This document shows positions 1 through 64,000 of a stretch of 64,000 nt of DNA, one piece after another. The stretch spans positions 25,795 through 89,794 of the forward strand of contig JBAXQO010000001.1 of NCBI GenBank assembly GCA_037131675.1, read 5' to 3'. The translations under genes and the position numbers were made by a program. Origin of the DNA: a bacterium. Lineage in GTDB: Bacteria > Patescibacteriota > Minisyncoccia > Phycocordibacterales > CAIZIN01. Within the stretch, counting starts at the first letter, position 1; the number at the start of each line of letters is the position of its first letter. The notes under the pieces were generated by a model, which was not told the DNA's origin, did not search any database, and was given only the letters and a program-made list of their open reading frames with translations.

Positions 1-1
1 A

Positions 2-973
2 CTTGTAAATAACGAGTCAGAGATTCTTATTGCTTCAAATAACAATAAAAATAATCCTGATGTGTGTTTTCTTGTTCATGTGGATGTAGTGGCAGGTAGA
101 CCAGATCAATTTTCAATTAAAGTTAAAGACAATGTTGCTTATGGGCGAGGAGTGAGCGACATGAAATTTTCTATCCCTATTGGTTATTCCCTTTTGAATG
201 AAATGATTGAACAAAAAAGTAAATTGACCTTCTCATTAATAGTAACTTCTGATGAAGAGACAGGTGGTTTTAATGGTGCTCAATTTTTGGCAAAAAAATA
301 TGGTTTGAAACCAAAAATATTAATAGTACCTGATGGTGGTGATGATCTTATCTTTGTAAATAAATCAAAAGGAGTCTGCCAACTTCAAATCACTTCTTGT
401 GGTCGACCAGCTCACTCGTCTAGAATTTGGGAAGGGAGAAATGCAGTCGAACCAATCATCAGGTTATGTAATGAGCTGCTTAAGAGGTATGGTCAAAATA
501 ATAAAAAAGAGACATGGAATACTACCTTCAACATAAGTAAAATCAATGGGGGTATATCAACTAATCAAGTATGTGACAAAGCAGAGGTATCATTTGATTT
601 TCGTTTTCCAGAAGATACTTCATACAAAGAGATTAAAAATGAAGTATCTATAATTGCGAAGGAAATAAGTAGTGACTTATCTGTTAAATTACTTTCCTAC
701 GGTAACCCAACTTTTGTGGAAGAGAAAAATGAGACAGTTATCTTGTTTGTCAAGGCATTTGTTGAAAATTTTAAAAAACAGATAAAAATTGCAGGTACCC
801 ATGGAGCTTCGGATGCTCGTCACTTTACCTCATTAAATATCCCTATTTTAATGATTAAGCCTATAGGCGGAGATATACACGGTGAAAATGAACATATAAA
901 TATTGATTCATGCATCACCTACTACTCAGCTCTTAAAAGTTTTATGAGAAAACTTGAGTATCCTGAGAATTAA
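2..973 (+). CDS. M20-family metallopeptidase (ArgE/DapE-like); 5' end cut by window start
   Basis: Frame is open to position 2. HVDVV metal-binding motif and GRPAHSS motif are typical of peptidase M20 (acetylornithine deacetylase/succinyl-DAP desuccinylase family). Confidence 0.7.
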   Translation, partial: LVNNESEILIASNNNKNNPDVCFLVHVDVVAGRPDQFSIKVKDNVAYGRGVSDMKFSIPIGYSLLNEMIEQKSKLTFSLIVTSDEETGGFNGAQFLAKKYGLKPKILIVPDGGDDLIFVNKSKGVCQLQITSCGRPAHSSRIWEGRNAVEPIIRLCNELLKRYGQNNKKETWNTTFNISKINGGISTNQVCDKAEVSFDFRFPEDTSYKEIKNEVSIIAKEISSDLSVKLLSYGNPTFVEEKNETVILFVKAFVENFKKQIKIAGTHGASDARHFTSLNIPILMIKPIGGDIHGENEHINIDSCITYYSALKSFMRKLEYPEN

Positions 974-2637
974 AATAGCGACTTGAGAAATTCAGTCTTT
1001 CTTTGACCTCCCAACATTGAATAAACATAACCTAAAATTTCACCAATATCAGCATTTTCAATATCAATATAGTTTCTATCTGTTGCAATTAAACCACTTG
1101 CCCCATCCTTCTTTGACTCTGTTAGTATTTTTTTAATGATGGACTGCCAGTACTTAATATTCTTTTCACGCAAATCGATCCATCCACTATTAGCCCAAAG
1201 ATCAATATTTTTAGTACTAATAATATTTTCCTCCTTTATGTTTGGAACATAGAAGTACTCACCCGCTGTTACATGATCATCATTGAAAATAATAGGTAGT
1301 CCCAGAGATACAATTTGTGAACGTACTTGCTGATTGTCTTCTAAGAATTTATTTATTTTTTTAACTAAAGCACCACTTGAGGATTTAACAAGTACTGACA
1401 GAGATTTCTGACTACAAGCTAACATTAAATATATTTCGAAAAGATGTTTTGAAACTGTTGGACCGAGGTTGTTTGTTGCAATGCTAGGAATTGAATTTTT
1501 TACTTCTAGACCAGTAAGTCTATCAAGAATGATACGTCTTTGAATTCCACCTAAATGTGATGGTCCAAGTGCTACTAAGTCCATTGCAGTAAGTAGATCA
1601 TGTCTAGTTGATCCTATTGCCATTTCAATACAGGCTTGAGCAACTTCCTCCCTAGTCACACACTCCATTTGCCCCAACGCTGTTATAGCAGTCATTTCAC
1701 CTAAGCTATAAGCACAGTTTTCACCTGAATCAACGTAGGGCATTTCCATAAAAGTAGAAATTTGTTCACATTTGCCCGGAACAAAAACTTCACCAGATAC
1801 CAATTTAGTTTTTGTCTTAGAATCAACTAGAGGTATACCCCTACCATGAGAACGAAATTGACCAAAACCGACTCCTTGCCAACCAACAAGAGCAGCTGGA
1901 ACAACTACTTTTACGTTAATTCCTGGAGTGTGGGATAGGCCCCAAAATAATTGATGAATAACTCCAGCAGCAGCAACCTTACCCAGAATCCCAGAAGACA
2001 TACCGGGTTCATTTACATCACCGTGTGTATAAAAAAGATTATCACCCATACCACCCAAGCCAGTTGTAGATACTTTTACATAACACTTAACCTTAAAATC
2101 AAGCAAACTCTTTTTAAGAGCTTGAGTGAAGCGAATTAAACTAGGAACAATATTAGAAACAAGAAGGTTTTCTGTTGAATCACACCAGTCTTGTTTCTTA
2201 TCTCCCTTGTTTAAAATTCTTCTTGGAAGAGAATATGGATCATCCTGATAACCAACAACTGTTGCTGTATTAATACCATCAAAGATATAGTCTGGTTTCC
2301 ATTTTTTAACTAAGTAATACAAAGATGATTCTTTGATTAAGTCATCACTCAAATACGAGTAATAATATCTTATTAGTTCTTTTCTATTCTCGGACACATG
2401 AAGCTCATCACGATTAAGATTCATTAATTTCTTAGTAACTAGAGCATTACCCCATGAAATTTGAATATCAATGTTGCAATCTCCTAAATTTGCTTGAATA
2501 TTTTTAAATACCACTACAGCTTCTTTTTTAGTTAAAGTATGTAGGATAATTCTTTTAGGATTATTTTTAATTGATTTAAGAGCACAAGCTTCTCCAATTT
2601 GGCCAGCCCCTAGAATAAGTATAGTTTTATTTCTCAT
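970..2637 (-). CDS. Two-domain protein: N-terminal NAD(P)-binding Rossmann domain + C-terminal FabD-like acyltransferase-like domain; function unknown
   Basis: N-terminus ILGAGQIGEA is a GxGxxG dinucleotide fold. C-terminal half has GWQGVGFGQ followed ~66 residues later by AYSLGE, spacing and shape like the FabD GQGSQ...GHSLGE acyltransferase signature. Confidence 0.4.
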   Translation of the reverse strand: MRNKTILILGAGQIGEACALKSIKNNPKRIILHTLTKKEAVVVFKNIQANLGDCNIDIQISWGNALVTKKLMNLNRDELHVSENRKELIRYYYSYLSDDLIKESSLYYLVKKWKPDYIFDGINTATVVGYQDDPYSLPRRILNKGDKKQDWCDSTENLLVSNIVPSLIRFTQALKKSLLDFKVKCYVKVSTTGLGGMGDNLFYTHGDVNEPGMSSGILGKVAAAGVIHQLFWGLSHTPGINVKVVVPAALVGWQGVGFGQFRSHGRGIPLVDSKTKTKLVSGEVFVPGKCEQISTFMEMPYVDSGENCAYSLGEMTAITALGQMECVTREEVAQACIEMAIGSTRHDLLTAMDLVALGPSHLGGIQRRIILDRLTGLEVKNSIPSIATNNLGPTVSKHLFEIYLMLACSQKSLSVLVKSSSGALVKKINKFLEDNQQVRSQIVSLGLPIIFNDDHVTAGEYFYVPNIKEENIISTKNIDLWANSGWIDLREKNIKYWQSIIKKILTESKKDGASGLIATDRNYIDIENADIGEILGYVYSMLGGQRKTEFLKSLF

Positions 2638-3670
2638 AAAATGTTTTTTTTATGTTATCCACACTCTCATAGTCTGTGATTTTCATAGCATTTCTAACCT
2701 CCTTCATTGTAACAGATGCTAACTTTTGAGCCCTATTAGTACCCTCTAGTAAAGCCTCACGTACAGCTTCTGGATGAGCCTGGAAATAAGCTCTTCTCTC
2801 TCTAATCGGCGTCAAAAATGTATTTAAGACTTCAGATAAGATTTTTTTAAGTTCCCCATCACCAATTTTACCTTCCTTATATTTCTTTTTAAGGTCTTCC
2901 AATTCGGTGCTGTTTTTATGAAAAGCATCTAAGTAACTAAAAACAACATTGCCCTCGATATGTCCTGGATCTGTTGCTTTTAATCTTGTCGGGTCAGTAT
3001 ACATACTCTTTACCTTTCTATTTACCTCTTCTTCTGAATCAGATAAGTAAATACAATTATTCAAACTCTTACTTGCTTTGGCCTTACCATCAATACCAAT
3101 TAATCTAGGTATACGTCCAACCAGAGCCTGAGGTTCTTTAAAGACACTTCCGTAAACATTATTAAATTTACGGACAATTTCTCGTGTCAATTCAATATGT
3201 GGTAATTGGTCTTCTCCTACGGGCACAAGATCAGCCTGAGGTAGTAATATATCCGCAGCCTGAGAAACAGGATAATTATAAAATCCAAGAGAAACATCAC
3301 TTTTCTTTTGTTGAATAATTTCTGCCTTAAGCGTTGGATTTCGATCCACTAAAGAAATAGGAACAAACATACTCAATAACATAAATAGTTCGGCGTGTTC
3401 TGGAACATAACTCTGTATAACAAAAGAACATTTTTTTGGGTCTAATCCTACAGATAACCAGTCTAAGGTAACACTAATAACTGATTTTCTAATTCTATCT
3501 GTTTCACCTAGGTGATCACCTAAGGCTTGATAATCAGAAATTAGAAAAAAGCACTCATACTCATCTTGTAATTTTAGCCAATTTTCTAAAGCACCAACGT
3601 AGTGACCTAAATGAAGTGGTCCGGTTGGGCGTACCCCTGTTAAAATTCTTTTTTTAGGTTTATTCTCCAT
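2627..3670 (-). CDS. trpS: Tryptophanyl-tRNA synthetase, copy 1 (genome-typical low GC)
   Basis: Class I aaRS HIGH motif (PTGPLHLGH), QDEYECFF and VSQAADIL blocks typical of TrpRS. KMSKS present as KASKS. No cysteine cluster. Confidence 0.9.
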   Translation of the reverse strand: MENKPKKRILTGVRPTGPLHLGHYVGALENWLKLQDEYECFFLISDYQALGDHLGETDRIRKSVISVTLDWLSVGLDPKKCSFVIQSYVPEHAELFMLLSMFVPISLVDRNPTLKAEIIQQKKSDVSLGFYNYPVSQAADILLPQADLVPVGEDQLPHIELTREIVRKFNNVYGSVFKEPQALVGRIPRLIGIDGKAKASKSLNNCIYLSDSEEEVNRKVKSMYTDPTRLKATDPGHIEGNVVFSYLDAFHKNSTELEDLKKKYKEGKIGDGELKKILSEVLNTFLTPIRERRAYFQAHPEAVREALLEGTNRAQKLASVTMKEVRNAMKITDYESVDNIKKTFYEK

Positions 3671-3801
3671 GTGGAAAATAGTATACCATACTTAGTCAAG
3701 CCAAACACGTTGACAAGTTAGGTCTCACCTGTATACTCAAATAAGCTTATTGCACATTAACAGTTGGTGTTAGTCAAATACAAAAAAAGGAACACGAGAT
3801 T

Positions 3802-4809
3802 ATGAAAAAACGGATTCTAACAGGAGATCGACCTACGGGAAGGCTCCACATTGGCCATTTGGTTGGAACGCTTCAAAATCGCGTTCGACTTCAGGACGAA
3901 TATGAGTGCTTCTTCGTTATTGCCGATCTACAGGTCCTCACGGACCACATTGATCTTCACAGCAACATCGAAGCAAACATTTTCGAGGTGATGTGTGACT
4001 ATTTGAGTGTTGGATTGAAACCTGAAAATTGTTTCTTTATCCAATCACAAGTACCAGAACTTTGTGAACTGACCATGTATTTTTCCTTCCTGGTTTCTCT
4101 TGCTAGTGTACAGAGAAACCCAACGGTGAAAAGCGAGGCAGAAATGTATGGCGTGTCACAAATGAGTTTGGGCTTTGTTAGCTACCCTGTTTCTCAGGCC
4201 GCTGACATTCTTGCCTTTAATGCAGATTTAGTTCCTGTTGGACAGGATCAACTTCCGCATATTGAGCAAGCTCGAGAAGTCGCAAGAACTTTTAACAGAA
4301 CCTTCGGTAAGAAGATTTTCAATCTTCCTGAGGCGCTGGTTGGAGAGATACCTGTCTTATCAGGCACCAAAGGAGATCAGAAAATGAGCAAGAGTTTGAA
4401 TAATCAGATTGACCTTGCTCACTCTGGAGAAGAAACTTCGCTCAGAATCGGGAAGATGGTGACAGATGTTCAGCGTGTTTTTCGTAAAGATGTTGGACAC
4501 CCTGACAGTTGCCAAGCTTTTAAATACTGGTCCATCTTTGCCCCCGAAGCAACTCAACAAGTTCGTTTTGAGTGTGAGGGTGCAATGCGTGGCTGCAAGG
4601 AATGCAAAGCACAACTGGCAGATAAAATGAACACCTATCTTGGCGAGATCCGTGAGAAAAGGAAATACTATGCTTCCAAACCAAACCTTGTCTGGGAGAT
4701 TCTAGCTAGTGGTACCAAGCGAGCTCGTCAGGTTGCAAAACAAACCTTGATGGAAGTGAGAGAATCTATGCATCTTTCGTTTCCGCTCCTCAAACTGCCT
4801 TCTGACTAA
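3802..4809 (+). CDS. trpS: Tryptophanyl-tRNA synthetase paralog, copy 2 (higher GC, C-x20-C-x6-C-x2-C motif)
   Basis: HIGH (PTGRLHIGH) and KMSKS intact; ~50% identical to copy 1 by eye. Contains DSC...FECEGAMRGCKECK Cys4 arrangement resembling the [4Fe-4S] TrpRS of Thermotoga. Visibly GC-richer than flanks. Confidence 0.85.
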   Translation: MKKRILTGDRPTGRLHIGHLVGTLQNRVRLQDEYECFFVIADLQVLTDHIDLHSNIEANIFEVMCDYLSVGLKPENCFFIQSQVPELCELTMYFSFLVSLASVQRNPTVKSEAEMYGVSQMSLGFVSYPVSQAADILAFNADLVPVGQDQLPHIEQAREVARTFNRTFGKKIFNLPEALVGEIPVLSGTKGDQKMSKSLNNQIDLAHSGEETSLRIGKMVTDVQRVFRKDVGHPDSCQAFKYWSIFAPEATQQVRFECEGAMRGCKECKAQLADKMNTYLGEIREKRKYYASKPNLVWEILASGTKRARQVAKQTLMEVRESMHLSFPLLKLPSD

Positions 4810-4830
4810 GATGTAAGACTAGTAATAAAA

Positions 4831-4868
4831 ATCACCCAAGTGCTTCAGAGCTTTGGGTGATTTTCTTT
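4831..4868 (+). terminator. Rho-independent terminator after trpS copy 2
   Basis: ATCACCCAA...TTGGGTGAT stem followed by TTTTCTTT. Confidence 0.5.
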
Positions 4869-5003
4869 AAATAACTATACTGTATAATAATATAACCAAA
4901 TGTTATGAAAATACAGATCACCACACTTTAATTTAATAAAAGATTTTTATAGTAAAATATTCTTACTTTACTAAATATAATTCCACATATTAAGTATAAT
5001 TAA

Positions 5004-5960
5004 ATGACATGCATGCTAATAAATACCCTTAGTAAACAAAAGAAGCAGACTAAATTTGATTTAAGATTATTAAATTTTATAACAGAAACCATTGGACCCA
5101 AATTTGAAATTAGTAAGGTGTATGGTGGACTTGTACACGATGTATATAAAATTCATAATAAAAATACATATCATTATCTTAAACTAAGAGGAAGTTACTT
5201 TTCAATGATCCCAAACATAGTCATAAACCCCAAAGATATAAAATATGAAAAAAAGGCTTTAGAAATTTTCTCCAAATTATTACCGGATATTTTCCCTACA
5301 ATAATTGCCTTTAACGAGGAACTATCTGCGATTATTTTGAGCGATATCAACCCTTCTGGGTACACATTAGAACTTTTATTTAACCAACAAAAAGTCAATG
5401 TACTTATTATGGAAAAAATTGGAATAGCCTTAGGTAGAACTCATTTTTACTTGAGAACAATTACCGATTCAATCCGTCCAGATGACGACAAAAATTATTA
5501 TGAATCAAATTTTTGTGATAGATTTTTAAAGTTTAACTATCCAATCGCGAATATTTGCGCGAAAAAACTAGTTTCGGATCTCAAAAAAATTCCCAGACAA
5601 CTTATTTTATCAGACCTGTCTCCTAAGAATATAGGTATTAGTGAGGATAATAAAATTAGTTTTTTTGATTTAGAATGTGTACATAAAGGAAATACAATCT
5701 TTGATTTAGGGTTTTTGTTAGGACATATTACTTTACACTCAAAAAACAATTCAAATGTTCTTATTAAAAGTCTATTACAGGGCTATATGATGTCTATAAA
5801 TGATTCCATTGACTCTAAAATGTTAGAAAAAATTATGGGCATTACTATTTTATATAGATTATGTAATGAAATTATACCTTATCCATTACCTATTTCTGAT
5901 GCAGAAAAAAAGGCCCTAATTGAAAAAGCTTGTTGTTTATTAAATATAGATAAAAAATAG
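5004..5960 (+). CDS. APH/choline-kinase-like phosphotransferase fold protein
   Basis: LSDLSPKNIGI resembles the Brenner motif (hxDxxxxN) and FFDLE resembles the DFE/DLE metal-binding motif of the aminoglycoside phosphotransferase/ChoK family. Very AT-rich. Confidence 0.5.
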   Translation: MTCMLINTLSKQKKQTKFDLRLLNFITETIGPKFEISKVYGGLVHDVYKIHNKNTYHYLKLRGSYFSMIPNIVINPKDIKYEKKALEIFSKLLPDIFPTIIAFNEELSAIILSDINPSGYTLELLFNQQKVNVLIMEKIGIALGRTHFYLRTITDSIRPDDDKNYYESNFCDRFLKFNYPIANICAKKLVSDLKKIPRQLILSDLSPKNIGISEDNKISFFDLECVHKGNTIFDLGFLLGHITLHSKNNSNVLIKSLLQGYMMSINDSIDSKMLEKIMGITILYRLCNEIIPYPLPISDAEKKALIEKACCLLNIDKK

Positions 5961-5996
5961 GGGTTTTTAATTATTACGTTAAAAACCCCTATTTGA
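5959..5996. terminator. Bidirectional terminator between convergent kinase-like and GNAT genes
   Basis: 12-bp stem AGGGGTTTTTAA/TTAAAAACCCCT with 8-nt loop, A/T runs on both sides. Confidence 0.6.
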
Positions 5997-6001
5997 ATTT
6001 C

Positions 6002-6712
6002 TTAATTCTCCCCAATAAACAAAAAGCCATTGTGGGTAGAACCATCCTCAACACTGAGTGCTGTTTCGAACCATTGGTTTACAGTTTTAATACGAGAACA
6101 GGGAATCTTATCGTATAAACACTTCTCATACAACCCTGTTACAACAAATGAATTCAGGTCGATATTCCCAGATCGACCAAAGGTAAGTTTTGTACCCAAC
6201 TTCCTAAGATCCATTGGAACCTCTGGATTTTTTGGGTTAGGGTAGACTTTGGTGCGCAAACCTTCCAACAAACAAAACATGATTGGATTTTGAGTCGTGA
6301 ATGCAATCATGCGCAAGTTTGCTTTACTAGAAAGTGTATGAGCAAGTTTTCTGCCAACACCTCGACATTTATAATTCTGAGCAGTTGCAATTCCATGAAG
6401 ATAGAAAACTCCTTCTTCAGGAAAAACCTTCGATGAAGCGAAGCCTAAAATCTGACCATGGTCATGAAGAAAGGCTATTGAACCCGCATCAACTACATGA
6501 TTTCTAACACCGTCATCGGTATCATTATCGAGATCTGCTCCAAAACTTTCAGCTGTGATTTTTTTGAGATCTACAATCAAACGATCTACAACCTCAGCAT
6601 TCACAGAATCAGTCAATATCAATCTTGGATTGTCCAACACGGAAATGGTTGCCCCTTCCCAATCAACAGACCAAACATTCTGTTTGGAAAGAAAATCGCT
6701 AAATGTTTGCAT
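6002..6712 (-). CDS. GNAT family N-acetyltransferase
   Basis: Motif A-like HGIATAQNYKCRGVGRKLAH (Q/R-x-x-G-x-G/A) of acetyl-CoA-binding GNAT fold. Confidence 0.6.
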   Translation of the reverse strand: MQTFSDFLSKQNVWSVDWEGATISVLDNPRLILTDSVNAEVVDRLIVDLKKITAESFGADLDNDTDDGVRNHVVDAGSIAFLHDHGQILGFASSKVFPEEGVFYLHGIATAQNYKCRGVGRKLAHTLSSKANLRMIAFTTQNPIMFCLLEGLRTKVYPNPKNPEVPMDLRKLGTKLTFGRSGNIDLNSFVVTGLYEKCLYDKIPCSRIKTVNQWFETALSVEDGSTHNGFLFIGEN

Positions 6713-6837
6713 AATTTTATTACCTCCTATTTTAAAGATCGTTAAAACAAAATTCTATTCTGTATAGTACATATAAAAAGAAAGAAGTCAATTTTACTTT
6801 TAAATTAAATAGTGCTAGTATGAAAAAAGTTAAAAAA

Positions 6838-6910
6838 GGGCGTGTCGGTTAATTGGTTAAACCCATAGTCTCCAAAACTATTACTGTGGGTTCAAGTCCC
6901 ACCACGCTCG
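6838..6910 (+). tRNA. tRNA-Trp (anticodon CCA)
   Basis: 73-nt cloverleaf folded by hand. Acceptor GGGCGTG/CACGCTC (one G-U). D-stem GGTT/AACC. Anticodon stem ATAGT/ACTAT with loop CTCCAAA (U33, CCA, A37). T-arm GTGGG-TTCAAGT-CCCAC. Discriminator G. No encoded CCA. Confidence 0.85.
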
Positions 6911-6938
6911 CGTCCCTTCTAGGTACAGATAAAAGAAA

Positions 6939-6974
6939 AACCACCCGAACTTTCATTCAGGTGGTTATTTTATT
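6939..6974. terminator. Hairpin + T-run between tRNA-Trp and the convergent chorismate mutase gene
   Basis: AACCACC...GGTGGTT stem with long loop followed by ATTTTATT. Could terminate either strand. Confidence 0.45.
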
Positions 6975-6981
6975 GATTGCT

Positions 6982-8103
6982 TCAGACTTTTTTTCCAGCA
7001 ACAATGATGTATGCCCCTAACCCAGTTTCCGTTTGGACAATAATGTCATCTAGCTCCTGGATAGTTCCAACTGGCTTTATACTTTCAATAATTTCAGTTG
7101 GAAGGATTGAAGTAAGTACAGGGTAAGTATATGATTCCAAAACACAAAGCCGATCTGGAATCATTCCTTTTATCTCACTCAGGGTATATGGCTGAGCAAA
7201 AATTGGGATTAATTCATTACCCAGCCTAACCTCCAAGCAATTTCTTTCCTGATCAATACCTGCAACTAATCCGAGTGGCCAAGGGAAAAAAGTTCTTTGG
7301 GCCCATGCCTCTTTGTTATAGAAAGAGATAAGAAAACGCCCGTGCGGTTTCAACACCCTCCTAATTTCAGAGAAGACAAAACTCAAATTTTGAACATCAC
7401 TCCCAGTGCCATTATTCATGATCAGAAATGAAACGGAACAATCTTCAACTGGGAATCGACTTTCAATGTCATGAACTTCCAGGTTGATATTTTTCAAACC
7501 CTCTTTTGCAACCCCTTTTAGGCCGAACTCAACCATCGCAGGACTTATATCGAACCCTTGGAGCTTTCTGAACCTTTTCGAGAGTCGTCTGATTTCCTTA
7601 CCTGTAGCACAACCTAAATCGAGAGCATATTTTCCATCACAAGATTGAGAGATTATTCTATCAATTACACCATGCTCAAATTTTGTAAGAGCAGCTGTTG
7701 CAGGATGCTCTCTATCATACTCCAAATCATATTTGGGGGCCCACGATTCAGTAAGCCTAATAAGATTAGCCTGAAGCTCTTCGTAAGTAGGGTTAAACTT
7801 CTCAGAAGAATTCCCAAGTCTTAAACTATCGACAATTACCATTTGGTTCTTGCACGACTCCCCAATGACTGGGTACAAAAGTGAGCGAGCAAATTCGGGA
7901 TTTACCCCCTCTTCTTCCGCCCACTTTGAAACTTGATCTAACCGTTCTTTTTCTTTTTGAGAACGATAAAGAGGAGAACCATCCTCAATCTTTATCATTG
8001 CAACTTCCTTTGCCAAACGAACACGCCTGGCCAACAAGTGGACAAAATGCCTATCGACAGATGCTATCTTTTGGCCTAAAATATCAAGTCTATCTTTTTT
8101 CAT
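6982..8103 (-). CDS. Chorismate mutase (AroQ-type) fused to class I SAM-dependent methyltransferase
   Basis: N-terminal LDILGQKIASVDRHFVHLLARRVRLAKEVAMIK...RSQKEKERL matches the AroQ chorismate mutase helix pattern. C-terminal DLGCATGKE...GFDISPAMVEFG is a class I MTase motif I. Start set at the ATG at 8101-8103, preceded by GGAGG 9 nt upstream. The longer tracked ORF (to 8280) would overlap the next gene. Confidence 0.65.
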   Translation of the reverse strand: MKKDRLDILGQKIASVDRHFVHLLARRVRLAKEVAMIKIEDGSPLYRSQKEKERLDQVSKWAEEEGVNPEFARSLLYPVIGESCKNQMVIVDSLRLGNSSEKFNPTYEELQANLIRLTESWAPKYDLEYDREHPATAALTKFEHGVIDRIISQSCDGKYALDLGCATGKEIRRLSKRFRKLQGFDISPAMVEFGLKGVAKEGLKNINLEVHDIESRFPVEDCSVSFLIMNNGTGSDVQNLSFVFSEIRRVLKPHGRFLISFYNKEAWAQRTFFPWPLGLVAGIDQERNCLEVRLGNELIPIFAQPYTLSEIKGMIPDRLCVLESYTYPVLTSILPTEIIESIKPVGTIQELDDIIVQTETGLGAYIIVAGKKV

Positions 8104-8215
8104 TTTAATGTACCTCCAGTTGACAATACTATTGGTTTGTATTGTTTTGTCAAATAAGAAAAAACCTTGTTCAACAGTTCTGTGTGTACAAGGTTTATAG
8201 ATATTAATATATATC

Positions 8216-8470
8216 CTAACTTTTTTTATTAATATTGAAGTGCGGCTCTGGAATCTCAGACTGACATTTTCCACAGACAATCTTTTCTTCCACTATTTTA
8301 GACGAAATGTATTGGTGGCATTCTTGACACCAAACCAATATCTTTTTGCATGAGGGACAGTGACGTTTCGAAACATCTTTGTCTGGTAAAATAATTCCGG
8401 AAGTACCGAAACCACAACTTAGACAAAAGAAACGAACGCCTATAGGATGTGTTTTTGGTATTGTATTCAT
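8216..8470 (-). CDS. Small Cys-rich zinc-ribbon protein (four CxxC pairs)
   Basis: CLSCG, CPSCK, CQEC, CGKCQ motifs in 84 aa. Confidence 0.5.
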   Translation of the reverse strand: MNTIPKTHPIGVRFFCLSCGFGTSGIILPDKDVSKRHCPSCKKILVWCQECHQYISSKIVEEKIVCGKCQSEIPEPHFNINKKS

Positions 8471-8613
8471 TTGTTAAATAACTGTTTGGTTATGATGTTA
8501 ACACTCGAAAAATATTTGTCAAAATGCCCCGTCAACATGTTCACATTATACTTTTCTTATTCCAATACATAACTTTACTTGACTAAACCACTACACTTTG
8601 ATAAAGTAGTTGA

Positions 8614-8928
8614 ATGAACTGGGACACGAAAGAAAACAAACGTTTAATTGAAGCAATCTTAGCTCTGGAAACAAGAGCTGAGGCTAAGTTGTTTTTGCGT
8701 GACCTCATGACCGAAGGGGAAATTGAAGAATTTGCAAAACGATTTAAAACAGCTGAAATGCTCGTAGATAAAATCCCCTACTCTATTATCGAAAAAGAGA
8801 CTGGCTTTAGCTCCACAACAGTCGCAAGAGTCTCTAAATGGCTCCGAGGCAAGCAAGGAGGCTACAAAGCGATGATTAACAAATTACATCATCATAACTC
8901 TAACCAAATAAGGAAAGAGTTGTCTTGA
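8614..8928 (+). CDS. TrpR-related YerC/YecD-family DNA-binding protein
   Basis: LIEAILALETRAEAKLFLRDLMTEGEIEEFAKRFKTAEML...TGFSSTTVARVSKWL closely parallels the Bacillus YerC (Trp repressor-like, PF01371) sequence pattern. Confidence 0.7.
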   Translation: MNWDTKENKRLIEAILALETRAEAKLFLRDLMTEGEIEEFAKRFKTAEMLVDKIPYSIIEKETGFSSTTVARVSKWLRGKQGGYKAMINKLHHHNSNQIRKELS

Positions 8929-9043
8929 TTGGATTTTAAATAATAAAGCCAGCCCCTTCCTTATTTGAAATTTGGAGGGGGTTTTGTTTATCTACCTAGT
9001 ACAAAAATGATAAACATGTAGTTCTTTAAAAGAAAGTTAACAT

Positions 9044-9646
9044 ATGAAAATTGAAGTAATGAATCCATTCCAGCAGCACAACATTGTTGGAAAAGTAGTT
9101 TCTGCATACCAAAAAGTTTTTGGTGGCGAACCGTGGAAAGAGGGTTACAAATGTCCTATCTGTGGAACTGAAGTGCCACTTAATTTTGAGAATGAAGTTT
9201 GTCCAGCTTGTGCGGGTGATGGAAAATCTATCTTACTCATAGAAAGTTGGCCAGCAAGTAAGGTTACTTCAGATTTCTATAAAGAAATGAGCAAACCTGA
9301 AGCTTTGTGTATGGTAGCAGAGAAAGAAAATGAGGTTGTTGGTTTTGCGTGGGGGTATAAAATATGTATTACCTCTGAAACCGATACTTATCTTGACGCA
9401 CCTAATGTTCACAAACTAGTTGCGGGAGAAGTATTCTATCTCGATGAGGTTGCTGTTTTGCCAGAATATCAAGGAATGGGTATTGGCAAAAGTATCGTCA
9501 AAGAAATATTTTCCGCCCAGAAACATAAAACTATCTTACTTAGAACTTTAGCAGATTCGCCAATGTTTTACCTCACGAAAAAAATGGGAGGGAAAGTTAT
9601 CCTCAATATTTCAAGGGGTCGAGTTATTATGTTACTAAATCTTTAA
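9044..9646 (+). CDS. GNAT acetyltransferase with N-terminal CxxC-x17-CxxC zinc ribbon
   Basis: CPICG...CPACAG ribbon. LDEVAVLPEYQGMGIGKSIV is GNAT motif A. Confidence 0.6.
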   Translation: MKIEVMNPFQQHNIVGKVVSAYQKVFGGEPWKEGYKCPICGTEVPLNFENEVCPACAGDGKSILLIESWPASKVTSDFYKEMSKPEALCMVAEKENEVVGFAWGYKICITSETDTYLDAPNVHKLVAGEVFYLDEVAVLPEYQGMGIGKSIVKEIFSAQKHKTILLRTLADSPMFYLTKKMGGKVILNISRGRVIMLLNL

Positions 9647-9653
9647 AAGTAAG

Positions 9654-9682
9654 GCCTGGTGTTTTTAACACTAGGCTTTTTT
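9654..9682. terminator. Bidirectional terminator between convergent genes
   Basis: 10-bp stem GCCTGGTGTT/AACACTAGGC (one G-U), 3-nt loop, T6 run. Confidence 0.6.
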
Positions 9683-10489
9683 CTTTTCTCCAAGTAAAAA
9701 GGCTTCTTCCCCACCAGTTTCAACATTTCTAGCAAAGAGAATTATACTGTCTTTCTGTGCTCTGACTTCTTCTTTCCCATCTGTTCCAATAACTTGTCCT
9801 AAGTTTATTTCTTCAAAATCACTGAATTCTTTTGTGAGTTTAAAATTATTTTTTGTAATATAAATTGAATACATTTGAATATAATTTTGTGTATATATTT
9901 GTCTTTCTCCAGATACGTGCTCCCTAGCGCGGAGAAATGTATAGATACTTTCTTCGGCTATTTCCGTTGATTTTTGATCTCCAAGATACCCACATTCAAC
10001 ACAAATTCCAATTTTACCAATGCTGTTCATGTAGTAATCTGTCCCACCAGGTTCCACCTGATCAAAGCCAGATACAATAAGCGAAAACGGTAAATATTTC
10101 ACAATTTCTTTTGAATTTGGTTCACAAATGATAAATCTCTGACTTGCAGGAGTATAGCTTGCATGAATATCAAGAAGAACGTCGGCTTGATCAAGATACT
10201 TTTTTAGAAATTGAGCGCGAGAATATTCGTAACTTTCCTTTTCTTTTTCAGACAATAACTCATCTGACTTAAACATTCGGTTTAGATTTGCTTCAGTATA
10301 ACGAACATTTTGGTCTATGGATTGTGGGTTTCCATAAGCAAAAAACGCTTTACCTTTTTGTATTTCAAGTTTAGACAGTATTTTATTTAAGGCTTCAACC
10401 CCACACTTTTCATTACCATGGACACCCACCAAAATCATACTTGTTGGCCCAGGTTCTCTACCCACTAATTCAATAACATTTTCGTACAT
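9671..10489 (-). CDS. AstE/AspA family zinc deacylase (succinylglutamate desuccinylase/aspartoacylase-like)
   Basis: GVHGNE zinc-binding motif near N-terminus and overall length typical of AstE_AspA / M14-like fold. Confidence 0.55.
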   Translation of the reverse strand: MYENVIELVGREPGPTSMILVGVHGNEKCGVEALNKILSKLEIQKGKAFFAYGNPQSIDQNVRYTEANLNRMFKSDELLSEKEKESYEYSRAQFLKKYLDQADVLLDIHASYTPASQRFIICEPNSKEIVKYLPFSLIVSGFDQVEPGGTDYYMNSIGKIGICVECGYLGDQKSTEIAEESIYTFLRAREHVSGERQIYTQNYIQMYSIYITKNNFKLTKEFSDFEEINLGQVIGTDGKEEVRAQKDSIILFARNVETGGEEAFLLGEKKKA

Positions 10490-10527
10490 ATAAACATACT
10501 AACACTTTGCTTTAGTTAAGTAAAGTA

Positions 10528-11007
10528 TTAGGATATTTTATTAAGTATATGATCGGCAGTTTCTTCTGGAGCTTGATCTGAATTATCTATTATCTCCCCG
10601 AAAGAAGGGTTGGGTATTCCGATATTATAATGATGTTGAATTCTTTCTTTTTCCCAATCATCCAACTCTCGAGTACCCCTGTTTGTAAGAGCTTTTTCAA
10701 GTTTTGGTGCAAGGGTAAAAATGTAAATTTTAGTATCAACATCTTTTAAGCTACCCATCATATAATCATAATTTTTCTGAGATAAAGGATACGGGACTAT
10801 TACATTTAATTTCCTGCTAGAAAAGTTCTTAACCACAGAAAGCGCATTCTCAAGATTTATTGGTACAGATTGGTCTATAGGCATCCAATCAATCATCGCT
10901 CGGAGAACATCAATTTCCACCAAAGCAGTATTGGCAATCCTTTTTGCTAAAATATTGGCTACTGTGCTTTTTCCTGAATTTATTGAACCATTTAGAAAAA
11001 TAATCAT
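10528..11007 (-). CDS. P-loop kinase, chloramphenicol-phosphotransferase-like (AAA_33/CPT family)
   Basis: MIIFLNGSINSGKST Walker A at extreme N-terminus, as in CPT-family small-molecule kinases. Confidence 0.5.
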   Translation of the reverse strand: MIIFLNGSINSGKSTVANILAKRIANTALVEIDVLRAMIDWMPIDQSVPINLENALSVVKNFSSRKLNVIVPYPLSQKNYDYMMGSLKDVDTKIYIFTLAPKLEKALTNRGTRELDDWEKERIQHHYNIGIPNPSFGEIIDNSDQAPEETADHILNKIS

Positions 11008-11010
11008 AAA

Positions 11011-12036
11011 TTAATGTTTACTTATCACAATACTTTTCTTTTTAGTATCCACTCTTACCTCTCCGCCAATAGGGAAAGTGATTATGGGACTCGTATGGCC
11101 GAAATCTACATTTGCAATCACAGGAATGTTTTTTAGTTCTGCTTTGCTTTTTATAATCTTAATCAATTTTTCTTTTGTTACATTACTCGTTTTTTGGAAT
11201 CTACCAATTACAATTCCTTTTACACCTTCAAAAGACGGTTGGTGAATGAGTGATTGTAAATCTCTATCAAAATGAACAGCTTTTGATTCATCATCATCCT
11301 CCAAAAACAAAACTGAATCTTTCAGATTTGGCATATATTCAGTTCCTTGGATAAGGTTAAACGTACCCAAGTTGGCACCGAGCAATGTACCCGAAGCTTT
11401 CCCTTTATTTATTACAAGCCAACCGTCATTTTTGATCACCTCTCTTTTATCCTGGTCTTTATACCACACATCATCTGTCCATGTTTCAGAAGGTTCGATA
11501 GCAAATTCAGCATCAGACATGAGGCACTTTTTGAAATATTCCAGCGTGTAATCAAAGTATAATTTCTGTCCAAAAGTAGACCATGCTGGTCCAGAATATG
11601 TAACCAAGCCAGTCTTTGCAAAAATTGCATTTTGTAGAGCTGTCGTATCAGAATATCCAATAAATACTTTGGGGTTCTTTTTTATAATATCCCAATCAAT
11701 ATATCTCAAAAGTTGATTACAGTTGAATCCACCAATGACAGCAAATACAGCTTTGACTTTTGGGTCTTGAAAAGCTTTGTGTAAATCACTTACTCTTGAT
11801 TTTATTGACGAAGAATTAAACTCGTCTATTTCTTCGACGTTTTTACCGAAAGATATTTTAAATCCAAGATCTGAAAGTCTTTTATTTGCAATATCTCTTA
11901 TGTCTTGTGAGATGATAGCAGCCGAGCTAGATGGGGCTATGATTCGTATTTCATCCCCTGTTTGTAATTTTTTTGGAAATATTTTTTTCATTACTTTAAT
12001 ATTACCGAAAACACTATTTTTGTCTATTTGTGTCAA
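11011..12036 (-). CDS. Peptidase S66 LD-carboxypeptidase (LdcA/MccF family)
   Basis: IRIIAPSS...GYSDTTALQNAIFAKTGLVTYSGP matches the conserved S66 nucleophile region (GYSDxTAL). Confidence 0.7.
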   Translation of the reverse strand: MTQIDKNSVFGNIKVMKKIFPKKLQTGDEIRIIAPSSSAAIISQDIRDIANKRLSDLGFKISFGKNVEEIDEFNSSSIKSRVSDLHKAFQDPKVKAVFAVIGGFNCNQLLRYIDWDIIKKNPKVFIGYSDTTALQNAIFAKTGLVTYSGPAWSTFGQKLYFDYTLEYFKKCLMSDAEFAIEPSETWTDDVWYKDQDKREVIKNDGWLVINKGKASGTLLGANLGTFNLIQGTEYMPNLKDSVLFLEDDDESKAVHFDRDLQSLIHQPSFEGVKGIVIGRFQKTSNVTKEKLIKIIKSKAELKNIPVIANVDFGHTSPIITFPIGGEVRVDTKKKSIVISKH

Positions 12037-12038
12037 AT

Positions 12039-12740
12039 TTATACACCCCCAACCCTATTCATCTTCACATATTCAATTACCTCCTCCAAAGCTATATCAA
12101 AATCATGATTTTTCTCCCATGATTCTTTTATAACTTCTCGTAGTTTTACATGCTGTAGGTATCCGTTATCTGGTTGAAAACTTAAGTCACCAAATTCAAG
12201 ATTGAGTAATACAGTGAAAGATTCTTTAACATCCCACATTTCGTTTTTTGTGAGCCCCTCTTCTTCACAGATACGGTCGTAATATTTATGAAACATAAAA
12301 TGCATAAGCTCGTGCATTGCAACATCCATACAAGCATACTTATTCCTGAACATATCTGTAGCAAACCATTTTTCTTGTGTGTTATATCCAAATCTCCCAG
12401 CTGAAGACAAGACTCCCTTAATTGACTGTTCCGAAAATGGAAACTTATGAACTTTTTCTAGTCTTTCTATAAATTCTTCCTCAATCTTCATCCATTCATT
12501 ATTTATATCTTCTGCTAGTGATAGGAGCTTTTCTTCCTGTGAGTAGTATCTTTCTATCCTTTTCTCTATTTCAGCCTGAACCTCTATTTCTGAAAGCTCT
12601 GAAAATTTTTCAAGATTTTCATTTTTGTATTGGCTAAAACCTTGAGCCTTGATTCGTTTATAGGAATTAATGCCAATGTAATAGTTTGCAATATCTATAT
12701 CTTTATCCACAACAAACTGAACAATTTGAGTCTGTTTCAT
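12039..12740 (-). CDS. Hypothetical protein with HExxH motif (putative zinc metallopeptidase)
   Basis: AMHELMHFMFH motif. No further family recognised. Confidence 0.35.
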   Translation of the reverse strand: MKQTQIVQFVVDKDIDIANYYIGINSYKRIKAQGFSQYKNENLEKFSELSEIEVQAEIEKRIERYYSQEEKLLSLAEDINNEWMKIEEEFIERLEKVHKFPFSEQSIKGVLSSAGRFGYNTQEKWFATDMFRNKYACMDVAMHELMHFMFHKYYDRICEEEGLTKNEMWDVKESFTVLLNLEFGDLSFQPDNGYLQHVKLREVIKESWEKNHDFDIALEEVIEYVKMNRVGGV

Positions 12741-12823
12741 TGGTTAACATCTTACCACAAATAGTTTCTAGACTCACATATATAGGTTGATTTTATCCAA
12801 ACCTACTGTATTATGAACATATT

Positions 12824-13747
12824 ATGGTAAAAGTTTTTGGACATATATCACCGGACACGGATTCGGTAGGTTGTGCAATTTTATGGTCTTGGTATTTAAA
12901 CACTCACGCTTCACATGATGCAACGCCTTTTGTGCTTGGTAAATTAAACAAAGAGACATCTTTTATGCTAGAGAGATGGGGTGTTTCTGAGCCAAGTTTA
13001 CTCGAGACTATTGCTAAAGGTGAAAAAGTTGTCATTGTGGACACTAACAATCCGCAAGAACTACTCGAGAGTGTTGCAGATGCGGATATTATCCAAATCA
13101 TTGACCACCACAAACTTGTGGGAGGACTTTCTACAAATGTTCCGTTGGAAATGACCATCCGACCTTTAGCTTCTACAGCAACTGTTATGCACGACCTATT
13201 GGGAGAACACGCGGAGACCATGCCTAAAAACATGGCGGGAATTATGTTGTCTTGTATTCTTTCAGACACTTTAGGTTTTAGATCCCCCACTACCACACCT
13301 CACGATAAGGACGTAGCAGAAAAACTAGCTTCAAAACTTAAGATTGATATTCAAAAATATGCAGATGAAATGTTTACTGCAAAATCTGATGTTTCAGACT
13401 TTACAGATGCTGGACTTATACACCTCGACAGCAAGAAGTTTGATGTTGGAAATAGAAACATTCGTGTTTCTGTAGTAGAGACCACTAATCCAAAATCTAT
13501 TCTCGACAGAAAAGACTCTTTGATTGAAGCTATCAAAAATGATATCGCTCAAGATGGTGCGGATGATATTCTTTTCTTTGTTGTAGATATTTTGAAAGAA
13601 GAGTCTACAGTATTTACATACAATAATTTTACAAAAGGAATTATTGAAGCTTCGTTTGAAGTAACAGTGGATTCAGATACAAAAGTTTTACCAGGAATTG
13701 TATCTCGCAAGAAACAGATTATCCCAGCCCTTCAGTTGCCTGCTTAA
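12824..13747 (+). CDS. ppaC: Family II (Mn-dependent, DHH) inorganic pyrophosphatase
   Basis: HISPDTDSVGC N-terminal motif, IDHHK DHH motif, ILSDTLGFRSPTTT DHHA2 region; ~307 aa. Confidence 0.85.
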   Translation: MVKVFGHISPDTDSVGCAILWSWYLNTHASHDATPFVLGKLNKETSFMLERWGVSEPSLLETIAKGEKVVIVDTNNPQELLESVADADIIQIIDHHKLVGGLSTNVPLEMTIRPLASTATVMHDLLGEHAETMPKNMAGIMLSCILSDTLGFRSPTTTPHDKDVAEKLASKLKIDIQKYADEMFTAKSDVSDFTDAGLIHLDSKKFDVGNRNIRVSVVETTNPKSILDRKDSLIEAIKNDIAQDGADDILFFVVDILKEESTVFTYNNFTKGIIEASFEVTVDSDTKVLPGIVSRKKQIIPALQLPA

Positions 13748-13761
13748 GTTGTTTTATAAAA

Positions 13762-13796
13762 GAAAAGCCGCGACCCCTAGGGGTCGCGGCTTTTCT
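13762..13796. terminator. Bidirectional terminator between ppaC and dnaJ
   Basis: 11-bp GC-rich stem GCCGCGACCCC/GGGGTCGCGGC, loop TAGG, flanked by A-run and T-run. Confidence 0.7.
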
Positions 13797-13803
13797 TTTA
13801 TAA

Positions 13804-14883
13804 TTATATTCCCTCTTTTTTAAGATCTTCGATAAGCTGTGCAGCCTGTCTTGATATTTTCTTTGGAAGCTGAATTTCGATGTGGACCAGAAAGTCCCCT
13901 CTGCGTCTTGAATCGACCGGAACACCCTTTTCTTTAATCCTTAATATCTCACCAAAATGGACTCCCGCTGGAATTTTTATCTTAATTGGTCCGTCCAATG
14001 TTTCAAGTGTTTGCTCTGTTCCAAGAAGCGCGTCTGAGAGCTTCACTGCAAGCTTTGTTACAAGGTTACTACCTTCTTTATGAATCATTGCATGAGGCTT
14101 CACATGGACACGAATATAAAGATCTCCGGCAGTTCCTCTAGCAGTTTCCTCTCCAGCTCCAGAAAGTCGCACCATCTCACCATTTTCTATACCTGTAGGA
14201 ATTTTAACTTTCAGATTGTGCTCTTTGCGGCGAACTCCTTGACCGTGACAAACTTTACATTTTTCTTTTGGAATTTTTCCAGAACCGTGACACTGGTCAC
14301 AAGTTCGTTGAGTTGAAAATGATCCAAATATAGAAGATTTAGTTTCTCGGACTGTTCCGCTACCGTGACATTTTGAACATGTGATTATTTCAGTTTTTGG
14401 TTCACCTCCTGTTCCTTTACAGTTTTCACACTGAGACATTTTATTAAGATGAATCTCACGCTCTACACCAAAAATTGATTCTTTGAATGTCAGTTCAATA
14501 TCAATGGAAATATCTTGGCCTCTAGGTGCTCGCTCTTGTCTCCCTCCTCTGCCACCTCCAAAAAATTCTCCAAAAATATCACCTAGATCAAATTCCATAC
14601 CGCCACCTTGATTGAATTGCGAAAAATCAAATCCACCAAAACCAGATGTATCGAAACCACCACCATTTCCACCAGGTGTAGCACTTCCATACATGTCATA
14701 TTGAGAACGCTTCTTTTCATCAGAAAGTATACTATACGCTTCACTTGCTTCTTTGAATTTTTTTTCATCACCACCTGTTTTGTCTGGGTGATATTGGTGC
14801 GCAAGTTTACGAAACGCTTTTTTAATATCATCTTGTGAAGCGTTTTTCTCAACACCTAAAATTTTGTAATAATCTTTTGCCAT
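13804..14883 (-). CDS. dnaJ: Chaperone DnaJ
   Basis: J-domain (YYKILGV...HPDK), G/F-rich linker, four CxxCxGxG zinc-finger repeats. Confidence 0.9.
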
Positions 14884-14953
14884 AATTTTATTTTTCTCGA
14901 TGTAATCCGAGCCTCTTGGAAAATACCAAGAAGCTCTTCATTACACTAAGAAA

Positions 14954-16870
14954 TTATTTTCCTTCAGTACCGTTATCGTCTTTCTTTTCTTCTTTAAACT
15001 CTGCGTCACGAACATTTTCATCTTTTGGAGCTTCACTCGCTGCTCCCTGCTGAGGTTGAGCTTCTTGAGCCTGCTTTGCCATGTATTCACCTATTTTTGA
15101 GATTTCTGTTGAGAGCTCTGATGTTGCTTTCTTTGTAACTTCAAGATCTGTGCCGTCTTTTACTTTCTTTAATTCATCAATTTTTTCTTGAACACCTTTC
15201 TTGATGTCTTCAGTAATTTTATCAGCATTATCTTTTACAGATTTTTCTGCAGTGTAAATAAGCTGTTCTGCAATGTTTTTTGCTTCAATTTCATCGCGCT
15301 TCTTTTTATCTTCCTCGCCATGCATTTCAGCATCCTTCTGCATTTTCTCAATATCTTCTTTTGAAAGACCTGAACTTGCTTCAATGCGGATTGACTGCTC
15401 CTTACCTGTTGATTTATCTCTTGCTTTTACATTGAGAATTCCGTTTGCATCAACATCAAAAGAAACTTCAACCTGTGGCACACCACGAGGTGCTGTTGGA
15501 ATTCCATCGAGAATAAATTGACCAAGAGATTTGTTATCCTTTGCCATGGCGCGTTCACCCTGGACAATGTGAATTTCTACAGATGTCTGATTGTCTGCCG
15601 CTGTAGAAAATACTTGTGAGCGAGAAGTTGGAATGGTTGTGTTTTTCTCAACAAGTTTTGTTGCAACACCTCCCATTGTCTCAATACCAAGTGATAATGG
15701 AATAACATCAAGAAGTAACACATCTTTCACATCGCCCGTGAAAATACCACCTTGAATTGCGGCACCAATAGCTACCACTTCGTCTGGATTCACACCCATA
15801 TGTGGCTCCTTTCCGAAGAATGCTTTTACCGCATTTTGCATTGCTGGCATTCGTGTCTGGCCTCCAACAAGAATGATTTCATTGAGATCTTCTTTTTTGA
15901 ATGGAGAAGCTTCAAGTGCACGTTTTGTAATTTCCATTGCACGGTCGATAAATTCTTGTGTAAGCTCTTCAAGCTTTGTGCGAGTTATTGTAAGAAGAAG
16001 GTGTCGAGGACCTGAAGCATCTGAAGTGATGAATGGAATATTTACTTCTGTCTGTACAGCTGTTGAAAGCTCAATCTTTGCTTTTTCGGCAGCTTCATCA
16101 AGTCGCTGAAGTGCTAGTGCATCAGTTCGTACATCAATACCTGATTCTTTTTTGAATTCATCTGCAATATAGTTGAGGATCTTCTGATCAATATCTTTAC
16201 CTCCCAAGTGCGCGTCTCCGTCTGTAGATTTTACTTCTACAACATCACCGCCCACCTCAAGAATAGAAACATCAAATGTTCCTCCACCGAAGTCGAACAC
16301 TGCGATTTTTTCATCTTTCTTTTTATCGAAGCCATACGCAAGAGCTGCGGCTGTAGGCTCATTAATGATTCGCTTCACATCAAGACCTGCAATCTTCCCT
16401 GCATCTTTTGTAGCTTGTCGCTGTGCATCGTTGAAATATGCAGGAACAGTAATCACAGCTTCTGTAATTTTTTCACCCAAACGAGCTTCCACATCTGATT
16501 TAATTTTCTGAAGAATCATTGCTGAAATTTCTTCTGGGCGATACCACTTCTCATCCATCTTTACTTCAATACCGCCATTGTCAGATTTTCGAGTTTCAAA
16601 TGGAACAGATTTTCTATCTTTCTCTACTCCAGCTTCATCGAAGTTGTGACCGATAAATCGTTTAATTTGAAAGATTGTGTTCTTTGGGTTTGTAACAGCT
16701 TGTCGTTTTGCGATAACGCCAACAAGTCTCTCACCTGTTTTTGACTGAGCAATGATAGATGGAGTTGTACGAGCGCCTTCTGCGTTCTCAAGGATTTTTG
16801 GAACACCGGCTTCCATCACCGCCACTGCTGAGTTTGTTGTACCTAAGTCGATACCAATAATTTTAGACAT
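14954..16870 (-). CDS. dnaK: Chaperone DnaK (Hsp70)
   Basis: [22 protein letters not shown], full-length Hsp70 signatures. Confidence 0.95.
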
Positions 16871-16984
16871 AAATTTAAATTAGTTAAAAAATAAATAATA
16901 AAATAGAAATAATGGATAGCAAAACAATTCATAAAGTTATCAATGACATAGGATCATCTACGACTTTATGAGTTTTAATATACT

Positions 16985-17287
16985 TTATACAAAAGCCGGA
17001 GCGCGAGTTGGTTGACTTACGAAAAACAAAAGTTTTGAATATGGGGATACGATTGGTTGGTAGTATGTTTTTTGCGATATGATTTCCCCTGTTTTTTCAC
17101 ATGCTCCACAAATAGCAAGCGGTGACATGTGGGAAGTTGTTTGTTCCCCAGAAAAGCGTACAGAAATAACCCGAGCTTTAAGCTTCCCATTTTCAATAGA
17201 TACAAGAAAATGAACCAAGGCGACTCTTCCGTCCGCCATCTTTATGATTTTAGGCACTATTTTGCTTTGGGTTTGTAGTGCGAGCAT
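16985..17287 (-). CDS. Hypothetical small protein (possibly spurious)
   Basis: ORF only. No motif recognised. Lies within the GC-rich-repeat-flanked segment between dnaK and grpE. Confidence 0.2.
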   Translation of the reverse strand: MLALQTQSKIVPKIIKMADGRVALVHFLVSIENGKLKARVISVRFSGEQTTSHMSPLAICGACEKTGEIISQKTYYQPIVSPYSKLLFFVSQPTRAPAFV

Positions 17288-17332
17288 TACCTTAATTATA
17301 CCTATTTTTAGAGTTTGTAAAGAGTATCAAAA

Positions 17333-17578
17333 TCACAACCTCTTTGTTTTCAAATCCTCATAACCTCCACCGTTTGTAACATTCGTAAAACCAAGAGATT
17401 CTAAAATATTTTTAGAGCGGGAGGCTCTCCCACCCGAAACACAATATAATAAAATTGGTGAATCTTTTGGAAAGTTCGGAAATTTACCCTCATTCATATC
17501 AGAGAGGTCGATGTTAATTGAATTATCGAGATGTCCGTTTTCGAACTCTTCTTTACTACTTATATCTATGATGTACAT
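17333..17578 (-). CDS. Single-domain rhodanese-like protein (N-terminal extent uncertain; ORF open to 17683)
   Basis: IIDISSKEEFENGH...LLYCVSGGRASRS...GFTNV matches rhodanese fold with active-site Cys loop (CVSGGRA). Confidence 0.55.
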   Translation of the reverse strand: MYIIDISSKEEFENGHLDNSINIDLSDMNEGKFPNFPKDSPILLYCVSGGRASRSKNILESLGFTNVTNGGGYEDLKTKRL

Positions 17579-17669
17579 TTTATTTCTTGAACTGTCACAA
17601 ATATTTTTCTGGAGAAAAATTTTCTGACCACACCTCGCGCCGTCGCGCTCCGGTCTTACGTTCAGGCGT

Positions 17670-18263
17670 CTACCTAAACTCACCCACTTTCACCCGTGGA
17701 GCTTTTATTAACTTACCATTGAGTTCGTAACCTTTTTGTACAACTTCCACAACAACATGATCTTTTGATTCATCTTCAACTGGAATATGTTCCAGTGCCT
17801 CATCTCTGTTTGGATCAAATTTCAAACCGAGAGGATTTACCTCTTTCAAACCGTTGGTCTCCAAAACATTTCTAAATTGAGAATAAATATATTCAACACC
17901 TACTCGCCAATTCTTATCTACTTTCTCCCACAATTCTTTATTTACAAAAGCCATATCAAAGCTCTGAAGTACGGGAATTAGGTCATCTACAAGCCTCTCA
18001 GAGGCGTATTTCATGATGTCTTTACGTCTAAGCTCCTCCTCTTTTTTACTATTCATGTAGTCGGCTTTTGTTCGCTGCCAGCCATCAAGATATTCTTGTT
18101 TTTCTTTTGTACAAATCTTTAATTTTTCACGAAGTTTTTTCACTGTCTCCTGAAGAGACTCTTCTGCCAAAACACTGTCGTCCAATGTTTCATCGGATTC
18201 AATCACTACATCGTCATCATTTTCTTCACTTTCAATAGGTTTTTTTGAGTTTTCGTCTGTCAT
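17670..18263 (-). CDS. grpE: Nucleotide exchange factor GrpE
   Basis: C-terminal FDPNRDEALEHIPVED...VVEVVQKGYELNGKLIKAPRVKV matches GrpE. ATG at 18261-18263 preferred over TTG at 18284. Confidence 0.85.
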   Translation of the reverse strand: MTDENSKKPIESEENDDDVVIESDETLDDSVLAEESLQETVKKLREKLKICTKEKQEYLDGWQRTKADYMNSKKEEELRRKDIMKYASERLVDDLIPVLQSFDMAFVNKELWEKVDKNWRVGVEYIYSQFRNVLETNGLKEVNPLGLKFDPNRDEALEHIPVEDESKDHVVVEVVQKGYELNGKLIKAPRVKVGEFR

Positions 18264-18286
18264 AGAATGGATTATACCAAACAAAA

Positions 18287-18311
18287 AACCGTACGCAATG
18301 TACGGTTTTTT
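18287..18311 (-). other. Hairpin immediately upstream of grpE (CCGTAC-loop-GTACGG flanked by A/T runs)
   Basis: Seen directly. Not a CIRCE consensus. Could be a second terminator or regulatory stem. Confidence 0.35.
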
Positions 18312-18427
18312 GAATATTTATCGTTTACGTCACAACTCTCATCTTCGCCGTCGCTCAGATTCGGTCGCGACCCCGCCTCGTACTTTTTTCTACTGAAAAA
18401 AGTATACTCCGGCCGTCAAAACGATAA

Positions 18428-18453
18428 AAGCCTCCCGTTTGGGAGGCTTTTAA
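18428..18453 (-). terminator. Rho-independent terminator after rpsI
   Basis: Perfect 9-bp stem AAGCCTCCC/GGGAGGCTT, loop GTTT, A/T-run flanks. Confidence 0.7.
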
Positions 18454-18455
18454 AA

Positions 18456-18863
18456 CTATCGTTTTGACCACTGTGGAGCTTTTCGAGCTTTCTTGAGACC
18501 GAACTTACGTCGTTCTTTTGCTCTAGGATCTCGCATAAGGAAGCCAAGATCTTTAAGAGACTTTCGTAGTTCTTTATCGAAGATCAAAAGGGCTCGTGAT
18601 ACACCAAGGCGAACTGCTTCTGCCTGTGAGTGCATACCACCACCCATAACTTTTACTGTAATTGAGAATTTTGCAGGAACTTCAACTTTTGACAAAGCTT
18701 CGAGTGCAACATGCTGCTGCTCTTCAGTTTTGAAAAAATCACCTAAATCTTTCTCATTCACAACCATAGAAGTTTTTGGAGCTTCTGTCATGCGAACTCG
18801 AGCGACTGAAGTTTTTCGTCGTCCTACCGCCTCAATGTATTTTGCTGTTGTTGTTTTCGCCAT
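18456..18863 (-). CDS. rpsI: 30S ribosomal protein S9
   Basis: C-terminal ...DPRAKERRKFGLKKARKAPQWSKR typical of S9. Confidence 0.9.
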   Translation of the reverse strand: MAKTTTAKYIEAVGRRKTSVARVRMTEAPKTSMVVNEKDLGDFFKTEEQQHVALEALSKVEVPAKFSITVKVMGGGMHSQAEAVRLGVSRALLIFDKELRKSLKDLGFLMRDPRAKERRKFGLKKARKAPQWSKR

Positions 18864-18866
18864 AGA

Positions 18867-19214
18867 TTATTCAGTTACTTTAAGATTCTTCATTCGTTCC
18901 TTGCGGAGTCGGTTACCTGGAAGCATTCCATATACAGCAAGGTTGAATAGTTCAGAAAAACCCTTCTTGCTTGCTACCAAAGCGGCTGAAAGCTGTTTCA
19001 AACCACCTGGGTATCCAGAATATCGCTCATGAAGAGTATCTCGAAGTTTCTTTTCAGTAAACTTTGCTTTTGAGGCGTTTATAATTTCTACTTCTACAGA
19101 AAAAGTCTTGTTTCGAGCGTATTCTGTTGTAGACTCCTTTCCTAGAAGGATTTTAGCAGCCTGACTTGCTACACGGCCGAGAGCTTTTCCTGTTGCGTCA
19201 ATTGTGTATTTCAT
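18867..19214 (-). CDS. rplM: 50S ribosomal protein L13
   Basis: YTIDATGKALGRVAS...GGLKQ...AVYGMLPGN matches L13. Start at internal ATG avoids overlap with rplQ. Confidence 0.9.
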   Translation of the reverse strand: MKYTIDATGKALGRVASQAAKILLGKESTTEYARNKTFSVEVEIINASKAKFTEKKLRDTLHERYSGYPGGLKQLSAALVASKKGFSELFNLAVYGMLPGNRLRKERMKNLKVTE

Positions 19215-19221
19215 AATATTT

Positions 19222-19572
19222 TTATACAAATTCAATGTAAGCCATTGGGCTTGCATCTTTTAGTCGTCGACCGAGTTTAATGATGCGAGTGTAACCACCT
19301 TTAACATCGAGATATTTTGGAGCAATAACATCAACAATATGCTTTGCCACTGTTTCTGATCCAACCTTATCAATAATGTTTCTTCGTGAAGCAAGAGTAT
19401 TCTTCTTGCCTGATGTTACAATTTTTTCAACATAAGGACGAAGCTCTTTAGCTTTTGCCTCAGTTGTTTTGATTTTACCTTTTTCAACAAGCGCAACTGC
19501 AAGTGACCGCATTAAAGCAGTACGTACTTTTGTTACCCTTCCGAATTTTCTGTTTGCGTTGTGATGCCTCAT
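19222..19572 (-). CDS. rplQ: 50S ribosomal protein L17
   Basis: MRHHNANRKFGR...AKAKELRPYVEKIVT matches L17. Confidence 0.9.
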   Translation of the reverse strand: MRHHNANRKFGRVTKVRTALMRSLAVALVEKGKIKTTEAKAKELRPYVEKIVTSGKKNTLASRRNIIDKVGSETVAKHIVDVIAPKYLDVKGGYTRIIKLGRRLKDASPMAYIEFV

Positions 19573-19581
19573 GTTTGTAAA

Positions 19582-20550
19582 TTATTTAAGCGTAATTCCG
19601 TGTTCACCCAAAACCTTCTTAATTTCTTGAACACCCTTGTTTCCAAGGCCTTCAATATCAAGAATATCTTCTTCCTTCTTGCGTACAAGTCCGCCCACCG
19701 TGCGGATGTTTGCGCTAACCAACGCATTTGTTGTTCGCTGGGATAGATTAAGTGATTCTATCCGTGTTTTAAGAAAGTCTTCGTATACTTCTTTTCGAAA
19801 CGCCTCTTTTTCTGCGTAATCATCCTTCTTTACTTCACCCAAAGACTCAATCTCTGGTTCTTCAAAACCAATGATCGCCTTAAGCTGATCAATCATAATA
19901 CTGATTGATTTCTCAAGTGCCTGCTTTGGCATAACCGTACCATCAGTTTCTATGAAAATTTTGATACGGTTGAAGTCTGTTCGGTCGCCCACGCGCATAT
20001 TTTCCACCTCGTAGTTTACTCGGCGAATAGGAGTGAAGTTTGCATCAAGTACAATAGCACCTATGTCTACACGTTCTTTTTGAATGAGTTCTTTTGAAAC
20101 ATACCCTAAACCTCGCTCAATTGTCATTTCTACATCAAGTTCTGCACTTTTGTCTGTCAAAGTAGCAATAATTTGTTCTGGATTTAAAATACGAATTTGA
20201 CCACCAGCTTCAATATCTGCTGCTGTCACATTTTTTATACCTGAAATCTTGATAGTTGCAACCTGAGGTTCATCCGTCAACATTTCAATTCGAACACGCT
20301 TCAAGTTAAGAAGAACAGTAATGATATCTTCTTTAACACCGTTTAATGTTGAAAATTCATGAGGTACACCAGCAATCTTTACCTTTGTGATTGCGGCACC
20401 TGGTAATGAAGAAAGAATAATGCGACGAAGAGAGTTACCTAGAGTATGGCCATATCCTGGGTAAAGACCGTCGATTTCATATACACCGACGAAACCTTCC
20501 TCACGTACGATCTTTGGCTTTGAAGGGAGAAGTACTTTGTGCTCAGACAT
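19582..20550 (-). CDS. rpoA: DNA-directed RNA polymerase alpha subunit
   Basis: N-terminal dimerisation domain and C-terminal CTD pattern; position after S4/S11/S13 as in canonical alpha operon. Confidence 0.9.
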   Translation of the reverse strand: MSEHKVLLPSKPKIVREEGFVGVYEIDGLYPGYGHTLGNSLRRIILSSLPGAAITKVKIAGVPHEFSTLNGVKEDIITVLLNLKRVRIEMLTDEPQVATIKISGIKNVTAADIEAGGQIRILNPEQIIATLTDKSAELDVEMTIERGLGYVSKELIQKERVDIGAIVLDANFTPIRRVNYEVENMRVGDRTDFNRIKIFIETDGTVMPKQALEKSISIMIDQLKAIIGFEEPEIESLGEVKKDDYAEKEAFRKEVYEDFLKTRIESLNLSQRTTNALVSANIRTVGGLVRKKEEDILDIEGLGNKGVQEIKKVLGEHGITLK

Positions 20551-20622
20551 AAAAATTGAGTTTTTTAAGTTAAGGTTAATGGATAAAAATTATAAATCAT
20601 TTCCGACTATTTTGCAATAGTC

Positions 20623-21231
20623 TTATCTTCGATAGTACTGCACAACTGCTGCAAGGTTTAAATGACTCTCTCCGGGAAGTGCCTTTGGTGCACCTTCGAC
20701 TGTAATTGACTTCTTATCTTTATCAAGCTTAAGCCATGCAGGAACTACTACCGTTTTAAGTTTTTCATCCAATGTTGCAAACACAGGCTTCTTTGAACTA
20801 GCCTCTCTGATAGTAACAACGTCACCTTTTCTCATCTGTCGTGAAGGAACCATAGTTTTCACACCGTTTACGATTATGTGTCCGTGTGCTGTAAGCTGTC
20901 GAGCGAGGGCTCGTGTGTGAGCAAAACCTCCTCGAAGTACTACGTTATCTAGACGAGATTCTAGAGTTTCGAAAAGTCTCTCTGAAGGTTTAAGTGTCTT
21001 TTCTGCAATAACACCCTTGACCATATTCTTGAACTGTCTTTCATTTAAACCATAAGTAACTCGAACACGCTGCTTGTCGAGCATAAGATTACCGTAGTCT
21101 GTTTTTGCTCGCTTACCCTCTGGGTTTGCTTTTCTCTTTGTAAGATGTACAGAAAATTTAGCAGTAGATGTTTTTTCAAAAACATGTGCTCCTAATCGTC
21201 GTGCTTTTTTGTATCGTGGTCCAATTTTCAT
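20623..21231 (-). CDS. rpsD: 30S ribosomal protein S4
   Basis: MKIGPRYKKARRLG... and S4 RNA-binding domain. Confidence 0.9.
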   Translation of the reverse strand: MKIGPRYKKARRLGAHVFEKTSTAKFSVHLTKRKANPEGKRAKTDYGNLMLDKQRVRVTYGLNERQFKNMVKGVIAEKTLKPSERLFETLESRLDNVVLRGGFAHTRALARQLTAHGHIIVNGVKTMVPSRQMRKGDVVTIREASSKKPVFATLDEKLKTVVVPAWLKLDKDKKSITVEGAPKALPGESHLNLAAVVQYYRR

Positions 21232-21255
21232 AGTTCGTGATAGTGTAAAAAATGA

Positions 21256-21681
21256 TTATACTCGTCGTGGCTTTGGAGGTTTTGGTCCATTGTGAGGAAC
21301 CGGAGTCACATCTTTAATAGATGTAATTGTAAAACCTTTGGTAATAAAACTTCGAATTGAAGACTCGCGACCGGAGCCAACACCCTTAACTACTACTGCA
21401 ACCTCCTTAACTCCAAGTGTCTGAGCTTTATCCCCAAGCACTTCGCCAATTTTTGCAGCTGCAAAAGGAGTTCCTTTCTTTGCACCTTTAAAACCAAGAG
21501 AACCTGATGAAGACCAGGCATATATGTTACCTTTAGTATCTGCAAGAGATAGTTTTGTATTGTTGTAAGTGGACTCAACAAAAAGAACAGCTGACTCTAG
21601 TCGTTTTTTTGATGAAGCTGATGTTTTTGCAACACCTTCATTTGCGGAACCTTCTGTTTTTACGATTCGTTTCTTTCCCAT
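21256..21681 (-). CDS. rpsK: 30S ribosomal protein S11
   Basis: ...GFKGAKKGTPFAAAKIGE...VKGVGSGRESSIRS matches S11. Confidence 0.9.
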   Translation of the reverse strand: MGKKRIVKTEGSANEGVAKTSASSKKRLESAVLFVESTYNNTKLSLADTKGNIYAWSSSGSLGFKGAKKGTPFAAAKIGEVLGDKAQTLGVKEVAVVVKGVGSGRESSIRSFITKGFTITSIKDVTPVPHNGPKPPKPRRV

Positions 21682-21691
21682 AGTTTATTTA

Positions 21692-22072
21692 TTATTTCTT
21701 TTCAACAGCCTTACGTCCTGAACCCATAGTCTTGCGAACATTTCCTCGAACTGTTCGAGAGTTTGTTTTTGTACGCTGGCCATTTACAGGAAGCTTTCGT
21801 GTGTGTCGAACACCTCGATATGCCTTAATATCTTTCAAACGTTTTACGTTACCTGAAACTTCTCGTTTCAAATCACCTTCAACTTTGATACTTTCTACAA
21901 CTTTTCGAATGGCGTTCTCTTCATCTGGAGTAAGATCTTTTGACTTCTTTCCAAAATCTATGCCAACTTCTTTCAAGATATGTTGGGCACGTGAACGACC
22001 AATACCAAAAATTGTTGTTAGTCCAATCTCGAGACGCTTTTCATCTGGAAGTGTAATACCTAGGATTCGCAT
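21692..22072 (-). CDS. rpsM: 30S ribosomal protein S13
   Basis: MRILGITLPDEKRLEIGLTTIFGIGRSRA matches S13. Confidence 0.9.
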   Translation of the reverse strand: MRILGITLPDEKRLEIGLTTIFGIGRSRAQHILKEVGIDFGKKSKDLTPDEENAIRKVVESIKVEGDLKREVSGNVKRLKDIKAYRGVRHTRKLPVNGQRTKTNSRTVRGNVRKTMGSGRKAVEKK

Positions 22073-22077
22073 AATAT

Positions 22078-22194
22078 TTAGCCTTGTCGCTGCTTAAAGC
22101 GAGGATTTTTTTTGTTAATAATATAAAGCACACCATGTCGTCTTACGACTTTGTCATTTGAATCTCGCTTTTTGATTGTTGATTTTACTTTCAT
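22078..22194 (-). CDS. rpmJ: 50S ribosomal protein L36 (Cys-less, zinc-independent type)
   Basis: [38 protein letters not shown]: L36 length, MKV start and KQRQG end, but zinc-ligand cysteines replaced. Below the 60-aa ORF cut-off of the supplied track, found by reading the frame. Confidence 0.75.
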
Positions 22195-22213
22195 CAGTTG
22201 TAATCTTAGGTTC

Positions 22214-22423
22214 TTAAAAACGTTTATTGATTCTTGCCTTACCACCATATGGATCAAGTTCGAGTGATACCTTATCGCCCACAAGAACACGAATGCGATG
22301 CAACCGCATCTTGCCGGCAAGATATGCAAGAACTACTTCACCATTTTCGAGCTCTACTCGGAAAAATGTATTGGGCAATGCTTCCATAACCGTCCCAGTA
22401 ACACTATTTTTGTTGTTGTCCAT
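22214..22423 (-). CDS. infA: Translation initiation factor IF-1
   Basis: [50 protein letters not shown] matches IF-1 S1-like fold. Start at internal ATG. Confidence 0.85.
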
Positions 22424-22500
22424 TACTTTCAAAACAGTGGGTACAATAGTAGCAAAAGTAAGGCTTTCCGTCAAGGCTTACTTTTCCCCACTGTATTTAA

Positions 22501-23853
22501 TTATTGATTAATACTAATTTTGTTAACATCTGAAGGAAAATGATTGCGCCAAAATGGCTTTATTTCGGCATTTCCCTTCTCTATTCCCACATAAGTAGCC
22601 AAGACCGTTGGAAAAGAATCTCGAGACATTCCAGCCAAATCACTCTTGAGTTTTTCCTGGTCATACATATATACAAAATGTGGTTTACCACTAACTTTTA
22701 CTGAAAACTGACTTATGTCACTAGAGAGCGTGGAGGTAGCAGAAGTTGGCGTAAAAGATAAGTCTTTTAAGTTTGTAATTTGTATATCCTCATTTGAATA
22801 TCCGTGAATCAGTTGTGCGGCAAGAAAAGATGAGAATTTTTGAGAATTTACTAACACACCAACAAAATCAGCTTTTTGTTTTACAACCACCATATCATCT
22901 TTTGTTTCCTGAGTGCTTGAAGCAAAGTTAATAGAATATAAATCTCCAAGCAAAACAAAAGTTTCTGGTTTTTGCTGGTTAACACTTGTGATTAATTGAT
23001 CTTTAAGACTATCCCTTAACTGCTTTTCTGCTTGAGCTGCTTCTTTAGGATCTGCAACTTTTATGGTTCCTAGCGCACCACCAGAAATTATTGTTTTGGA
23101 ACGAGCATAAACTGCTTGGAATTTTGGCGAACCCTTAAAACCAGGCAATGTGAAATCAGTGAGATCTGAGTTATATTCAGAACCAAACGTATCGGCCACA
23201 ACATTTACTTCAATACTTCCAGGGTTTACTGTACTCCCGCTCTTTTTACCGGCTGGTACAACTATAGTTGCAACCGTTCTGTAGACCTTACCAGAAGGAG
23301 ACTCTAATCTTGTTTGAGATAATAGTTTTTGAGAAGTTAAATTTTTATTATAAACAACAACTCTTCCAGTAGCTTTTTCTTGAACACTTTTTTCTCCTTG
23401 TGCAGGTATAGTCTGGCTAACTTCGCGCGCAAGATTTACTGTTTCAAAAGGCAAAGTTCCCTGAGCTGCATTTTTACTTAACTTAATTTCAGAGTCAATT
23501 TTAGACGTTACTTCTTTTGCATTAACCTCAACAACTGCTGAATTGAAAAAAGATGAAGCAAAAAAACCACCACCTATTATGAGTCCAATTAAAACTACCC
23601 ACATAGTTATCTTGACCCAGCTAAGAGGGCGACTTTCTTTATCAAGGTAATCAACATTAAAACCACCATCATCTTCTAGATTCAAAATTGTTTCACTACT
23701 TTCCACGAAAAATTCTTCAGGCTCTGGTTGTTTTATCTTTTTTTTACGACTTTTTGTTTCAGTAGCAAGTTCCTCATGTCCCAAAGGAATATCGCGAATA
23801 GATCGTCGATGTGCTGGCTTAATATCCTGCATAGAAGTTTTTTTGTTCATCAT
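22501..23853 (-). CDS. Single-pass membrane protein, function unknown (possibly pilus/divisome accessory)
   Basis: ~95-aa cytoplasmic N-terminus, one TM helix (WVVLIGLIIGGGFFASSFF), large extracytoplasmic domain. Downstream of actin-like ATPase gene. Confidence 0.35.
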   Translation of the reverse strand: MMNKKTSMQDIKPAHRRSIRDIPLGHEELATETKSRKKKIKQPEPEEFFVESSETILNLEDDGGFNVDYLDKESRPLSWVKITMWVVLIGLIIGGGFFASSFFNSAVVEVNAKEVTSKIDSEIKLSKNAAQGTLPFETVNLAREVSQTIPAQGEKSVQEKATGRVVVYNKNLTSQKLLSQTRLESPSGKVYRTVATIVVPAGKKSGSTVNPGSIEVNVVADTFGSEYNSDLTDFTLPGFKGSPKFQAVYARSKTIISGGALGTIKVADPKEAAQAEKQLRDSLKDQLITSVNQQKPETFVLLGDLYSINFASSTQETKDDMVVVKQKADFVGVLVNSQKFSSFLAAQLIHGYSNEDIQITNLKDLSFTPTSATSTLSSDISQFSVKVSGKPHFVYMYDQEKLKSDLAGMSRDSFPTVLATYVGIEKGNAEIKPFWRNHFPSDVNKISINQ

Positions 23854-23870
23854 GATATATATTTGTATTT

Positions 23871-25088
23871 TTATTCTACTACATAGCCACTTGTCACGAT
23901 ATTATCTTTAACAGGTGAAAGCATGCAGAGGTAAAGAGCTTCTAACCCAAGAAAGAAATCTTTTTTTGCTGGGTTAGAAAAATCAACATGTGATTCAAAC
24001 ATCTCATTCTTTATTGGGATAATCTGAAATTTGTATTCTGACATGGTCTGACTATATGATTTATTTTTTTCAAACAAAGTTTCAAAGAAAGGAATCATAT
24101 TTTCGTCTGTGATGAAATATATCACAGGAGGCATAGCAACATTTTTCACAAGCCCACCAAAAGACCTTTCTAACTGGGTAAACCAATCCTTTCGAATGGA
24201 ATCTACGGAGCTATCTATCAGAGTGTTTTGCTCCTCGTGTGTTTCATTCTTTAAATACATAGACAGCGCTGACTGAGCTAAAGAGTAGTCTAGTTTACAA
24301 TCACTCTCAATTCTACTTATGATACTGCGTGTACCTATTGGAAAAGACATTGTATCGAAAAGTGCATTGTTGTCTATGAGCGAGATATCTGTAACCTCAT
24401 CTGATATATCAAACACAAAAAAACTATCATTAGAGTGGAATAAGTTTCGCAAAATAGCACCCGACGCGAGTACGAAAGTATGATGTTCTATTTTTAAGCC
24501 AGCAAATACATGATTTATTGATTCTTCAATTGTTTCAATACTTTTTTTAGAAAGTGCACTCACAAAAATGGAAACTTCTGCCGTTGTGGATTTTTTACCG
24601 AAAGGATTATGAGTTTGGTAACCATTGAGTTTAACCTGCGTCACTCTACGTTCAATTATTTTTACATCTTCCAAAGAAGTATGATTTGAAGCATCTTTTG
24701 AAGACATAAAATTATTTTCTCCTTCAGTAACTAATTTTTCAAAAACCTCCTCAGAAAAAACAGAAGGTGAAGAATGTGATAACTTCAATACTTGCACTTG
24801 AGAAATAAACCACGGAGAAGAGTAAAAACAAGACACATGCGATGGTTTGATCCCTTGAGAAATAGCGTGCTGCAAGGCTAGCACAAGAGCTTCTTTTAAT
24901 TCATTTGATACAACAGATATTTCCGAAGTTGCATTTAGCCTTGGGGTTGTGAAATATATTCTTTCACAAAATAAAATTTTAGGAGGTGTACACGTAGTGT
25001 CTACCAATGAAATACCAACACTGCCACTCCCGACATCACAGACGAGTTCAATATTTTTTGTACATCTATTAGAAGAAAAAAGACCCAT
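23871..25088 (-). CDS. Actin-like ATPase fold protein (FtsA/PilM-like)
   Basis: LVCDVGSGSVGISLVD phosphate-1 loop and MSFPIGTRSII motif as in FtsA/PilM. Exact family unresolved. Confidence 0.4.
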   Translation of the reverse strand: MGLFSSNRCTKNIELVCDVGSGSVGISLVDTTCTPPKILFCERIYFTTPRLNATSEISVVSNELKEALVLALQHAISQGIKPSHVSCFYSSPWFISQVQVLKLSHSSPSVFSEEVFEKLVTEGENNFMSSKDASNHTSLEDVKIIERRVTQVKLNGYQTHNPFGKKSTTAEVSIFVSALSKKSIETIEESINHVFAGLKIEHHTFVLASGAILRNLFHSNDSFFVFDISDEVTDISLIDNNALFDTMSFPIGTRSIISRIESDCKLDYSLAQSALSMYLKNETHEEQNTLIDSSVDSIRKDWFTQLERSFGGLVKNVAMPPVIYFITDENMIPFFETLFEKNKSYSQTMSEYKFQIIPIKNEMFESHVDFSNPAKKDFFLGLEALYLCMLSPVKDNIVTSGYVVE

Positions 25089-25143
25089 TACGAATAAGTA
25101 TACTACATGTGTTAAATACTGAGTAGTAATATGGTGTGGAAAA

Positions 25144-26943
25144 TTACTCCAACACCGCTTTTATACGTCTGACACCTTGAGCAACAGCCTCTTCTTTAGC
25201 AATTTTGAAATGCCCAAGTTCTGAAGTATTCTTCACGTGAGGACCACCACAAAATTCTTTTGAATATGCATCCTCGATTGATTCTCCAATATAGTACACA
25301 GAAACTACATCTCCGTATTTATCCCCAAAGAAATGCAATGCCCCTGTCTTTAGAGCTTCTTCTTTTGGAAGTTCAATACGGGTTACAGGTAATGCTGCAT
25401 TGATTTTTTCATTCACAATGTCTTCAACTTTTTTCTTTTCTTCATCAGTCATTTTTTGAGTATGTGTAAAGTCGAAGCGTAGTCTTTCAGGTGTAATATT
25501 TGAACCTTTTTGAGACACGTGAACACCGAGTACTTCACGAAGTGCTTGGTGAAGCAAGTGTGTTGTTGTGTGGTATTTTATAGAAATTTCACTCGTGTCC
25601 CCCATTCCACCTTTAAATTTTTGTTCAGCACCGACTCGTGAAAGCTCTTGGTGTTTTTTGAATTCTTCCTGGTAGCCACAATCATCTACTTTGATTCCCT
25701 TTTCTTTTGCCAACTCTTGAGTAAGCTCTAACGGAAAACCAAAAGTTGAAAATAATATAAAAGCATCTTTTCCAGATATATTTCTATCTGAAAGTTTCTC
25801 AAATTGTTTCAATCCGTCTTTAAGGGTTTTTCTAAACTTCTCTTCTTCCTTATTTATTTCATCAATTATTATTTCAGATTTATCTGAAACGTTTTTATAT
25901 ATATCTTTATATGTCTCTATAGCTTGTTTTGAAATTTCCGAAAGAGAGTTTCCTTTAATACCTAAAATATCAGCATATCTTACGGCACGACGGATTATTC
26001 TACGAAGTACATATCCCTGGTCTCCATTTGAAGGAACAACCCCATCTGAAATTAACATGGTCGCTGTGCGAATATGGTCAGCAACAATCCTTTTGGCTCG
26101 TAAGTTTTCGTTTGTAGAAAGTTCCCCTATTTTTGAAAATATTTTTTGGAATATGTCTGTATCAAAAATATTATTCTTGCCCTGAAGCACCATAGTCACT
26201 CTTTCAAAACCAGAACCAGTGTCCACATTTTTCTGAGAAAGCTCGCTCACAACTTTTCCATCTTTCTTAAGATACTGCATGAAAACATCATTCCAAATTT
26301 CCACAACCTGTTGAGCGTCATCCGCAGCCACAAATTCTTCATGAGTTAAACCTTTTGTTAATTCTCCGTAGACATCGTAATACATTTCTGTATCCGGACC
26401 ACAAGGACCGTTTTCTCCAGGACTCCACCAATTTTTTGATGCCGGTAGAAAGAAAATTCGATTTCCTGTTACATTATTTTTTTCAAAGATTTCACGCCAG
26501 ATATTTGCAGACTCTTCGTCTTTTGGTGCGTTTTCATCACCCTCAAAACATGTAACGTAAAGTTTCTGGGGATCCAATCCAAAGCCATCTTCTTTAGACG
26601 TTAAAAGTTCATAACTCCAATTAATAGCTTCTTTTTTAAAATAATCTCCAAGGGACCAGTTTCCCACCATTTCAAAAAAAGTCGCATGAGTATTGTCCCC
26701 AATTTCATCAAGATCTCCTGTGCGGACACATTTTTGAATATTTGCCAAACGTGTGCCTAGGGGATGTTTTTCACCCAACAAGTACGGAACAAGAGGTTGC
26801 ATACCGGCAGTATTAAAAAGCACAGAAGGGTCATTTTCTGGGATAAGAGAAGCGGAAGGAACAATGGCGTGTCCACGCTTTTCAAAAAATGCTAAAAATC
26901 GCTTTCGTATTTCTGTTGAGTTCATTAGATAGTAATTTATCAT
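25144..26943 (-). CDS. alaS: Alanyl-tRNA synthetase, short form lacking C-Ala domain
   Basis: N-terminal FLAFFEKRGHAIVPSASLIP...NTAGMQP; editing-domain HTTTHLLH and CGGPHV zinc motif. Only 599 aa. Confidence 0.85.
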   Translation of the reverse strand: MINYYLMNSTEIRKRFLAFFEKRGHAIVPSASLIPENDPSVLFNTAGMQPLVPYLLGEKHPLGTRLANIQKCVRTGDLDEIGDNTHATFFEMVGNWSLGDYFKKEAINWSYELLTSKEDGFGLDPQKLYVTCFEGDENAPKDEESANIWREIFEKNNVTGNRIFFLPASKNWWSPGENGPCGPDTEMYYDVYGELTKGLTHEEFVAADDAQQVVEIWNDVFMQYLKKDGKVVSELSQKNVDTGSGFERVTMVLQGKNNIFDTDIFQKIFSKIGELSTNENLRAKRIVADHIRTATMLISDGVVPSNGDQGYVLRRIIRRAVRYADILGIKGNSLSEISKQAIETYKDIYKNVSDKSEIIIDEINKEEEKFRKTLKDGLKQFEKLSDRNISGKDAFILFSTFGFPLELTQELAKEKGIKVDDCGYQEEFKKHQELSRVGAEQKFKGGMGDTSEISIKYHTTTHLLHQALREVLGVHVSQKGSNITPERLRFDFTHTQKMTDEEKKKVEDIVNEKINAALPVTRIELPKEEALKTGALHFFGDKYGDVVSVYYIGESIEDAYSKEFCGGPHVKNTSELGHFKIAKEEAVAQGVRRIKAVLE

Positions 26944-27010
26944 AAATTCTGCTTAAACAAAACCAAAAGAAAAAGGCGTGCGTCACTTGGGACGAACACC
27001 TTATTTTGAT

Positions 27011-27364
27011 TCAAGACCTTGCCTCAAGCTTTGCAATCAAGAAACAATTACACTTCCTTTTTCGACGAACGTTGCGACAGAATGTACGTGCGCGATTTCT
27101 GGAACCGTTATTTAGGAAGTGTTTTATAAGCTCGAGTGTATCAGGATCATGATGCACCTCTTCACCAGTAAACCACCTGTTTTCGTTTCCAAAGATGCAC
27201 AAAAGTATATCCCTGAGATACGACCCGTGTTTACGGCAAAGACTAGCTTGAATCACGCCTTCCTCACCACAACTTTCCAAAAGAAGGAAGAATTTTTCAC
27301 ACTTATCTGAGGCACGTGGTTCTCTTTCTTCCAAACGATTAAAGAAACTAGTTAAAGTATTCAT
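27011..27364 (-). CDS. Hypothetical protein
   Basis: ORF only. Locally elevated GC. No motif recognised. Confidence 0.3.
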   Translation of the reverse strand: MNTLTSFFNRLEEREPRASDKCEKFFLLLESCGEEGVIQASLCRKHGSYLRDILLCIFGNENRWFTGEEVHHDPDTLELIKHFLNNGSRNRARTFCRNVRRKRKCNCFLIAKLEARS

Positions 27365-27427
27365 ATGAGGGAGCTAACTAAACAAGAGTCTACACCCGCC
27401 TCTTTCTTTAGTCAAAATTGAAACAGT

Positions 27428-28270
27428 CTACATATCACAAATTTCATGCACTTCTTCAAGAATTTCATCAATACGATTCTGGGGAATTTCCATATCCTTC
27501 AAGATTATCGCTTTTTCTTTCAAAGCCTTACACGTTACAATTTCTTTTGCGAGCAAGACTTTTTTCTCAACATTAGTAAGAGTCGTTAGGCATGTAAGTG
27601 GATGCAAACTCATTTCTTCAATAAGGTCATGTAGATTACCTTTTGCTGGATAGTTCCAGCCAATCATATTCACCCCAGCACATGAACCAAACTTAATCGC
27701 ATTTTCAGTAAACTTAGTATTCGTAATCAAAAGACCTTGTGTCATCCCGCGAAGCTTACCTCCTATATTAAATGTTACATTTTTCAAATCATCAAAACGC
27801 GCCTTTATGTAGAGAGCAACTTTCACATCAGATTTCAACATTAGTTGATTGTGAAATTTTACCTCTGTCATTACAAGCTGTTCATCATTATAAGCAACAA
27901 CATCAATTTCATGTTCTATACAAGACCCATTCACCATCACATCATTCATAATAGAAAAACCTTTTGCCTTAAAAATTTCACCCACAAAATCTTCAAACGG
28001 AAATCCTGTAGGACCAAAATCCGCAATTGAACGGCGTAAAGAATACCTAATTGCAGGACGACTTTCTTTTTTACGAAGTAATTTAAAAGCTTGGGAATAA
28101 ATCTGATGAGTTGGCATCCCCTCCTTAAGTTCTTTTTCAATTTCTTTTGAAACATCATCTGCAACAAACATAGATGCACCCGCCTTTTCTAGTGAATCGA
28201 CTAATTTTGCACGATCAAAAGGCTCGCGTGTCCCAGATGATTTCTCGATATAAATTTCAGATGTTGTCAT
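27428..28270 (-). CDS. ATP-cone domain fused to PD-(D/E)xK (Mrr-like) restriction-endonuclease-fold domain
   Basis: N-terminal IYIEKSSGTREPFDRAKLVDSLEKAG is ATP-cone-like (NrdR/RNR regulatory domain). Middle HEIDVVAY...TEVKF provides D...(D/E)xK nuclease motif. Confidence 0.55.
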   Translation of the reverse strand: MTTSEIYIEKSSGTREPFDRAKLVDSLEKAGASMFVADDVSKEIEKELKEGMPTHQIYSQAFKLLRKKESRPAIRYSLRRSIADFGPTGFPFEDFVGEIFKAKGFSIMNDVMVNGSCIEHEIDVVAYNDEQLVMTEVKFHNQLMLKSDVKVALYIKARFDDLKNVTFNIGGKLRGMTQGLLITNTKFTENAIKFGSCAGVNMIGWNYPAKGNLHDLIEEMSLHPLTCLTTLTNVEKKVLLAKEIVTCKALKEKAIILKDMEIPQNRIDEILEEVHEICDM

Positions 28271-28280
28271 ACAAGAAATA

Positions 28281-29345
28281 TTATAACACTGAATCTATAA
28301 TTCCTCCCCCTATACACTTTTCTCCTTCATATAAAACCAGAGATTGGCCTAGTGGAATATACATTTGAGGCTCTGAGAAAGACACCTTGTACACACCTTC
28401 TTTTCTATTTATTTTACAGAAAGAAAGCTCCTGTCTGTATCGCCACCTACATTCATACACTTCATTTATTGAAGGTTCAATAATCCAATTTACATCGCGG
28501 AGTAATACATCTTTTGAAGCCTTTTCTTGAACTTCTATATTTAAATGAGAGACCGTTATTGTATTTTTATCAATATCTTTTGAAACGATATACTGAGGTT
28601 CATCTTCTGTACTTTTTTTTGTGATAGTAAATCCATGACGCTCACCCAAAGTATACAAATGAACTCCATCGTGTCTTCCTATAACCTCACCTAAATCATT
28701 TAATACTTCACCCTCTTTCTTTGAAATATAATGTGAGAGAAATTCCGTAAGATCTATTTTCCCCAAAAAGCACAGGCCCTGGCTGTCTTTTTTTTCACTT
28801 GTAAAAAGTTTATATTTTTTTGCGATTTTCCTTACTTCTTTTTTTTCAATATTGCCTATAGGGAAAAGAGTTTTTTCTACTTGCTCTTTAGGTACAGCCC
28901 ACAAAAAATATGATTGATCCTTATTTGAGTCTTCCCCTCTATACAAAACACCTCCTTTTACTTGAGCATAGTGTCCTGTGGCAATATAGTCAGCACCATG
29001 CTTCATTGCAAATTCAAAAAAAGTTCCAAACTTAACATGTTTATTACACATAACATCTGGGTTCGGTGTTCGCCCAGCTTTATATTCTGAAATCATGTAA
29101 TCCACAACATGTTGTTTATATGAGTCTTCAGCATCACAAGTTAAAAAGGGTATACCTAGGTGAGCGGCAACACGCATTGCATCTCGACGCTCATCTTTCC
29201 AATTACAATCAAGAAATGCAGGATACCAACCCTTTATAAAAACCCCAACAACTTCCGCACCTTGACGTAGCAAAAGAGCAGCAGAAACAGAAGAGTCTAC
29301 CCCCCCAGAAAGTCCCACAAACACTTTTTTACCTTTTAAATTCAT
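28281..29345 (-). CDS. mnmA: tRNA-specific 2-thiouridylase MnmA
   Basis: VFVGLSGGVDSSVSAALL PP-loop and overall MnmA pattern. Confidence 0.85.
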   Translation of the reverse strand: MNLKGKKVFVGLSGGVDSSVSAALLLRQGAEVVGVFIKGWYPAFLDCNWKDERRDAMRVAAHLGIPFLTCDAEDSYKQHVVDYMISEYKAGRTPNPDVMCNKHVKFGTFFEFAMKHGADYIATGHYAQVKGGVLYRGEDSNKDQSYFLWAVPKEQVEKTLFPIGNIEKKEVRKIAKKYKLFTSEKKDSQGLCFLGKIDLTEFLSHYISKKEGEVLNDLGEVIGRHDGVHLYTLGERHGFTITKKSTEDEPQYIVSKDIDKNTITVSHLNIEVQEKASKDVLLRDVNWIIEPSINEVYECRWRYRQELSFCKINRKEGVYKVSFSEPQMYIPLGQSLVLYEGEKCIGGGIIDSVL

Positions 29346-29411
29346 ATTACAAATTTAGTTATATCACATTACCCACCCACTACACCACTTTTGGTAGACT
29401 ATCAATATTTT

Positions 29412-30392
29412 TTATAAATATTTCTCTTTATTCAGCTTATGCTCCTCGAATGTTTTGGCATAATGTATCAACCCGTTTTTATCGGATAAATAATAGAAAT
29501 AGGGAGTTTCTGTAGGAAACATAGCTGCATTTATTGATTCTATTCCAGGATTATTTATTGGACCAGGTGGAAAACCTTTGTATTTATAAGTATTGTAAGG
29601 AGAATCAATACCTAAATCATTCTTTGTGAGCTCAGCTGATGTTTTATTGTTTATATATATAAAAGTTGCATCTACCTGTAGTGGCATACCTGTTGATATC
29701 CTCTTCCAAAGAATACCTGAGACTATTTTTTTATCTTCTTTTGTCTTTGCTTCGCCTTCAATAATTGATGCCATAGTAAGTATCTCTCTTAGATTTTTAG
29801 ATGTTTCTGATGAAGAGATATCCACATCTGAAATTGCACGATTAAAATTAGCAGACATCATATCTATGATGTCATCATCAGTAGCAGAAACTGGTATGAA
29901 ATATGTATCAGGAAACAAGTAACCTTCCTTAGATTTAGCTTTTTTCTCAAGTTCAACGGCATCTAACGACGGAAATTTAGAGCAAAGTATTTTAGAAACT
30001 TCTTTACTATCAACACCTTCAGGAATTGTTACTTTCTCTACTGGTATACCATAGTCTGCCCTTATAAGGCGAGTTGTAATCTGTATCAGATTTTCTTTTC
30101 CTTTAAAAATATACATTCCCGCTTTAACAGAACCACCACTCCTAGACAGAAATGCAGCAACTCTAAAAGCATCTGATGACCGAATAATATTTTCTTTCTT
30201 GAGCAGTAGAGATATTTGAGTAAGAGACATTCCGTTAGGTATGTTTACTTTTTTTTCTTGTGCCATCGGCGAAGATATAAAAAAATAGTAAACACCTATT
30301 AAAAAACAAAAGAAAAAAACAACACGCTTCAACAAAGAGTTGTACTGCGCATGTTTTTTAATGATTTGAATGAATAGCCGTACCTTTTCCAT
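29412..30392 (-). CDS. mltG: Endolytic murein transglycosylase MltG (YceG-like)
   Basis: TMASIIEGEAKTKEDKKIVSGILWKR...QVDATFIY...YNTYKYKGFPPGPINNPG matches YceG/MltG. Start at ATG 30390-30392, directly abutting stop of upstream gene. Confidence 0.75.
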   Translation of the reverse strand: MEKVRLFIQIIKKHAQYNSLLKRVVFFFCFLIGVYYFFISSPMAQEKKVNIPNGMSLTQISLLLKKENIIRSSDAFRVAAFLSRSGGSVKAGMYIFKGKENLIQITTRLIRADYGIPVEKVTIPEGVDSKEVSKILCSKFPSLDAVELEKKAKSKEGYLFPDTYFIPVSATDDDIIDMMSANFNRAISDVDISSSETSKNLREILTMASIIEGEAKTKEDKKIVSGILWKRISTGMPLQVDATFIYINNKTSAELTKNDLGIDSPYNTYKYKGFPPGPINNPGIESINAAMFPTETPYFYYLSDKNGLIHYAKTFEEHKLNKEKYL

Positions 30393-30393
30393 A

Positions 30394-31650
30394 CTATATC
30401 GGCAAATTTGCTGGCGGTTCTGCTTTCTTTGAAAGAATACGTCCGAGTGTTGGTGTTTGTACAACAGTACCCGGGAAGTGGAAAATTGTTGCAAGCTCCT
30501 CAGAGTTTAGAACAATATGTTTTTCTTTTACGGGAGAAAAGAAATATGAGCGTTTTTTATACGCATACAAAAGATCTCTCTTCATCTTATTCTGACGAAT
30601 ATTATTCCAATCTTCCCACGGATAATCAAAAGATGTGTTGTTTTTTGGTCTAAATCCATTAAGAGATGGAGAATTAAAAGGCTTCATGAGAGCCATGAGA
30701 AATGGAATGTTTGAACCGTTAAAACTATCTTTTGTCGCTAAATAGATAGTACGGATACCAACATCAAACCCTGGCTTAGATACACTTCTTTCTAAAGCAG
30801 CAATAATTTCTGTCTGACCTTTGGTCATATTTGGAAAACCTTCTTGTTCTTTTCCTGTTACAGGGTCTTTGTATTTAGTAGTGTTTTCGCTTCTTATTCT
30901 TTTTACCTCTTTCAAAGCTTCATCTTTCCAGTTATCTTTTGCTGCATTCCACGAAAGTGGATTCCACCATTTTCTTTTTGAAAAATCTGCATCCTCTTTC
31001 TTGTGAGCTCTACAAATAATTTGAATCCAAAACTGTTCTCCTTTGCCGAGCTGTCCAAGAAATTCAAGAATTTGAGACAATGGATCAACTTTTTGTTCTT
31101 CTTTTGTAGCTGTCTCATTAAGACCATAATCAACATAAGTTTTTATGGGATATGGATCAGACTGTGTAAATGTAAATTCTGTTCCAAACAAACCAATTTC
31201 ATTTGGATCAAAATCAGGAATTTTTTTAGCATAATCCTCAACTACGTTTACTTCAGCGCCAGGATATTGAGCATAAATTTGAGACTCAATATGTTTTTGA
31301 AAACCGTCTCTAGTCCAAATAAAAAAATGAACATATCCCTCAAGAGAGACCATCTCCAAAGAAAACCAAGCTCTTGTTTTTCCCAAAAAATTACGGTCAT
31401 ACCACGTTGACTCACCACTTGTCCACCAGACGGTATTCAAAAAAAGCTCCATTGCCACTGGGGATTTAGCAACCTCTTTAGGAACGCGAGCTTCCATCAA
31501 GACATATTTTTGAGAAGCAAAAAACTTTTTATGATTGTAATGCACAAACATTTCCCAAGCCACAAAACCTAGGAGAAAAGGAACCCATAAAGGTGCCACA
31601 TCTAGTAGATATCCAAATGCAATTGTTATAAGATCAGGTGATCCATTCAT
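30394..31650 (-). CDS. Hypothetical membrane protein
   Basis: Two N-terminal TM helices then large Trp-rich domain. No family recognised. Confidence 0.4.
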   Translation of the reverse strand: MNGSPDLITIAFGYLLDVAPLWVPFLLGFVAWEMFVHYNHKKFFASQKYVLMEARVPKEVAKSPVAMELFLNTVWWTSGESTWYDRNFLGKTRAWFSLEMVSLEGYVHFFIWTRDGFQKHIESQIYAQYPGAEVNVVEDYAKKIPDFDPNEIGLFGTEFTFTQSDPYPIKTYVDYGLNETATKEEQKVDPLSQILEFLGQLGKGEQFWIQIICRAHKKEDADFSKRKWWNPLSWNAAKDNWKDEALKEVKRIRSENTTKYKDPVTGKEQEGFPNMTKGQTEIIAALERSVSKPGFDVGIRTIYLATKDSFNGSNIPFLMALMKPFNSPSLNGFRPKNNTSFDYPWEDWNNIRQNKMKRDLLYAYKKRSYFFSPVKEKHIVLNSEELATIFHFPGTVVQTPTLGRILSKKAEPPANLPI

Positions 31651-31732
31651 CGGTACAATTGTAGCAAAAATTAAACTTACTCGCCATATAAAAAACTACA
31701 CACTCTGTGAAGTGTGTAGTTTTTTATATTTA

Positions 31733-32767
31733 TTATTTAGTAGTTGAGTACTTCCCTTCTTTATCTTTCTTGAAATGCTTAGTGTTTTGAAGGTTTACAA
31801 GAATTGTATTTTCCTTCACGTAGCGCTCTTTGAGAACTTTGTCTATGATATCTTTTTTTGCAAGAGGTCCATGCTTTTCCAAAATCCCATGTATTACATC
31901 TCGCACAATACCTGTGAGATATCCCCACTCTGACAGAGCATACAAACCGCGACCAACCAAAACAAAACGTTTATCTTTAATTAGTTCATTATGAGTAGTT
32001 GCTACATGAGCTTTTTTCCCAAAAACCTGAGTGATAGCTTTTGCAACTTCTCGGAAGTGAATCGGTGAACCATGTTTTCGAATAACAAGATATGCATAGT
32101 CCCGAATACCCTTAGCTCGAATACTTGGAGATTCTGACTTACCCCATTCGCCTAGAGGGTTCTTGTCTATGAGCTTTGACATGGAGAGCCATCGTCTCAA
32201 AATCTCTTCTTTTTTATATTCTTCATTTACATCTTTTACATGTTCCAAAAACGCGGCAAGCATTTCGCTCTCAGGAAGGATTTCATCATCCTTTAACCCC
32301 TTGTAAAGTTTTCGAAGTGATTCATGTATTTTCTTTGAAAGTTCTTCATCAACATGCCATCGGTGCTGGAATTCTTCATCTTCTTTACTTTTCTTGAAAG
32401 ACTCACCAATCACAAGAAGAAAATGAACATGGTTTTGAGTACTTTTGTCTTTTGCTAAAGATACCAAAAGTTCTGCCTCAGGAACAATACCTCCCATTTT
32501 TCGGATATGAGCTTCAAGTTCAGCAAAAGCTTCTAGTTCTTTTTTATAAAGTTCAGATTTACGAATAACGTTTATAGCGTAAGCCTCAATTTGACGGACA
32601 CGTTCACGTGTTATTTTGTATGTTTTTCCAATAGACTCAAGTGTCATCTTGCGCGCATCAGCACCAAGACCATAGCGGCCAGTAATGACGTCTTTTGCTC
32701 TAGGAGGGAGCGCCGATAAGAGTTTTTTAACAACCTGCTTAGGTTTAAATGTGATTGATGAAGCCAT
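31733..32767 (-). CDS. Sigma-70 region-4-like HTH domain protein with uncharacterised C-terminal domain
   Basis: LPPRAKDVITGRYGL...MTLESIGKTYKITRERVRQIEAYAI is a sigma-70 region 4 (PF04545-like) pattern. No regions 2/3. Confidence 0.5.
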   Translation of the reverse strand: MASSITFKPKQVVKKLLSALPPRAKDVITGRYGLGADARKMTLESIGKTYKITRERVRQIEAYAINVIRKSELYKKELEAFAELEAHIRKMGGIVPEAELLVSLAKDKSTQNHVHFLLVIGESFKKSKEDEEFQHRWHVDEELSKKIHESLRKLYKGLKDDEILPESEMLAAFLEHVKDVNEEYKKEEILRRWLSMSKLIDKNPLGEWGKSESPSIRAKGIRDYAYLVIRKHGSPIHFREVAKAITQVFGKKAHVATTHNELIKDKRFVLVGRGLYALSEWGYLTGIVRDVIHGILEKHGPLAKKDIIDKVLKERYVKENTILVNLQNTKHFKKDKEGKYSTTK

Positions 32768-32820
32768 AAAATTAAAATCTATATAGATACATTATCATTT
32801 ATTTAGATACGAGTCAAGGG

Positions 32821-35800
32821 TTACCCTTTGACCACTATGTTGATAAGCCTAGTTGGAACAAATACCACCTTAATAATCTCCTTCCCCTCAATCCACTTGA
32901 ATATGTCTAAATTATCTTTCAAACTCTCAAAAGCCTCTTTTTCTTCAATTGTCCTAGAAACCTTCATCTCTCCACGTAATTTACCGTTAACCTGAACCAC
33001 GATGGTCACAATATCGCTTTCAAGTTTCTTGGGGTCATATTTTGGCCATACAACTTCATGAATCGATTTTTTGTTCCCTAACGATCTCCACAACTCTTCC
33101 GACATATGGGGTGCAAATGGAGCTAGAATTTGGAGAAACTTTTCAAAATGACTTTTGTATACGGCTGGAGAATTATCCATCTCGTTAACTAAAATCATCA
33201 TGGCAGAAATGGCGGTGTTGAAATTAAATGACTCAATATCCTCTCCAACTTTTTTTATTGTCTTATTGAGAGTCTGCTCGTATGAATAAACGACTTTTTT
33301 ATCTTCAGAAATTTTTTCCTGTATTCTCCAAACTTTTTCAATAAACCTACGAGAACCAATTATTCCATCTGTAGACCAAGGCAACTGTGAATCAAATGGA
33401 CCAATGAACATTTCAAAAACTCTAAGTGTGTCTGCTCCATATGTTGCAACCACCTCATCTGGATTTACCACATTCCCCCATCTTTTTGACATCTTTCTGT
33501 TATCAGAACCGAGAATCATACCTTGGTTGCGAAGCGCCTTGAAAGGTTCTTTCATTGGTACGAGTTTTAAATCAAATAGGAACTTATGCCAGAAACGAGA
33601 ATACAAGAGATGTCCTGTTGCATGCTCCGCACCGCCCACATACATATCTACCTGTTTCCAATATTTTAAAGTTTTTTCACTTGCGAATTTTGAATTGTTA
33701 AGAGGGTCCATATAACGCAAGAAATACCAAGATGAACCTGCCCACCCAGGCATTGTGTTTGTTTCATATCCATTCTTCACCCAATCCTTCACACCAGCAA
33801 GTGGAGATTCTCCAGTACCTATTGGTTCATATGATTTAACATTTGGAAGTGTGAGTGGTAGTTCTTTTTCTTTAAGAGATTTTATTGTTCCGTCTTTTTC
33901 GTGAACCAATGGAATGGGCTCACCCCAATATCGCTGACGAGCAAAAATAGCATCGCGCATTTTATATTTTGTCACTAATTTTCCGCCCACAGCTTTTGTG
34001 ATTTCTTCTCTGGCTTTTTCAGAAGATAAAGCATTAAATTTTTCTGAATTTGAAAGCACACCATCGTCCGTATACGCACTCACACCTTTAATAACTCTGT
34101 CGAGCCAAACGTCCATCTCGGCATGACACATAAATGTAGTGTTTAGGCTTCTTTGATCTATCCACAAAATTTCATTTTCTTCTTGCTCTTCTTTAGAGAT
34201 TTCTTTTCTCTCATCTCCATCCAGTTCAAAATACACAAGACTTGTGAACGAAACCCTGTTTTGGTCTTTATGTTTTGCAAAATACTCCGCACGCACTTGC
34301 CCACCTAAAATTTTTGCATTTGTTAAGTTTGTGTAACCCGTTTCTTCCAAAACCTCTCTTTTTGCTGCATCAATCAAATCTTCTCCTTCATTTACTCCGC
34401 CCATTGGAAACGTATTCCAATGATGTTTTTTTGAATGCAAACATAAATATTTTCCAGTCTTAACATTCTTAACCATCGCCTGAACATTCTGTCTCTCAAC
34501 TTTTTGTTTACCTGCAACTGGTGGATTTCTTTTATCAATTCGCTCAGGAATAATAACTTCTTTTACTGGCAATTTATGTTTCTTGGCAAATTCCCAGTCT
34601 CTCTCATCATGTGCAGGTACAGCCATCACAGCACCTGTTCCATATGATGCAAGCACATAATCTGCAATCCACACAGGAACTTCTTCATTATTTACCGGAT
34701 TAATTGCATATATACTTTTTAGTTCAACTCCCGTTTTCCCCTTGCTTCCAACACGATCTTCTTCTGTTTTATTTTTTACTTCCTCAATATATTTCAAAAC
34801 CTCATTTTTATTTGAGACAAAAGTTAAAAGTTTTTGCACCAATTCATGTTCTGGAGCAAGCACAACGTAGGTCACACCAAAAAGCGTGTCAGCCCGTGTT
34901 GTGAATACTTTTATTTTTTCTCCTATTCCTTTAATTAAAAATTCAATTTCTGAACCTTCGCTTTTTCCAATCCAGTTTTTTTGAATTTCCTTGATATGTG
35001 AAGACCAATCTAAATCTGTTAAATCTTCAATGAGTCTATCTGCATATGCAGTGATACGTAAAAACCATTGCCGCAAAGATTTCTTTACTACAGAATACCC
35101 GCCACGTTCAGACACAGGTTTACCGTCTGGTCCGTCAACAATTTCATCGTTTGCAAGTACAGTGCCGAGCTCGGGACACCAGTTCACCTCACTGAAACCT
35201 TCGTAAGCCAAACGGTATTTCATCAAAAACTTATCGTGCGCAAGCTTATCCATATTCTTCCATTCTTTCGCAGTTATTATTGGAGTATCTAGATCGGCGG
35301 CAGCACTTACTTTTTCATTACCGTTTTTTTCTAAAATTTTAACAAGAGTTTCTATTGGCTCCGCTTTGTTTTTTGCAGTGTTATACCATGAATTGTAAAG
35401 CTTAAGAAAAATCCACTGAGTCCATTTATAATATTTTGGATCAGTTGTATTTATTTTTCTAGACCAATCATATGAAAATCCAATTTTATGGAGTTGCCCT
35501 TCAAAAGTCTTAACATTTTCCTCAACAGCTTTTCGAGGATGGATTTTGTGTTGAATGGCATATTGTTCGGCAGGCAAACCAAAAGCATCATAACCCATCG
35601 GATGAAGAACATTAAATCCTTTTACGCGCATGAGACGTGCGTACACATCACTTGCAATGTAGCCCCGTGGGTGCCCAACATGAAGACCTTGTCCAGAAGG
35701 ATACGGGAACATGTCTAATACATATTTCTTTGGTTTTTTGGTTGAAGACGCAGTTTTGTATATACCTTTTTTCTCCCACTCTTTCTGCCATTTGGATTCA

Positions 35801-35838
35801 ATCTTCTTATGGTCGTAAGCTTTAACTTTTTGTTTCAT
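32821..35838 (-). CDS. leuS: Leucyl-tRNA synthetase with an embedded Nudix hydrolase domain (~residues 440-585)
   Basis: MFPYPSGQGLHVGHPRGY HIGH region, CP1 editing domain (GTGAVMAVPAHDERDWEFA), KMSKR. Extra ~150-aa insert after CP1 with Nudix box GGVNEGEDLIDAAKREVLEETGY. Total 1005 aa. Confidence 0.9.
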   Translation of the reverse strand: MKQKVKAYDHKKIESKWQKEWEKKGIYKTASSTKKPKKYVLDMFPYPSGQGLHVGHPRGYIASDVYARLMRVKGFNVLHPMGYDAFGLPAEQYAIQHKIHPRKAVEENVKTFEGQLHKIGFSYDWSRKINTTDPKYYKWTQWIFLKLYNSWYNTAKNKAEPIETLVKILEKNGNEKVSAAADLDTPIITAKEWKNMDKLAHDKFLMKYRLAYEGFSEVNWCPELGTVLANDEIVDGPDGKPVSERGGYSVVKKSLRQWFLRITAYADRLIEDLTDLDWSSHIKEIQKNWIGKSEGSEIEFLIKGIGEKIKVFTTRADTLFGVTYVVLAPEHELVQKLLTFVSNKNEVLKYIEEVKNKTEEDRVGSKGKTGVELKSIYAINPVNNEEVPVWIADYVLASYGTGAVMAVPAHDERDWEFAKKHKLPVKEVIIPERIDKRNPPVAGKQKVERQNVQAMVKNVKTGKYLCLHSKKHHWNTFPMGGVNEGEDLIDAAKREVLEETGYTNLTNAKILGGQVRAEYFAKHKDQNRVSFTSLVYFELDGDERKEISKEEQEENEILWIDQRSLNTTFMCHAEMDVWLDRVIKGVSAYTDDGVLSNSEKFNALSSEKAREEITKAVGGKLVTKYKMRDAIFARQRYWGEPIPLVHEKDGTIKSLKEKELPLTLPNVKSYEPIGTGESPLAGVKDWVKNGYETNTMPGWAGSSWYFLRYMDPLNNSKFASEKTLKYWKQVDMYVGGAEHATGHLLYSRFWHKFLFDLKLVPMKEPFKALRNQGMILGSDNRKMSKRWGNVVNPDEVVATYGADTLRVFEMFIGPFDSQLPWSTDGIIGSRRFIEKVWRIQEKISEDKKVVYSYEQTLNKTIKKVGEDIESFNFNTAISAMMILVNEMDNSPAVYKSHFEKFLQILAPFAPHMSEELWRSLGNKKSIHEVVWPKYDPKKLESDIVTIVVQVNGKLRGEMKVSRTIEEKEAFESLKDNLDIFKWIEGKEIIKVVFVPTRLINIVVKG

Positions 35839-36385
35839 CTCTTTCGCTCTTTAAATTAAATTTTTTAATCGCAATCCAAAATAATACTACCAGTGCCACA
35901 CCGAGTATAAATACTTTAATCAGATCGTCCGCACGGCTCCAGTATCGAATAGAGGCTATTAGGAAGTCTAGAACGGCACCAACAGATAGAGCTATTGAAA
36001 GTACTTCAAAATTTACAAGAAATAGACTTGCACCAAAAGTGATAACACCCAACACTACAAGCGTAACGAACACATTTCGATCATATACCTTGCTTGCTTC
36101 CTGATATTTTTGATTACATGAAAATGATTGATCACAATATCCTGATGGTTCGCCAACTTTGGTAGGTTTTGGAAGTTCTGTCCATGCACCACCAGATGTC
36201 ACGCATTGATCCTGGGTCTCGGGCGCCATATTTATTTGTTTTACAGGACAAAAGACATTGTAATCAGGAGAAGAAAACACAAGAGAAAGTGTGTAATTAT
36301 AGAAAAGATTGAGCACTATGACGATTCCAATAATCAGAGACCATCTGAGTATTTTAGGTGAGCGAAATGCTGGTGTGTTTTCCAT
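35822..36385 (-). CDS. Hypothetical membrane protein
   Basis: Multiple predicted TM helices. No motif. Confidence 0.4.
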   Translation of the reverse strand: MENTPAFRSPKILRWSLIIGIVIVLNLFYNYTLSLVFSSPDYNVFCPVKQINMAPETQDQCVTSGGAWTELPKPTKVGEPSGYCDQSFSCNQKYQEASKVYDRNVFVTLVVLGVITFGASLFLVNFEVLSIALSVGAVLDFLIASIRYWSRADDLIKVFILGVALVVLFWIAIKKFNLKSERDETKS

Positions 36386-36448
36386 AAAATTTAAAGCTTA
36401 TTATAATACTTGATATTACATGAAAAACGTTGCGAATTCAAACCGTTT

Positions 36449-37000
36449 TTAATTTTCCTTGAGTAATCCTAGCTCTTGTCTAAATTCTTCCAAAAGAGCT
36501 TTACTCGTAAGTCTTTTTTCTACCACTTCAAAAACCGAATCATAAAACCACTTCACTTCTTCAAAACTTTTAAAATGAATACCCCAATGCCCAACACCTG
36601 TCTCCAAAATATCTTCACGAATAGATACCAGGTTATGAATTTTATCAGCCGTCGCCAACATTAAAGCTTCCTCGGATGCACTTTCTAGCCGGTTAATGTA
36701 TTTTTCTTTTCTGTCTTTCCAATCAAGGTTGGATTTCTCAGTGACCTCACTTACTATGTTTGCAACTCTCTCACCAAAATCCCTAACTATGTCTGAATAT
36801 TCATACCCTTCAGTGTCTTCTAACACATCATGAAGTAGAGCTGCCACTATTACATCTTCATCTTTTGTTTGTTCAGATAAAAGCCAGGCAACTGAAAAAG
36901 GATGCACAATATATGGGAGATTATTTACTTTGCGCGTTTGACTCCTGTGTTGATGTGTAGCAACATAAATTGCTTTTTGAATTTTTGGATTAAGAAGCAT
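36449..37000 (-). CDS. HD-domain phosphohydrolase, RelA/SpoT-hydrolase-like (small alarmone hydrolase-like)
   Basis: YIVHPFSVA...AALLHDVLEDT HD motif arrangement as in (p)ppGpp hydrolase domains. Confidence 0.6.
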   Translation of the reverse strand: MLLNPKIQKAIYVATHQHRSQTRKVNNLPYIVHPFSVAWLLSEQTKDEDVIVAALLHDVLEDTEGYEYSDIVRDFGERVANIVSEVTEKSNLDWKDRKEKYINRLESASEEALMLATADKIHNLVSIREDILETGVGHWGIHFKSFEEVKWFYDSVFEVVEKRLTSKALLEEFRQELGLLKEN

Positions 37001-37005
37001 GATAA

Positions 37006-37482
37006 CTATTCAAAAGAAATATTATTTATTATTACAGGGTCAACAGGTCTGTCTGAAGAGTTTACAGGTGTATTTTCAATATCTGCCACCACCTCCATTC
37101 CTTTTGTTACTTTTCCAAAAACAGTATGTTTCGTATCCAAAAAGTTGTTGGCTCTTGTATTAATGAAAAACTGACTACCATTTGTATCAGGTCCTGCATT
37201 TGCCATAGAGATGGTACCTAAATCATTTTTGTTATCAATATCTAATTCATCTTCAAATGTGTATCCCGGACCACCAGTGCCCCAACGTGACATTTGTGAA
37301 TCATCTTTTGTAAGAGGGTCACCTCCCTGAATCATAAAATCTTTTATTACGCGATGAAATTTTACACCATCATAAAAACCATCTTTAGAAAGCTTCACAA
37401 AATTCTCAACTGTGTTAGGAGTTTTTTTATCAAAAAGTTCAATAGTGATATCTCCCTTGTTTGTATGTAATATTGCGTTCAT
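37006..37482 (-). CDS. ppiB: Cyclophilin-type peptidyl-prolyl cis-trans isomerase
   Basis: [15 protein letters not shown] and WGTGGPGY motifs. Confidence 0.85.
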
Positions 37483-37501
37483 TTTATTTAATTATATTAT
37501 T

Positions 37502-38071
37502 TTATAAACCAAAAAGTATTTTCTTAAGCAGTTCATCTGTTCCCTTCTTATTCATTGCCGAATATGGAAATACATTTTCTTCTCCAGATTCCATTTTTAT
37601 TAATTTTAATTTTTCTGAAAGTTCCTTTTGATTAAGTTTATCACTTTTGTTTGCGACGATTATATAGTTATGGTTTTCACCCCTAAGTACATCTAGCATA
37701 TCTTTATCAAAATCCGTAAGCCCAACCTTACTATCTAATACGAGAACTACCACATAAGGTTTAACCCCAGACTCAGCAAGATACCACAAGATCATTTCTC
37801 TTATTTTTTCCTTATTCCCCCTTGCGTATCCATAACCTGGCAAATCAACAAAATAAGATTTATTCTTGTTTATCAAAAAAAAGTTTATCTCTGTTGTTTT
37901 TCCAGGTTTTTTTCCAGTCTTTACCAAGTCTTTCTTTCCAACTAAAGCATTGATAAGACTTGATTTTCCGACATTTGAACGCCCAACAAAACAAATTTGT
38001 GGAATATCCTTCTCTAGAATATCATTTGGGCCCACGATTCCTCTTACAAATTCTGAAGATGTAATTTTCAT
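37502..38071 (-). CDS. engB: Ribosome-biogenesis GTPase EngB/YsxC
   Basis: GRSNVGKSSLINAL P-loop, DLPGYGY G3, length ~190 aa. Confidence 0.8.
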   Translation of the reverse strand: MKITSSEFVRGIVGPNDILEKDIPQICFVGRSNVGKSSLINALVGKKDLVKTGKKPGKTTEINFFLINKNKSYFVDLPGYGYARGNKEKIREMILWYLAESGVKPYVVVLVLDSKVGLTDFDKDMLDVLRGENHNYIIVANKSDKLNQKELSEKLKLIKMESGEENVFPYSAMNKKGTDELLKKILFGL

Positions 38072-38081
38072 ATGAAAGTCT

Positions 38082-38663
38082 TTAGAAATATTCTTTTTTA
38101 GTAATCTCGAATAATTTAGAATTTTGATTTTTCTTTTCTTTCATAAAGTTAATGTAATGCTCTAGAGACATAAGTTTTTTGTAATCAAGTATTTTTTCAG
38201 TAAACTCTACTCCAAACAAGTGATCGTATTCATGTTGAATTACTCGCGCGAGAAGTCCGTTGCAAAGCAATCTAAACTTTTCCCCATTTATATTGAAAGC
38301 TTCAATAACTATTTCTGATGGTCTTTTTACAGGACCAAACAACTGACCACTGAGTACACTTCCACACCCCTCGTATATAATATTTTCATTTTCAGAAAAA
38401 TGTGTAATTTTAGGATTTATAAAAACACAAAAATCATCGAGCTGAGCCTCTGAACGCGCCTTGGTTTTTCTAATTTCAGTTACAAAAATCTTATAGTTTT
38501 TTGCGATTTGAGGAGCTGCCATACCCACCAAATTTTTTTTACGCATTGTATCTTTCAAATCCTTAATAACCCTCTTTATTTCTGGGTTTGAAAAATCTTT
38601 AACGACAATGTTTTTCGCCTTTAATCTTGGGTCACCAATTTGAATAGTGGTTCTTACGGACAT
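38082..38663 (-). CDS. def: Peptide deformylase
   Basis: GMAAPQI, EGCGS and HEYDHLFG motifs. Confidence 0.85.
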   Translation of the reverse strand: MSVRTTIQIGDPRLKAKNIVVKDFSNPEIKRVIKDLKDTMRKKNLVGMAAPQIAKNYKIFVTEIRKTKARSEAQLDDFCVFINPKITHFSENENIIYEGCGSVLSGQLFGPVKRPSEIVIEAFNINGEKFRLLCNGLLARVIQHEYDHLFGVEFTEKILDYKKLMSLEHYINFMKEKKNQNSKLFEITKKEYF

Positions 38664-38704
38664 GATCTTTACATCTTTCCATACTTGCAGCTATTTTACA
38701 ATCA

Positions 38705-38959
38705 CTATTTCTTTTCTTCTTTCAAAATTTTAGCCTTAATATCTGCGCCTCGATTATAGCCACCATAGGTTCCATCCGAACGAACAACCCTATGACAAGG
38801 AATATTTGGGTTGTAATTTTTATTCAAGATATTTCCCACTGCTCGTGAAGCATTAATATTTCCCGCTAATCTAGCAACTTCTTTATATGTCAAAGTTTCG
38901 CCTTTTTTGATTGTAATTACAACTTCATATACTTTTTGGGTAAAAGATCGGCTAGTCAT
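38705..38959 (-). CDS. Short O6-alkylguanine-DNA alkyltransferase-like protein (MGMT DNA-binding domain with PCHRV)
   Basis: PCHRVV active-site motif and HTH of Ogt C-terminal domain; only 84 aa, N-terminal domain absent. Confidence 0.6.
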   Translation of the reverse strand: MTSRSFTQKVYEVVITIKKGETLTYKEVARLAGNINASRAVGNILNKNYNPNIPCHRVVRSDGTYGGYNRGADIKAKILKEEKK

Positions 38960-39022
38960 ATTGGGAGTATAGCAAAAGATAGGGACTGAAGTATGAAGAA
39001 CTTCAAACGCCTCAAGACATTA

Positions 39023-39580
39023 TTAAAAAATACCAGACAAGCTAACCCAAACACCAAAAACCATAAGAGCTATGGAATACCAAATATCTAACATCCAATA
39101 TATTTTTAACTTATTTGCAAAAATAATAATCCAAACAAAAGGAAAAGCCAAAGCATAAAGAAATCTAAATGGGTGAAATATTCCCCATTGGGATAAAGCT
39201 TCTCTGCTTGCGATTCTAATATTTTCCACATCTGCATCACTTGGTATCGCATGAAATCCAATTGAAAAAATAATCCACACAACGACCCATAACCACAGCC
39301 CTCGCACATAAGAATAATTATTAACCAAAATGAAATGTGCACCTGCAGCACTAGAAACAATGGTAAGTATCGAATTAATAATAAGAGGTCCGATTGATAT
39401 CCAAAATGTCTGAAAATATTTAGAGGGAACGGCGTGATCAACATAACCTAAAGTTGTTCCAAATTTGAAATAGCGAACCTTATAAACTTCTACACCAAAC
39501 CAATCACAAAATTTTTTATGTGATAACTCGTGAATGATCACACCTGGAAATGTTAAGTATGAAATCAAAGTTCGAAACAT
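39023..39580 (-). CDS. Integral membrane protein with HExxH motif (DUF3267-like putative zincin)
   Basis: IIHELSHKKF motif in first TM region. 5-6 predicted TM segments. Confidence 0.4.
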   Translation of the reverse strand: MFRTLISYLTFPGVIIHELSHKKFCDWFGVEVYKVRYFKFGTTLGYVDHAVPSKYFQTFWISIGPLIINSILTIVSSAAGAHFILVNNYSYVRGLWLWVVVWIIFSIGFHAIPSDADVENIRIASREALSQWGIFHPFRFLYALAFPFVWIIIFANKLKIYWMLDIWYSIALMVFGVWVSLSGIF

Positions 39581-39718
39581 TTATTTATTGTACAGGAAAC
39601 TGAGAGAGTTTCATAAGTTTTAGAGGAAAGTAGCAGGCCGCGGTGATTCTGGTTATTTCAAAAATTTCTGATAACATCAAGTTTAGACAAACAATCAACC
39701 ATATTAGGAGAAAGTTCT

Positions 39719-40711
39719 ATGAAAAAAGTAGCAATTGTTGGTGTTGGAGCTGTTGGAACCGAGTTGGTTCGGCTGCTGGTAAAAAGGCAGTTTCCATTTA
39801 GTTCAATAGTAATATTGGCCCGTTCAGAAAGAACCGAAATCATCGACGGAGTTTCCTACCAAGTGAAGGTAGCAACCCCGGAATCATTCAACGGTATCGA
39901 TATTGCTTTCTTTGCTGGGACTGAAGGATCGAAAGGTGCTTCTCAAACTCTTGGATGGGAGGCGGTGAAAAGAGGCTGCATCGTGATTGATAACGGAGAC
40001 GACTTCAGGATGAATGAGCGGATCCCACTCGTTATCCCCGAAATCAATGCCGCAGCACTCAAGAATCACAAAGGATTCATCGCCAATCCCAACTGCAGTA
40101 CAATCATTGCTTTGATGCCCCTTGCACCTCTTCATCGAGTTGCAAAAATCAAGCGCATCATCGCATGCACATATCAGGCTGTTTCGGGAACTGGTGCGCA
40201 AGCAATTAAAGAGCTTGAAGACCAAAGCAAGGCTTGGGCGAAAAATCGACCCATGCGTGCCGAGGTATACCCGCATCAGATCGCGTTCAACGTGATTCCT
40301 TGTGTTGGATCGTTCAAGGACGAATCAGGAGAAAGCACTGAAGAGATAAAGATGCGTCGAGAGATGCATAAGATTCTTCAAGACTCTTCGATTAAGATTG
40401 CGAATACTTGTGTGCGTGTACCAGTCTTCAACGGCCATAGTATCGCGATTAATGTTGAGTTTGAAAAGATCATCGGTCCAGCCGAAGCGCGGGAAATTCT
40501 TAGACAATCGCATGGCGTGAGAGTTGTAGATAGTCCCGCAAACTCATTATATCCAATACCAATTAATGCATCAGGTCAGTTTGATGTGTTGGTGGGCAGG
40601 ATACGAAGAGATCCGAGCATTGAAAACGGTCTAATCCTTTGGTGTTCGGGCGACAACATCTGGAAAGGTGCTGCTCAAAATGCAATACAGATTGCTGAAC
40701 AGTTAATATAA
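39719..40711 (+). CDS. asd: Aspartate-semialdehyde dehydrogenase
   Basis: VAIVGVGAVG Rossmann, NPNCST active-site Cys motif. High GC relative to genome. Confidence 0.9.
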   Translation: MKKVAIVGVGAVGTELVRLLVKRQFPFSSIVILARSERTEIIDGVSYQVKVATPESFNGIDIAFFAGTEGSKGASQTLGWEAVKRGCIVIDNGDDFRMNERIPLVIPEINAAALKNHKGFIANPNCSTIIALMPLAPLHRVAKIKRIIACTYQAVSGTGAQAIKELEDQSKAWAKNRPMRAEVYPHQIAFNVIPCVGSFKDESGESTEEIKMRREMHKILQDSSIKIANTCVRVPVFNGHSIAINVEFEKIIGPAEAREILRQSHGVRVVDSPANSLYPIPINASGQFDVLVGRIRRDPSIENGLILWCSGDNIWKGAAQNAIQIAEQLI

Positions 40712-40715
40712 AACC

Positions 40716-40758
40716 CCAAGAGTTGGCGGAGAAATCCACCAACTCTTTTTTATGGATT
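40716..40758 (+). terminator. Terminator after asd
   Basis: AAGAGTTGG...CCAACTCTT stem (with internal GGA/TCC extension) followed by TTTTTTAT. Confidence 0.55.
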
Positions 40759-40870
40759 GACCAAATCCTGTTTTAGTTGTAATGTTTGGCCCACGATACC
40801 TGAGTAGGTGTCTCGTTCTTTTACAGAACAATTCAGTCAATCAACTTAAACTGAGGTACATAATAAACAT

Positions 40871-42259
40871 ATGGGGCAAAACACCCTGTTTGATAAAGTC
40901 TGGGATCTGCACACTGTGCGGAGTCTCGGTGGCCAAGATCAGATCTTGGTGGGTACGCATTTAATCCATGAGGTCACGTCTCCCCAGGCGTTTCCCATGA
41001 TCGAAGAACGCGACCTTTGCGTGCGCTTTCCGAAGCGTACGTTTGCCACGGTGGATCACATCGTGCCAACCGACGTGCGTTCGCGTCCTCTCCAGGACCC
41101 GATCGCGGAAACCATGCTCCAACACTTGGAGCGCAACACATCGAAACACAACATCGCCTTGTTCAACCTTGGAGACAAAGATCAAGGAATCGTACACATC
41201 ATCGGACCGGAATTGGGAATCACCCAACCCGGAATGGTGATCGCCTGCGGCGATAGCCACACCTCCACACACGGAGCGTTTGGTGCCATCGCCCTCGGCA
41301 TCGGAACAACTCAAATCGCATGCGTTCTGGCAACAGGATGTCTGCTTCTCGAGCGTCCGAAAGTGCGCAAGATCCAAATCGACGGTGCGCTCGGAGAAAG
41401 CGTAACTGCAAAAGACATCATTCTTGCGATCATCAATCGTTTGGGAGTCAAAGGTGGTATCGGCTTCGCTTACGAGTTTGCCGGCAGCGCCATCAGAGAG
41501 CTCGATATGGAAGCTCGCATGACGATCTGCAACATGTCGATCGAAGGCGGCGCGCAGTGCGGTTACATCAATCCGGATGAACACACCATCGAATATCTGC
41601 ATGATCGGAAATACGTGCCGAAAGGTAACAATTACCAAAAAGCAGTGACGTGGTGGCTCAGTCTCGCATCGGGACCCGACGCGGAATACGACGATATCTT
41701 CGAACTTCCCGCAGAGGAAATCGAACCTATGATGACTTATGGGATCACTCCCGGACAGTCAATCGGCGTTAGCCAAATCATCCCAATCAACGCACCACAA
41801 GATGCACTTGATTATATGCTTCTTGAAGCAGGTAAACCTCTTCTCGGAACAGAAGTGGACGTTGCTTTCATCGGCTCATGCACTGAAGGTCGCATTAGCG
41901 ACTTCCGCGAAGCGGCAAATCTGATCAAGCGATACGGACTCAAAGTTGCACCTGGCGTTACCGCCCTTGCTGTTCCTGGTTCTGAAGCCGTTCGCCGTCA
42001 GGCTGAACAAGAAGGTCTCCACAAGATCTTCATCGAATCAGGATGGCAGTGGCGTGAGGCAGGTTGCAGCATGTGTTTAGCAATGAATCCCGACAAACTC
42101 AGGGGGAGCCAGTTGTGTGCATCAAGTTCAAATCGGAACTTCAAGGGTCGGCAAGGAAGCCCAACAGGGCGTACAGTGCTGATGTCATCGTTGTCAGTTG
42201 TCGCATGTGCGACGGCTGGGAAGATCGCAGACGTTCGTGAAATCATCGGAAGGAACTAA
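40871..42259 (+). CDS. leuC: 3-isopropylmalate (or homoaconitate) dehydratase large subunit
   Basis: Aconitase-family motifs [15 protein letters not shown]. High GC. Confidence 0.9.
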
Positions 42260-42264
42260 ACACC

Positions 42265-42876
42265 ATGTTGAAAAAAATCAGACAAATCTCGGGCGGTGCT
42301 TTTCATCTCCCGGGCAACGACATCGATACCGACCGGATCATTCCGGCACGGTTCCTCAAGTGCGTGACCTTCCAAGGTCTCGGCAACCATGTCTTCGAGG
42401 ACGATCGCGCTCAGCTTAATGGGCGCCATCCCTTCGACGACAAGTCCAACAAGGGGTGCAATATCCTCGTGGTGGACGAAAACTTCGGTTCCGGCTCGAG
42501 CCGTGAACATGCAGTTCCTGCTCTCACTCAGTGGGGCATTCAGGCAATCATCGGCCTTTCGTTCGCTGCGATCTTTCGTGGCAACGCGGTCGGCAACGGC
42601 TTGGCATGCGTCACGGTGACCAAGGAAGAACACGAGTGGATCACTCGTTGTGTGACCGGCATCGGAGGAACCATCTTCCGGGTCGACTTGGAACAAATGA
42701 AAGTGCTCATGTTCCAGGGAATGCCACACGACCCTTCCTACGGCACATGCGAAATGCCGGACTCACACCGCGAAAAGCTGATTACTGGAACCTGGGACGA
42801 TATCGCGACCTGCCTCACCGCAGAAAGCGCGATCGAAGAAACGGCGGCTCGTCTGCCGTACTTCGCCGGCGTTTAA
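42265..42876 (+). CDS. leuD: 3-isopropylmalate dehydratase small subunit
   Basis: LPGNDIDTDRIIPARFLK swivel-domain motif. 5 nt after leuC stop. Confidence 0.9.
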   Translation: MLKKIRQISGGAFHLPGNDIDTDRIIPARFLKCVTFQGLGNHVFEDDRAQLNGRHPFDDKSNKGCNILVVDENFGSGSSREHAVPALTQWGIQAIIGLSFAAIFRGNAVGNGLACVTVTKEEHEWITRCVTGIGGTIFRVDLEQMKVLMFQGMPHDPSYGTCEMPDSHREKLITGTWDDIATCLTAESAIEETAARLPYFAGV

Positions 42877-43035
42877 CCGGATCAGACTCCAGGATTGTTC
42901 CTGCATAAACTACCTTGTCTCCCAAAAAGGGGCGAGGTATTTTTTTATATATAAATTGACTAAATCTCAAAAAAGATTAAGGTTGGTGTGGGTAATAATA
43001 AAGACCTAGTTCTTTTAGACAACAATAAAGGAAAG

Positions 43036-44016
43036 TTATGACATCTTAAACACAAAAGGATAAGGTATATATTCAGAGACAAACTTTTGTAGATCGTTCA
43101 TTTTCAATGGGGTAAATATAAAATTGAAAGAATTTATCGATATGTTGTAATTAATCATATCGACAATTTCTCTGTTTACTGGAGAAATAATTTCCTTGAT
43201 ATCTCTTCTGAAAAGCATGACTGCCAAATTTCTTGTGAGTGGAAAGTATAGTTCCACATGAAGACTCATCAGATTTTTGTAACCATTGTAAAAATCCACC
43301 TTTTCTTTCGGTACAAAATATACAACCGGACAATCAGAAGTTATAAAATGCCTTTTATTATTTGAACGAACTATTGTCATGGTCATCCCTGAAAAAATAC
43401 CCAAATGTTTCTCGATTCCTAGGAGCGCATATTTCAGAAAGTATCCATTAGGATATTCAAAGTTATATTTTTTATCTACTATCATCTTTCTCATTTTTTC
43501 AGCTTCTTCCTCAGATATATCTTCTCCTGATATCTCTTTATAGTCTGCAACGATTTCTTTTGCTGATTTTCTTTTATAATCTTCAGACATGAAGTGCTTT
43601 TTCATTAAAGAATCCATCTCTTCAATTTGAGCCTTAAACTGTGGAGTTCTCAATCTCATACACGATAGAAAGAGGCATATCTTTTGCTTTAAATCTTGGT
43701 TAATTTCTGCACCATCTGGCATTTTTTCTATTTCTGAGATTATCGAACTATAATCAGATTCTCCTAGATCGGAAAATATTTGTTCAATATCATCGTTTTT
43801 AACCCCTTCTATTTCAAGAGTGTATAAATTATTTTCAAGCCCGATATTTTTTAAACCTTCTTCTCCTTTAACACCAAAGATTCTTTTATCTTCCGTGACT
43901 GATTTGTCTTTAAAGAATTTTTCTCCTTTCTTATATACAAATAGGGTGCCATCCAAGAGAAAATGTTTAAGGTATGTCTGAGGTATATAATGATTTCTTG
44001 TTGTTATTTCCGTCAT
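43036..44016 (-). CDS. DUF4238-family protein
   Basis: N-terminal RNHYIPQTYLKHF matches the conserved DUF4238 start (HYxPQFYLKxF). Start at ATG 44014-44016. AT-rich, unlike adjacent asd-leuCD. Confidence 0.55.
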   Translation of the reverse strand: MTEITTRNHYIPQTYLKHFLLDGTLFVYKKGEKFFKDKSVTEDKRIFGVKGEEGLKNIGLENNLYTLEIEGVKNDDIEQIFSDLGESDYSSIISEIEKMPDGAEINQDLKQKICLFLSCMRLRTPQFKAQIEEMDSLMKKHFMSEDYKRKSAKEIVADYKEISGEDISEEEAEKMRKMIVDKKYNFEYPNGYFLKYALLGIEKHLGIFSGMTMTIVRSNNKRHFITSDCPVVYFVPKEKVDFYNGYKNLMSLHVELYFPLTRNLAVMLFRRDIKEIISPVNREIVDMINYNISINSFNFIFTPLKMNDLQKFVSEYIPYPFVFKMS

Positions 44017-44028
44017 AATTAAGATTAT

Positions 44029-44062
44029 ACTAGAAGATCCTCGTGCTATCACGAGGATCTTC
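44029..44062 (-). promoter_or_regulatory. Perfect 14-bp inverted repeat (AGAAGATCCTCGTG-ctat-CACGAGGATCTTCT) abutting a TATAAT box 8 nt upstream of the DUF4238 start
   Basis: Seen directly. Geometry suggests an operator overlapping the -35 region. Confidence 0.45.
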
Positions 44063-44253
44063 TATGCGACGTATGTCGTGCTACCTGCTGTTGGCGGAGA
44101 GAGGGAGAGTTTCTCCTTCGACTCAAAACTTTTTCGCCAAAAAGTTTTGGTCTAGGCACCGCCTCATGAATTTCTTTTGCTAAAGAAATTCTATTCCGGC
44201 GTTTGAATCTCCCAAAAAACTGCTACCCAGCATTTTTTTCTCTCCTCAAAAAG

Positions 44254-44275
44254 AAAAACCCTTTCGGGTTTTCTT
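44254..44275 (-). terminator. Terminator after tRNA-Ser
   Basis: GAAAACCC-GAAA-GGGTTTTC then T-run on minus strand. Confidence 0.5.
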
Positions 44276-44278
44276 TTG

Positions 44279-44365
44279 CGGAGAGAGGGAGATTCGAACT
44301 CCCGGGACCAATTAAGGTCCGGCGGTTTAGTAAACCGCTGGTTTAAACCACTCACCCATCTCTCC
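44279..44365 (-). tRNA. tRNA-Ser-like type II tRNA; anticodon loop reads UUACUAA (ACU, decoding AGU)
   Basis: Hand fold. Acceptor GGAGAGA/TCTCTCC + discriminator G as in E. coli tRNA-Ser. 3-bp D-stem. Long variable arm GGACC-TTAATT-GGTCC. T-arm GGGAG-TTCGAAT-CTCCC. A at position 34 is unusual, so anticodon call is tentative. Confidence 0.7.
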
Positions 44366-44449
44366 ATATATTCCACTTCGTACTTTCACTTTACTTCTCT
44401 CCTTCGATAAACATATTAACTAAAAAAACTAAATATTACCAGAGCAAAT

Positions 44450-44476
44450 AAAAAGCCACAAAATGTGGCTTTTTGT
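44450..44476. terminator. Bidirectional hairpin terminator
   Basis: AAAA-AGCCACA-aaa-TGTGGCT-TTTTG. Confidence 0.5.
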
Positions 44477-44493
44477 TTTTGAAAAATCAAAAT

Positions 44494-44598
44494 CTACTTG
44501 TTTTTTGCAAGTCGTGCATGCTTAGCCACGAGTCGCTTTTTAGTTTTTGTAGAACGAGATTTTTTGTTTTTAATATCTTGACTTACTCTTTTTGCCAT
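44494..44598 (-). CDS. Unannotated 34-aa highly basic ORF (MAKRVSQDIKNKKSRSTKTKKRLVAKHARLAKNK); possible small ribosomal-type protein
   Basis: ATG..TAG ORF below the ORF-track cut-off, read manually; composition like small ribosomal proteins. Identity not established. Confidence 0.3.
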   Translation of the reverse strand: MAKRVSQDIKNKKSRSTKTKKRLVAKHARLAKNK

Positions 44599-44710
44599 AT
44601 ACTCATAACTATACACCATTAGAAAACAATAATAAAGAGTTATTTCTCATACACTAAGTGCGTTAAATAATTCAGCTGCATCTTCTTCGTTTTCAGCACT
44701 ACATTATATT

Positions 44711-45364
44711 TTATTGACTAAGATTAAATTTGGCAGCCTCTTCCAATAAATAGATAACTTCTTCATCTGACGTTTGGTTAAATTCCTTATACCACCCTCC
44801 AACAGAGACTAGATCTTCTACTTCTTTTAAACAAACAACATAATCAACTAGATCTCTCAGTTTTTTTGCAGCATCTTTGCTACACACCGGTGAAGCAAAG
44901 ATAATAGTTTTTGGTTTTTGGATAATTTTTACAGATTCAATCGCAGCTAAAGCAGTCACTCCAGTTGCAAGCCCGTCATCCACTATAATCACAGTATCGG
45001 TAACAACATTTTTGCTGTATTCTCCACTATTATAGTGAACCATTCTTCGATCCATTTCTTTTAATTCATTTTCTACAATAATATCAATGTCTTCTCTCTT
45101 TAAGTCTAAAGATTGAATAGAAGAATTATTAAAAATAATAATGTCACCAGGAGCAATTGCACCTACACCAAACTCAGGATCTGCTGGTGAACTAATTTTT
45201 CTAGCAACAATTGTATCTAGCGGCGAGTTTAGTTTTTTTGCAATTTCAAATCCAACAGGCACTCCACCCCTAGGTAAAGCAAGAACAACTAAATTATCTG
45301 ATTTATAAGATAATAATAGCTCTGCTAACTGCTTCCCAGCTTCTGTTCTATCTTTAAATTCCAT
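44711..45364 (-). CDS. Type I phosphoribosyltransferase-family protein
   Basis: VIIVDDGLATGVT PRPP-binding motif. Confidence 0.6.
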   Translation of the reverse strand: MEFKDRTEAGKQLAELLLSYKSDNLVVLALPRGGVPVGFEIAKKLNSPLDTIVARKISSPADPEFGVGAIAPGDIIIFNNSSIQSLDLKREDIDIIVENELKEMDRRMVHYNSGEYSKNVVTDTVIIVDDGLATGVTALAAIESVKIIQKPKTIIFASPVCSKDAAKKLRDLVDYVVCLKEVEDLVSVGGWYKEFNQTSDEEVIYLLEEAAKFNLSQ

Positions 45365-45371
45365 ATTTTTA

Positions 45372-45611
45372 CTATTTCATAAGATCAGATTTCTTCTGCT
45401 CGAATTCTTCTTTATTTATTTCTCCCTTTGCATAGCGCTCTTTTAGTATATCTACCGCCTCATCTTTTTCCTCATGCCAACCATGATACATTCCACGATA
45501 TCGCGGACCTCTAATAAGCCTGATTATCACTCCAATTATTATGACCAAAAAAATAATCCACAAAATACCTCCCAATGGTTCAAAACCATACATTCCATAT
45601 GATCCACACAT
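45372..45611 (-). CDS. SHOCT-domain small membrane protein
   Basis: One TM helix plus C-terminal ILKERYAKGEINKEEFEQKKSDL (SHOCT pattern). Confidence 0.6.
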   Translation of the reverse strand: MCGSYGMYGFEPLGGILWIIFLVIIIGVIIRLIRGPRYRGMYHGWHEEKDEAVDILKERYAKGEINKEEFEQKKSDLMK

Positions 45612-45821
45612 AATATTTTTGATTAGAAATTTTTAATAAACAACAAAATACCACCACCACAAAGTCGACCTTTGTTTTTAGTGACTTCCTAATTCTATTT
45701 TGTTGAGATTAAAGATTTGATGAACTCACAATAAAATTCATTAACAAACCCTTACATTTTCACTTCTTTATAATACCTATGAAACAGAGCAATAATAGGG
45801 CCTACATGGTACAATATTCTC

Positions 45822-46688
45822 GTGAAAAATTTATTCTCAAAAACACGTGTTTACGCGGCAATAGGAACATTTTGTCTACTTGCTCTAACAGGCTATGGCG
45901 AATACAACTACTACTCCCTTAAAAACCACACAAACGAAGTAGAACTCAACCTTGAACAAGCACTCAAAGAACTTTCTACCCTACAAACAGAAAACGTAGA
46001 CCTCACTTCAAAACTATCGCAAGAAAAACAGACAAACGATTCTTTTACGGAACAGATAGGTAAAATTTCTTCTTCCGTCGGAACACTAGAAAAACTCTAC
46101 AAAACAGACCCTCAACTTTTACAAAAATATTCAAAAATATATTTCCTAAATGAAAATTATATTCCTTCAAATCTTACAGAAATAGATTCAAAATACTTGA
46201 GTGATGCAAAGAAAACTCTTCAAATCCATTCTGGAGTATGGCCACACCTCAAGCAGATGTTTGTAGATGCCGAGGATGATGGGGTTAATCTTAGGGTTAT
46301 TTCTGCATATAGATCATTTAACACACAAGCCGCGGTAAAACTTGAATACAAAACCCTTTATGGATCCGGTGCAAATAAATTCTCTGCGGACCAAGGATAT
46401 TCTGAACACCAACTCGGTACCACCGTAGACCTAGACACAGTAAGTTCTACAACAACACTCAAAACATCATTTGAAAAAACAAAAGCTTTTGAATGGTTAA
46501 ATAAAAATGCATATAAATATGGATTCACACTTTCATATCCTAAGAAAAATACATATTACCAATTTGAACCTTGGCATTGGAGATTTGTGGGAGTTAATCT
46601 TGCAAAAAAACTTCACGAGAATGGTCAATATTTTTATGAAATGGACCAACGAACAATAAACACATATTTAGCAAACTTTTTTGATTAA
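45822..46688 (+). CDS. M15B/VanY-family D-Ala-D-Ala carboxypeptidase with N-terminal TM and coiled coil
   Basis: RVISAYRS...YSEHQLGTTVDLD matches the VanY SxHxxGxAxD zinc-binding region. Confidence 0.65.
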   Translation: MKNLFSKTRVYAAIGTFCLLALTGYGEYNYYSLKNHTNEVELNLEQALKELSTLQTENVDLTSKLSQEKQTNDSFTEQIGKISSSVGTLEKLYKTDPQLLQKYSKIYFLNENYIPSNLTEIDSKYLSDAKKTLQIHSGVWPHLKQMFVDAEDDGVNLRVISAYRSFNTQAAVKLEYKTLYGSGANKFSADQGYSEHQLGTTVDLDTVSSTTTLKTSFEKTKAFEWLNKNAYKYGFTLSYPKKNTYYQFEPWHWRFVGVNLAKKLHENGQYFYEMDQRTINTYLANFFD

Positions 46689-46724
46689 ACTCAAGAAAAT
46701 ATTAAAAAGATAGAGATTATATAA

Positions 46725-46760
46725 AACAAAAATGACACACCACGTGTGTCATTTTTGTTT
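46725..46760. terminator. Bidirectional terminator
   Basis: ATGACACAC-cac-GTGTGTCAT stem flanked by A-run/T-run. Confidence 0.6.
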
Positions 46761-46777
46761 TATTCTTTCAATTAAAA

Positions 46778-47356
46778 TTATTTCTTCTTTGCTACAACTT
46801 TTTTCTTTGGAGCAATTTTGGTGTCTGATTTTTTTGAAACAACAGGAGTCTTCTTTATTTCTTTCTTAGGACCAGCAACTACTTTTTCAACTTTTTTTTC
46901 TACATTAACCTGTATTGGAGAAACAACAGGAGCAGCAACATTCTTGCTAAGTAGTTCTATTAATTTATCTAATTTAACATTTAAAGTCTCAAACTGACGC
47001 TTAGAGTCGTCAAACTGAGGTCTTACTTGTGGTTGAGCTGGAGAAAAATCTCTCTTAGGATATTCACGTTTTGGCGCAAAATCTCTCTTAGGATAATCCT
47101 CTCGTGGAGAATCCTCTCTCCTACTACTGAAACATTCATTACAATAAACTGGCTTATTACCATTTGGACGAAAAGGAACTTCGCATTGTTTATGACATTC
47201 AGCACACGTAGTACTAAACATTTCTGATTGACCATCGTTTCTACCACCTGATCGGCCACCAAAACTTGGTCTACCACCAAAACTTGGACGTCCTCCTCCA
47301 AATTCTCGCTTTTTAAAACCTCCACCAAAACCTCCTGATTTTCTGAATTCGCCCAT
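46778..47356 (-). CDS. Gly/Arg-rich protein with CxxC...CxxC zinc ribbon and Lys-rich tail
   Basis: GGFGGGFKKREFGGGRPSFGGRPSFGG repeats, CAECHKQCEVPFRPNGNKPVYCNECF ribbon, tandem PKRDF/PKREY repeats visible in DNA. Confidence 0.45.
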   Translation of the reverse strand: MGEFRKSGGFGGGFKKREFGGGRPSFGGRPSFGGRSGGRNDGQSEMFSTTCAECHKQCEVPFRPNGNKPVYCNECFSSRREDSPREDYPKRDFAPKREYPKRDFSPAQPQVRPQFDDSKRQFETLNVKLDKLIELLSKNVAAPVVSPIQVNVEKKVEKVVAGPKKEIKKTPVVSKKSDTKIAPKKKVVAKKK

Positions 47357-47506
47357 ATTTTTTATTATATTTTATTTATTATTACTTAAAAACAGTATTT
47401 TTGGAGAGTTGAGACTCTTAGAAAACTGATTCGCTTAAGTATAGCACAAAAATAGAAAAAAGCTAGTCTAACTAACAAAACCTACGAAAGCATAGCAGCT
47501 TATTAT

Positions 47507-47752
47507 TTAGAGCCCTAAAAGTTTCCGCTTTTCAGCTTTTGTAAGTTTCTTTATTATACATTCTCTTTTCAGAGCCTGACCTTTTGTTTCTAGAGTCTCA
47601 AAATATTTCAAACTAACAGGCCTACGAATCTTGGTGTAGTGCGCAGCAGATTTTAGATTATTGTGAACATAAAGCCTTCTTTCAAGGTTGTTTGTATAAC
47701 CAGTATAAAAAGTACCATCAGCACATTCAAGTATGTATACAAAGTAAGACAT
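47507..47752 (-). CDS. GIY-YIG nuclease-domain protein (UPF0213/YhbQ-like)
   Basis: YFVYILECADGTFYTGYTNNLERRLYVHN matches GIY-YIG. Confidence 0.7.
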   Translation of the reverse strand: MSYFVYILECADGTFYTGYTNNLERRLYVHNNLKSAAHYTKIRRPVSLKYFETLETKGQALKRECIIKKLTKAEKRKLLGL

Positions 47753-47782
47753 AAATTTATTACAATCCTTTATGTAAAAGTT

Positions 47783-49237
47783 TTACCTCTCCAAATCTAA
47801 CGTTTCATCAATCCTAATCTTCTCAAAAAATTCTGGAACATGACTTACTAAAACCATTGCCCCCTGGTATTCACTAAGTGCCTTGGCGATGATTGGAAGA
47901 TGACGAAAATTTATATGGTTTGTAGGCTCATCAAGAATAAGAAGCCCCGGTTTCTGAAGAACGAGTCTGGCGAAAGCAACTAATCCTTTCTGGCCTTCAG
48001 AAAGACTTCCAATTTTAGTATTTATTAATTCCCCCGTTATCAGAAACCCAGCCGCAGTAGAACGTAAATCTTCTTCAATGTGTTTTTCCATCACACCCAT
48101 GAGTGAATCGTGAACAGTATCCTCAAAATTTAAAGTTGAAAAATCTTGTCTATAGTATCCAACTTTAACACCCTTAGTAATCATTGCACCAACTGCGGTC
48201 CCTTGAGCAAGAGATTCTAGCAATGTACTTTTACCAATACCATTTGGACCTTTCAAAAGTAAGTGTTGATTCCTCTTCAAAATTACTTTTGTTTTTCGAT
48301 GAATAGTTTTATGAGTCTTTGGATCCATAACAGTATATTCAGAAATTTCTAGAATAGTACCGAGAAGATCTTCTGGTACAGGAATTCTAAAAGGTCGAAT
48401 TGTTTTATCTTCCCTTCTAACATCAACTTTTTCCTCTTCAAGCTCTTCAGCTTTTTCTCTCATGCGTCTAGCCACCAGACGCATCTGACCACCTTTGTTT
48501 GCAAAAAAGTTTGCTTTGTCTTTATTTTCTTGTATTTCTTTTGCCAACTGAGCATTCTTGCGATTCTCTTTTTCAATTCGAGCAGAAATTTCTTTGAGTA
48601 AATCGAAATATGTACCAACATACTGTTCTACTTTCCTAGTGAAGACATCTAGGTACAAAACCCCATCTGTAAAAGAGTTCAAAAAATCAGCATCGTGAGA
48701 AATTACAATACAAGTCTTTTTATAATTTTTAATAAAGTCCGTAAGATGAGCGATTCCTTTTTTATCCAAATTATTGGTAGGCTCATCCAAAAGAAGAATG
48801 TCTGGATTTTGAATAATAGCAGATGCCAAGAGAAGTCTTGCTTGCTGTCCGCCAGAAAATGTTTTTATGATTTTGTCATGTGGAGCATGTAGATTTACCA
48901 CCTCCAAAACTTCTTCAATACGTGGGTCGATATCATAAACCTTTTTATCAAAGCATTTTTCAAAAAATTCACGAACAGTAAGAGCAAGATCCTCGCGTGG
49001 AATAACTTGCCGAGAAAGCGCGATTACACCTCTTCCACAATGAATTTCGCCGTCTTCTGGAACAAGTGCACCTGTAATCAATTTAAAAATAGTACTTTTC
49101 CCAGCACCGTTCTGGCCCATAATAGTAATCTTTGATCCTCTTCGTATAGAAAAACTAACCCCATCCAAGATGGGTTTATTGTGTCCAAATTCAAATGACA
49201 CATTATCAAATCTAACAACAACTTCTTCACGAGACAT
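47783..49237 (-). CDS. ABC-F family ATPase (tandem ABC domains, no TMD)
   Basis: Two Walker A (GQNGAGKST, GPNGIGKST), two LSGGQ signatures, inter-domain linker. Confidence 0.75.
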   Translation of the reverse strand: MSREEVVVRFDNVSFEFGHNKPILDGVSFSIRRGSKITIMGQNGAGKSTIFKLITGALVPEDGEIHCGRGVIALSRQVIPREDLALTVREFFEKCFDKKVYDIDPRIEEVLEVVNLHAPHDKIIKTFSGGQQARLLLASAIIQNPDILLLDEPTNNLDKKGIAHLTDFIKNYKKTCIVISHDADFLNSFTDGVLYLDVFTRKVEQYVGTYFDLLKEISARIEKENRKNAQLAKEIQENKDKANFFANKGGQMRLVARRMREKAEELEEEKVDVRREDKTIRPFRIPVPEDLLGTILEISEYTVMDPKTHKTIHRKTKVILKRNQHLLLKGPNGIGKSTLLESLAQGTAVGAMITKGVKVGYYRQDFSTLNFEDTVHDSLMGVMEKHIEEDLRSTAAGFLITGELINTKIGSLSEGQKGLVAFARLVLQKPGLLILDEPTNHINFRHLPIIAKALSEYQGAMVLVSHVPEFFEKIRIDETLDLER

Positions 49238-49295
49238 GTGCTACACCATAACACACAATCGCTTCTTATGCCTAATATATGCTAGGATACTTTGC

Positions 49296-50564
49296 ATGGA
49301 TACGAATCTAGAAACTGGAAAGTCTGTTTGGGACGTTGTAGTCATTGGTGGCGGACCATCTGGCATGATGGCTGCTGGACGTGCTGCAGAACGTGGCACC
49401 AAGGTTATTCTCATTGAAAAAAATGAAAACCTCGGAAAAAAACTTCTAATTTCGGGTGGGGGCCGTTGTAACTTAACCAACGCTGAATTTGATACGCGTA
49501 AATTTCTAGATAAATTTAAAGGCAGTAATAAATTCCTGTTCTCAACATTCTCAAAATGGAATGTGAAAGACACCCTAGACTTTTTTAACTCAAGAAAAAT
49601 GGAAACAAAAATTGAGGCATTTCAACGCGTGTTTCCTATTACAGACAAAGCGCAATCCGTGTTGAATGTTTTAGTAGAATATATGAAACAAGGAAATGTT
49701 ACAGTGATTTCAAATAGTGAAGTTCTGGGCTTTGAGGTAGACAATCAAAAAATAACTGCAATAAAAATTAAAGGTAAAAATAATATTTTCGCTAAGCAAT
49801 TTATTTTAGCAACAGGTGGAACCTCCCACCCAGAAACAGGTTCGACTGGCGACGGTTTTAAGTGGCTACAAAAAATTGGACACGAAATAATAGAACCCAG
49901 CGCAGCACTTGTACCAATCGCACTAAAAGATGATTGGATAAAAGATTTACAAGGTACCACCCTAGAAAAAACAAAAATTTCTATTTTCCAAAATAATGTT
50001 AAACAGGCTTCGCGTATAGGAAAAATTCTTTTTACGCACTTTGGAGTTTCAGGTCCTGCAATTCTAAATATGAGCCAGGAAGTCGGTGAGCTTTTAAAAT
50101 ATGGCGATGTTGTAATTTCATTAGATATTTTACCAGAACTAGATTATGGGCAACTTAACTTAAAACTTCAGGAAATTTTCAAAGAACATAGCAATAAAAA
50201 TTTCAAAAATAGTCTAGCGACATTAATTCCTTCATCATTTGTTCCAATTATTATCAAATTATCTGGTATTAATGGAGATACATTGAGTCATAGCGTAACT
50301 CGAGAACAAAGACTAAACTTGATACAAGTATTAAAATCCATTCCCCTGCATGTTAAAGAATTGTTGGGGGCGGAAAAAGCAATAATCACATCAGGAGGTG
50401 TAAAACCAGAGGAGGTTGACTGGAAATCGATGCATTCCAAAATATTCCCAAATTTGTTTTTAATTGGAGATATTTTAAATATTGATCGCCCATCTGGTGG
50501 CTACAGTTTACAGCTTTGTTGGACCACAGGTTTTGTGGCCGGAGATTCAGTAGAAGTGAACTAA
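49296..50564 (+). CDS. HI0933-family (BaiN-like) FAD-dependent oxidoreductase
   Basis: VVVIGGGPSGMMAAGRAA FAD motif and GGGRCNLTN signature. Start at ATG 49296 after divergent promoter region. Confidence 0.75.
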   Translation: MDTNLETGKSVWDVVVIGGGPSGMMAAGRAAERGTKVILIEKNENLGKKLLISGGGRCNLTNAEFDTRKFLDKFKGSNKFLFSTFSKWNVKDTLDFFNSRKMETKIEAFQRVFPITDKAQSVLNVLVEYMKQGNVTVISNSEVLGFEVDNQKITAIKIKGKNNIFAKQFILATGGTSHPETGSTGDGFKWLQKIGHEIIEPSAALVPIALKDDWIKDLQGTTLEKTKISIFQNNVKQASRIGKILFTHFGVSGPAILNMSQEVGELLKYGDVVISLDILPELDYGQLNLKLQEIFKEHSNKNFKNSLATLIPSSFVPIIIKLSGINGDTLSHSVTREQRLNLIQVLKSIPLHVKELLGAEKAIITSGGVKPEEVDWKSMHSKIFPNLFLIGDILNIDRPSGGYSLQLCWTTGFVAGDSVEVN

Positions 50565-51127
50565 TATTTACGAACAACCCCTTTTACAATAGCCGCTATC
50601 TTTAATTCCTCGGTTGGATATATTGGTTTGAATTTTTTATTTGCAGGTTCCAAATAAACTTTATTCCCCTCTTTTCTATAATATTTCATGGTCCAACCAC
50701 CATCTACCTCAGCAATAACAATATCTCCAACTTTTGGTTCCCCACGCCTCTCAGCTATTACTAGGTCTCCTTCTTGAATACCAGCATCAATCATTGACTC
50801 ACCTTTAACTTCCAGTAAATAAGTAGACTCTTTATGTTCTATTAAATAATTATCAATACTGATAGTATCCAACATATCTTCCTCAGCTGCGGATGGAAAA
50901 CCTGCTTCTACGAGCCCGAGAAGAGGCACTTCATCTAGACGATTATTTGGTATAAGCCTGCCTTTATTGTCTTTAGAAACCACCTCCGCTTCAACAAGTT
51001 TATCTATTAGTTTATATACAGCATTCTTTGATTTAAAACCGACCAAGTCCATAATTTCCTGATAGCTTGGCATTCTGCGATGTCGGTGATAAAAAGAAAC
51101 AATTTTATTTTTATATTCTTCAATCAT
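50561..51127 (-). CDS. lexA: LexA repressor
   Basis: N-terminal wHTH, VEAGFP Ala-Gly cleavage site, S24 peptidase domain (KGESMIDAGI...GDLVIAE) with Ser/Lys dyad. Confidence 0.8.
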   Translation of the reverse strand: MIEEYKNKIVSFYHRHRRMPSYQEIMDLVGFKSKNAVYKLIDKLVEAEVVSKDNKGRLIPNNRLDEVPLLGLVEAGFPSAAEEDMLDTISIDNYLIEHKESTYLLEVKGESMIDAGIQEGDLVIAERRGEPKVGDIVIAEVDGGWTMKYYRKEGNKVYLEPANKKFKPIYPTEELKIAAIVKGVVRKY

Positions 51128-51327
51128 AGTATAAAAGTTGAAACGAGACTAAAAGATTTCTGCAACCAACCGCTTTGGCGATTTAGTCTTTGTAATTGTT
51201 TTAAAAGAAACTTATGTCGCAAGGCCTCTTTACCGTATGAAAGACCTTTGATTATTTTAAGGTCAATCTCATTGTTGAGTTTTCGTATCTCTCCTTCGAT
51301 TGTTTTTTTGAATGTGTGACTACTCAT
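51124..51327 (-). CDS. Small ORF upstream of and overlapping lexA start (ATGA overlap); possible SOS-regulated small protein
   Basis: ATG-initiated 67-aa frame ending at TGA overlapping lexA ATG. Track version starts at GTG 51387. LexA box ~40 nt upstream of the ATG. Confidence 0.25.
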   Translation of the reverse strand: MSSHTFKKTIEGEIRKLNNEIDLKIIKGLSYGKEALRHKFLLKQLQRLNRQSGWLQKSFSLVSTFIL

Positions 51328-51364
51328 GTTTTTATAAGTTATCTTGGCTGATGTATATAGTATA

Positions 51365-51382
51365 GGTGAACAATCGTTCACC
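51365..51382. promoter_or_regulatory. Cheo-box-like LexA operator GGTGAAC-AATC-GTTCACC
   Basis: Perfect 7-4-7 inverted repeat containing GAAC-N4-GTTC, ~240 bp upstream of lexA. Confidence 0.5.
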
Positions 51383-51492
51383 GTCACTGTGGATATGTAA
51401 ACAGAACATATCTGGCGAAAAATGTAAAAAACATTTTTAAAATAATTAGATTAATGGCCGTAAAAAAGAGGTGGGATTTTATAAAATATATA

Positions 51493-52776
51493 TTATTTTA
51501 AAAAAGTAAAAAACATAGCGACAACAGCAGAAGCCATTAGGAAAAAAGTTGCCCAAATAAGCACTTTTGAAAGTGCCCCGCTTTTATGTTCTCCCATTAT
51601 TTTTTCACTACTTGCAATTTTTGCAATTATGAAAATAAGCGGAACAGCAACAATACCGTTAATAACTGCAGTAATCACCAATGCCTTCACTGGATCAATT
51701 CCGATAAAATTAATACATAGACCAACCAAGGTTGCGATGGTAATCACTCCATAAAAACCATGTGCTTTTTTCAGTTTCAAATTAAGACCTTCTCTCCAAT
51801 TAAACGCTTCCGATAAAGCATATGACGCAGATGCTGAAAGAACAGGAACTGCTAGCATGCCTAACCCAACCACCCCAATAGCAAATATTATTTTTGCCAA
51901 AACTCCAGCATATGGAAATGTTTGTACCAAAGGTTCGAGTGCTTTAGCAGCATCAGCAGCTGTGGCAATATCTGTAACACCATTACTATGAAGCACTGTT
52001 GCTGCCACCACAATCATACACCAGCAGGCAATTTGGGAAGAAAGCATCCCTAAAAAATTATCAATCCTTAGAGAACGCATAAAAGACTTTGTAAGTTTTG
52101 GCTTTCCATTATGAATCAGATGTTTTCTGTGTTCCTCTTCTACCTCTTCTGAAGCTTCCCAGAAAAACATATACGGAGAAATTGTCGTTCCAAGAACCCC
52201 TGTGATAATAAAAAAGAAAGAAAAATTAAATTCAATATGAGGAATAAAAGTTGCGTTTAAAATAACACCCCAAGGTTCACGCACAATAAAAACTGTCACA
52301 ACATAAGAGAACAAAGACAACGCCAACCACTTTAATATACGGGCATAGTTAATATAGGAAACAAAAATTTCTAATACTAAAATAACAATGGTGAAAATTA
52401 GAGTGAGAAGAATAAATGGGACAGGAAAAATCAACCCAGCCGCTGCAGCCATCGCACCAAGATCAGCGCCGATATTAATAGTATTTGCTACCAACACCAA
52501 AATAACCATAAAATACAGAACTTTTTTACTATAGTACTCTTTAACAACAGCAGCGATACCCTTTCCAGTCACTGCACCAATACGTGCACAAGCCTCTTGA
52601 ACGGCTGTCATTAGCGGAAGAAGAAATACTACAGCCCAAAGTTGGCCATAACCAAATTGAGCACCGGTTTGAGAATATGTCGCTATACCAGATGGATCAT
52701 CATCCGCTGCGCCGGTAATCAACCCAGGTCCAACAACTTTTTCCAATTTTTTTAATTTTCTTCCGAATTTAAACAC
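51493..52776 (-). CDS. NRAMP-family divalent metal transporter (MntH-like)
   Basis: GPGLITGAADDDPSGIATYSQTGAQFGY matches the Nramp DPGN region. ~11 TM helices. Confidence 0.7.
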   Translation of the reverse strand: MFKFGRKLKKLEKVVGPGLITGAADDDPSGIATYSQTGAQFGYGQLWAVVFLLPLMTAVQEACARIGAVTGKGIAAVVKEYYSKKVLYFMVILVLVANTINIGADLGAMAAAAGLIFPVPFILLTLIFTIVILVLEIFVSYINYARILKWLALSLFSYVVTVFIVREPWGVILNATFIPHIEFNFSFFFIITGVLGTTISPYMFFWEASEEVEEEHRKHLIHNGKPKLTKSFMRSLRIDNFLGMLSSQIACWCMIVVAATVLHSNGVTDIATAADAAKALEPLVQTFPYAGVLAKIIFAIGVVGLGMLAVPVLSASASYALSEAFNWREGLNLKLKKAHGFYGVITIATLVGLCINFIGIDPVKALVITAVINGIVAVPLIFIIAKIASSEKIMGEHKSGALSKVLIWATFFLMASAVVAMFFTFLK

Positions 52777-52892
52777 GAATAAAGTATATCATGACAAATA
52801 TCTTTTTGTTGTATTTATTTTGTGAACTTAGTACTTCCATAGGCAACAAAAAAACAGAGACTAATGTCTCTGTTTTTTCTAATTTTTAATAT

Positions 52893-53678
52893 TTAGAAAC
52901 CAAGAAACCGACTGAAGAAGTTAGCTATGCCGCCAAAGAAACCCTTGGGTTTTTCTTGTTTATTTTCAGTTGATGAAGCAGGTGCAACACCATGATCAAT
53001 AACTGAAGATGCTGCAATTGATGTTCCATTTACAGTACCCTGAACAACAACTATGTCATTCACCGCAACACTAGAAAGTGTTGATGTTGCATTATCTTTT
53101 TGTACAAATGCATTTGTGGCATCTACTGTATACACAACACCTCCTTTGTTAGTAACTGTTAGAGTTGTCCCACTTATAGCAGTTATATTGCCTCCAATAA
53201 CTGGCTGGCCATTGCCTTGAAAATTAGGATTTCGTTTTTGTCCATCAGGCATATTTCCTTTTACAGAAACTCCATCCCTGATATTTGTCGCAACAACATT
53301 GGTACCATCTACTTTACCTTGAACTATAATTTTATCCCCCACAACAATATTTGAAACACTAGAAGTGGCATTATCTTTGGTAACTTTTGAATTTGAGGCG
53401 TCTACAGTATATACAACACTTGTACTGGTGCCGTTTGGACGAACCTGACTATTTACAGTAATTGTTGTTCCACTTATTGAAGCAACTGTTCCAAAAACAC
53501 CAAATTGTCTGTGCACACCTACGCCTCGTTTATTATCACCACTGAAATTCCTATGAGGAGCATTCCCTGCAGTAACGGTATCAGCTAAAGCTGGTAAAGA
53601 AAAAATAAAACTAGATAAAAGTCCAGTCACCACCAACAATGACACATACTTCTTTTTCATATTATAAGATATAAACAT
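52893..53678 (-). CDS. Secreted protein with signal peptide and two ~70-aa internal repeats (DUF5666-like)
   Basis: N-terminal hydrophobic signal + ALA cleavage site. Repeats GT(V/I)ASISGTT(I/L)TV...VVYTVDA(S/T)N...V.(V/I)VQG.V(D/N)GT. Confidence 0.5.
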   Translation of the reverse strand: MFISYNMKKKYVSLLVVTGLLSSFIFSLPALADTVTAGNAPHRNFSGDNKRGVGVHRQFGVFGTVASISGTTITVNSQVRPNGTSTSVVYTVDASNSKVTKDNATSSVSNIVVGDKIIVQGKVDGTNVVATNIRDGVSVKGNMPDGQKRNPNFQGNGQPVIGGNITAISGTTLTVTNKGGVVYTVDATNAFVQKDNATSTLSSVAVNDIVVVQGTVNGTSIAASSVIDHGVAPASSTENKQEKPKGFFGGIANFFSRFLGF

Positions 53679-53934
53679 TATTTAATAACAAATTTAGACA
53701 CTTAAACATAAAGTTGAGTTTTCAACCCAGTGTCTCTCCCCTATATATACGCATTAGAAACAGAGAGAGGTGCATATGTATAATTTATATCTGATTACTT
53801 TATTATAAAAATCTAAATAAAGCCTCTACTGAAACGTATAAAAAAATATTCATGAAGAAAGTACTGTAGACTCAACATTTACAAAGACAAAACCCATTAC
53901 CGCTTGTTAAGATTGATGTATAATCAGAGTAATT

Positions 53935-54522
53935 ATGGCCTATTTCCTAAATCCCCTTATCTCACTTCTACTATCATATAAATATATTACCTTATTTTTG
54001 ATTATATTTTCTGGAGGCATTATAGTGCCATGGCCTGAAAATACTTTATTGTTAGCCACCGGAGCCTTTGCGAGCCAAGGATATCTAAACTTGGCAATAT
54101 CTTTTATAGTAGCACTGACAGCAAACATACTTGGTGATTCAATTGGCTATTATCTGACTAAAAGATGGGGATACAAAATTATCAAAGAGAGTAAAATAAA
54201 AAAATACAAGTATGTAAAACAGGCAGAAAAATATTTATTGGACCATTCAGGGATAACAATTTTTATTTCACGTTTTGTAGGAGCAATAGGACAACTTGTT
54301 AACTTTATGTCTGGGCTTATAGGTATATCATTCCGACATTTTATCCTTTTCGATATTATAGGTAATGCACTAGAAATAGGAATATTTATGGTTGCTGGGT
54401 ATCTACTAGGAAACACGTGGAGAAACTTTTTAGGAATCACTGATATTGTTGGGTGGATACTTCTAGCATTTTTTTTGATAAATATACTTATAAACTTTTT
54501 TAGAAAAATAAAAAAGACTTAG
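53935..54522 (+). CDS. DedA/SNARE-associated family membrane protein
   Basis: Length, TM layout and GDSIGYYLTKRWG pattern typical of DedA. Confidence 0.65.
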   Translation: MAYFLNPLISLLLSYKYITLFLIIFSGGIIVPWPENTLLLATGAFASQGYLNLAISFIVALTANILGDSIGYYLTKRWGYKIIKESKIKKYKYVKQAEKYLLDHSGITIFISRFVGAIGQLVNFMSGLIGISFRHFILFDIIGNALEIGIFMVAGYLLGNTWRNFLGITDIVGWILLAFFLINILINFFRKIKKT

Positions 54523-54660
54523 ATAATTGGCGTGCGGAACATCAGTTACTGTAAATGTGAGGGGCTTTCTTGTCTTTTTATCTCTTTTAAGTAATATACC
54601 TCACCAGATGGATACGGGAATGAATTCCGTATCATTGACAACAAAACAGAAACACAGGCC

Positions 54661-55968
54661 ATGAAAAAAATAATAGCTGGTATCCTTCTCACTGAAGGTA
54701 AGACAAAAGAGGTATTTGCCGTTGAGGGCGACCCTCATGCGGTATTGATTGAATCAAAAGACGACATCACTGCCGGCGATGGCGCCAAACACGACATCTT
54801 AGAAGGCAAAGCGGTGTTCGCGACTCAAACCACTTGCAACGTATTCACTCTCCTTCGGGATTGTGGAATTCCTGTGGCATTTCGTGAGCAAATTGCTCCA
54901 ACTGCATTTACCGCGGACCGCTGCACCATGTTGCCTTACGAGGTAGTGGTTCGACGCGAAGCACACGGTTCCTACCTGAAGCGTATGCCTGGCCTTGCAA
55001 AAGGTCATCTTTTTCCAAAGCTCCTTGTGGAGTTTTTCCTGAAGACAAACAATCGACGTTGGAAGGAGCATGACCTCCTCTGCGACGATCCACTTATGGA
55101 ATACGCAGACGGAAAAATACACCTATACGAACCGTCGAAACCGATCCATGGACAGAAGCCTTTTCTTTCCCTCGATGAAGACGAGGTCTTTTACTCCTTG
55201 GAATGGAAATGCTTCGATAGAATGAGGAAAATCGCCCAACGAGTGTTCCTCATCTTGGAAAAAGCTTGGCAGATTGAAGGTGGAAAGCTTGTCGACTTCA
55301 AGGTCGAGTTTGGTCTCACTAACCTGACATGCGAATTGTGTCTCGCCGATGTTATCGACAATGATTCATGGCGAGTAATAGAAAACGGATCGTATATCGA
55401 CAAACAGGTTTACCGCGATGGTGGCGATCTCAACGAAGTGATGGTGAAATATCGTCGTGTTGCCGAGGTCACAAGCCGTTTCCGTTTACCATCACAACAG
55501 ATCATCATCTGGCGCGGATCTGACAAGGACGACGTGAGTCCAGTGGTGAATGCGCTCGATCAGATGTGTGAAGGTTTCTATGGGGCCTGTCAGCGTCTCA
55601 AACTCATTACGAAAACCTGTTCTATTCACAAGGAACCGATTCGTGGTCTGAACATGCTTCACTCGCTCATTCAGGAGGTGCCAAATTCTGTAGTGATTGC
55701 TTTCATTGGGCGATCCAATGGAGCCGGCCCCACATTGTCCGCACACACAACAGTTCCAGTCATCACAGTTCCGGCGAGTTTCAAAGACTTTCCGGAAGAT
55801 GTCTGGTCTTCACTGCGCACACCTTCAAGCGTGCCGGTCACCACGGTGCTCGAACCCTCGAACGCCGCCATGGCTGCAGTTGAGATTCTAGCTCTCAACA
55901 ATCCGTTTCTTTACATGTTTCTTCGGGAACAGCTCGAAAAGCGATTGGTCAACTGCATTCCAGTCTGA
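54661..55968 (+). CDS. Bifunctional SAICAR synthetase (PurC) - AIR carboxylase (PurE-like) fusion, PAICS-like
   Basis: N-terminal EGKTKEVF...DDITAGDGAKHDILEGKA...LPYEVVVRREAHGS (PurC). C-terminal IIIWRGSDKDDVSPV...IAFIGRSNGAGPTLSAHTTVPVITVPAS (PurE fold). High GC. Confidence 0.7.
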   Translation: MKKIIAGILLTEGKTKEVFAVEGDPHAVLIESKDDITAGDGAKHDILEGKAVFATQTTCNVFTLLRDCGIPVAFREQIAPTAFTADRCTMLPYEVVVRREAHGSYLKRMPGLAKGHLFPKLLVEFFLKTNNRRWKEHDLLCDDPLMEYADGKIHLYEPSKPIHGQKPFLSLDEDEVFYSLEWKCFDRMRKIAQRVFLILEKAWQIEGGKLVDFKVEFGLTNLTCELCLADVIDNDSWRVIENGSYIDKQVYRDGGDLNEVMVKYRRVAEVTSRFRLPSQQIIIWRGSDKDDVSPVVNALDQMCEGFYGACQRLKLITKTCSIHKEPIRGLNMLHSLIQEVPNSVVIAFIGRSNGAGPTLSAHTTVPVITVPASFKDFPEDVWSSLRTPSSVPVTTVLEPSNAAMAAVEILALNNPFLYMFLREQLEKRLVNCIPV

Positions 55969-56085
55969 GTTATTCGAACACTAAACCACACTCCGCGAGG
56001 TAACTCTCGTGGAGTATTTTTTTGTTTATCACCCTCCCCCATTACCCACTCCTAATGATTGCTTTTTATCTAAATATGTGATATA

Positions 56086-57291
56086 ATGCTAAGAGACAGA
56101 AAACAGAACCTTCACATGTATACCTATCCATTACTCCAAAGAGTTTCCGAACTCTACGAAGAGGTGGAGCTCGGTAACGTACTCCTCCTCGCTTGTCAGC
56201 ACCTGCTTGAACCGCAACTGCGAATGTTCGAGCACTTACTCCAGATGGGATTGAAGCCAGAAAACTGTGTAATCGTCGGAAAGAACTATTCCACGAACAC
56301 TGAGGTTATGCAGGAGCTTAAAGCTAAGGGTTGCGTAGTAGCACCCTTCAGCCAAAAGTTTGATCCAATGCAACCATTTGATATTTGGTTTGAGGAAAGA
56401 CTTATCGCTTTTGTTAAAGCGGAAATTTCCAAACACCAGATTGAAAAATATAGCAAAGTGGTTATTCTTGACGATGGCGGCTTTATGCATCTCGTTGTCA
56501 ACGAACTCTGCAAGGACTTCACTACCCTAATTGGGGTTGAACAAACGTCGTCTGGACACCACAAAATCCAGTCTGCAAATATTCAATTTCCTTCAATTTC
56601 TGTAGCACGGTCATACCAGAAACTCATGTTTGAATCTCCCTACATAGGAATAAACGGACATGAAAAGATTATGCAGCATCTTCGGATGCGGCAAAAAAAT
56701 AATCCTAAAGTTCTGGTGATCGGTCTCGGACCTATCGGTAGACAGCTTGCTGGTCAACTTCTCATTTGTGAGAAATTCGATGGCTATGCCGTCGATCCAA
56801 AGCTTGATGAATTGCGACATCGTGGAATGGGCTCGAGAGGAGTGTTTGATTTACTCCGACCCGAACACATCCTTCAACCATGCGAGTTGAAACAAAGGCT
56901 CAAGGAATTTGATCTCATTGTTGGCACAACTGGTTCGCCAGTTCTTACCAATGAAGATATTGAAAACCTCCACCCAGAAGTTTCGCTTGTGAGTATATCG
57001 TCTTCTGATAGAGAGTTTCCAGCGGTGCCATTTAGGCATCACAAAGGAACCCTCCATCAAGATTATGTACTAGGTGCTCGCACCTTGGTAAACGGTGGTT
57101 TCCCGATCACCTTTGATGGACTGAGACATGGTATGCCTCCGCAACAAATCGAGTTAACGATAGCACTCCTTATTATTCGTCTCTTAGATGGGATAGATAA
57201 TCAATTGCAACACCTACCAAGCGTTGTCGAACAAATCCGATTAATGTGGCAGCCGGATGAAGGAGTGAATAACTGGTACAAAAAACCTTAG
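56086..57291 (+). CDS. Divergent S-adenosylhomocysteine-hydrolase-like NAD-binding protein
   Basis: LLLACQHL..., NYSTNTE, VILDDGG, VEQTSSG, VLVIGLGPIGRQLA, IVGTTGS line up with AHCY blocks (GCLHMT, NIFSTQD, ILDDGGD, EETTTGV, VAGYGDVGKG, VTTTGC). Catalytic His of the HFD block not conserved. Confidence 0.45.
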   Translation: MLRDRKQNLHMYTYPLLQRVSELYEEVELGNVLLLACQHLLEPQLRMFEHLLQMGLKPENCVIVGKNYSTNTEVMQELKAKGCVVAPFSQKFDPMQPFDIWFEERLIAFVKAEISKHQIEKYSKVVILDDGGFMHLVVNELCKDFTTLIGVEQTSSGHHKIQSANIQFPSISVARSYQKLMFESPYIGINGHEKIMQHLRMRQKNNPKVLVIGLGPIGRQLAGQLLICEKFDGYAVDPKLDELRHRGMGSRGVFDLLRPEHILQPCELKQRLKEFDLIVGTTGSPVLTNEDIENLHPEVSLVSISSSDREFPAVPFRHHKGTLHQDYVLGARTLVNGGFPITFDGLRHGMPPQQIELTIALLIIRLLDGIDNQLQHLPSVVEQIRLMWQPDEGVNNWYKKP

Positions 57292-57412
57292 CAACGGACC
57301 ATCTTGAAAAAGATGGTCCGTTTTATTATTTAGTATAGGATGTTTTTTAAGAAATTGTTGGTGATATAAACTTGAAACCCTTGAGAACTCGAGGCTTTAA
57401 AAAAATAATATG

Positions 57413-57835
57413 TTATTTCTTTTTTGTTGAAAATGCTCCGACTACAAGCAATACACAGGAAACGATTGGAGCCCAGAGAATTACAGTAAGCCCTGCCATA
57501 AAAATAAACTCTACTATATAAAGTGATGGAGCACTAAAATGAACAGGCTCGGGTACTTGTCCAAATATAACTAGAACTGGAATGAATGCGATAATTTGAG
57601 TAGTTACAATTATAGCTAATATTTTTACTAGCCAGTCCTCAAGTCGTCGCTTTGATAATTCAAGAATCACATAATTGGCGATGAAAAAGGCAATGATAGT
57701 GCTATAGCTCAAAAGAGAGTTTTCAGTCAAAGCAGAAACGTTCCTATACAGAGCATCCAAAAGTGTTGGAAAAAATAAATATAGAACGCCCGCAAACTGG
57801 AATCTATCAATTAATTTTTTTACTTCTTCTTTCAT
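57413..57835 (-). CDS. Hypothetical membrane protein
   Basis: Four predicted TM helices. No motif. Confidence 0.35.
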   Translation of the reverse strand: MKEEVKKLIDRFQFAGVLYLFFPTLLDALYRNVSALTENSLLSYSTIIAFFIANYVILELSKRRLEDWLVKILAIIVTTQIIAFIPVLVIFGQVPEPVHFSAPSLYIVEFIFMAGLTVILWAPIVSCVLLVVGAFSTKKK

Positions 57836-57855
57836 TCTTTCTGTTGGTTAATTTA

Positions 57856-64000: not shown

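What the first reader, a model, noticed from the sequence alone, without database searches (positions are those of the whole stretch)
2627..9646. Tryptophan-centred accessory locus: two divergent TrpRS paralogs, tRNA-Trp, TrpR-like regulator, chorismate-mutase-methyltransferase fusion, kinase and GNATs
Within 7 kb sit two full-length tryptophanyl-tRNA synthetase genes transcribed divergently (2627..3670 minus; 3802..4809 plus). With them are the tRNA-Trp(CCA) gene (6838..6910), a YerC/TrpR-family DNA-binding protein (8614..8928) and an AroQ chorismate mutase fused to a SAM methyltransferase (6982..8103). The same locus holds an APH/ChoK-fold kinase, two GNAT acetyltransferases (one with a zinc ribbon) and a small Cys4 zinc-ribbon protein. 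Five Trp/chorismate-related functions clustered together is unlikely by chance. A second aaRS copy next to small-molecule-modifying enzymes is the classic signature of self-resistance or immunity to an aaRS inhibitor (e.g. indolmycin/chuangxinmycin for TrpRS), or of a tRNA-dependent tailoring pathway. This is a candidate undescribed Trp-linked system.
Basis: partly seen in the sequence, partly recalled or inferred. Interest (0 to 1): 0.75.

Follow-up and report, generated by a model that had tools for sequence, protein, structure and literature searches.

The report
Conserved tryptophan-tRNA gene neighbourhood in Patescibacteria
A tiny-genome bacterium keeps two different tryptophan-charging enzymes, the tryptophan tRNA and several small-molecule enzymes side by side, including a relative of an indolmycin-pathway reductase; relatives repeat the pattern, so it is probably one uncharacterised system.

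Summary
All the genes are present at the stated coordinates, and both TrpRS genes look catalytically intact.

It encodes a 555-aa SDR-fold oxidoreductase carrying Pfam PF27054, a domain named after Ind2, the beta-methylindolepyruvate reductase of indolmycin biosynthesis.

The locus is not a mobile or strain-specific island. It lies among dnaK, rpoA and alaS. Its components recur in divergent Patescibacteria: TrpRS, tRNA-Trp, the chorismate-mutase/methyltransferase fusion, the Ind2-like gene, a divergent GNAT, an ArgE/DapE-type M20 deacylase and a YerC/TrpR-like protein.

Five independent Ind2-like loci in Patescibacteria and Clostridia carry two or more TrpRS genes. The second copy is of a different type each time. 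Here TrpRS1 looks native. TrpRS2 carries the four-cysteine Fe-S motif and has atypical GC3, so it looks acquired.

Best reading (about 0.35): an Ind0/Ind1/Ind2-like arylpyruvate methylation-reduction module makes a tryptophan-mimicking hydroxy acid, and this favours keeping a second TrpRS. No product, resistance or regulation was shown. Rivals are an Fe-S versus cluster-free isozyme pair, tryptophan salvage, and a tRNA-directed function.

The parts
62..973 (+). ArgE/DapE-family M20 deacylase. The window start cuts it; the full gene is 371 aa in L001.
   Evidence: Pfam M20/M20_dimer. NCBIfam TIGR01910 DapE-ArgE gives E 7e-42, below its cut-off. It recurs next to the Ind2-like gene or TrpRS in L009, L010, L011, L150 and L176.
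970..2637 (-). Ind2-like oxidoreductase, 555 aa. The N-terminal part has an SDR/Rossmann fold (GAGQIG). The C-terminal part is the PF27054 'Beta_methylindole_red_C' domain.
2627..3670 (-). TrpRS1. It is cluster-free, of the D. radiodurans TrpRS-II-like type, looks native, and is co-transcribed with the Ind2-like gene.
   Evidence: TIGR00233 gives 287 bits. The best PDB match is 1yi8/2a4m at E 1e-103. It is 83% identical to the gene in the same position in relative L175, and 50-69% identical to TrpRS genes of many phyla that have no module gene on the same fetched contig. GC3 is 0.24, like core genes.
3710..3737 (+). Promoter-like site upstream of TrpRS2 (TTGACA-16-TATACT, 11 of 12 matches).
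   Evidence: This is a consensus match only.
3802..4809 (+). TrpRS2. It carries a C-x20-C-x6-C-x2-C motif at the position of the T. maritima [4Fe-4S] site and is probably laterally acquired.
   Evidence: TIGR00233 gives 240 bits. The Cys motif is aligned. PDB 2g36 matches at E 5e-72. The motif definition comes from PMC2954223. GC is 0.44 and GC3 0.41, against about 0.24-0.31 for core genes. It is absent from relative L175.
4829..4868 (+). Hairpin followed by a T-run after TrpRS2, which suggests a monocistronic unit.
   Evidence: Read directly from the sequence.
5004..5960 (+). APH/MTR-kinase-like protein. The assignment is weak and the gene is lineage-specific.
   Evidence: Pfam APH gives E 4e-4, below its cut-off. 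MTRK gives a partial match at E 1.7e-7. It was found only in same-species contigs L001-L005. GC is 0.28.
6002..6712 (-). GNAT1, a divergent acetyl-CoA-type N-acyltransferase with a conserved TQNP motif and a C-terminal extension. It is a conserved member of the module.
   Evidence: Pfam Acetyltransf_1. Homologues sit in L010, L011, L092, L093, L175, L176 and L177 next to TrpRS, the methyltransferase or the Ind2-like gene. The family was found only in Patescibacteria-type sources.
6838..6910 (+). tRNA-Trp (anticodon CCA, discriminator G73), convergent with the CM-methyltransferase gene.
   Evidence: The same convergent pairing with the CM-methyltransferase occurs in L011 and L094.
6982..8103 (-). 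AroQ chorismate-mutase domain fused to a class I SAM methyltransferase.
   Evidence: Pfam CM_2 gives 60.5 bits; Methyltransf_31/25/11 also match. The fusion is confined to Patescibacteria. The equivalents of EcCM R28, K39, E52 and Q88 are near-invariant, while R11 is not. Family median pI is 5.7.
8216..8470 (-). 84-aa protein with four CxxC pairs (double zinc ribbon), upstream of the CM-methyltransferase on the same strand.
   Evidence: Sequence. A homologue overlaps the start of TrpRS in L094.
8614..8928 (+). YerC/YecD-family TrpR-related DNA-binding protein.
   Evidence: Pfam Trp_repressor gives 66 bits. TIGR02531 gives 59.9 bits against a 42.2 cut-off. It is also present in L009 and L176.
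9044..9646 (+). GNAT2 with an N-terminal zinc ribbon. It is a lineage-specific neighbour.
   Evidence: It was found only in L001, L002 and L009.
9671..10489 (-). AstE/AspA-family deacylase. It is peripheral and may belong with the adjacent LdcA murein-peptide recycling genes.
   Evidence: Pfam AstE_AspA_cat. It recurs in L092 and L175. LdcA is downstream.

Best explanation
The locus is the local version of a conserved Patescibacterial tryptophan module. It sits in the core genome.

Shown:
1. TrpRS1 and a 555-aa Ind2-family SDR oxidoreductase form one overlapping transcription unit.
2. A chorismate-mutase/SAM-methyltransferase fusion sits beside the only tRNA-Trp gene in the window.
3. A divergent GNAT, an ArgE/DapE-type deacylase and a YerC/TrpR-like protein recur with these genes in distant relatives.
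4. A second TrpRS of varying type has been added next to the Ind2-like gene several times independently.

Inferred:
1. The methyltransferase and the Ind2-like reductase act like Ind1 and Ind2 of the indolmycin pathway. An aryl (indole) pyruvate, made from tryptophan by an unlinked transaminase, would be C-methylated and then reduced with NAD(P)H to a tryptophan-mimicking 2-hydroxy acid resembling indolmycenic acid.
2. The GNAT and deacylase might add and remove an N-acyl group on a pathway intermediate or on tryptophan itself.
3. Because such a product competes at the tryptophan site of TrpRS, cells carrying the module benefit from a second TrpRS with different properties. Here that is the laterally acquired, Fe-S-type TrpRS2, which has its own strong promoter.
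4. The YerC/TrpR-like protein would tie expression to tryptophan level.
For: - The Ind2-family label (PF27054) is assigned to the 555-aa protein and to all its close homologues. Its N-terminal half has an SDR fold.
- TrpRS1 and the Ind2-like gene overlap by 11 nt. The same upstream or overlapping TrpRS arrangement is seen in L175, L176, L007 and L008.
- TrpRS, a SAM methyltransferase and the Ind2-like gene occur together in the window, L010 and L011. The methyltransferase pairs with the Ind2-like gene in L177. This matches ind0/ind1/ind2 as described in PMC8246080.
- Two or more TrpRS genes flank the Ind2-like gene in the window, L150, L175, L008 and L013, with non-orthologous second copies. 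All pass TIGR00233.
- In Clostridia the Ind2-like/TrpRS pair lies in clusters that look biosynthetic. These hold NRPS, B12-radical-SAM, PPDK_N and SAM_HAT genes, or sit between an SNF amino-acid symporter and an auxin-efflux-type carrier.
- TrpRS2 is compositionally foreign (GC3 0.41 against 0.24) and is absent from the closest relative examined.
- Both enzymes have Gln at the position of BsTrpRS His43. The H43N change gives indolmycin resistance (PMC4899734; alignment).
- The methyltransferase family is acidic, which fits a small-molecule enzyme.
Against: - In about 75 Ignavibacteria/Bacteroidota-type genomes the Ind2-like family sits in housekeeping contexts without TrpRS or a methyltransferase. 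In Calditrichota it lies inside a trpS-scpAB-rluB-cmk run. The family therefore has a general role that need not involve tryptophan analogues.
- I could not compare directly with S. griseus Ind0, Ind1 or Ind2. The Ind2 link rests on a precomputed Pfam hit.
- No transaminase and no equivalents of Ind3-Ind7 are present.
- A profile search with the methyltransferase finds generic N-, O- and C-methyltransferases, not known keto-acid C-methyltransferases.
- The conserved chorismate-mutase active site is unexplained in a phylum not expected to make chorismate.
- The Gln43 feature is shared by the whole TrpRS-II/T. maritima-like clade, including TrpRS genes that stand without any module gene on the fetched contigs of many phyla.
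- Several module loci show only one TrpRS (L010, L011, L176).
- No shared operator was found.
Confidence: 0.35

Rival explanations
1. Isozyme backup. TrpRS2 (oxygen- and iron-sensitive [4Fe-4S] form) and TrpRS1 (cluster-free) are two housekeeping-grade enzymes used under different redox, iron or tryptophan conditions. The YerC/TrpR-like protein may switch between them. The neighbouring enzymes would be unrelated salvage or housekeeping genes kept nearby by synteny.
For: - TrpRS2 has the four-Cys motif at the T. maritima site and TrpRS1 lacks it.
- PMC2954223 states that genomes with several TrpRS genes have the motif in only one copy.
- The source samples include stratified lake metagenomes.
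- A CPR precedent exists for dual TrpRS loci headed by a trp repressor. Its authors read these as tryptophan-availability systems (PMC5370408).
- Both enzymes retain all catalytic motifs.
Against: - In the other dual-TrpRS loci neither copy has the Cys motif. This holds for L150 (type I plus type II), L175 and L008; the 466-aa L013 copy was not included in that alignment. An Fe-S/cluster-free split therefore cannot be the general reason.
- This reading does not explain the overlap of TrpRS1 with the Ind2-like gene.
- It does not explain the recurrence of the methyltransferase, GNAT1 and M20 genes.
Confidence: 0.28
2. Tryptophan salvage. The module recovers tryptophan for an auxotroph. The Ind2-like enzyme would oxidise environmental indole-3-lactate to indolepyruvate for transamination. 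The M20 and AstE deacylases would free tryptophan from N-acyl or peptide forms. The GNAT would buffer the pool. TrpRS and tRNA-Trp would be co-located for co-regulation by the TrpR-like protein.
For: - In Clostridia the Ind2-like gene lies between an SNF amino-acid symporter and an AEC-family carrier, next to TrpRS.
- The ArgE/DapE-type deacylase and the GNAT recur in the module.
- A TrpR-family regulator is present.
- The wide, housekeeping-like distribution of the Ind2-like family fits a primary metabolic role.
Against: - A methyltransferase has no obvious place in salvage.
- The reading gives no reason for repeated gain of extra TrpRS genes.
- No transaminase is linked.
- The deacylase could equally be a genuine DapE, and AstE may belong to the murein-peptide genes.
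Confidence: 0.17
3. tRNA-directed function. The CM-methyltransferase, and its YbaK-linked relatives, would act on tRNA-Trp or Trp-tRNA-Trp. Possible roles are making the modification that the Fe-S TrpRS is proposed to recognise, making a carboxy-SAM-like cofactor from prephenate, or editing mischarged tRNA. Alternatively the GNAT would use Trp-tRNA as an aminoacyl donor.
For: - The conserved triad TrpRS (Fe-S type) -> CM-methyltransferase <- tRNA-Trp occurs in the window, L011 and L094.
- Methyltransferase paralogues are fused to or adjacent to a YbaK/tRNA_edit domain (P0169, L010, L177).
- PMC2954223 proposes that the cluster recognises a modified tRNA.
- From established knowledge, CmoA uses prephenate plus SAM.
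Against: - The methyltransferase family is acidic (median pI 5.7).
- CmoA is not among the best 60 PDB profile matches.
- GNAT1 has an acetyl-CoA-type motif and matches RimI/AAC-type acetyltransferases, not Fem or L/F-transferases.
Confidence: 0.12
4. No common function. The genes are neighbours through inherited gene order in a small genome, and the TrpRS duplication is an ordinary lateral gain.
For: - The flanks are core genes.
- Each family also occurs alone elsewhere.
- No shared regulatory motif was found.
Against: - Co-localisation persists at 30-40% protein identity, with rearranged order and orientation.
- It is reproduced in Clostridia.
- Five independent dual-TrpRS loci next to one gene family would be an unlikely accident.
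Confidence: 0.08

Closest known systems
Indolmycin gene cluster of Streptomyces griseus (ind0 TrpRS, ind1 indolepyruvate C-methyltransferase, ind2 beta-methylindolepyruvate reductase)
   Same: A TrpRS gene sits next to a SAM methyltransferase and an Ind2-family (PF27054) NAD(P)-type reductase, and an extra TrpRS copy is present in the locus.
   Different: - There are no equivalents of Ind3-Ind7 (PaaK-like ligase, PLP arginine oxidase, imine reductase, N-methyltransferase).
- The methyltransferase is fused to a chorismate mutase and is not detectably related to known keto-acid C-methyltransferases.
- The host is a Patescibacterium with the locus in core context.
- No product is known.
Auxiliary TrpRS enzymes: D. 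radiodurans TrpRS II and the indolmycin-resistant TrpRS1 of S. coelicolor
   Same: Two divergent TrpRS genes occur in one genome. TrpRS1 is the closest sequence relative of DrTrpRS II among solved structures (E 1e-103).
   Different: - Here the TrpRS-II-like copy looks like the native enzyme and the other copy looks like the addition.
- There is no NOS partner.
- Resistance was not tested.
[4Fe-4S] TrpRS of Thermotoga maritima (PDB 2g36)
   Same: TrpRS2 has four Cys residues at the homologous anticodon-binding-domain positions. As reported for other genomes with several TrpRS genes, only one copy has the motif.
   Different: - The spacing is x20 rather than x21-24.
- Gln replaces the His43 equivalent.
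- The source is mesophilic freshwater.
- Cluster binding has not been shown.
CPR TrpRS-A / tRNA-Trp(A73) operons (Mukai et al. 2017, PMC5370408)
   Same: These are candidate-phyla-radiation loci that combine a tRNA-Trp gene, two TrpRS genes and a trp-repressor-family gene.
   Different: - Both enzymes here are bacterial type and the tRNA has G73.
- There is no ORF1 partner.
- The extra partners here are the Ind2-like gene, the CM-methyltransferase, the GNAT and the M20 deacylase.

Membership tests
Tryptophanyl-tRNA synthetase (class Ic) | Full-length match above the curated trpS cut-off, with HIGH and KMSKS motifs | tested here: met
   TIGR00233 gives 287 and 240 bits against a 176.75 cut-off. 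Motifs are HLGH/KASKS in TrpRS1 and HIGH/KMSKS in TrpRS2.
Tryptophanyl-tRNA synthetase (class Ic) | Tryptophan-pocket residues equivalent to BsTrpRS Asp132 and Gln147 (GEDQ) | tested here: met
   Both enzymes have AADI. The second motif is GEDQ in TrpRS1 and GQDQ in TrpRS2.
Tryptophanyl-tRNA synthetase (class Ic) | Charges tRNA-Trp with tryptophan | not testable with these tools
   This needs an aminoacylation assay or complementation of a trpS(ts) strain.
[4Fe-4S] TrpRS (T. maritima type) | C-x(21-24)-C-x6-C-x2-C in the anticodon-binding domain (PMC2954223) | tested here: met
   TrpRS2 has C-x20-C-x6-C-x2-C at the aligned position, so the first spacer is one residue shorter. TrpRS1 has none.
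[4Fe-4S] TrpRS (T. maritima type) | Binds an iron-sulfur cluster | not testable with these tools
   This needs anaerobic purification followed by UV-vis or EPR spectroscopy.
Antibiotic self-resistance aaRS (Ind0-like) | Extra aaRS copy located inside the biosynthetic cluster of its inhibitor | tested here: inconclusive
   The extra copy lies beside Ind2-like and methyltransferase genes. No complete inhibitor pathway was recognised.
Antibiotic self-resistance aaRS (Ind0-like) | Insensitive to the inhibitor, for example through loss of the BsTrpRS His43 contact | tested here: inconclusive
   Both copies have Gln at the His43 position (H43N resistance is from PMC4899734). The whole clade shares this, and sensitivity was not measured.
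Indolmycin (ind) biosynthetic cluster | Ind2-type beta-methylindolepyruvate reductase | tested here: inconclusive
   There is a precomputed PF27054 hit and an SDR fold. No direct comparison with Ind2 and no activity test was possible.
Indolmycin (ind) biosynthetic cluster | Ind1-type indolepyruvate C-methyltransferase | tested here: inconclusive
   A class I SAM methyltransferase is present. PDB sequence and profile searches give only generic relatives.
Indolmycin (ind) biosynthetic cluster | Ind3-Ind7: PaaK-like ligase, PLP arginine oxidase, imine reductase plus chaperone, N-methyltransferase | tested here: not met
   No such domains are found in the genes at 1-14000.
AroQ chorismate mutase | CM_2 domain above the gathering score, with catalytic Arg28, Lys39, Glu52 and Gln88 (E. 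coli numbering, from my own knowledge) | tested here: met
   CM_2 gives 60.5 bits against a cut-off of 27. R27, K38, E51 and Q87 are near-invariant across 20 family members. E. coli 1ecm matches the family profile at E 1e-10.
AroQ chorismate mutase | Arg11' from the partner subunit | tested here: not met
   By my manual alignment to the E. coli sequence recalled from memory, that position is Gly, with Arg or Lys two residues later. The family alignment shows the Gly and the later Arg/Lys.
YerC/YecD TrpR-related proteins | Match above the TIGR02531 cut-off | tested here: met
   59.9 bits against 42.2. The true TrpR model TIGR01321 gives only 19.6 bits against 67.25.
T-box or attenuator-controlled trpS | T-box leader or other known RNA element upstream | tested here: not met
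   Rfam at gathering thresholds finds only tRNAs in the window and in seven related loci.
CPR TrpRS-A / tRNA-Trp(A73) system | [quoted passage not shown] | tested here: not met
   The tRNA has G73. Both enzymes match bacterial-type models best.
Short-chain dehydrogenase/reductase | Rossmann fold with a glycine-rich motif and a catalytic Ser-Tyr-Lys set | tested here: inconclusive

The most novel reading that the evidence does not exclude
TrpRS and the Ind2-family oxidoreductase form a widespread two-enzyme system found in Patescibacteria and Clostridia. It would make a tryptophan-mimicking hydroxy acid, or its adenylate or tRNA ester, that poisons ordinary TrpRS. This would force repeated lateral capture of a second TrpRS. 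In episymbiotic Patescibacteria it could serve as a weapon against the host's translation. The chorismate-mutase/methyltransferase fusion would be a new kind of arylpyruvate C-methyltransferase.
Probability: 0.15. Interest if true: 0.85.

Novelty: new variant of a known kind. Interest (0 to 1): 0.6.

Why it matters
- Duplicated aminoacyl-tRNA synthetases next to small-molecule enzymes are a proven guide to new synthetase inhibitors and to non-translational synthetase functions.
- Here the pattern appears in Patescibacteria, which are thought to have almost no specialised metabolism.
- It is tied to three uncharacterised protein families:
  - an Ind2-like enzyme whose C-terminal domain has no solved structural relative;
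  - a phylum-specific chorismate-mutase/methyltransferase fusion;
  - a divergent GNAT.
- The module gives concrete, clonable candidates for testing three questions: why Fe-S TrpRS enzymes exist, what TrpRS-II-type enzymes are for, and whether ultra-small bacteria make tryptophan antimetabolites.

Tried and rejected
- **T-box or other known leader RNAs.** None at Rfam gathering thresholds in the window or in seven related loci.
- **A shared operator for the TrpR-like protein.** The only palindrome upstream of its gene (ACTTTGATAAAGT) is not enriched and is absent from the other intergenic regions. The repeat search found nothing shared.
- **A 'TrpRS1-type always travels with Ind2-like' clade.** Rejected. 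Of 80 metagenome loci with TrpRS1-like genes at 48-69% identity, 79 show no module gene nearby.
- **Ind2-like as a purely secondary-metabolite gene.** Rejected. At least 598 species genomes carry it, and most of those examined are FCB-group genomes with housekeeping neighbours.
- **Link to queuosine/TGT.** TGT is nearby in only two loci.
- **CM-methyltransferase as CmoA-like or as a keto-acid C-methyltransferase.** No specific PDB relatives.
- **GNAT1 as a Fem- or L/F-transferase-type tRNA-dependent enzyme.** Its matches are RimI/AAC-type acetyltransferases.
- **Plasmid-borne homologues of the Ind2-like gene.** None found.
- **Searches that could not be run.** The primary indolmycin papers (Du 2015, Williams 2016, Vecchione 2009) are not held.

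Full report
**What is there**

The region 1-10.5 kb holds the following genes, in order:

| Coordinates | Strand | Gene |
|---|---|---|
| 62-973 | + | ArgE/DapE-type M20 deacylase (cut by the window start) |
| 970-2637 | - | 555-aa protein (Ind2-like) |
| 2627-3670 | - | TrpRS1 |
| 3802-4809 | + | TrpRS2 |
| 5004-5960 | + | weak APH/MTR-kinase-like protein |
| 6002-6712 | - | divergent GNAT (GNAT1) |
| 6838-6910 | + | tRNA-Trp(CCA) |
| 6982-8103 | - | CM_2 plus class I methyltransferase fusion |
| 8216-8470 | - | 84-aa double zinc-ribbon protein |
| 8614-8928 | + | YerC/TrpR-family protein |
| 9044-9646 | + | zinc-ribbon GNAT (GNAT2) |
| 9671-10489 | - | AstE/AspA-family deacylase |

Both TrpRS proteins exceed the curated trpS cut-off and keep the HIGH and KMSKS-type motifs. 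They are 48% identical. Three small corrections apply: the kinase call is weak, the small protein has eight cysteines, and the unit extends one gene further to the left.

**The source organism and context**

The exact proteins occur in an NCBI metagenome-assembled genome labelled only 'bacterium' and in freshwater lake metagenomes. Close homologues are labelled Patescibacteria, Paceibacterota and Minisyncoccales.

The rest of the window is core genome: dnaJ, dnaK, grpE, rpoA, alaS, mnmA, mltG and leuS. No mobile-element genes flank the locus. 'Accessory island' is therefore not an apt description.

**The missed gene**

The 555-aa protein overlaps the end of TrpRS1 by 11 nt. It carries the precomputed Pfam family PF27054, 'Beta_methylindole_red_C'. 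The name refers to Ind2, the NADH-dependent reductase that converts 3-methylindolepyruvate to indolmycenic acid. In indolmycin biosynthesis Ind2 works alongside Ind0 (TrpRS) and Ind1 (a SAM C-methyltransferase) (PMC8246080).

The local Pfam copy lacks this family, and I could not obtain the Ind2 sequence, so the link rests on that precomputed label.

**Distribution of the Ind2-like family**

The family is large. At least 598 species genomes matched.

- In Ignavibacteria, Bacteroidota and similar genomes it sits among housekeeping genes such as HisRS and a PTS-EIIA-like gene. TrpRS and a methyltransferase are not nearby.
- In Calditrichota it lies inside a run of trpS, scpA, scpB, rluB, the Ind2-like gene and cmk.
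- In Patescibacteria and Clostridia it is repeatedly next to TrpRS.

Individual loci:

| Locus | Arrangement |
|---|---|
| window | TrpRS1 overlapping the Ind2-like gene; TrpRS2 divergent |
| L175 | TrpRS, Ind2-like, TrpRS |
| L176 | TrpRS, then Ind2-like |
| L010, L150 | TrpRS convergent with Ind2-like |
| L011 | TrpRS 3.4 kb away |
| L007 (Wukongibacter) | cluster with NRPS, B12-radical-SAM, carbamoyltransferase and thioesterase genes |
| L008 | three TrpRS genes plus PPDK_N, SAM_HAT and B12-radical-SAM genes |
| L013 | SNF symporter, Ind2-like, AEC carrier, TrpRS, a PLP-decarboxylase-like gene, and an archaeal/eukaryote-type TrpRS |

**A conserved Patescibacterial module**

- The CM_2-methyltransferase fusion is restricted to Patescibacteria.
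- The arrangement TrpRS -> CM-methyltransferase <- tRNA-Trp is found in the window, L011 and L094. In L093 TrpRS overlaps the fusion gene.
- Methyltransferase paralogues without the CM domain are adjacent to or fused with a YbaK/tRNA_edit domain (L010, L177, P0169).
- The GNAT at 6002-6712 belongs to a divergent, phylum-specific family with an invariant TQNP motif. This family turns up in every module locus examined except L094, L150 and the deletion variant L009.
- The M20 deacylase recurs in six loci. The TrpR-like gene is in three and AstE in four (together).
- The kinase-like gene and GNAT2 are lineage-specific.

**The two TrpRS genes**

TrpRS1:
- It belongs to the D. radiodurans TrpRS-II/T. 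maritima-like clade (PDB 1yi8, E 1e-103).
- It is 83% identical to the gene in the same position in relative L175.
- It is 50-69% identical to TrpRS genes from many phyla that have no module gene on the same fetched contig.
- Its composition is ordinary (GC3 0.24).

TrpRS2:
- It carries C-x20-C-x6-C-x2-C at the site of the T. maritima [4Fe-4S] cluster (PMC2954223).
- Its GC3 is 0.41.
- It has a near-consensus promoter and its own terminator-like hairpin.
- It has no orthologue in L175, where the second TrpRS is a different and very divergent enzyme.

TrpRS1 therefore looks native and TrpRS2 looks acquired.

Across loci the second TrpRS differs each time. It is Fe-S type in the window, type I in L150, divergent in L175, a third type in L008 and archaeal/eukaryote-like in L013. 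All pass the trpS model. This repeated, independent doubling next to one gene family is the strongest argument for a functional link.

Both window enzymes have Gln at the position of BsTrpRS His43. H43N confers indolmycin resistance (PMC4899734). However, this Gln is common to the whole clade, so it is only a lead.

**Interpretation**

I favour, at about 0.35, a short arylpyruvate pathway resembling the front half of indolmycin biosynthesis. It would run: transamination elsewhere, C-methylation by the CM-methyltransferase, then reduction by the Ind2-like enzyme. Its tryptophan-like hydroxy-acid product would make a second TrpRS advantageous.

Points against this reading:
- the housekeeping distribution of the Ind2-like family;
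- the absence of Ind3-Ind7 equivalents and of a transaminase;
- the generic affinities of the methyltransferase;
- the unexplained but conserved chorismate-mutase active site;
- module loci that show a single TrpRS.

Rival readings:
- an Fe-S versus cluster-free isozyme pair under TrpR-like control. It fits this window and published remarks, but not the other dual-TrpRS loci;
- tryptophan salvage;
- a tRNA-directed role for the methyltransferase. The conserved triad and the YbaK partners support it; the acidic pI and the lack of CmoA-like similarity argue against it;
- mere synteny.

**Comparison with what is known**

Auxiliary and resistance TrpRS genes, the Fe-S TrpRS, and CPR loci that combine tRNA-Trp, two TrpRS genes and a trp repressor (PMC5370408) have all been described.

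What I did not find described is the conserved coupling of TrpRS and tRNA-Trp with three families: an Ind2-family reductase, a chorismate-mutase/methyltransferase fusion, and a dedicated GNAT with a deacylase. This coupling appears in Patescibacteria and has a parallel in Clostridia. I rate it a new variant of a known kind, with moderate to high interest (0.6). No function has been demonstrated.

Noticed in passing
L009 6831-6833, corresponding to window 2131/7580: A relative with 82-92% nucleotide identity has a clean 5.4-kb deletion. It fuses the N-terminus of the CM-methyltransferase in frame to the C-terminal 82% of the Ind2-like protein (P0018). It removes both TrpRS genes, the kinase-like gene, GNAT1 and tRNA-Trp. 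This is either a real variant or an assembly artefact.
   Followed up: partly
window 32821-35838 (-): The leucyl-tRNA synthetase (1005 aa) has a NUDIX domain (residues 462-565) inserted after the editing domain.
   Followed up: no
window 39719-42876 (+): A GC-rich patch (GC 0.46-0.56, GC3 up to 0.68, against 0.37 for the window) holds asd and the large and small subunits of an aconitase-family (LeuCD/HacAB-like) dehydratase. It is probably a lateral acquisition.
   Followed up: partly
window 54661-55968 (+): A PurC (SAICAR synthetase) and PurE (AIR carboxylase) fusion protein lies in a second GC-rich patch (GC 0.49).
   Followed up: no
window 44278-44365 (-): A long-arm tRNA has the anticodon loop TTACTAA, so ARAGORN calls it tRNA-Ser with anticodon ACU. 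An unmodified A34 is unusual for a bacterial tRNA-Ser.
   Followed up: partly
window 58302-58358 (+): A partial tRNA-like Rfam match (30.8 bits, model positions 9-63) was not reported by ARAGORN.
   Followed up: no
window 27428-28270 (-): A protein combines an ATP-cone domain with an Mrr-type restriction endonuclease domain.
   Followed up: no
L010 854-969 (-): A LOOT RNA (Rfam RF03000, 83.6 bits) lies in a related Patescibacteria contig, near a serine recombinase gene.
   Followed up: no
L013 11318-12718 (+): A Clostridia locus encodes a 466-aa archaeal/eukaryote-type TrpRS with a hydrophobic N-terminal leader. It sits next to a 455-aa PLP-decarboxylase-like protein that also has a leader.
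   Followed up: partly
L008 8890-16299: A Firmicutes locus has three TrpRS genes around the Ind2-like gene, two of them 98% identical. It also holds PPDK_N, SAM_HAT (SAM hydroxide adenosyltransferase) and B12-radical-SAM genes. It looks like an uncharacterised tryptophan-derived biosynthetic cluster.
   Followed up: partly

What the first reader, a model, noticed from the sequence alone, without database searches (positions are those of the whole stretch)
3802..4809. Second TrpRS is GC-rich and carries a Cys4 motif typical of [4Fe-4S] TrpRS
Copy 2 is visibly GC-richer (~50%) than its surroundings (~35%), suggesting horizontal acquisition. It has C-x20-C-x6-C-x2-C (DSC...FECEGAMRGCKECK), which the genome-typical copy 1 lacks. 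A very similar Cys4 spacing coordinates an Fe-S cluster in Thermotoga-type TrpRS. Hence one organism would carry a cluster-free and a cluster-containing TrpRS side by side.
Basis: partly seen in the sequence, partly recalled or inferred. Interest (0 to 1): 0.55.

Follow-up and report, generated by a model that had tools for sequence, protein, structure and literature searches.

The report
Iron-sulfur-type second TrpRS gene

Summary
The ORF at 3802..4809 is an intact bacterial TrpRS (HIGH and KMSKS present, above the TIGR00233 cut-off). Its C237-x20-C258-x6-C265-x2-C268 motif aligns column for column with the [4Fe-4S] ligands Cys236/259/266/269 of T. maritima TrpRS. The four Cys are invariant in 63 diverse homologues and absent from the neighbouring paralogue (48% identity) and from 120 of that paralogue's homologues.

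The GC claim is overstated. The gene is 44.3% GC, not ~50%, against 37.0% for the window and 31-35% for the flanks. It is still a real outlier (GC3 0.41 against 0.26 +/- 0.03 for the bulk genes).

Acquisition was not recent. The same pair, with the same GC offset, occurs in at least four related metagenome genomes. It is co-inherited and both genes are under purifying selection. The whole Cys4 clade is GC-richer than its host DNA (19 of 20 loci).

Han et al. 2010 already reported organisms with one Cys4 TrpRS and one Cys-free TrpRS, so this is a new member of a known kind. Why both copies are kept is inferred, not shown: most likely a backup for when the Fe-S cofactor fails.

One side lead: the cluster-free copy lies in a conserved module with an Ind2-like reductase, which recalls ind0/ind1/ind2 of the indolmycin pathway.

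The parts
3802..4809 (+). Copy 2: Cys4-type ([4Fe-4S]-motif) tryptophanyl-tRNA synthetase, 335 aa (NCBI MEI6479926.1)
   Evidence: ORF. PF00579 and TIGR00233 above cut-off. PDB sequence matches. Model pLDDT 93 and Foldseek match to 2g36 at TM 0.89/0.92. dN/dS 0.02-0.05 against orthologues. Accession.
3847..3858 (+). HIGH signature (residues 16-19)
   Evidence: Translation. H16, G18 and H19 are invariant in 63 homologues.
4381..4395 (+). KMSKS signature (residues 194-198)
   Evidence: Translation. K194 and M195 are invariant.
4510..4605 (+). C237-x20-C258-x6-C265-x2-C268 motif in the anticodon-binding domain
   Evidence: Translation. Aligns with Cys236/259/266/269 of T. maritima TrpRS. The four Cys are invariant in 63 homologues. 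The motif is present in 115 of the 120 best homologues.
3710..3737 (+). Promoter of copy 2 (TTGACA, 16 nt, TATACT)
   Evidence: 11 of 12 match to consensus. Both the -35 and -10 blocks are conserved in the intergenic regions of L094, L095 and L098.
4823..4869 (+). Hairpin plus T-run just after the copy 2 stop codon: probable terminator, making the gene monocistronic
   Evidence: Inverted repeat I3, 17-nt arms, 88% complementary, followed by TTTTCTTTA.
2627..3670 (-). Copy 1: cluster-free TrpRS paralogue, 347 aa, HLGH and KASKS (NCBI MEI6479925.1)
   Evidence: No Cys4 in it or in 120 homologues; KASKS in 17 of those. GC3 0.24, typical of the genome.
970..2637 (-). 555-aa protein with an SDR-like N-terminal half and a PF27054 (Beta_methylindole_red_C) C-terminal half. 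Its start overlaps the end of copy 1, so the two form an operon.
   Evidence: Precomputed Pfam assignment. The local Pfam copy lacks the model. Model pLDDT 88; N-terminal half matches SDR ketoreductases weakly. The pairing with a TrpRS recurs in L041, L092, L093, L094, L095, L170 and L171.
6838..6911 (+). tRNA-Trp, anticodon CCA, discriminator G73 (bacterial identity)
   Evidence: ARAGORN and Rfam. Acceptor stem read from the sequence.
6982..8103 (-). Fusion of a chorismate-mutase-like (CM_2) domain and a class I SAM methyltransferase
   Evidence: Pfam. Gene limits as called on identical contigs. A homologue follows a TrpRS in L075 and L095.
8614..8928 (+). TrpR-related YerC/YecD family protein
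   Evidence: PF01371 at 3e-18; TIGR02531 at 59.9 bits against a cut-off of 42.2. Also present beside the module in L091 and L171.
1..973 (+). M20 (ArgE/DapE-type) deacylase, cut by the window start
   Evidence: Pfam and NCBIfam. The full 371-aa gene is on identical contigs. It recurs beside the TrpRS/PF27054 pair in L092, L170 and L171.

Best explanation
Shown:
- 3802..4809 encodes a complete, selectively maintained bacterial TrpRS of the Thermotoga / Deinococcus-II / Chlamydia subfamily.
- Its anticodon-binding domain carries, at homologous positions, the four cysteines (C237, C258, C265, C268) and the arginine (R225) that hold and contact the [4Fe-4S] cluster of T. maritima TrpRS.
- It has its own conserved sigma-70-type promoter and a probable terminator hairpin just after the stop codon.
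- It lies back to back with a cluster-free paralogue (copy 1, 48% identity). A bacterial-type tRNA-Trp (CCA, G73) lies 2 kb away.
- The gene belongs to a large clade of Cys4 TrpRS genes on metagenome contigs whose named members are mostly Patescibacteria/CPR. In that clade the gene normally heads a cassette: TrpRS, a 260-aa unknown ORF and a B12 radical-SAM gene, facing SAM_HAT, an unknown 263-aa ORF and a PPDK-like gene.
- The clade is almost always GC-richer than its host DNA.

Inferred from the gene tree and synteny:
- One branch of that clade was placed beside the resident, genome-typical TrpRS once, in the ancestor of this small lineage.
- The pair has been co-inherited since, with both genes under purifying selection, so the two enzymes are not redundant.

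Inferred only:
- Both enzymes charge tRNA-Trp.
- The Fe-S enzyme works when clusters can be built and kept (anoxic, iron-replete conditions). The cluster-free enzyme secures Trp-tRNA when clusters are lost to oxygen, NO, oxidants or iron shortage.
- This would be a cofactor-dependent and cofactor-independent isozyme pair, as described for the zinc-dependent duplicated ThrRS of Anabaena.
For: - Identity and integrity.
- Ligand homology: HMMER alignment to 2g36 (E = 1e-23 for the C-terminal 161 aa, all four Cys aligned), with ligand numbers and Arg224 taken from PMC2954223.
- Conservation: the four Cys are invariant and R225 is at least 90% conserved in 63 homologues of 51-86% identity. 115 of the 120 best homologues keep the motif.
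- Fold: pLDDT 93; 2g36 at TM 0.89/0.92.
- Copy 1 and its 120 homologues lack the motif.
- Expression signals.
- Both copies are functional: dN/dS 0.015-0.05.
- The pair is old and co-inherited. Orthologous pairs occur in L005 (tandem) and in L094, L095 and L098 (divergent). Pair-type copy 2 sequences are monophyletic and sister to a cassette-type sequence. Protein distances of the two genes co-vary across six genome pairs (r = 0.93, same topology).
- The identical locus was assembled independently in four samples.
- Compositional foreignness.
- Copy 1 is the resident gene: it has genome-typical GC3 and sits in the M20 / TrpRS / PF27054 / TrpR-like module that occurs without copy 2 in L170, L171 and L092.
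- Precedent: Han et al. state that in organisms with several TrpRS genes only one carries the motif.
Against: - No biochemical data exist, so a [4Fe-4S] cluster, a zinc ion or nothing at all could occupy the site.
- The first Cys-Cys gap (x20) lies outside the x21-24 range published in 2010.
- The backup-isozyme rationale rests on analogy only. I found no redox or iron regulator site.
- The GC3 excess has survived synonymous saturation in four co-inheriting genomes. A simple old-transfer-with-amelioration model does not predict that.
- I could not examine whole genomes. Genomes with the cassette-type gene may also carry a copy-1-type gene elsewhere, in which case no inter-lineage transfer is needed.
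- Copy 1 has KASKS instead of KMSKS and is operonic with an Ind2-like reductase, which points to a different reason for the duplication (see rivals).
- The host's taxonomy rests only on the names of the nearest homologues.
Confidence: 0.6

Rival explanations
1. Immunity pair. The locus is a small tryptophan-analogue pathway related to the first half of indolmycin biosynthesis: ind0 is a TrpRS, ind1 a C-methyltransferase and ind2 a ketoreductase that makes indolmycenic acid. Two TrpRS genes are kept because one of them is insensitive to the product. Copy 1, operonic with the Ind2-like gene, is the more likely immune copy, and copy 2 would then be the ordinary enzyme.
For: - The 555-aa gene overlapping copy 1 carries PF27054 'Beta_methylindole_red_C', and so do about 115 of its 120 listed homologues. 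Its N-terminal half resembles SDR ketoreductases.
- A SAM methyltransferase fused to a CM_2 domain, two GNATs, an M20 deacylase, an APH-like kinase and a TrpR-like regulator lie within 9 kb.
- The TrpRS + PF27054 pairing recurs in distant genomes. In Wukongibacter sp. M2B1 (L093) it lies among B12 radical-SAM, carrier-protein, carbamoyltransferase and thioesterase genes. In L092 it lies beside a methyltransferase and a tRNA_edit deacylase.
- The roles of Ind0 (TrpRS), Ind1 and Ind2 are described in PMC5925218 and PMC8246080.
Against: - The module TrpRS + PF27054 + M20 occurs in L170, L171 and L092 with only one TrpRS within 10 kb. There it looks like housekeeping tryptophan handling rather than antibiotic synthesis plus immunity.
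- No homologues of the later indolmycin steps (Ind3 to Ind7) were seen.
- The link between PF27054 and Ind2 rests on the family's name. I could not compare with the Ind0, Ind1 or Ind2 sequences.
- CPR genomes are small and poor in biosynthesis genes.
Confidence: 0.2
2. There was no transfer. Both TrpRS types are old residents of this bacterial group, and the GC excess of the Cys4 gene is maintained by gene-specific selection or a similar process. The back-to-back arrangement arose by an internal rearrangement.
For: - Both clades have many Patescibacteria-labelled members at 65-85% identity.
- The GC3 excess persists despite saturated synonymous sites and co-inheritance, and it is clade-wide.
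- No mobile-element boundaries flank the gene and there are no viral copies.
Against: - No locus in hand shows the cassette-type gene and a copy-1-type gene together, apart from the one monophyletic pair clade.
- Copy 2 groups in composition with other metabolic genes in the window that look foreign: LeuC/D-like, asd and PurC-PurE.
- Highly expressed housekeeping genes here are not GC3-rich, so no obvious selective cause is known.
Confidence: 0.2
3. The four cysteines bind a structural zinc ion, or form no metal site at all, rather than a [4Fe-4S] cluster. The Fe-S label would then be wrong, although the motif is homologous.
For: - Cys4 sites with a CxxC element often bind zinc in other aaRS (general knowledge).
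- The first gap is two residues shorter than in T. maritima.
- Sequence cannot tell the metals apart.
Against: - The domain is homologous throughout (about 42% identity overall; alignment). All four ligands and the cluster-contacting Arg are conserved.
- The only solved member of this motif group holds a [4Fe-4S] cluster, confirmed by X-ray fluorescence and mass spectrometry.
Confidence: 0.12
4. Recent horizontal acquisition by this organism: a freshly arrived GC-rich gene next to the native one.
For: GC3 is 0.41 against 0.26 for the bulk genes.
Against: - Orthologous pairs with the same offset occur in at least four diverged relatives. The divergence is deep (copy 2 77-85% and copy 1 81-92% amino-acid identity, pS 0.58-0.87), the topology is congruent and the distances correlate.
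- The window's copy has the lowest GC of the pair clade (0.44 against 0.49-0.53). That fits a long residence.
Confidence: 0.03
5. One copy is not a standard TrpRS. Copy 1 (KASKS, operonic with the reductase) may activate a tryptophan analogue or hydroxy acid, or serve a pathway, leaving copy 2 as the only true housekeeping TrpRS.
For: - KMSKS has become KASKS only in the sub-clade closest to copy 1 (17 of 120 homologues). Six of nine loci of that sub-clade have a second TrpRS within 3 kb.
- In L041 a different, very divergent TrpRS paralogue occupies the place of copy 2.
- Copy 2 has canonical HIGH and KMSKS motifs and a strong promoter.
Against: - Copy 1 scores higher than copy 2 against the trpS equivalog model (287 against 240 bits) and against solved TrpRS structures.
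- Copy 1 is under strong purifying selection.
- KASKS copies occur with no second TrpRS within 10 kb in L172 and L173 and within the held part of L013.
- The second position of KMSKS varies among class I synthetases (general knowledge).
Confidence: 0.1

Closest known systems
Thermotoga maritima TrpRS TM0492 (PDB 2G36), the [4Fe-4S]-containing TrpRS of Han et al. 2010
   Same: - Same TrpRS subfamily and fold (42% identity, TM 0.89/0.92).
- The four Cys ligands and Arg224 are at homologous positions in the anticodon-binding domain.
- HIGH and KMSKS are present.
- Han et al. also report that genomes with several TrpRS genes have the motif in only one of them.
   Different: - The first gap is x20 instead of x22 (published range x21-24), owing to a two-residue deletion between Cys1 and Cys2.
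- The host is a low-GC uncultured bacterium, probably CPR, from metagenomes, not a thermophile.
- Here the gene lies directly beside the cluster-free paralogue.
- Cluster binding is untested.
Deinococcus radiodurans TrpRS II (PDB 1YI8/2A4M), an auxiliary TrpRS that partners with nitric oxide synthase
   Same: - It is the best PDB sequence match for both copies (272 and 350 bits).
- It is also an example of a second TrpRS of this subfamily kept beside another TrpRS in one genome.
   Different: - It has no Cys4 motif.
- No NOS gene was found among the ORFs scanned around the pair.
- Here both copies belong to this subfamily, whereas D. radiodurans pairs it with a standard TrpRS I (general knowledge).
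Producer or immunity TrpRS genes: Ind0 of the Streptomyces griseus indolmycin cluster, the cxn-cluster TrpRS, and S. coelicolor TrpRS1
   Same: A second TrpRS sits next to tryptophan-modifying genes. The window has a TrpRS, a PF27054 (Ind2-named) reductase and a SAM methyltransferase, which parallels ind0/ind1/ind2.
   Different: - The reductase is linked to copy 1, not to the Cys4 copy.
- The later pathway genes are absent.
- The module also occurs where only one TrpRS is seen nearby.
- Resistance is untested, and no sequence comparison with Ind0 was possible.
[quoted passage not shown] 2017, PMC5370408)
   Same: These are also CPR loci that combine two TrpRS genes, a tRNA-Trp gene and a TrpR-family gene. 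One TrpRS-A subgroup is predicted to bind a [4Fe-4S] cluster.
   Different: Here both enzymes are bacterial-type and the tRNA-Trp has the bacterial G73 discriminator. There is no archaeal-type TrpRS-A.
Duplicated ThrRS T1/T2 of Anabaena (zinc-dependent enzyme plus a backup expressed under zinc limitation; Rubio et al. 2015, cited)
   Same: It gives a mechanistic precedent for keeping two synthetases of the same specificity that differ in their dependence on a metal cofactor.
   Different: It involves a different synthetase class and a different metal. Regulation by metal supply is documented there and unknown here.

Membership tests
Bacterial tryptophanyl-tRNA synthetase (TIGR00233 trpS; Pfam PF00579) | Whole-protein score above the curated cut-offs | tested here: met
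   TIGR00233 at 240.5 bits (cut-off 176.75) and PF00579 at 174 bits (cut-off 21.1).
Bacterial tryptophanyl-tRNA synthetase (TIGR00233 trpS; Pfam PF00579) | Class I signatures HIGH and KMSKS | tested here: met
   HIGH at residues 16-19 and KMSKS at 194-198, invariant in homologues.
Bacterial tryptophanyl-tRNA synthetase (TIGR00233 trpS; Pfam PF00579) | TrpRS fold (Rossmann domain plus helical anticodon-binding domain) | tested here: met
   Model pLDDT 93.1. The 50 best listed PDB matches are TrpRS chains or a design built on one; 6ncr, 2g36 and 1yi8 have TM of about 0.9.
Bacterial tryptophanyl-tRNA synthetase (TIGR00233 trpS; Pfam PF00579) | Tryptophan-dependent aminoacylation of tRNA-Trp | not testable with these tools
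   Needs an enzyme assay or complementation. dN/dS of 0.02-0.05 shows only that the protein is maintained.
[4Fe-4S]-cluster TrpRS (Han et al. 2010) | [quoted passage not shown] This was the search criterion of Han et al. | tested here: met
   C237...C258-x6-C265-x2-C268. All four align with Tm Cys236/259/266/269.
[4Fe-4S]-cluster TrpRS (Han et al. 2010) | Conserved Arg contacting a cluster sulfide (Tm Arg224) | tested here: met
   R225 lies 12 residues before Cys1, as in T. maritima, and is at least 90% conserved in 63 homologues. The Arg is also present in the cluster-free copy 1, so it does not discriminate.
[4Fe-4S]-cluster TrpRS (Han et al. 2010) | First gap within the reported range of x21-24. 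This range is descriptive, not a ligand requirement. | tested here: not met
   The gap is x20 here and in 111 of the 115 motif-bearing homologues, because of a two-residue gap in the alignment to 2g36. I treat this as a widening of the empirical range, not as exclusion.
[4Fe-4S]-cluster TrpRS (Han et al. 2010) | Physical presence of a [4Fe-4S] cluster | not testable with these tools
   Requires purified protein and spectroscopy or metal analysis.
[4Fe-4S]-cluster TrpRS (Han et al. 2010) | In genomes with several TrpRS genes, only one carries the motif | tested here: met
   Copy 1 has N, Y, D and L at the four positions. The same holds for the orthologous pair in L005 and for L094, L095 and L098.
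Auxiliary TrpRS II / NOS partner (D. radiodurans type) | A nitric oxide synthase gene associated with the TrpRS | tested here: not met
   None of the ten ORFs within about 5 kb on either side matches an NOS family. The rest of the genome is unknown.
Immunity TrpRS of a TrpRS-inhibitor gene cluster (Ind0 type) | Location inside a cluster that makes a tryptophan-analogue inhibitor | tested here: inconclusive
   Genes with PF27054 (Ind2-named) and a SAM-methyltransferase domain are adjacent, but they are operonic or syntenic with copy 1 rather than copy 2, and later pathway steps are missing.
Immunity TrpRS of a TrpRS-inhibitor gene cluster (Ind0 type) | Insensitivity to the inhibitor | not testable with these tools
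   Needs inhibition assays.

The most novel reading that the evidence does not exclude
The two synthetases may belong to a so far undescribed tryptophan module of CPR bacteria. In it, a TrpRS, an Ind2-like ketoreductase, a SAM C-methyltransferase, deacylases, acetyltransferases and a TrpR-like regulator would make or detoxify a beta-methyl-indolelactate-type tryptophan analogue. The Cys4 (Fe-S) TrpRS and the KASKS TrpRS would differ in sensitivity to that compound, and/or in sensitivity to oxygen and iron supply. Charging of tRNA-Trp would then be switched between two enzymes according to chemistry or redox state. The unexplained, long-lived GC excess of the Cys4 gene clade would mark a gene block that moves among these genomes or is under unusual selection.
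Probability: 0.15. Interest if true: 0.75.

Novelty: new member of a known kind. Interest (0 to 1): 0.4.

Why it matters
The role of the [4Fe-4S] cluster in TrpRS has been open since 2010: stability, anticodon recognition or sensing. A natural pair of a cluster-type and a cluster-free TrpRS, of the same subfamily, 48% identical, adjacent, co-inherited and both under purifying selection, gives a clean comparative system for testing what the cluster does. It could also show whether cells use such pairs as cofactor backups. It further shows that Cys4 TrpRS is common in mesophilic, uncultured Patescibacteria-like genomes and not only in thermophiles, and that the motif's first gap can be x20. The linked TrpRS / Ind2-like reductase module is a separate lead into tryptophan handling, or TrpRS-inhibitor chemistry, in CPR bacteria.

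Tried and rejected
It returned only hits of 51% identity or less, mostly copy-1-like, so it gave little on taxonomy and nothing on the close Cys4 clade.
- I suspected that the GC-rich ORF at 40871..42259 was the B12 radical-SAM partner seen next to Cys4 TrpRS elsewhere. It is an aconitase-family (LeuC-like) gene. No cassette partner is present anywhere in the window.
- A search for mobile-element boundaries or repeats around copy 2 found nothing convincing.
- The scan of viral contigs for the Cys4 clade found nothing.
- Rfam found only tRNAs: no T-box or other leader.
- The idea that KASKS in copy 1 always goes with a second TrpRS nearby fails in L172, L173 and L013.
- The local Pfam-A gives no hit for the 555-aa protein, so PF27054 rests on precomputed annotations.
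- PDB sequence search for the 555-aa protein found nothing. Foldseek gave only weak SDR matches to its N-terminal half.
- The CM_2-methyltransferase matches only generic class I methyltransferases in the PDB, so an Ind1-like role is unsupported by sequence.
- The apparent fusion of CM_2 with the PF27054 protein (P0138, L091) is best read as a deletion variant of this same locus, not as independent evidence of functional linkage.
Full report
**What is at the coordinates**

The window has an ATG ORF at 3802..4809 (+), 335 aa. It is a bacterial TrpRS:
- PF00579 at 5e-51.
- TIGR00233 trpS at 240.5 bits, against a cut-off of 176.75.
- Best solved relatives by sequence: D. radiodurans TrpRS II (2a4m/1yi8, about 6e-80), Chlamydia trachomatis TrpRS (6ncr, 1e-73) and T. 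maritima TrpRS (2g36, 5e-72).
- HIGH is at residues 16-19 and KMSKS at residues 194-198.

A second TrpRS, copy 1 (2627..3670, minus strand, 347 aa), lies 131 bp away and is transcribed divergently. The two proteins are 48% identical. Both belong to the same TrpRS subfamily.

**The cysteine motif**

Han et al. (PMC2954223) show that the [4Fe-4S] cluster of T. maritima TrpRS is held by Cys236, Cys259, Cys266 and Cys269 (C-x22-C-x6-C-x2-C), with Arg224 contacting a sulfide. They also report that homologues carry C-x(21-24)-C-x6-C-x2-C.
- In the HMMER alignment of the C-terminal 161 residues to 2g36 (E = 1e-23), all four Cys align with the four ligands. A two-residue gap between Cys1 and Cys2 accounts for x20 against x22. 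The Arg 12 residues before Cys1 is kept.
- In an alignment of 63 homologues (51-86% identity) the four Cys are invariant and R225 is at least 90% conserved.
- 115 of the 120 best homologues carry the motif, and 111 of those have x20.
- An AlphaFold model (pLDDT 93.1, pTM 0.90) matches 2g36 with TM 0.89/0.92 and rmsd 2.1 A.
- Copy 1 has N, Y, D and L at the four positions. None of its 120 best homologues has the motif.

Whether a cluster is bound cannot be decided from sequence.

**Composition**

- Copy 2 is 44.3% GC, and its richest 300 nt reach 46.7%.
- The window is 37.0%, copy 1 is 35.1%, and the flanking 2 kb are 34.6% and 31.0%.

The gene is still a real outlier.
- GC3 is 0.414, against 0.263 +/- 0.033 for 55 bulk genes (z = +4.5).
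- It is sixth highest of 61 genes.
- The five higher genes are aconitase-family LeuC-like and LeuD-like genes, a PurC-PurE fusion, asd and one unknown gene. These are metabolic genes that also look foreign.
- DnaK, DnaJ, RpoA, LeuRS and AlaRS have ordinary GC3. High expression is therefore not the explanation.

**Age of the pair**

The identical locus was assembled in four independent samples, so it is not an assembly artefact. Related contigs carry orthologues of both genes next to each other:
- L005: copy 2 at 77% identity and copy 1 at 81%, here in tandem.
- L094 and L095: copy 2 at 84-85% and copy 1 at 90-92%, divergent.
- L098: copy 2 at 79% and copy 1 at 95% over the part held.

In each relative the Cys4 gene is much GC-richer than its partner (0.49-0.53 against 0.38-0.39).

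Both genes are under strong purifying selection (dN/dS 0.015-0.05), while synonymous sites are saturated (pS 0.58-0.87). The protein distances of the two genes across six genome pairs co-vary (r = 0.93) and give the same branching order. In a neighbour-joining tree the pair-type copy 2 sequences form one clade.

The pair therefore arose once and has been co-inherited. It is not a recent arrival in this organism.

**The wider Cys4 clade**

A metagenome scan with the C-terminal domain, followed by tblastn, found about 25 non-redundant loci with copy-2-clade genes at 62-76% identity. In almost all of them the gene heads a conserved cassette:
- The TrpRS, then a 260-aa ORF with no Pfam match, then often a B12-binding radical-SAM enzyme.
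- Facing these: a SAM_HAT protein, an unknown 263-aa ORF, and a PPDK_N / PEP-utilizer protein with a MerR-type HTH.

None of these partners is present in the window.

In 19 of 20 non-redundant loci with at least 3 kb of other DNA, the Cys4 gene is GC-richer than the rest of its locus (mean +10 points, up to +18). The 260-aa ORF and the radical-SAM gene share the excess. The convergent genes do not.

The pair clade is sister to one cassette-type sequence, L088. No copy was found on viral contigs, and no repeat boundaries flank the gene here.

The GC excess is thus a long-standing property of this gene block in AT-rich hosts. It is compatible with an old transfer, but a simple amelioration model does not explain its persistence. 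I record this as unexplained.

**Which copy is resident**

Copy 1 has genome-typical composition. Its stop region overlaps the start of a 555-aa gene (970..2637) that carries PF27054 'Beta_methylindole_red_C' in the precomputed annotations. The local Pfam copy lacks that model. The N-terminal half of its model resembles SDR ketoreductases weakly.

The set of a copy-1-type TrpRS, a PF27054 protein and an M20 deacylase, often with a TrpR-like YerC protein, a GNAT and a SAM methyltransferase, recurs in L041, L092, L170 and L171 without any Cys4 gene nearby. Copy 1 is therefore the resident gene in its usual module, and copy 2 is the addition.

Named relatives of all three genes are mostly Patescibacteria / Paceibacterota, including a Vogelbacteria MAG. 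The NCBI record itself says only 'bacterium'. The host is probably a CPR bacterium, but that is not established.

**Expression signals and substrate tRNA**
- Copy 2 has a near-consensus promoter (TTGACA, 16 nt, TATACT, at 3710-3737). Its -35 and -10 blocks are conserved in L094, L095 and L098.
- A hairpin with a T-run follows the stop codon (4823-4869).
- A tRNA-Trp gene (CCA anticodon) lies at 6838-6911. Its acceptor stem ends in discriminator G73, the bacterial identity. This differs from the archaeal-type A73 tRNA-Trp / TrpRS-A operons that Mukai et al. described in CPR bacteria.

**How it most likely works**

Shown: there are two intact TrpRS genes of one subfamily, each maintained by selection. 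One has the complete ligand set of the Thermotoga Fe-S site and the other lacks it.

Inferred: both charge the same tRNA-Trp. They are kept because they differ in a property tied to the cluster. The simplest candidate is dependence on Fe-S assembly and sensitivity to oxygen, oxidants or iron supply, which would make copy 1 a cofactor-independent backup, or the reverse. The duplicated zinc-dependent and backup ThrRS of Anabaena is a precedent known to me from the literature; it was cited but not read here.

I give about 0.8 to 'a functional Cys4 TrpRS that is homologous to the Tm Fe-S site and anciently paired with a cluster-free paralogue'. I give about 0.35 to the backup rationale specifically. 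The combined figure is 0.6.

**Main rival**

The neighbourhood recalls the start of the indolmycin cluster: ind0 is a TrpRS (immunity), ind1 an indolepyruvate C-methyltransferase, and ind2 an NADH ketoreductase that gives indolmycenic acid (PMC5925218 and PMC8246080).

The window has a TrpRS, a PF27054 reductase, a CM_2-methyltransferase fusion (6982..8103), two GNATs, an M20 deacylase, an APH-like kinase and a TrpR-like protein. In Wukongibacter sp. M2B1 a TrpRS-like gene and a PF27054 gene sit inside an evident biosynthetic cluster. In L092 the set includes a tRNA_edit deacylase.

Two TrpRS genes could thus reflect immunity to a tryptophan analogue. Against this:
- The module is common where only one TrpRS is seen within 10 kb.
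- The later pathway genes are absent.
- The PF27054-to-Ind2 link rests on a family name.
- The methyltransferase matches only generic enzymes.

**Other points considered**
- Copy 1 and its nearest relatives have KASKS in place of KMSKS (17 of 120 homologues). This could mean altered function. However, copy 1 scores higher than copy 2 on the trpS model, and KASKS copies also occur with no second TrpRS nearby.
- A zinc site instead of Fe-S cannot be excluded.

**Comparison with what is known, and novelty**

Han et al. 2010 already described Cys4 TrpRS homologues, and already noted that genomes with several TrpRS genes have the motif in only one copy. This locus is therefore a new member of a known kind. 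What is added here:
- The x20 spacing, found in more than 100 sequences.
- The abundance of the type in mesophilic CPR-like genomes.
- Physical adjacency to, and long co-inheritance with, the cluster-free paralogue.
- The clade-wide GC anomaly.
- The separate TrpRS / PF27054 module.

Interest is moderate (0.4). The finding is useful as a natural comparative system for the unresolved role of the TrpRS cluster, with one side lead that could prove more novel.

Noticed in passing
window 1-2637, 6982-8928; loci L041, L092, L093, L094, L095, L170, L171: A recurrent module: a copy-1-type TrpRS, a ~550-aa PF27054 'Beta_methylindole_red_C' protein and an M20 deacylase, often with a TrpR-like YerC protein, a GNAT and a SAM methyltransferase. 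In Wukongibacter sp. M2B1 (CP138200) the TrpRS-like + PF27054 pair lies inside a biosynthetic cluster. This parallels ind0/ind1/ind2 of indolmycin biosynthesis.
   Followed up: partly
window 2627-3670 (-): Copy 1 and its closest relatives (13 homologues of at least 80% identity, plus 4 others) have KASKS instead of the class I KMSKS signature. More distant homologues have KMSKS.
   Followed up: partly
loci L088, L089, L096-L129: A conserved cassette around Cys4-clade TrpRS genes: the TrpRS, a 260-aa ORF with no Pfam match, and often a B12-binding radical-SAM enzyme, facing SAM_HAT, an unknown 263-aa ORF and a PPDK_N / PEP-utilizer protein with a MerR HTH. The first three genes form a GC-rich block in AT-rich DNA.
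   Followed up: partly
L041 12881-13876: A relative with orthologues of copy 1 (83%) and the PF27054 gene (77%) carries a third, very divergent TrpRS paralogue (331 aa, HIGN and KMSKT, about 31% identity, no Cys4) where the window has copy 2.
   Followed up: no
L091 6310-7992: A syntenic relative in which the CM_2 domain is fused in frame to the PF27054 protein. Both TrpRS genes, the kinase, the GNAT and tRNA-Trp are missing from the locus. This is probably a deletion variant, or possibly an assembly artefact.
   Followed up: no
window 39719-42876, 54661-55968, 56086-57291: Other strongly GC-rich genes in a 37% GC window: asd (GC3 0.43), aconitase-family LeuC-like (0.56) and LeuD-like (0.68), a SAICAR-synthetase / AIR-carboxylase fusion (0.51) and an unknown 401-aa ORF (0.43). 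These are probably foreign metabolic genes.
   Followed up: partly
window 32821-35838 (-): The leucyl-tRNA synthetase (1005 aa) has a NUDIX domain inserted at residues 462-565.
   Followed up: no
window 44278-44365 (-): The tRNA-Ser has anticodon loop UUACUAA, so its anticodon is ACU rather than the usual GCU for AGY codons.
   Followed up: partly
window 5004-5960 (+): An APH / methylthioribose-kinase-like ORF directly downstream of copy 2, with very low GC (27.9%). Among the loci examined it was seen only on the contigs identical to the window.
   Followed up: no
window 58302-58358 (+): A weak, partial tRNA-like Rfam match (30.8 bits against a gathering score of 29, model positions 9-63) that ARAGORN did not call.
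   Followed up: no
L172 6992-9498: Two PheRS-alpha-like (tRNA-synt_2d) genes lie side by side next to a KASKS-type TrpRS. This is another duplicated synthetase in this group of genomes.
   Followed up: no

What the first reader, a model, noticed from the sequence alone, without database searches (positions are those of the whole stretch)
6982..8103. Chorismate mutase fused to a SAM-dependent methyltransferase
The N-terminal ~100 aa carry the AroQ helical signature. The C-terminal ~230 aa are a class I MTase (DLGCATG motif I). This is an uncommon architecture. In a genome that otherwise shows no aromatic amino-acid biosynthesis in this window, a lone CM-MTase next to TrpRS/TrpR-like genes suggests a specialised chorismate-derived or regulatory function rather than Phe/Tyr synthesis.
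Basis: partly seen in the sequence, partly recalled or inferred. Interest (0 to 1): 0.55.

Follow-up and report, generated by a model that had tools for sequence, protein, structure and literature searches.

The report
Chorismate-mutase–methyltransferase fusion tied to TrpRS
The gene is a real, conserved but uncharacterised fusion of a remodelled chorismate-mutase-type domain to a small-molecule SAM methyltransferase, and in many tiny-genome (Patescibacteria) bacteria it sits directly beside the tryptophanyl-tRNA synthetase gene, which links it to tryptophan/aromatic metabolism, not ordinary Phe/Tyr synthesis.

Summary
Window 6982-8103 (minus strand) is one intact 373-aa ORF with its own RBS, promoter-like site and terminator. 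It holds Pfam CM_2 (aa 11-87, E=1.5e-16) and a class I SAM methyltransferase (aa 157-266, E~1e-16). It is not a frameshift artefact: 229 clusters (50% identity) match the family profile at E<1e-30, and most of the best 150 are full-length fusions. The family is unnamed and I found no paper on it.

New findings:
- A TrpRS gene lies in the held DNA of 24 of 29 loci and is directly adjacent in 19. The pairing recurs in a second, deeply divergent subfamily, next to Trp-repressor and Trp-metabolism genes.
- The AroQ pocket keeps R28, K39, E52, S84 and Q88 (E. coli numbering). The trans-subunit Arg11' is Gly and Asp48 is Arg. Across 150 members, Arg/Lys at the Arg11' position and Arg/Lys at position 54 are complementary (147/150 have at least one).
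- Paralogues of the same MTase carry a YbaK-type aminoacyl-tRNA-editing domain instead of CM.
- The MTase domain is acidic (median pI 5.3), not CmoA- or UbiE-like.

Best reading: a chorismate/prephenate-binding, probably still mutase-competent, domain coupled to a small-molecule MTase in a Trp-linked module. The methyl acceptor is unknown.

The parts
6982..8103 (-). CDS of the 373-aa CM-MTase fusion protein (stop codon 6982-6984)
   Evidence: ORF and translation. Pfam CM_2 plus Methyltransf_31/25/11. An identical protein, P0001, is annotated 'MAG: chorismate mutase [bacterium]'.
7843..8073 (-). AroQ (CM_2) domain, aa 11-87. Pocket residues are R27, K38, R47, E51, R54, S83 and Q87. Gly10 takes the place of EcCM Arg11'.
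   Evidence: Pfam. HMMER alignments to 1ecm, 2d8d and 3rmi fix the register. Column statistics. Helices 2-41, 48-64 and 69-95 in the AF2 model.
7639..7791 (-). Two linker/lid helices, aa 105-155, with the conserved N113, L114, T118, Y125, Y129 and E143 ('WAPxYDxxY')
   Evidence: Alignment invariants. Helices 107-128 and 134-154.
7306..7635 (-). Class I SAM-MTase Rossmann core, aa 157-266 (motif I LDLGCATG, D185, D212, MNxGTxSD, SFYN)
   Evidence: Pfam. Alignment. Foldseek matches to class I MTases. PDB profile search.
6985..7305 (-). Family-specific C-terminal beta/alpha subdomain, aa 267-373 (PWP, A303, P328, LP335, G363xY365); no Pfam model
   Evidence: No Pfam coverage. Invariant columns. 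Strands 281-327 and 365-372 in the model.
8113..8117 (-). Shine-Dalgarno GGAGG, 9 nt upstream of the ATG
   Evidence: Read directly from the sequence.
8126..8153 (-). Sigma-70-like promoter match (TTGACA-16-TAGTAT) upstream of the gene
   Evidence: Consensus scan, 10 of 12 matches. This is a pattern match only.
6939..6966 (-). Intrinsic-terminator-like hairpin plus T-run just after the stop codon
   Evidence: 12-bp stem, T-rich tail.
8216..8470 (-). 84-aa double Zn-ribbon protein directly upstream. The same small protein precedes TrpRS in five of six other loci or is fused to its N-terminus.
6838..6911 (+). tRNA-Trp (CCA), convergent with the CM-MTase gene
   Evidence: ARAGORN. Rfam tRNA, 59.3 bits.
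3802..4809 (+). TrpRS paralogue 2, with a C-x20-C-x6-C-x2-C motif
   Evidence: Pfam tRNA-synt_1b. NCBIfam trpS 240.5 bits, above the 176.75 cut-off. Alignment.
2627..3670 (-). TrpRS paralogue 1 (47% identical to paralogue 2)
8614..8928 (+). YerC/YecD-type TrpR-related regulator
   Evidence: Pfam Trp_repressor, 2.9e-18. NCBIfam yecD_yerC 59.9 bits, above the 42.2 cut-off.
9671..10489 (-). AstE/aspartoacylase-family deacylase, a recurrent neighbour (15 of 29 loci)
6002..6712 (-). GNAT-like protein of a 'TQNP' family that recurs near the fusion (5 loci)

Best explanation
The gene encodes a two-domain small-molecule enzyme that belongs to a tryptophan-linked gene module. SHOWN: (a) It is one polypeptide with an AroQ three-helix domain and a complete class I SAM-MTase. 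(b) The family is conserved. (c) Its gene is adjacent to the TrpRS gene in most loci and lies near Trp-repressor genes, tRNA-Trp and, in some genomes, trpE/G/D/F/A or pabAB-like genes. (d) The AroQ pocket keeps R28, K39, E52, S84 and Q88 (EcCM numbering) but has lost the Arg11' that the partner subunit normally supplies. (e) Across the family, Arg/Lys at the Arg11' position and Arg/Lys at position 54 on helix 2 of the same chain are complementary. (f) The MTase domain is acidic, and its family-specific invariant residues are Tyr, Trp, Phe, Glu, Asp and Asn. INFERRED: The AroQ domain still binds a chorismate/prephenate-type dicarboxylate. It most likely still catalyses the mutase reaction, with Arg54 (and Arg47) supplied in cis taking over the carboxylate contact of Arg11'. 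I recall a comparable swap in the secreted AroQ-gamma mutase of M. tuberculosis, where another arginine replaces Arg11'. The fused MTase then methylates an aromatic, amine- or hydroxyl-bearing (or metal-chelated alpha-keto-acid) metabolite of the same pathway. The protein would act at the chorismate branch point as a Trp-co-regulated side route, not as part of bulk Phe/Tyr synthesis. The identity of the methyl acceptor is not determined.
For: Domains and motifs. Fold: (pLDDT 91.6; pTM 0.87 implies a fixed domain arrangement). Register against EcCM, Thermus and Bartonella mutases. Conservation in 150 members: R27 146/150, K38 144, E51 146, Q87 142; position 10 is G 91, A 23, R 19; position 47 is R 106; position 54 is R 132. 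Complementarity of positions 10 and 47: Fisher p=2e-6. Positions 10 and 54: 147/150 have Arg/Lys at one or the other, and a rough tree built from the MTase domain needs at least 13 and at least 7 changes at the two positions, so this is not a single event. A subgroup with a fully canonical CM site (R11', R28, K39, R51, E52) keeps all the MTase-specific residues, so the CM-plus-MTase pairing predates the remodelling. Other chorismate users lie in the same neighbourhoods: trpE/G/D/F/A in L026 and a pabB-like gene plus a glutamine amidotransferase gene in L001. TrpRS synteny. The canonical subgroup has the gene downstream of TrpRS with 8-bp and 2-bp gaps, a Trp_repressor gene alongside, and in L039 genes with Pfam matches to Trp dioxygenase (weak), the cyclase family of kynurenine formamidase, Aminotran_5, TrpA and a PALP enzyme (TrpB-type). 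MTase domain median pI 5.3. Nearest sequence and structure matches are small-molecule MTases.
Against: No NCBIfam chorismate-mutase model reaches its cut-off (best 44.9 bits against 273; 40.3 against 77). Arg11' and Asp48, both important in EcCM, are replaced in this clade. I could not inspect the model coordinates, so I could not check whether Arg47 and Arg54 reach the pocket or whether the pocket faces the SAM site. Patescibacteria generally lack amino-acid biosynthesis, and no shikimate genes were seen in the ORFs annotated in the 64-kb window, so the source of chorismate in this organism is unknown. An acidic MTase pocket is a poor fit for dianionic prephenate unless a metal bridges it. 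The TrpRS and YbaK links are not explained by a plain chorismate route.
Confidence: 0.4

Rival explanations
1. Sensor model. The AroQ-like domain no longer catalyses anything. It is a ligand-binding module for chorismate/prephenate or an aromatic amino acid such as Trp, and it gates or presents substrate to the MTase. The MTase's real target would be tryptophan, a Trp-derived amine, or the aminoacyl moiety made by the neighbouring TrpRS.
For: The trans Arg11' and Asp48 are lost. TrpRS adjacency in 19 of 29 loci, and Trp_repressor neighbours. Paralogues of the same MTase, with the same invariant residues, carry a YbaK/aminoacyl-tRNA-editing domain instead of CM; one sits in the operon MTase-YbaK, TrpRS, CM-MTase. 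Stand-alone YbaK-like genes occur in L013 and L017. The family-specific invariant residues of the MTase are aromatic and acidic, which would suit a cationic aromatic substrate. Precedents from my own knowledge: the AroQ domain fused to Bacillus DAHP synthase acts as a feedback sensor, and the Trp/Tyr allosteric site of yeast chorismate mutase lies in an AroQ-derived fold.
Against: Catalytic-type residues K39, E52 and Q88 stay nearly invariant, and an Arg is always retained at position 10 or 54. A subgroup has a fully canonical CM site and still pairs with TrpRS. MTase-YbaK fusions in two other contigs are not followed by TrpRS.
Confidence: 0.25
2. CmoA-like model. The CM domain makes prephenate, which the MTase-fold domain uses with SAM to form carboxy-SAM, as CmoA does, for a carboxymethylation reaction.
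For: CmoA has a class I MTase fold and uses prephenate and SAM (papers listed, e.g. PMC7496830 and PMC6599085). A lone CM in an organism without a Phe/Tyr pathway would make sense as a prephenate supplier. E. coli CmoM, a tRNA MTase of the cmo5U pathway, is among the structural matches (TM-score 0.74 on the target).
Against: No CmoA model appears among the best 25 NCBIfam hits, and no CmoA structure among the best 60 PDB profile hits. The only near-invariant basic residue in the MTase part is the generic R249 of the 'RVLKPGG' motif. No CmoB-like partner was found in the neighbourhoods; the recurrent 320-aa MTase-like neighbour matches no Pfam or NCBIfam model.
Confidence: 0.07
3. PapB/PapM-like model. 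The CM-type domain is a 4-amino-4-deoxychorismate mutase and the MTase N-methylates the resulting p-aminophenylalanine-type product.
For: In L001 a glutamine amidotransferase gene plus a chorismate-binding enzyme that scores best as PabB (304 bits against 281 for TrpE) lie 2.5 kb from the fusion. N-methyltransferases are prominent among the nearest PDB sequences. PapB being CM_2-type and PapM being an N-MTase is from my own knowledge.
Against: A pabAB-like pair was seen in only 1 of 29 loci, and no PapC-type dehydrogenase anywhere. Asp48 replaced by Arg would repel a 4-ammonium group. This model does not explain the TrpRS link.
Confidence: 0.07
4. Macromolecular methyltransferase model. The enzyme methylates tRNA-Trp or TrpRS itself, with the AroQ domain serving as a dimerisation or regulatory module.
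For: Operon with TrpRS, and tRNA-Trp next door in the window. YbaK-domain paralogues. Structural matches include CmoM and a Trm112-dependent MTase.
Against: The MTase domain is acidic (median pI 5.3) across 150 members. No RNA-binding domain is present. The AroQ pocket residues are conserved as for a small ligand. The nearest sequence matches are small-molecule MTases.
Confidence: 0.07
5. Ordinary chorismate mutase for Phe/Tyr synthesis that happens to be fused to an unrelated housekeeping MTase; or an assembly or frameshift artefact.
For: NCBI names the identical protein 'chorismate mutase'.
Against: No prephenate dehydratase, prephenate dehydrogenase or aromatic aminotransferase appears in any neighbourhood I annotated. 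The domain interface is predicted with confidence and the fusion is conserved over 33-64% identity. The one discordant homologue, P0023, is itself a probable chimera.
Confidence: 0.04

Closest known systems
AroQ-class chorismate mutases (E. coli P-protein mutase domain, PDB 1ecm; Pfam CM_2)
   Same: Three-helix topology and helix lengths. R28, K39, E52, S84 and Q88 are conserved. The family profile hits 1ecm at E=1e-11.
   Different: The trans-subunit Arg11' is Gly/Ala in about 76% of members, Asp48 is Arg, and Leu55 is Arg. No NCBIfam CM model is reached at its cut-off. The domain is fused to an MTase instead of prephenate dehydratase, prephenate dehydrogenase or DAHP synthase.
AroQ domains used as regulators or with relocated arginines (Bacillus/Listeria DAHP synthase N-terminal CM domain; secreted AroQ-gamma *MtCM; yeast Aro7 allosteric site). 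From my own knowledge, not tested here.
   Same: They are precedents for an AroQ pocket that senses prephenate/chorismate, for replacement of Arg11' by an Arg from elsewhere in the same chain, and for an AroQ-derived site that binds Trp.
   Different: None of them is fused to a methyltransferase or linked to TrpRS.
CmoA (carboxy-SAM synthase) with chorismate mutase as the upstream supplier
   Same: Class I MTase fold whose chemistry depends on prephenate. It would explain a lone CM (papers).
   Different: No specific sequence similarity to CmoA. No CmoB partner was seen.
PapB plus PapM of pristinamycin/chloramphenicol-type p-aminophenylalanine pathways (from my own knowledge)
   Same: A CM_2-type mutase together with a SAM N-methyltransferase in one pathway. 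A PabB-like gene lies nearby in one locus.
   Different: There they are separate genes in antibiotic clusters with PapA and PapC. Those partners are absent here and the context is TrpRS.
Structural-genomics MTases TM1389 (2avn), PH0226 (1ve3) and YcgJ (1xxl), and phosphoethanolamine N-MTs
   Same: Best structure and sequence matches to the MTase part (2avn TM-score 0.73 on the target; 1ve3 E=1.4e-15).
   Different: Their functions are unknown or unrelated. They lack the AroQ domain, and identity is only 16-20%.
Non-canonical TrpRS gene clusters of CPR bacteria (Mukai et al. 2017, PMC5370408)
   Same: TrpRS genes in CPR genomes flanked by tRNA-Trp and trp-repressor genes and by an unknown co-evolving ORF. 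The authors propose a role in Trp metabolism and encoding.
   Different: That paper concerns archaeal-type TrpRS-A and an 'ORF1' in Microgenomates. The word 'methyltransferase' does not occur in its text.

Membership tests
AroQ chorismate mutase (Pfam CM_2 / PF01817) | Match to the family model above the curated threshold | tested here: met
   60.8 bits against a gathering score of 27; aa 11-87 cover profile positions 3-79 of 80.
AroQ chorismate mutase (Pfam CM_2 / PF01817) | All-helical three-helix AroQ topology | tested here: met
   The AF2 model has helices 2-41, 48-64 and 69-95, with block-mean pLDDT 79-96. The dimeric state was not modelled.
AroQ chorismate mutase (Pfam CM_2 / PF01817) | Cis active-site residues R28, K39, E52, S84 and Q88 (EcCM numbering) | tested here: met
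   They correspond to R27, K38, E51, S83 and Q87. They are 84-97% conserved in 150 members.
AroQ chorismate mutase (Pfam CM_2 / PF01817) | Arg11' from the partner subunit, and Asp48 | tested here: not met
   Gly10 and Arg47 occupy these positions in the window protein. In the family, position 10 is G 61%, A 15%, R 13%, and position 47 is R 71%. Arg54 may compensate.
AroQ chorismate mutase (Pfam CM_2 / PF01817) | Reaches an NCBIfam chorismate-mutase equivalog cut-off | tested here: not met
   Best scores are 44.9 against 273, 40.7 against 120, 40.4 against 95.9, 40.3 against 77 and 38.5 against 66.95.
AroQ chorismate mutase (Pfam CM_2 / PF01817) | Catalyses chorismate to prephenate | not testable with these tools
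   Needs an enzyme assay or complementation.
Class I SAM-dependent methyltransferase | Matches to the family models above threshold | tested here: met
   Methyltransf_31 58.6, _25 54.7, _11 49.5, _12 31.9 and _23 28.3 bits, all above their cut-offs.
Class I SAM-dependent methyltransferase | SAM-binding motifs: the Gly-rich motif I, an acidic residue at the end of beta-2, and an acidic motif III | tested here: met
   LDLGCATG (D162, G164, G168), D185 and D212 are invariant or at least 90% conserved.
Class I SAM-dependent methyltransferase | Rossmann-like alpha/beta fold | tested here: met
   Alternating strands and helices over aa 159-263. More than 1400 PDB MTase matches at E<=0.001.
Class I SAM-dependent methyltransferase | Methyl transfer to a defined acceptor | not testable with these tools
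   The acceptor is unknown. Only indirect hints exist (acidic pI, aromatic and acidic invariant residues).
CmoA carboxy-SAM synthase | Specific sequence similarity to the CmoA family | tested here: not met
   No CmoA model among the best 25 NCBIfam hits. No CmoA structure among the best 60 PDB profile hits.
CmoA carboxy-SAM synthase | Partner carboxymethyltransferase (CmoB-type) in the genome or neighbourhood | tested here: inconclusive
   None in the annotated parts of the held loci. Whole genomes were not searched.
UbiE/MenG quinone methyltransferases (the name JGI attaches to some members) | Reaches the family cut-off | tested here: not met
   TIGR01934 36.7 bits against 158.35; NF001244 33 against 216. 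The similarity is confined to the SAM-binding core.
PapB/PapM p-aminophenylalanine pathway | Co-occurring aminodeoxychorismate synthase (PapA) and dehydrogenase (PapC) | tested here: not met
   Absent from the annotated window ORFs. A PabB-like gene was seen in only one of 29 loci (L001), and no PapC-type gene in any annotated locus.

The most novel reading that the evidence does not exclude
This MTase family works on the product of the neighbouring TrpRS. It would methylate tryptophan while it is activated or tRNA-bound, or a Trp analogue released from tRNA-Trp. The AroQ-type and YbaK-type domains would be alternative accessory modules that bind or release the aminoacyl substrate or report aromatic-precursor status. 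That would make it a previously unknown TrpRS-coupled amino-acid modification or quality-control pathway in Patescibacteria and a few other lineages.
Probability: 0.12. Interest if true: 0.85.

Novelty: new variant of a known kind. Interest (0 to 1): 0.6.

Why it matters
Patescibacteria have tiny genomes and are thought to make almost none of their own amino acids. A gene that is kept, and kept glued to the TrpRS gene, across lineages only 33-54% identical to the window protein is therefore likely to do something important for tryptophan handling. The family also shows what looks like a natural active-site rewiring in the much-studied AroQ mutase fold, with a trans arginine replaced by a cis one. 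In addition, the same MTase core is paired either with a chorismate-mutase domain or with an aminoacyl-tRNA-editing domain. Finding the ligand and the methyl acceptor would either add a new branch at the chorismate node or reveal a new link between aromatic metabolism and tRNA-Trp charging. At present databases name these proteins only 'chorismate mutase' or 'methyltransferase domain-containing protein'.

Tried and rejected
1. Frameshift or chimera: rejected. The ORF is continuous and the architecture is conserved. The one odd homologue, P0023 (560 aa), is identical up to motif I and then unrelated, so it is probably a chimera itself.
2. I first read the 158-163-aa ORFs that clustered with the fusion (L013, L017, L031) as 'CM-only' split versions. 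That was wrong. They are YbaK/tRNA_edit-like proteins, linked to the cluster only through L031's caspase-MTase-YbaK protein.
3. CmoA-likeness is not supported.
4. UbiE/MenG membership: only the SAM-binding core matches.
6. I looked for a shared operator-like motif upstream of the CM-MTase, Zn-ribbon, TrpR-like and TrpRS genes. Only AT-rich chance 9-mers turned up.
7. Rfam found no leader or riboswitch near the genes, only tRNAs.
8. Literature searches for the fusion, or for a CM/MTase/TrpRS link, found nothing relevant. PMC5370408 describes other TrpRS clusters in CPR bacteria.
9. Two MTase-YbaK fusions in other contigs were checked for TrpRS adjacency. The contigs are short and the downstream genes are not TrpRS.
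10. The alignment of all 29 sequences was too diverse for the locus scan, so I used a 12-sequence alignment instead.
11. A contig look-up for the window's AlaRS found no record.
Full report
1. THE OBSERVATION

The gene lies on the minus strand, 8103 to 6982, and encodes 373 aa. The mechanical ORF list extends it to a TTG at 8280. The ATG at 8103 is the real start: a GGAGG lies 9 nt upstream (8113-8117), and the N-termini of homologues agree. A sigma-70-like match (8153-8126) precedes the gene, and a hairpin plus T-run (6966-6939) follows the stop codon.

Pfam finds CM_2 at aa 11-87 (E=1.5e-16, 60.8 bits against a cut-off of 27). It finds Methyltransf_31/25/11/12/23 at aa 157-266, all above threshold. 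Residues 267-373 have no Pfam model.

AlphaFold2, run on a 45-sequence family alignment, gives pLDDT 91.6 and pTM 0.87. The model has three AroQ helices (2-41, 48-64, 69-95), two 'lid' helices (107-128, 134-154), a Rossmann core (159-263) and a beta-rich C-terminal subdomain.

2. THE FAMILY

The first homology search returned about 48 full-length CM-MTase proteins at 34-64% identity. Where a source names them, they come from Patescibacteria/Paceibacteria MAGs (Paceibacterota, Taylor-, Yonath- and Wildermuthbacteria). The identical protein is annotated 'MAG: chorismate mutase [bacterium]'.

A profile search of 1.84 billion cluster representatives found 229 at E<1e-30. Most of the best 150 are full-length fusions. 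At least eight are proteins of 433-461 aa in which the MTase is N-terminal and about 170-190 aa follow it. About ten more are MTase-only or fragments.

A more distant subgroup also has the full architecture. It includes a 61-member cluster on 5-6.4-Mb genomes, and in the one locus fetched from it the GC content is about 70%. One close homologue of that cluster's representative is named Immundisolibacterales, and a related partial protein Gammaproteobacteria. The architecture is therefore uncommon but well established. I found no publication on it.

3. THE AroQ POCKET

HMMER alignments to E. coli (1ecm), Thermus (2d8d) and Bartonella (3rmi) mutases give one consistent register: window residue n corresponds to EcCM residue n+1. 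The correspondences are:
- R27 = R28
- K38 = K39
- E51 = E52
- S83 = S84
- Q87 = Q88
- G10 = Arg11', the arginine that the other subunit contributes in AroQ dimers
- R47 = Asp48

In 150 full-length members the conservation is as follows:
- R27, K38, E51 and Q87 are 95-97% conserved.
- Position 10 is G 61%, A 15%, R 13%.
- Position 47 is R 71%, N 13%.
- Position 54 (EcCM L55) is R 88%.

Arg/Lys at position 10 and Arg/Lys at position 47 are anticorrelated (Fisher p=2e-6, not corrected for phylogeny). The states listed on a tree of the MTase domain show that 147 of 150 members carry Arg/Lys at position 10 or 54. That rough tree needs at least 13 and at least 7 state changes at the two positions, so the pattern is not one inherited event.

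The distant subgroup has a textbook site: R11', R28, K39, R51 and E52, with Glu at the Q88 position. It nevertheless keeps every MTase-specific invariant residue.

My reading is that the ancestral fusion had a normal mutase. In the window's clade the carboxylate-binding arginine moved from the partner's helix 1 to helix 2 of the same chain. That argues for a pocket that still binds a chorismate/prephenate-like dicarboxylate. It does not prove catalysis, and no NCBIfam chorismate-mutase model reaches its cut-off.

4. THE MTase

All SAM-binding motifs are intact: LDLGCATG, D185 and D212. Family-specific invariant residues outside those motifs are Y125, Y129, E143, D/E236, S260, Y262, N263, F272, P274, W275, A303, P328, P335, G363 and Y365.

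The domain is acidic, with median pI 5.3 over 150 members. The AroQ domain is neutral to basic, with median pI 7.9. This favours a small, possibly cationic or metal-bridged substrate over RNA.

The nearest solved structures and sequences are generic small-molecule MTases: TM1389, PH0226, YcgJ, phosphoethanolamine N-MTs, OvsM, MitM and RebM. The tRNA enzyme CmoM is also among them. CmoA is not among the best hits, and UbiE/MenG cut-offs are far from met. The methyl acceptor cannot be named.

5. GENOMIC CONTEXT

This is the main new result. I compared 29 loci that carry the fusion: the window, 3 loci from contig look-ups, 24 of the 26 loci returned by a scan of species-representative genomes, and L033. 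L005 and L024 have the same gene layout and may represent one organism.

I called ORFs and clustered them, then searched with the window's neighbouring genes. The counts are:
- A TrpRS gene lies in the held DNA of 24 of 29 loci.
- TrpRS is directly adjacent (gap up to 300 bp) in 19. It is usually upstream and co-oriented with gaps of 0-30 bp.
- An AstE/aspartoacylase-type deacylase occurs in 15 loci.
- A small double Zn-ribbon protein occurs in 7. It precedes TrpRS in most of them, and in L014 it is fused to the N-terminus of TrpRS. In the window it sits directly upstream of the fusion gene.
- A TrpD-like plus BtpA gene pair occurs in 8.
- A truncated YbdK/GCS2-like ligase occurs in 7.
- An MTase-like 320-aa protein with no database match occurs in 5.
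- A GNAT-like 'TQNP' family occurs in 5.
- trpE/G genes occur in L026, and a pabB-like gene plus a glutamine amidotransferase gene in L001. Sequence reading also suggests trpD, trpF and trpA in L026.

In most loci the adjacent TrpRS has the canonical Trp-pocket motif (LMAADIL, GEDQ) and a four-Cys motif of the kind reported for Fe-S-containing TrpRS. The window has two TrpRS paralogues 2-4 kb away, plus tRNA-Trp and a YerC/YecD TrpR-related regulator.

The pairing recurs in the canonical-site subgroup. L038 and L039 have the fusion gene downstream of TrpRS with 8-bp and 2-bp gaps, and a Trp_repressor gene alongside. L039 also has genes with Pfam matches to Trp dioxygenase (weak), the cyclase family that includes kynurenine formamidase, Aminotran_5 (the kynureninase family), TrpA and a PALP enzyme (TrpB-type). 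Two large-genome loci of that subgroup (L036, L037) lack the TrpRS link.

For a single-copy 1-kb gene in a roughly 1-Mb genome, chance adjacency is of the order of 0.2%. The loci are related, but the fusion proteins in the genome-scan loci are only 33-54% identical to the window protein, and the surrounding genes differ.

6. THE YbaK CONNECTION

The paralogues of 433-461 aa (P0050, P0176 and others) share the MTase-specific motifs (APxYDxxY, SFYNK, PW). P0050, P0176 and P0187 were confirmed to carry a C-terminal PF04073 aminoacyl-tRNA-editing (YbaK) domain.

In L033 the gene order is MTase-YbaK, TrpRS, CM-MTase. Stand-alone YbaK-like genes lie next to TrpRS or the MTase-like neighbour in L013 and L017. 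L031 encodes an 892-aa protein with caspase, MTase and YbaK domains. Two other MTase-YbaK contigs are short, and their downstream genes are not TrpRS.

This is a second, independent hint that the MTase core deals with an amino acid or aminoacyl substrate.

7. INTERPRETATION

Shown:
- The fusion is real and conserved.
- The SAM site is intact.
- The AroQ pocket is conserved but rewired.
- Synteny with TrpRS and other Trp genes is strong.
- The MTase domain is acidic.

Inferred, as the best explanation (confidence about 0.4): the AroQ domain binds chorismate or prephenate and probably still converts one to the other. The MTase methylates an aromatic metabolite of that route. The unit would be a Trp-co-regulated side branch at the chorismate node, not bulk Phe/Tyr synthesis.

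The main rival (about 0.25) is that the AroQ domain is a sensor or substrate-presenting module, and that the MTase acts on Trp or on the aminoacyl product of TrpRS. Minor rivals are a CmoA-like carboxy-SAM synthase, a PapB/PapM-like pair, a tRNA or TrpRS methylase, and an ordinary mutase or artefact. The evidence for and against each is given in the Rival explanations section.

I could not examine the model coordinates, so the geometry of R47 and R54 and the spatial relation of the two active sites remain untested. I also could not census whole genomes for the shikimate pathway.

8. NOVELTY AND VERDICT

Both domains belong to well-known superfamilies. The combination is already visible in databases as a bare domain annotation. 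The following appear undescribed:
- the conserved TrpRS operon;
- the trans-to-cis arginine relocation;
- the CM/YbaK domain alternation on one MTase core.

I rate it a new variant of a known kind, with interest 0.6.

Noticed in passing
window 2627-3670 (-) and 3802-4809 (+): Two divergently transcribed TrpRS paralogues, 47% identical, in what looks like a small Patescibacteria genome. The second has a C-x20-C-x6-C-x2-C motif like the Fe-S-cluster TrpRS type. Most CM-MTase-linked TrpRS genes in other loci carry a similar four-Cys motif and KMGKS instead of KMSKS.
   Followed up: partly
window 32821-35838 (-): The LeuRS (1005 aa) has a NUDIX hydrolase domain at aa 462-565, just after the editing domain. 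This is an unusual aaRS architecture.
   Followed up: no
window 44278-44365 (-): A tRNA-Ser with a long variable arm has the anticodon loop UUACUAA, giving anticodon ACU (A34) where GCU would be expected. Rfam scores it 54.8 bits as a tRNA.
   Followed up: partly
window 58302-58358 (+): A weak, partial tRNA-like match (30.8 bits, model positions 9-63) that ARAGORN did not report.
   Followed up: no
window 8216-8470 (-); L007, L008, L014, L020, L027, L028: An 84-aa protein with two CxxC pairs (Zn-ribbon) is conserved. It precedes TrpRS in L007, L008, L020 and L027, lies apart from it on the far side of the fusion gene in L028, and is fused to the N-terminus of TrpRS in L014. In the window it directly precedes the CM-MTase gene. 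It may be a TrpRS or CM-MTase accessory subunit.
   Followed up: partly
L005, L009, L012, L014, L024, L029, L030 (and BtpA alone in L017): A TrpD-like phosphoribosyltransferase (NCBIfam trpD 132.9 bits, below the 199 cut-off) is always paired with a BtpA-family TIM-barrel gene near the CM-MTase/TrpRS pair. It could be a non-canonical anthranilate/PRPP-type two-step module.
   Followed up: no
L031 2262-4940; L041 2655-3245: An 892-aa protein combines caspase (Peptidase_C14), this MTase family and YbaK/tRNA_edit domains. An unknown protein of about 200-230 aa with a 'YQRIQG' motif flanks the MTase-YbaK genes in both L031 and L041, which suggests a separate, possibly conflict-related, module.
   Followed up: partly
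window 62-973, 5004-5960, 6002-6712, 9044-9646, 9671-10489, 11011-12036: The TrpRS/CM-MTase region is surrounded by acyl-amino-acid-type enzymes: an M20 peptidase, an APH/methylthioribose-kinase-like kinase, two GNATs (one with a Zn-ribbon), an AstE/aspartoacylase-like deacylase and an LD-carboxypeptidase. GNAT plus metallopeptidase-like genes also flank the pair in L038.
   Followed up: partly
window 54661-55968 (+): Fusion of SAICAR synthetase and AIR carboxylase domains (purC-purE) in one 435-aa protein.
   Followed up: no
P0023 (homologue, 560 aa): It is 91% identical to the window protein up to motif I (…DLGCATGKEIRRLS) and then continues as an unrelated protein (precomputed Pfam PF27054). 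This is probably an assembly chimera or a recent rearrangement in a close relative.
   Followed up: partly
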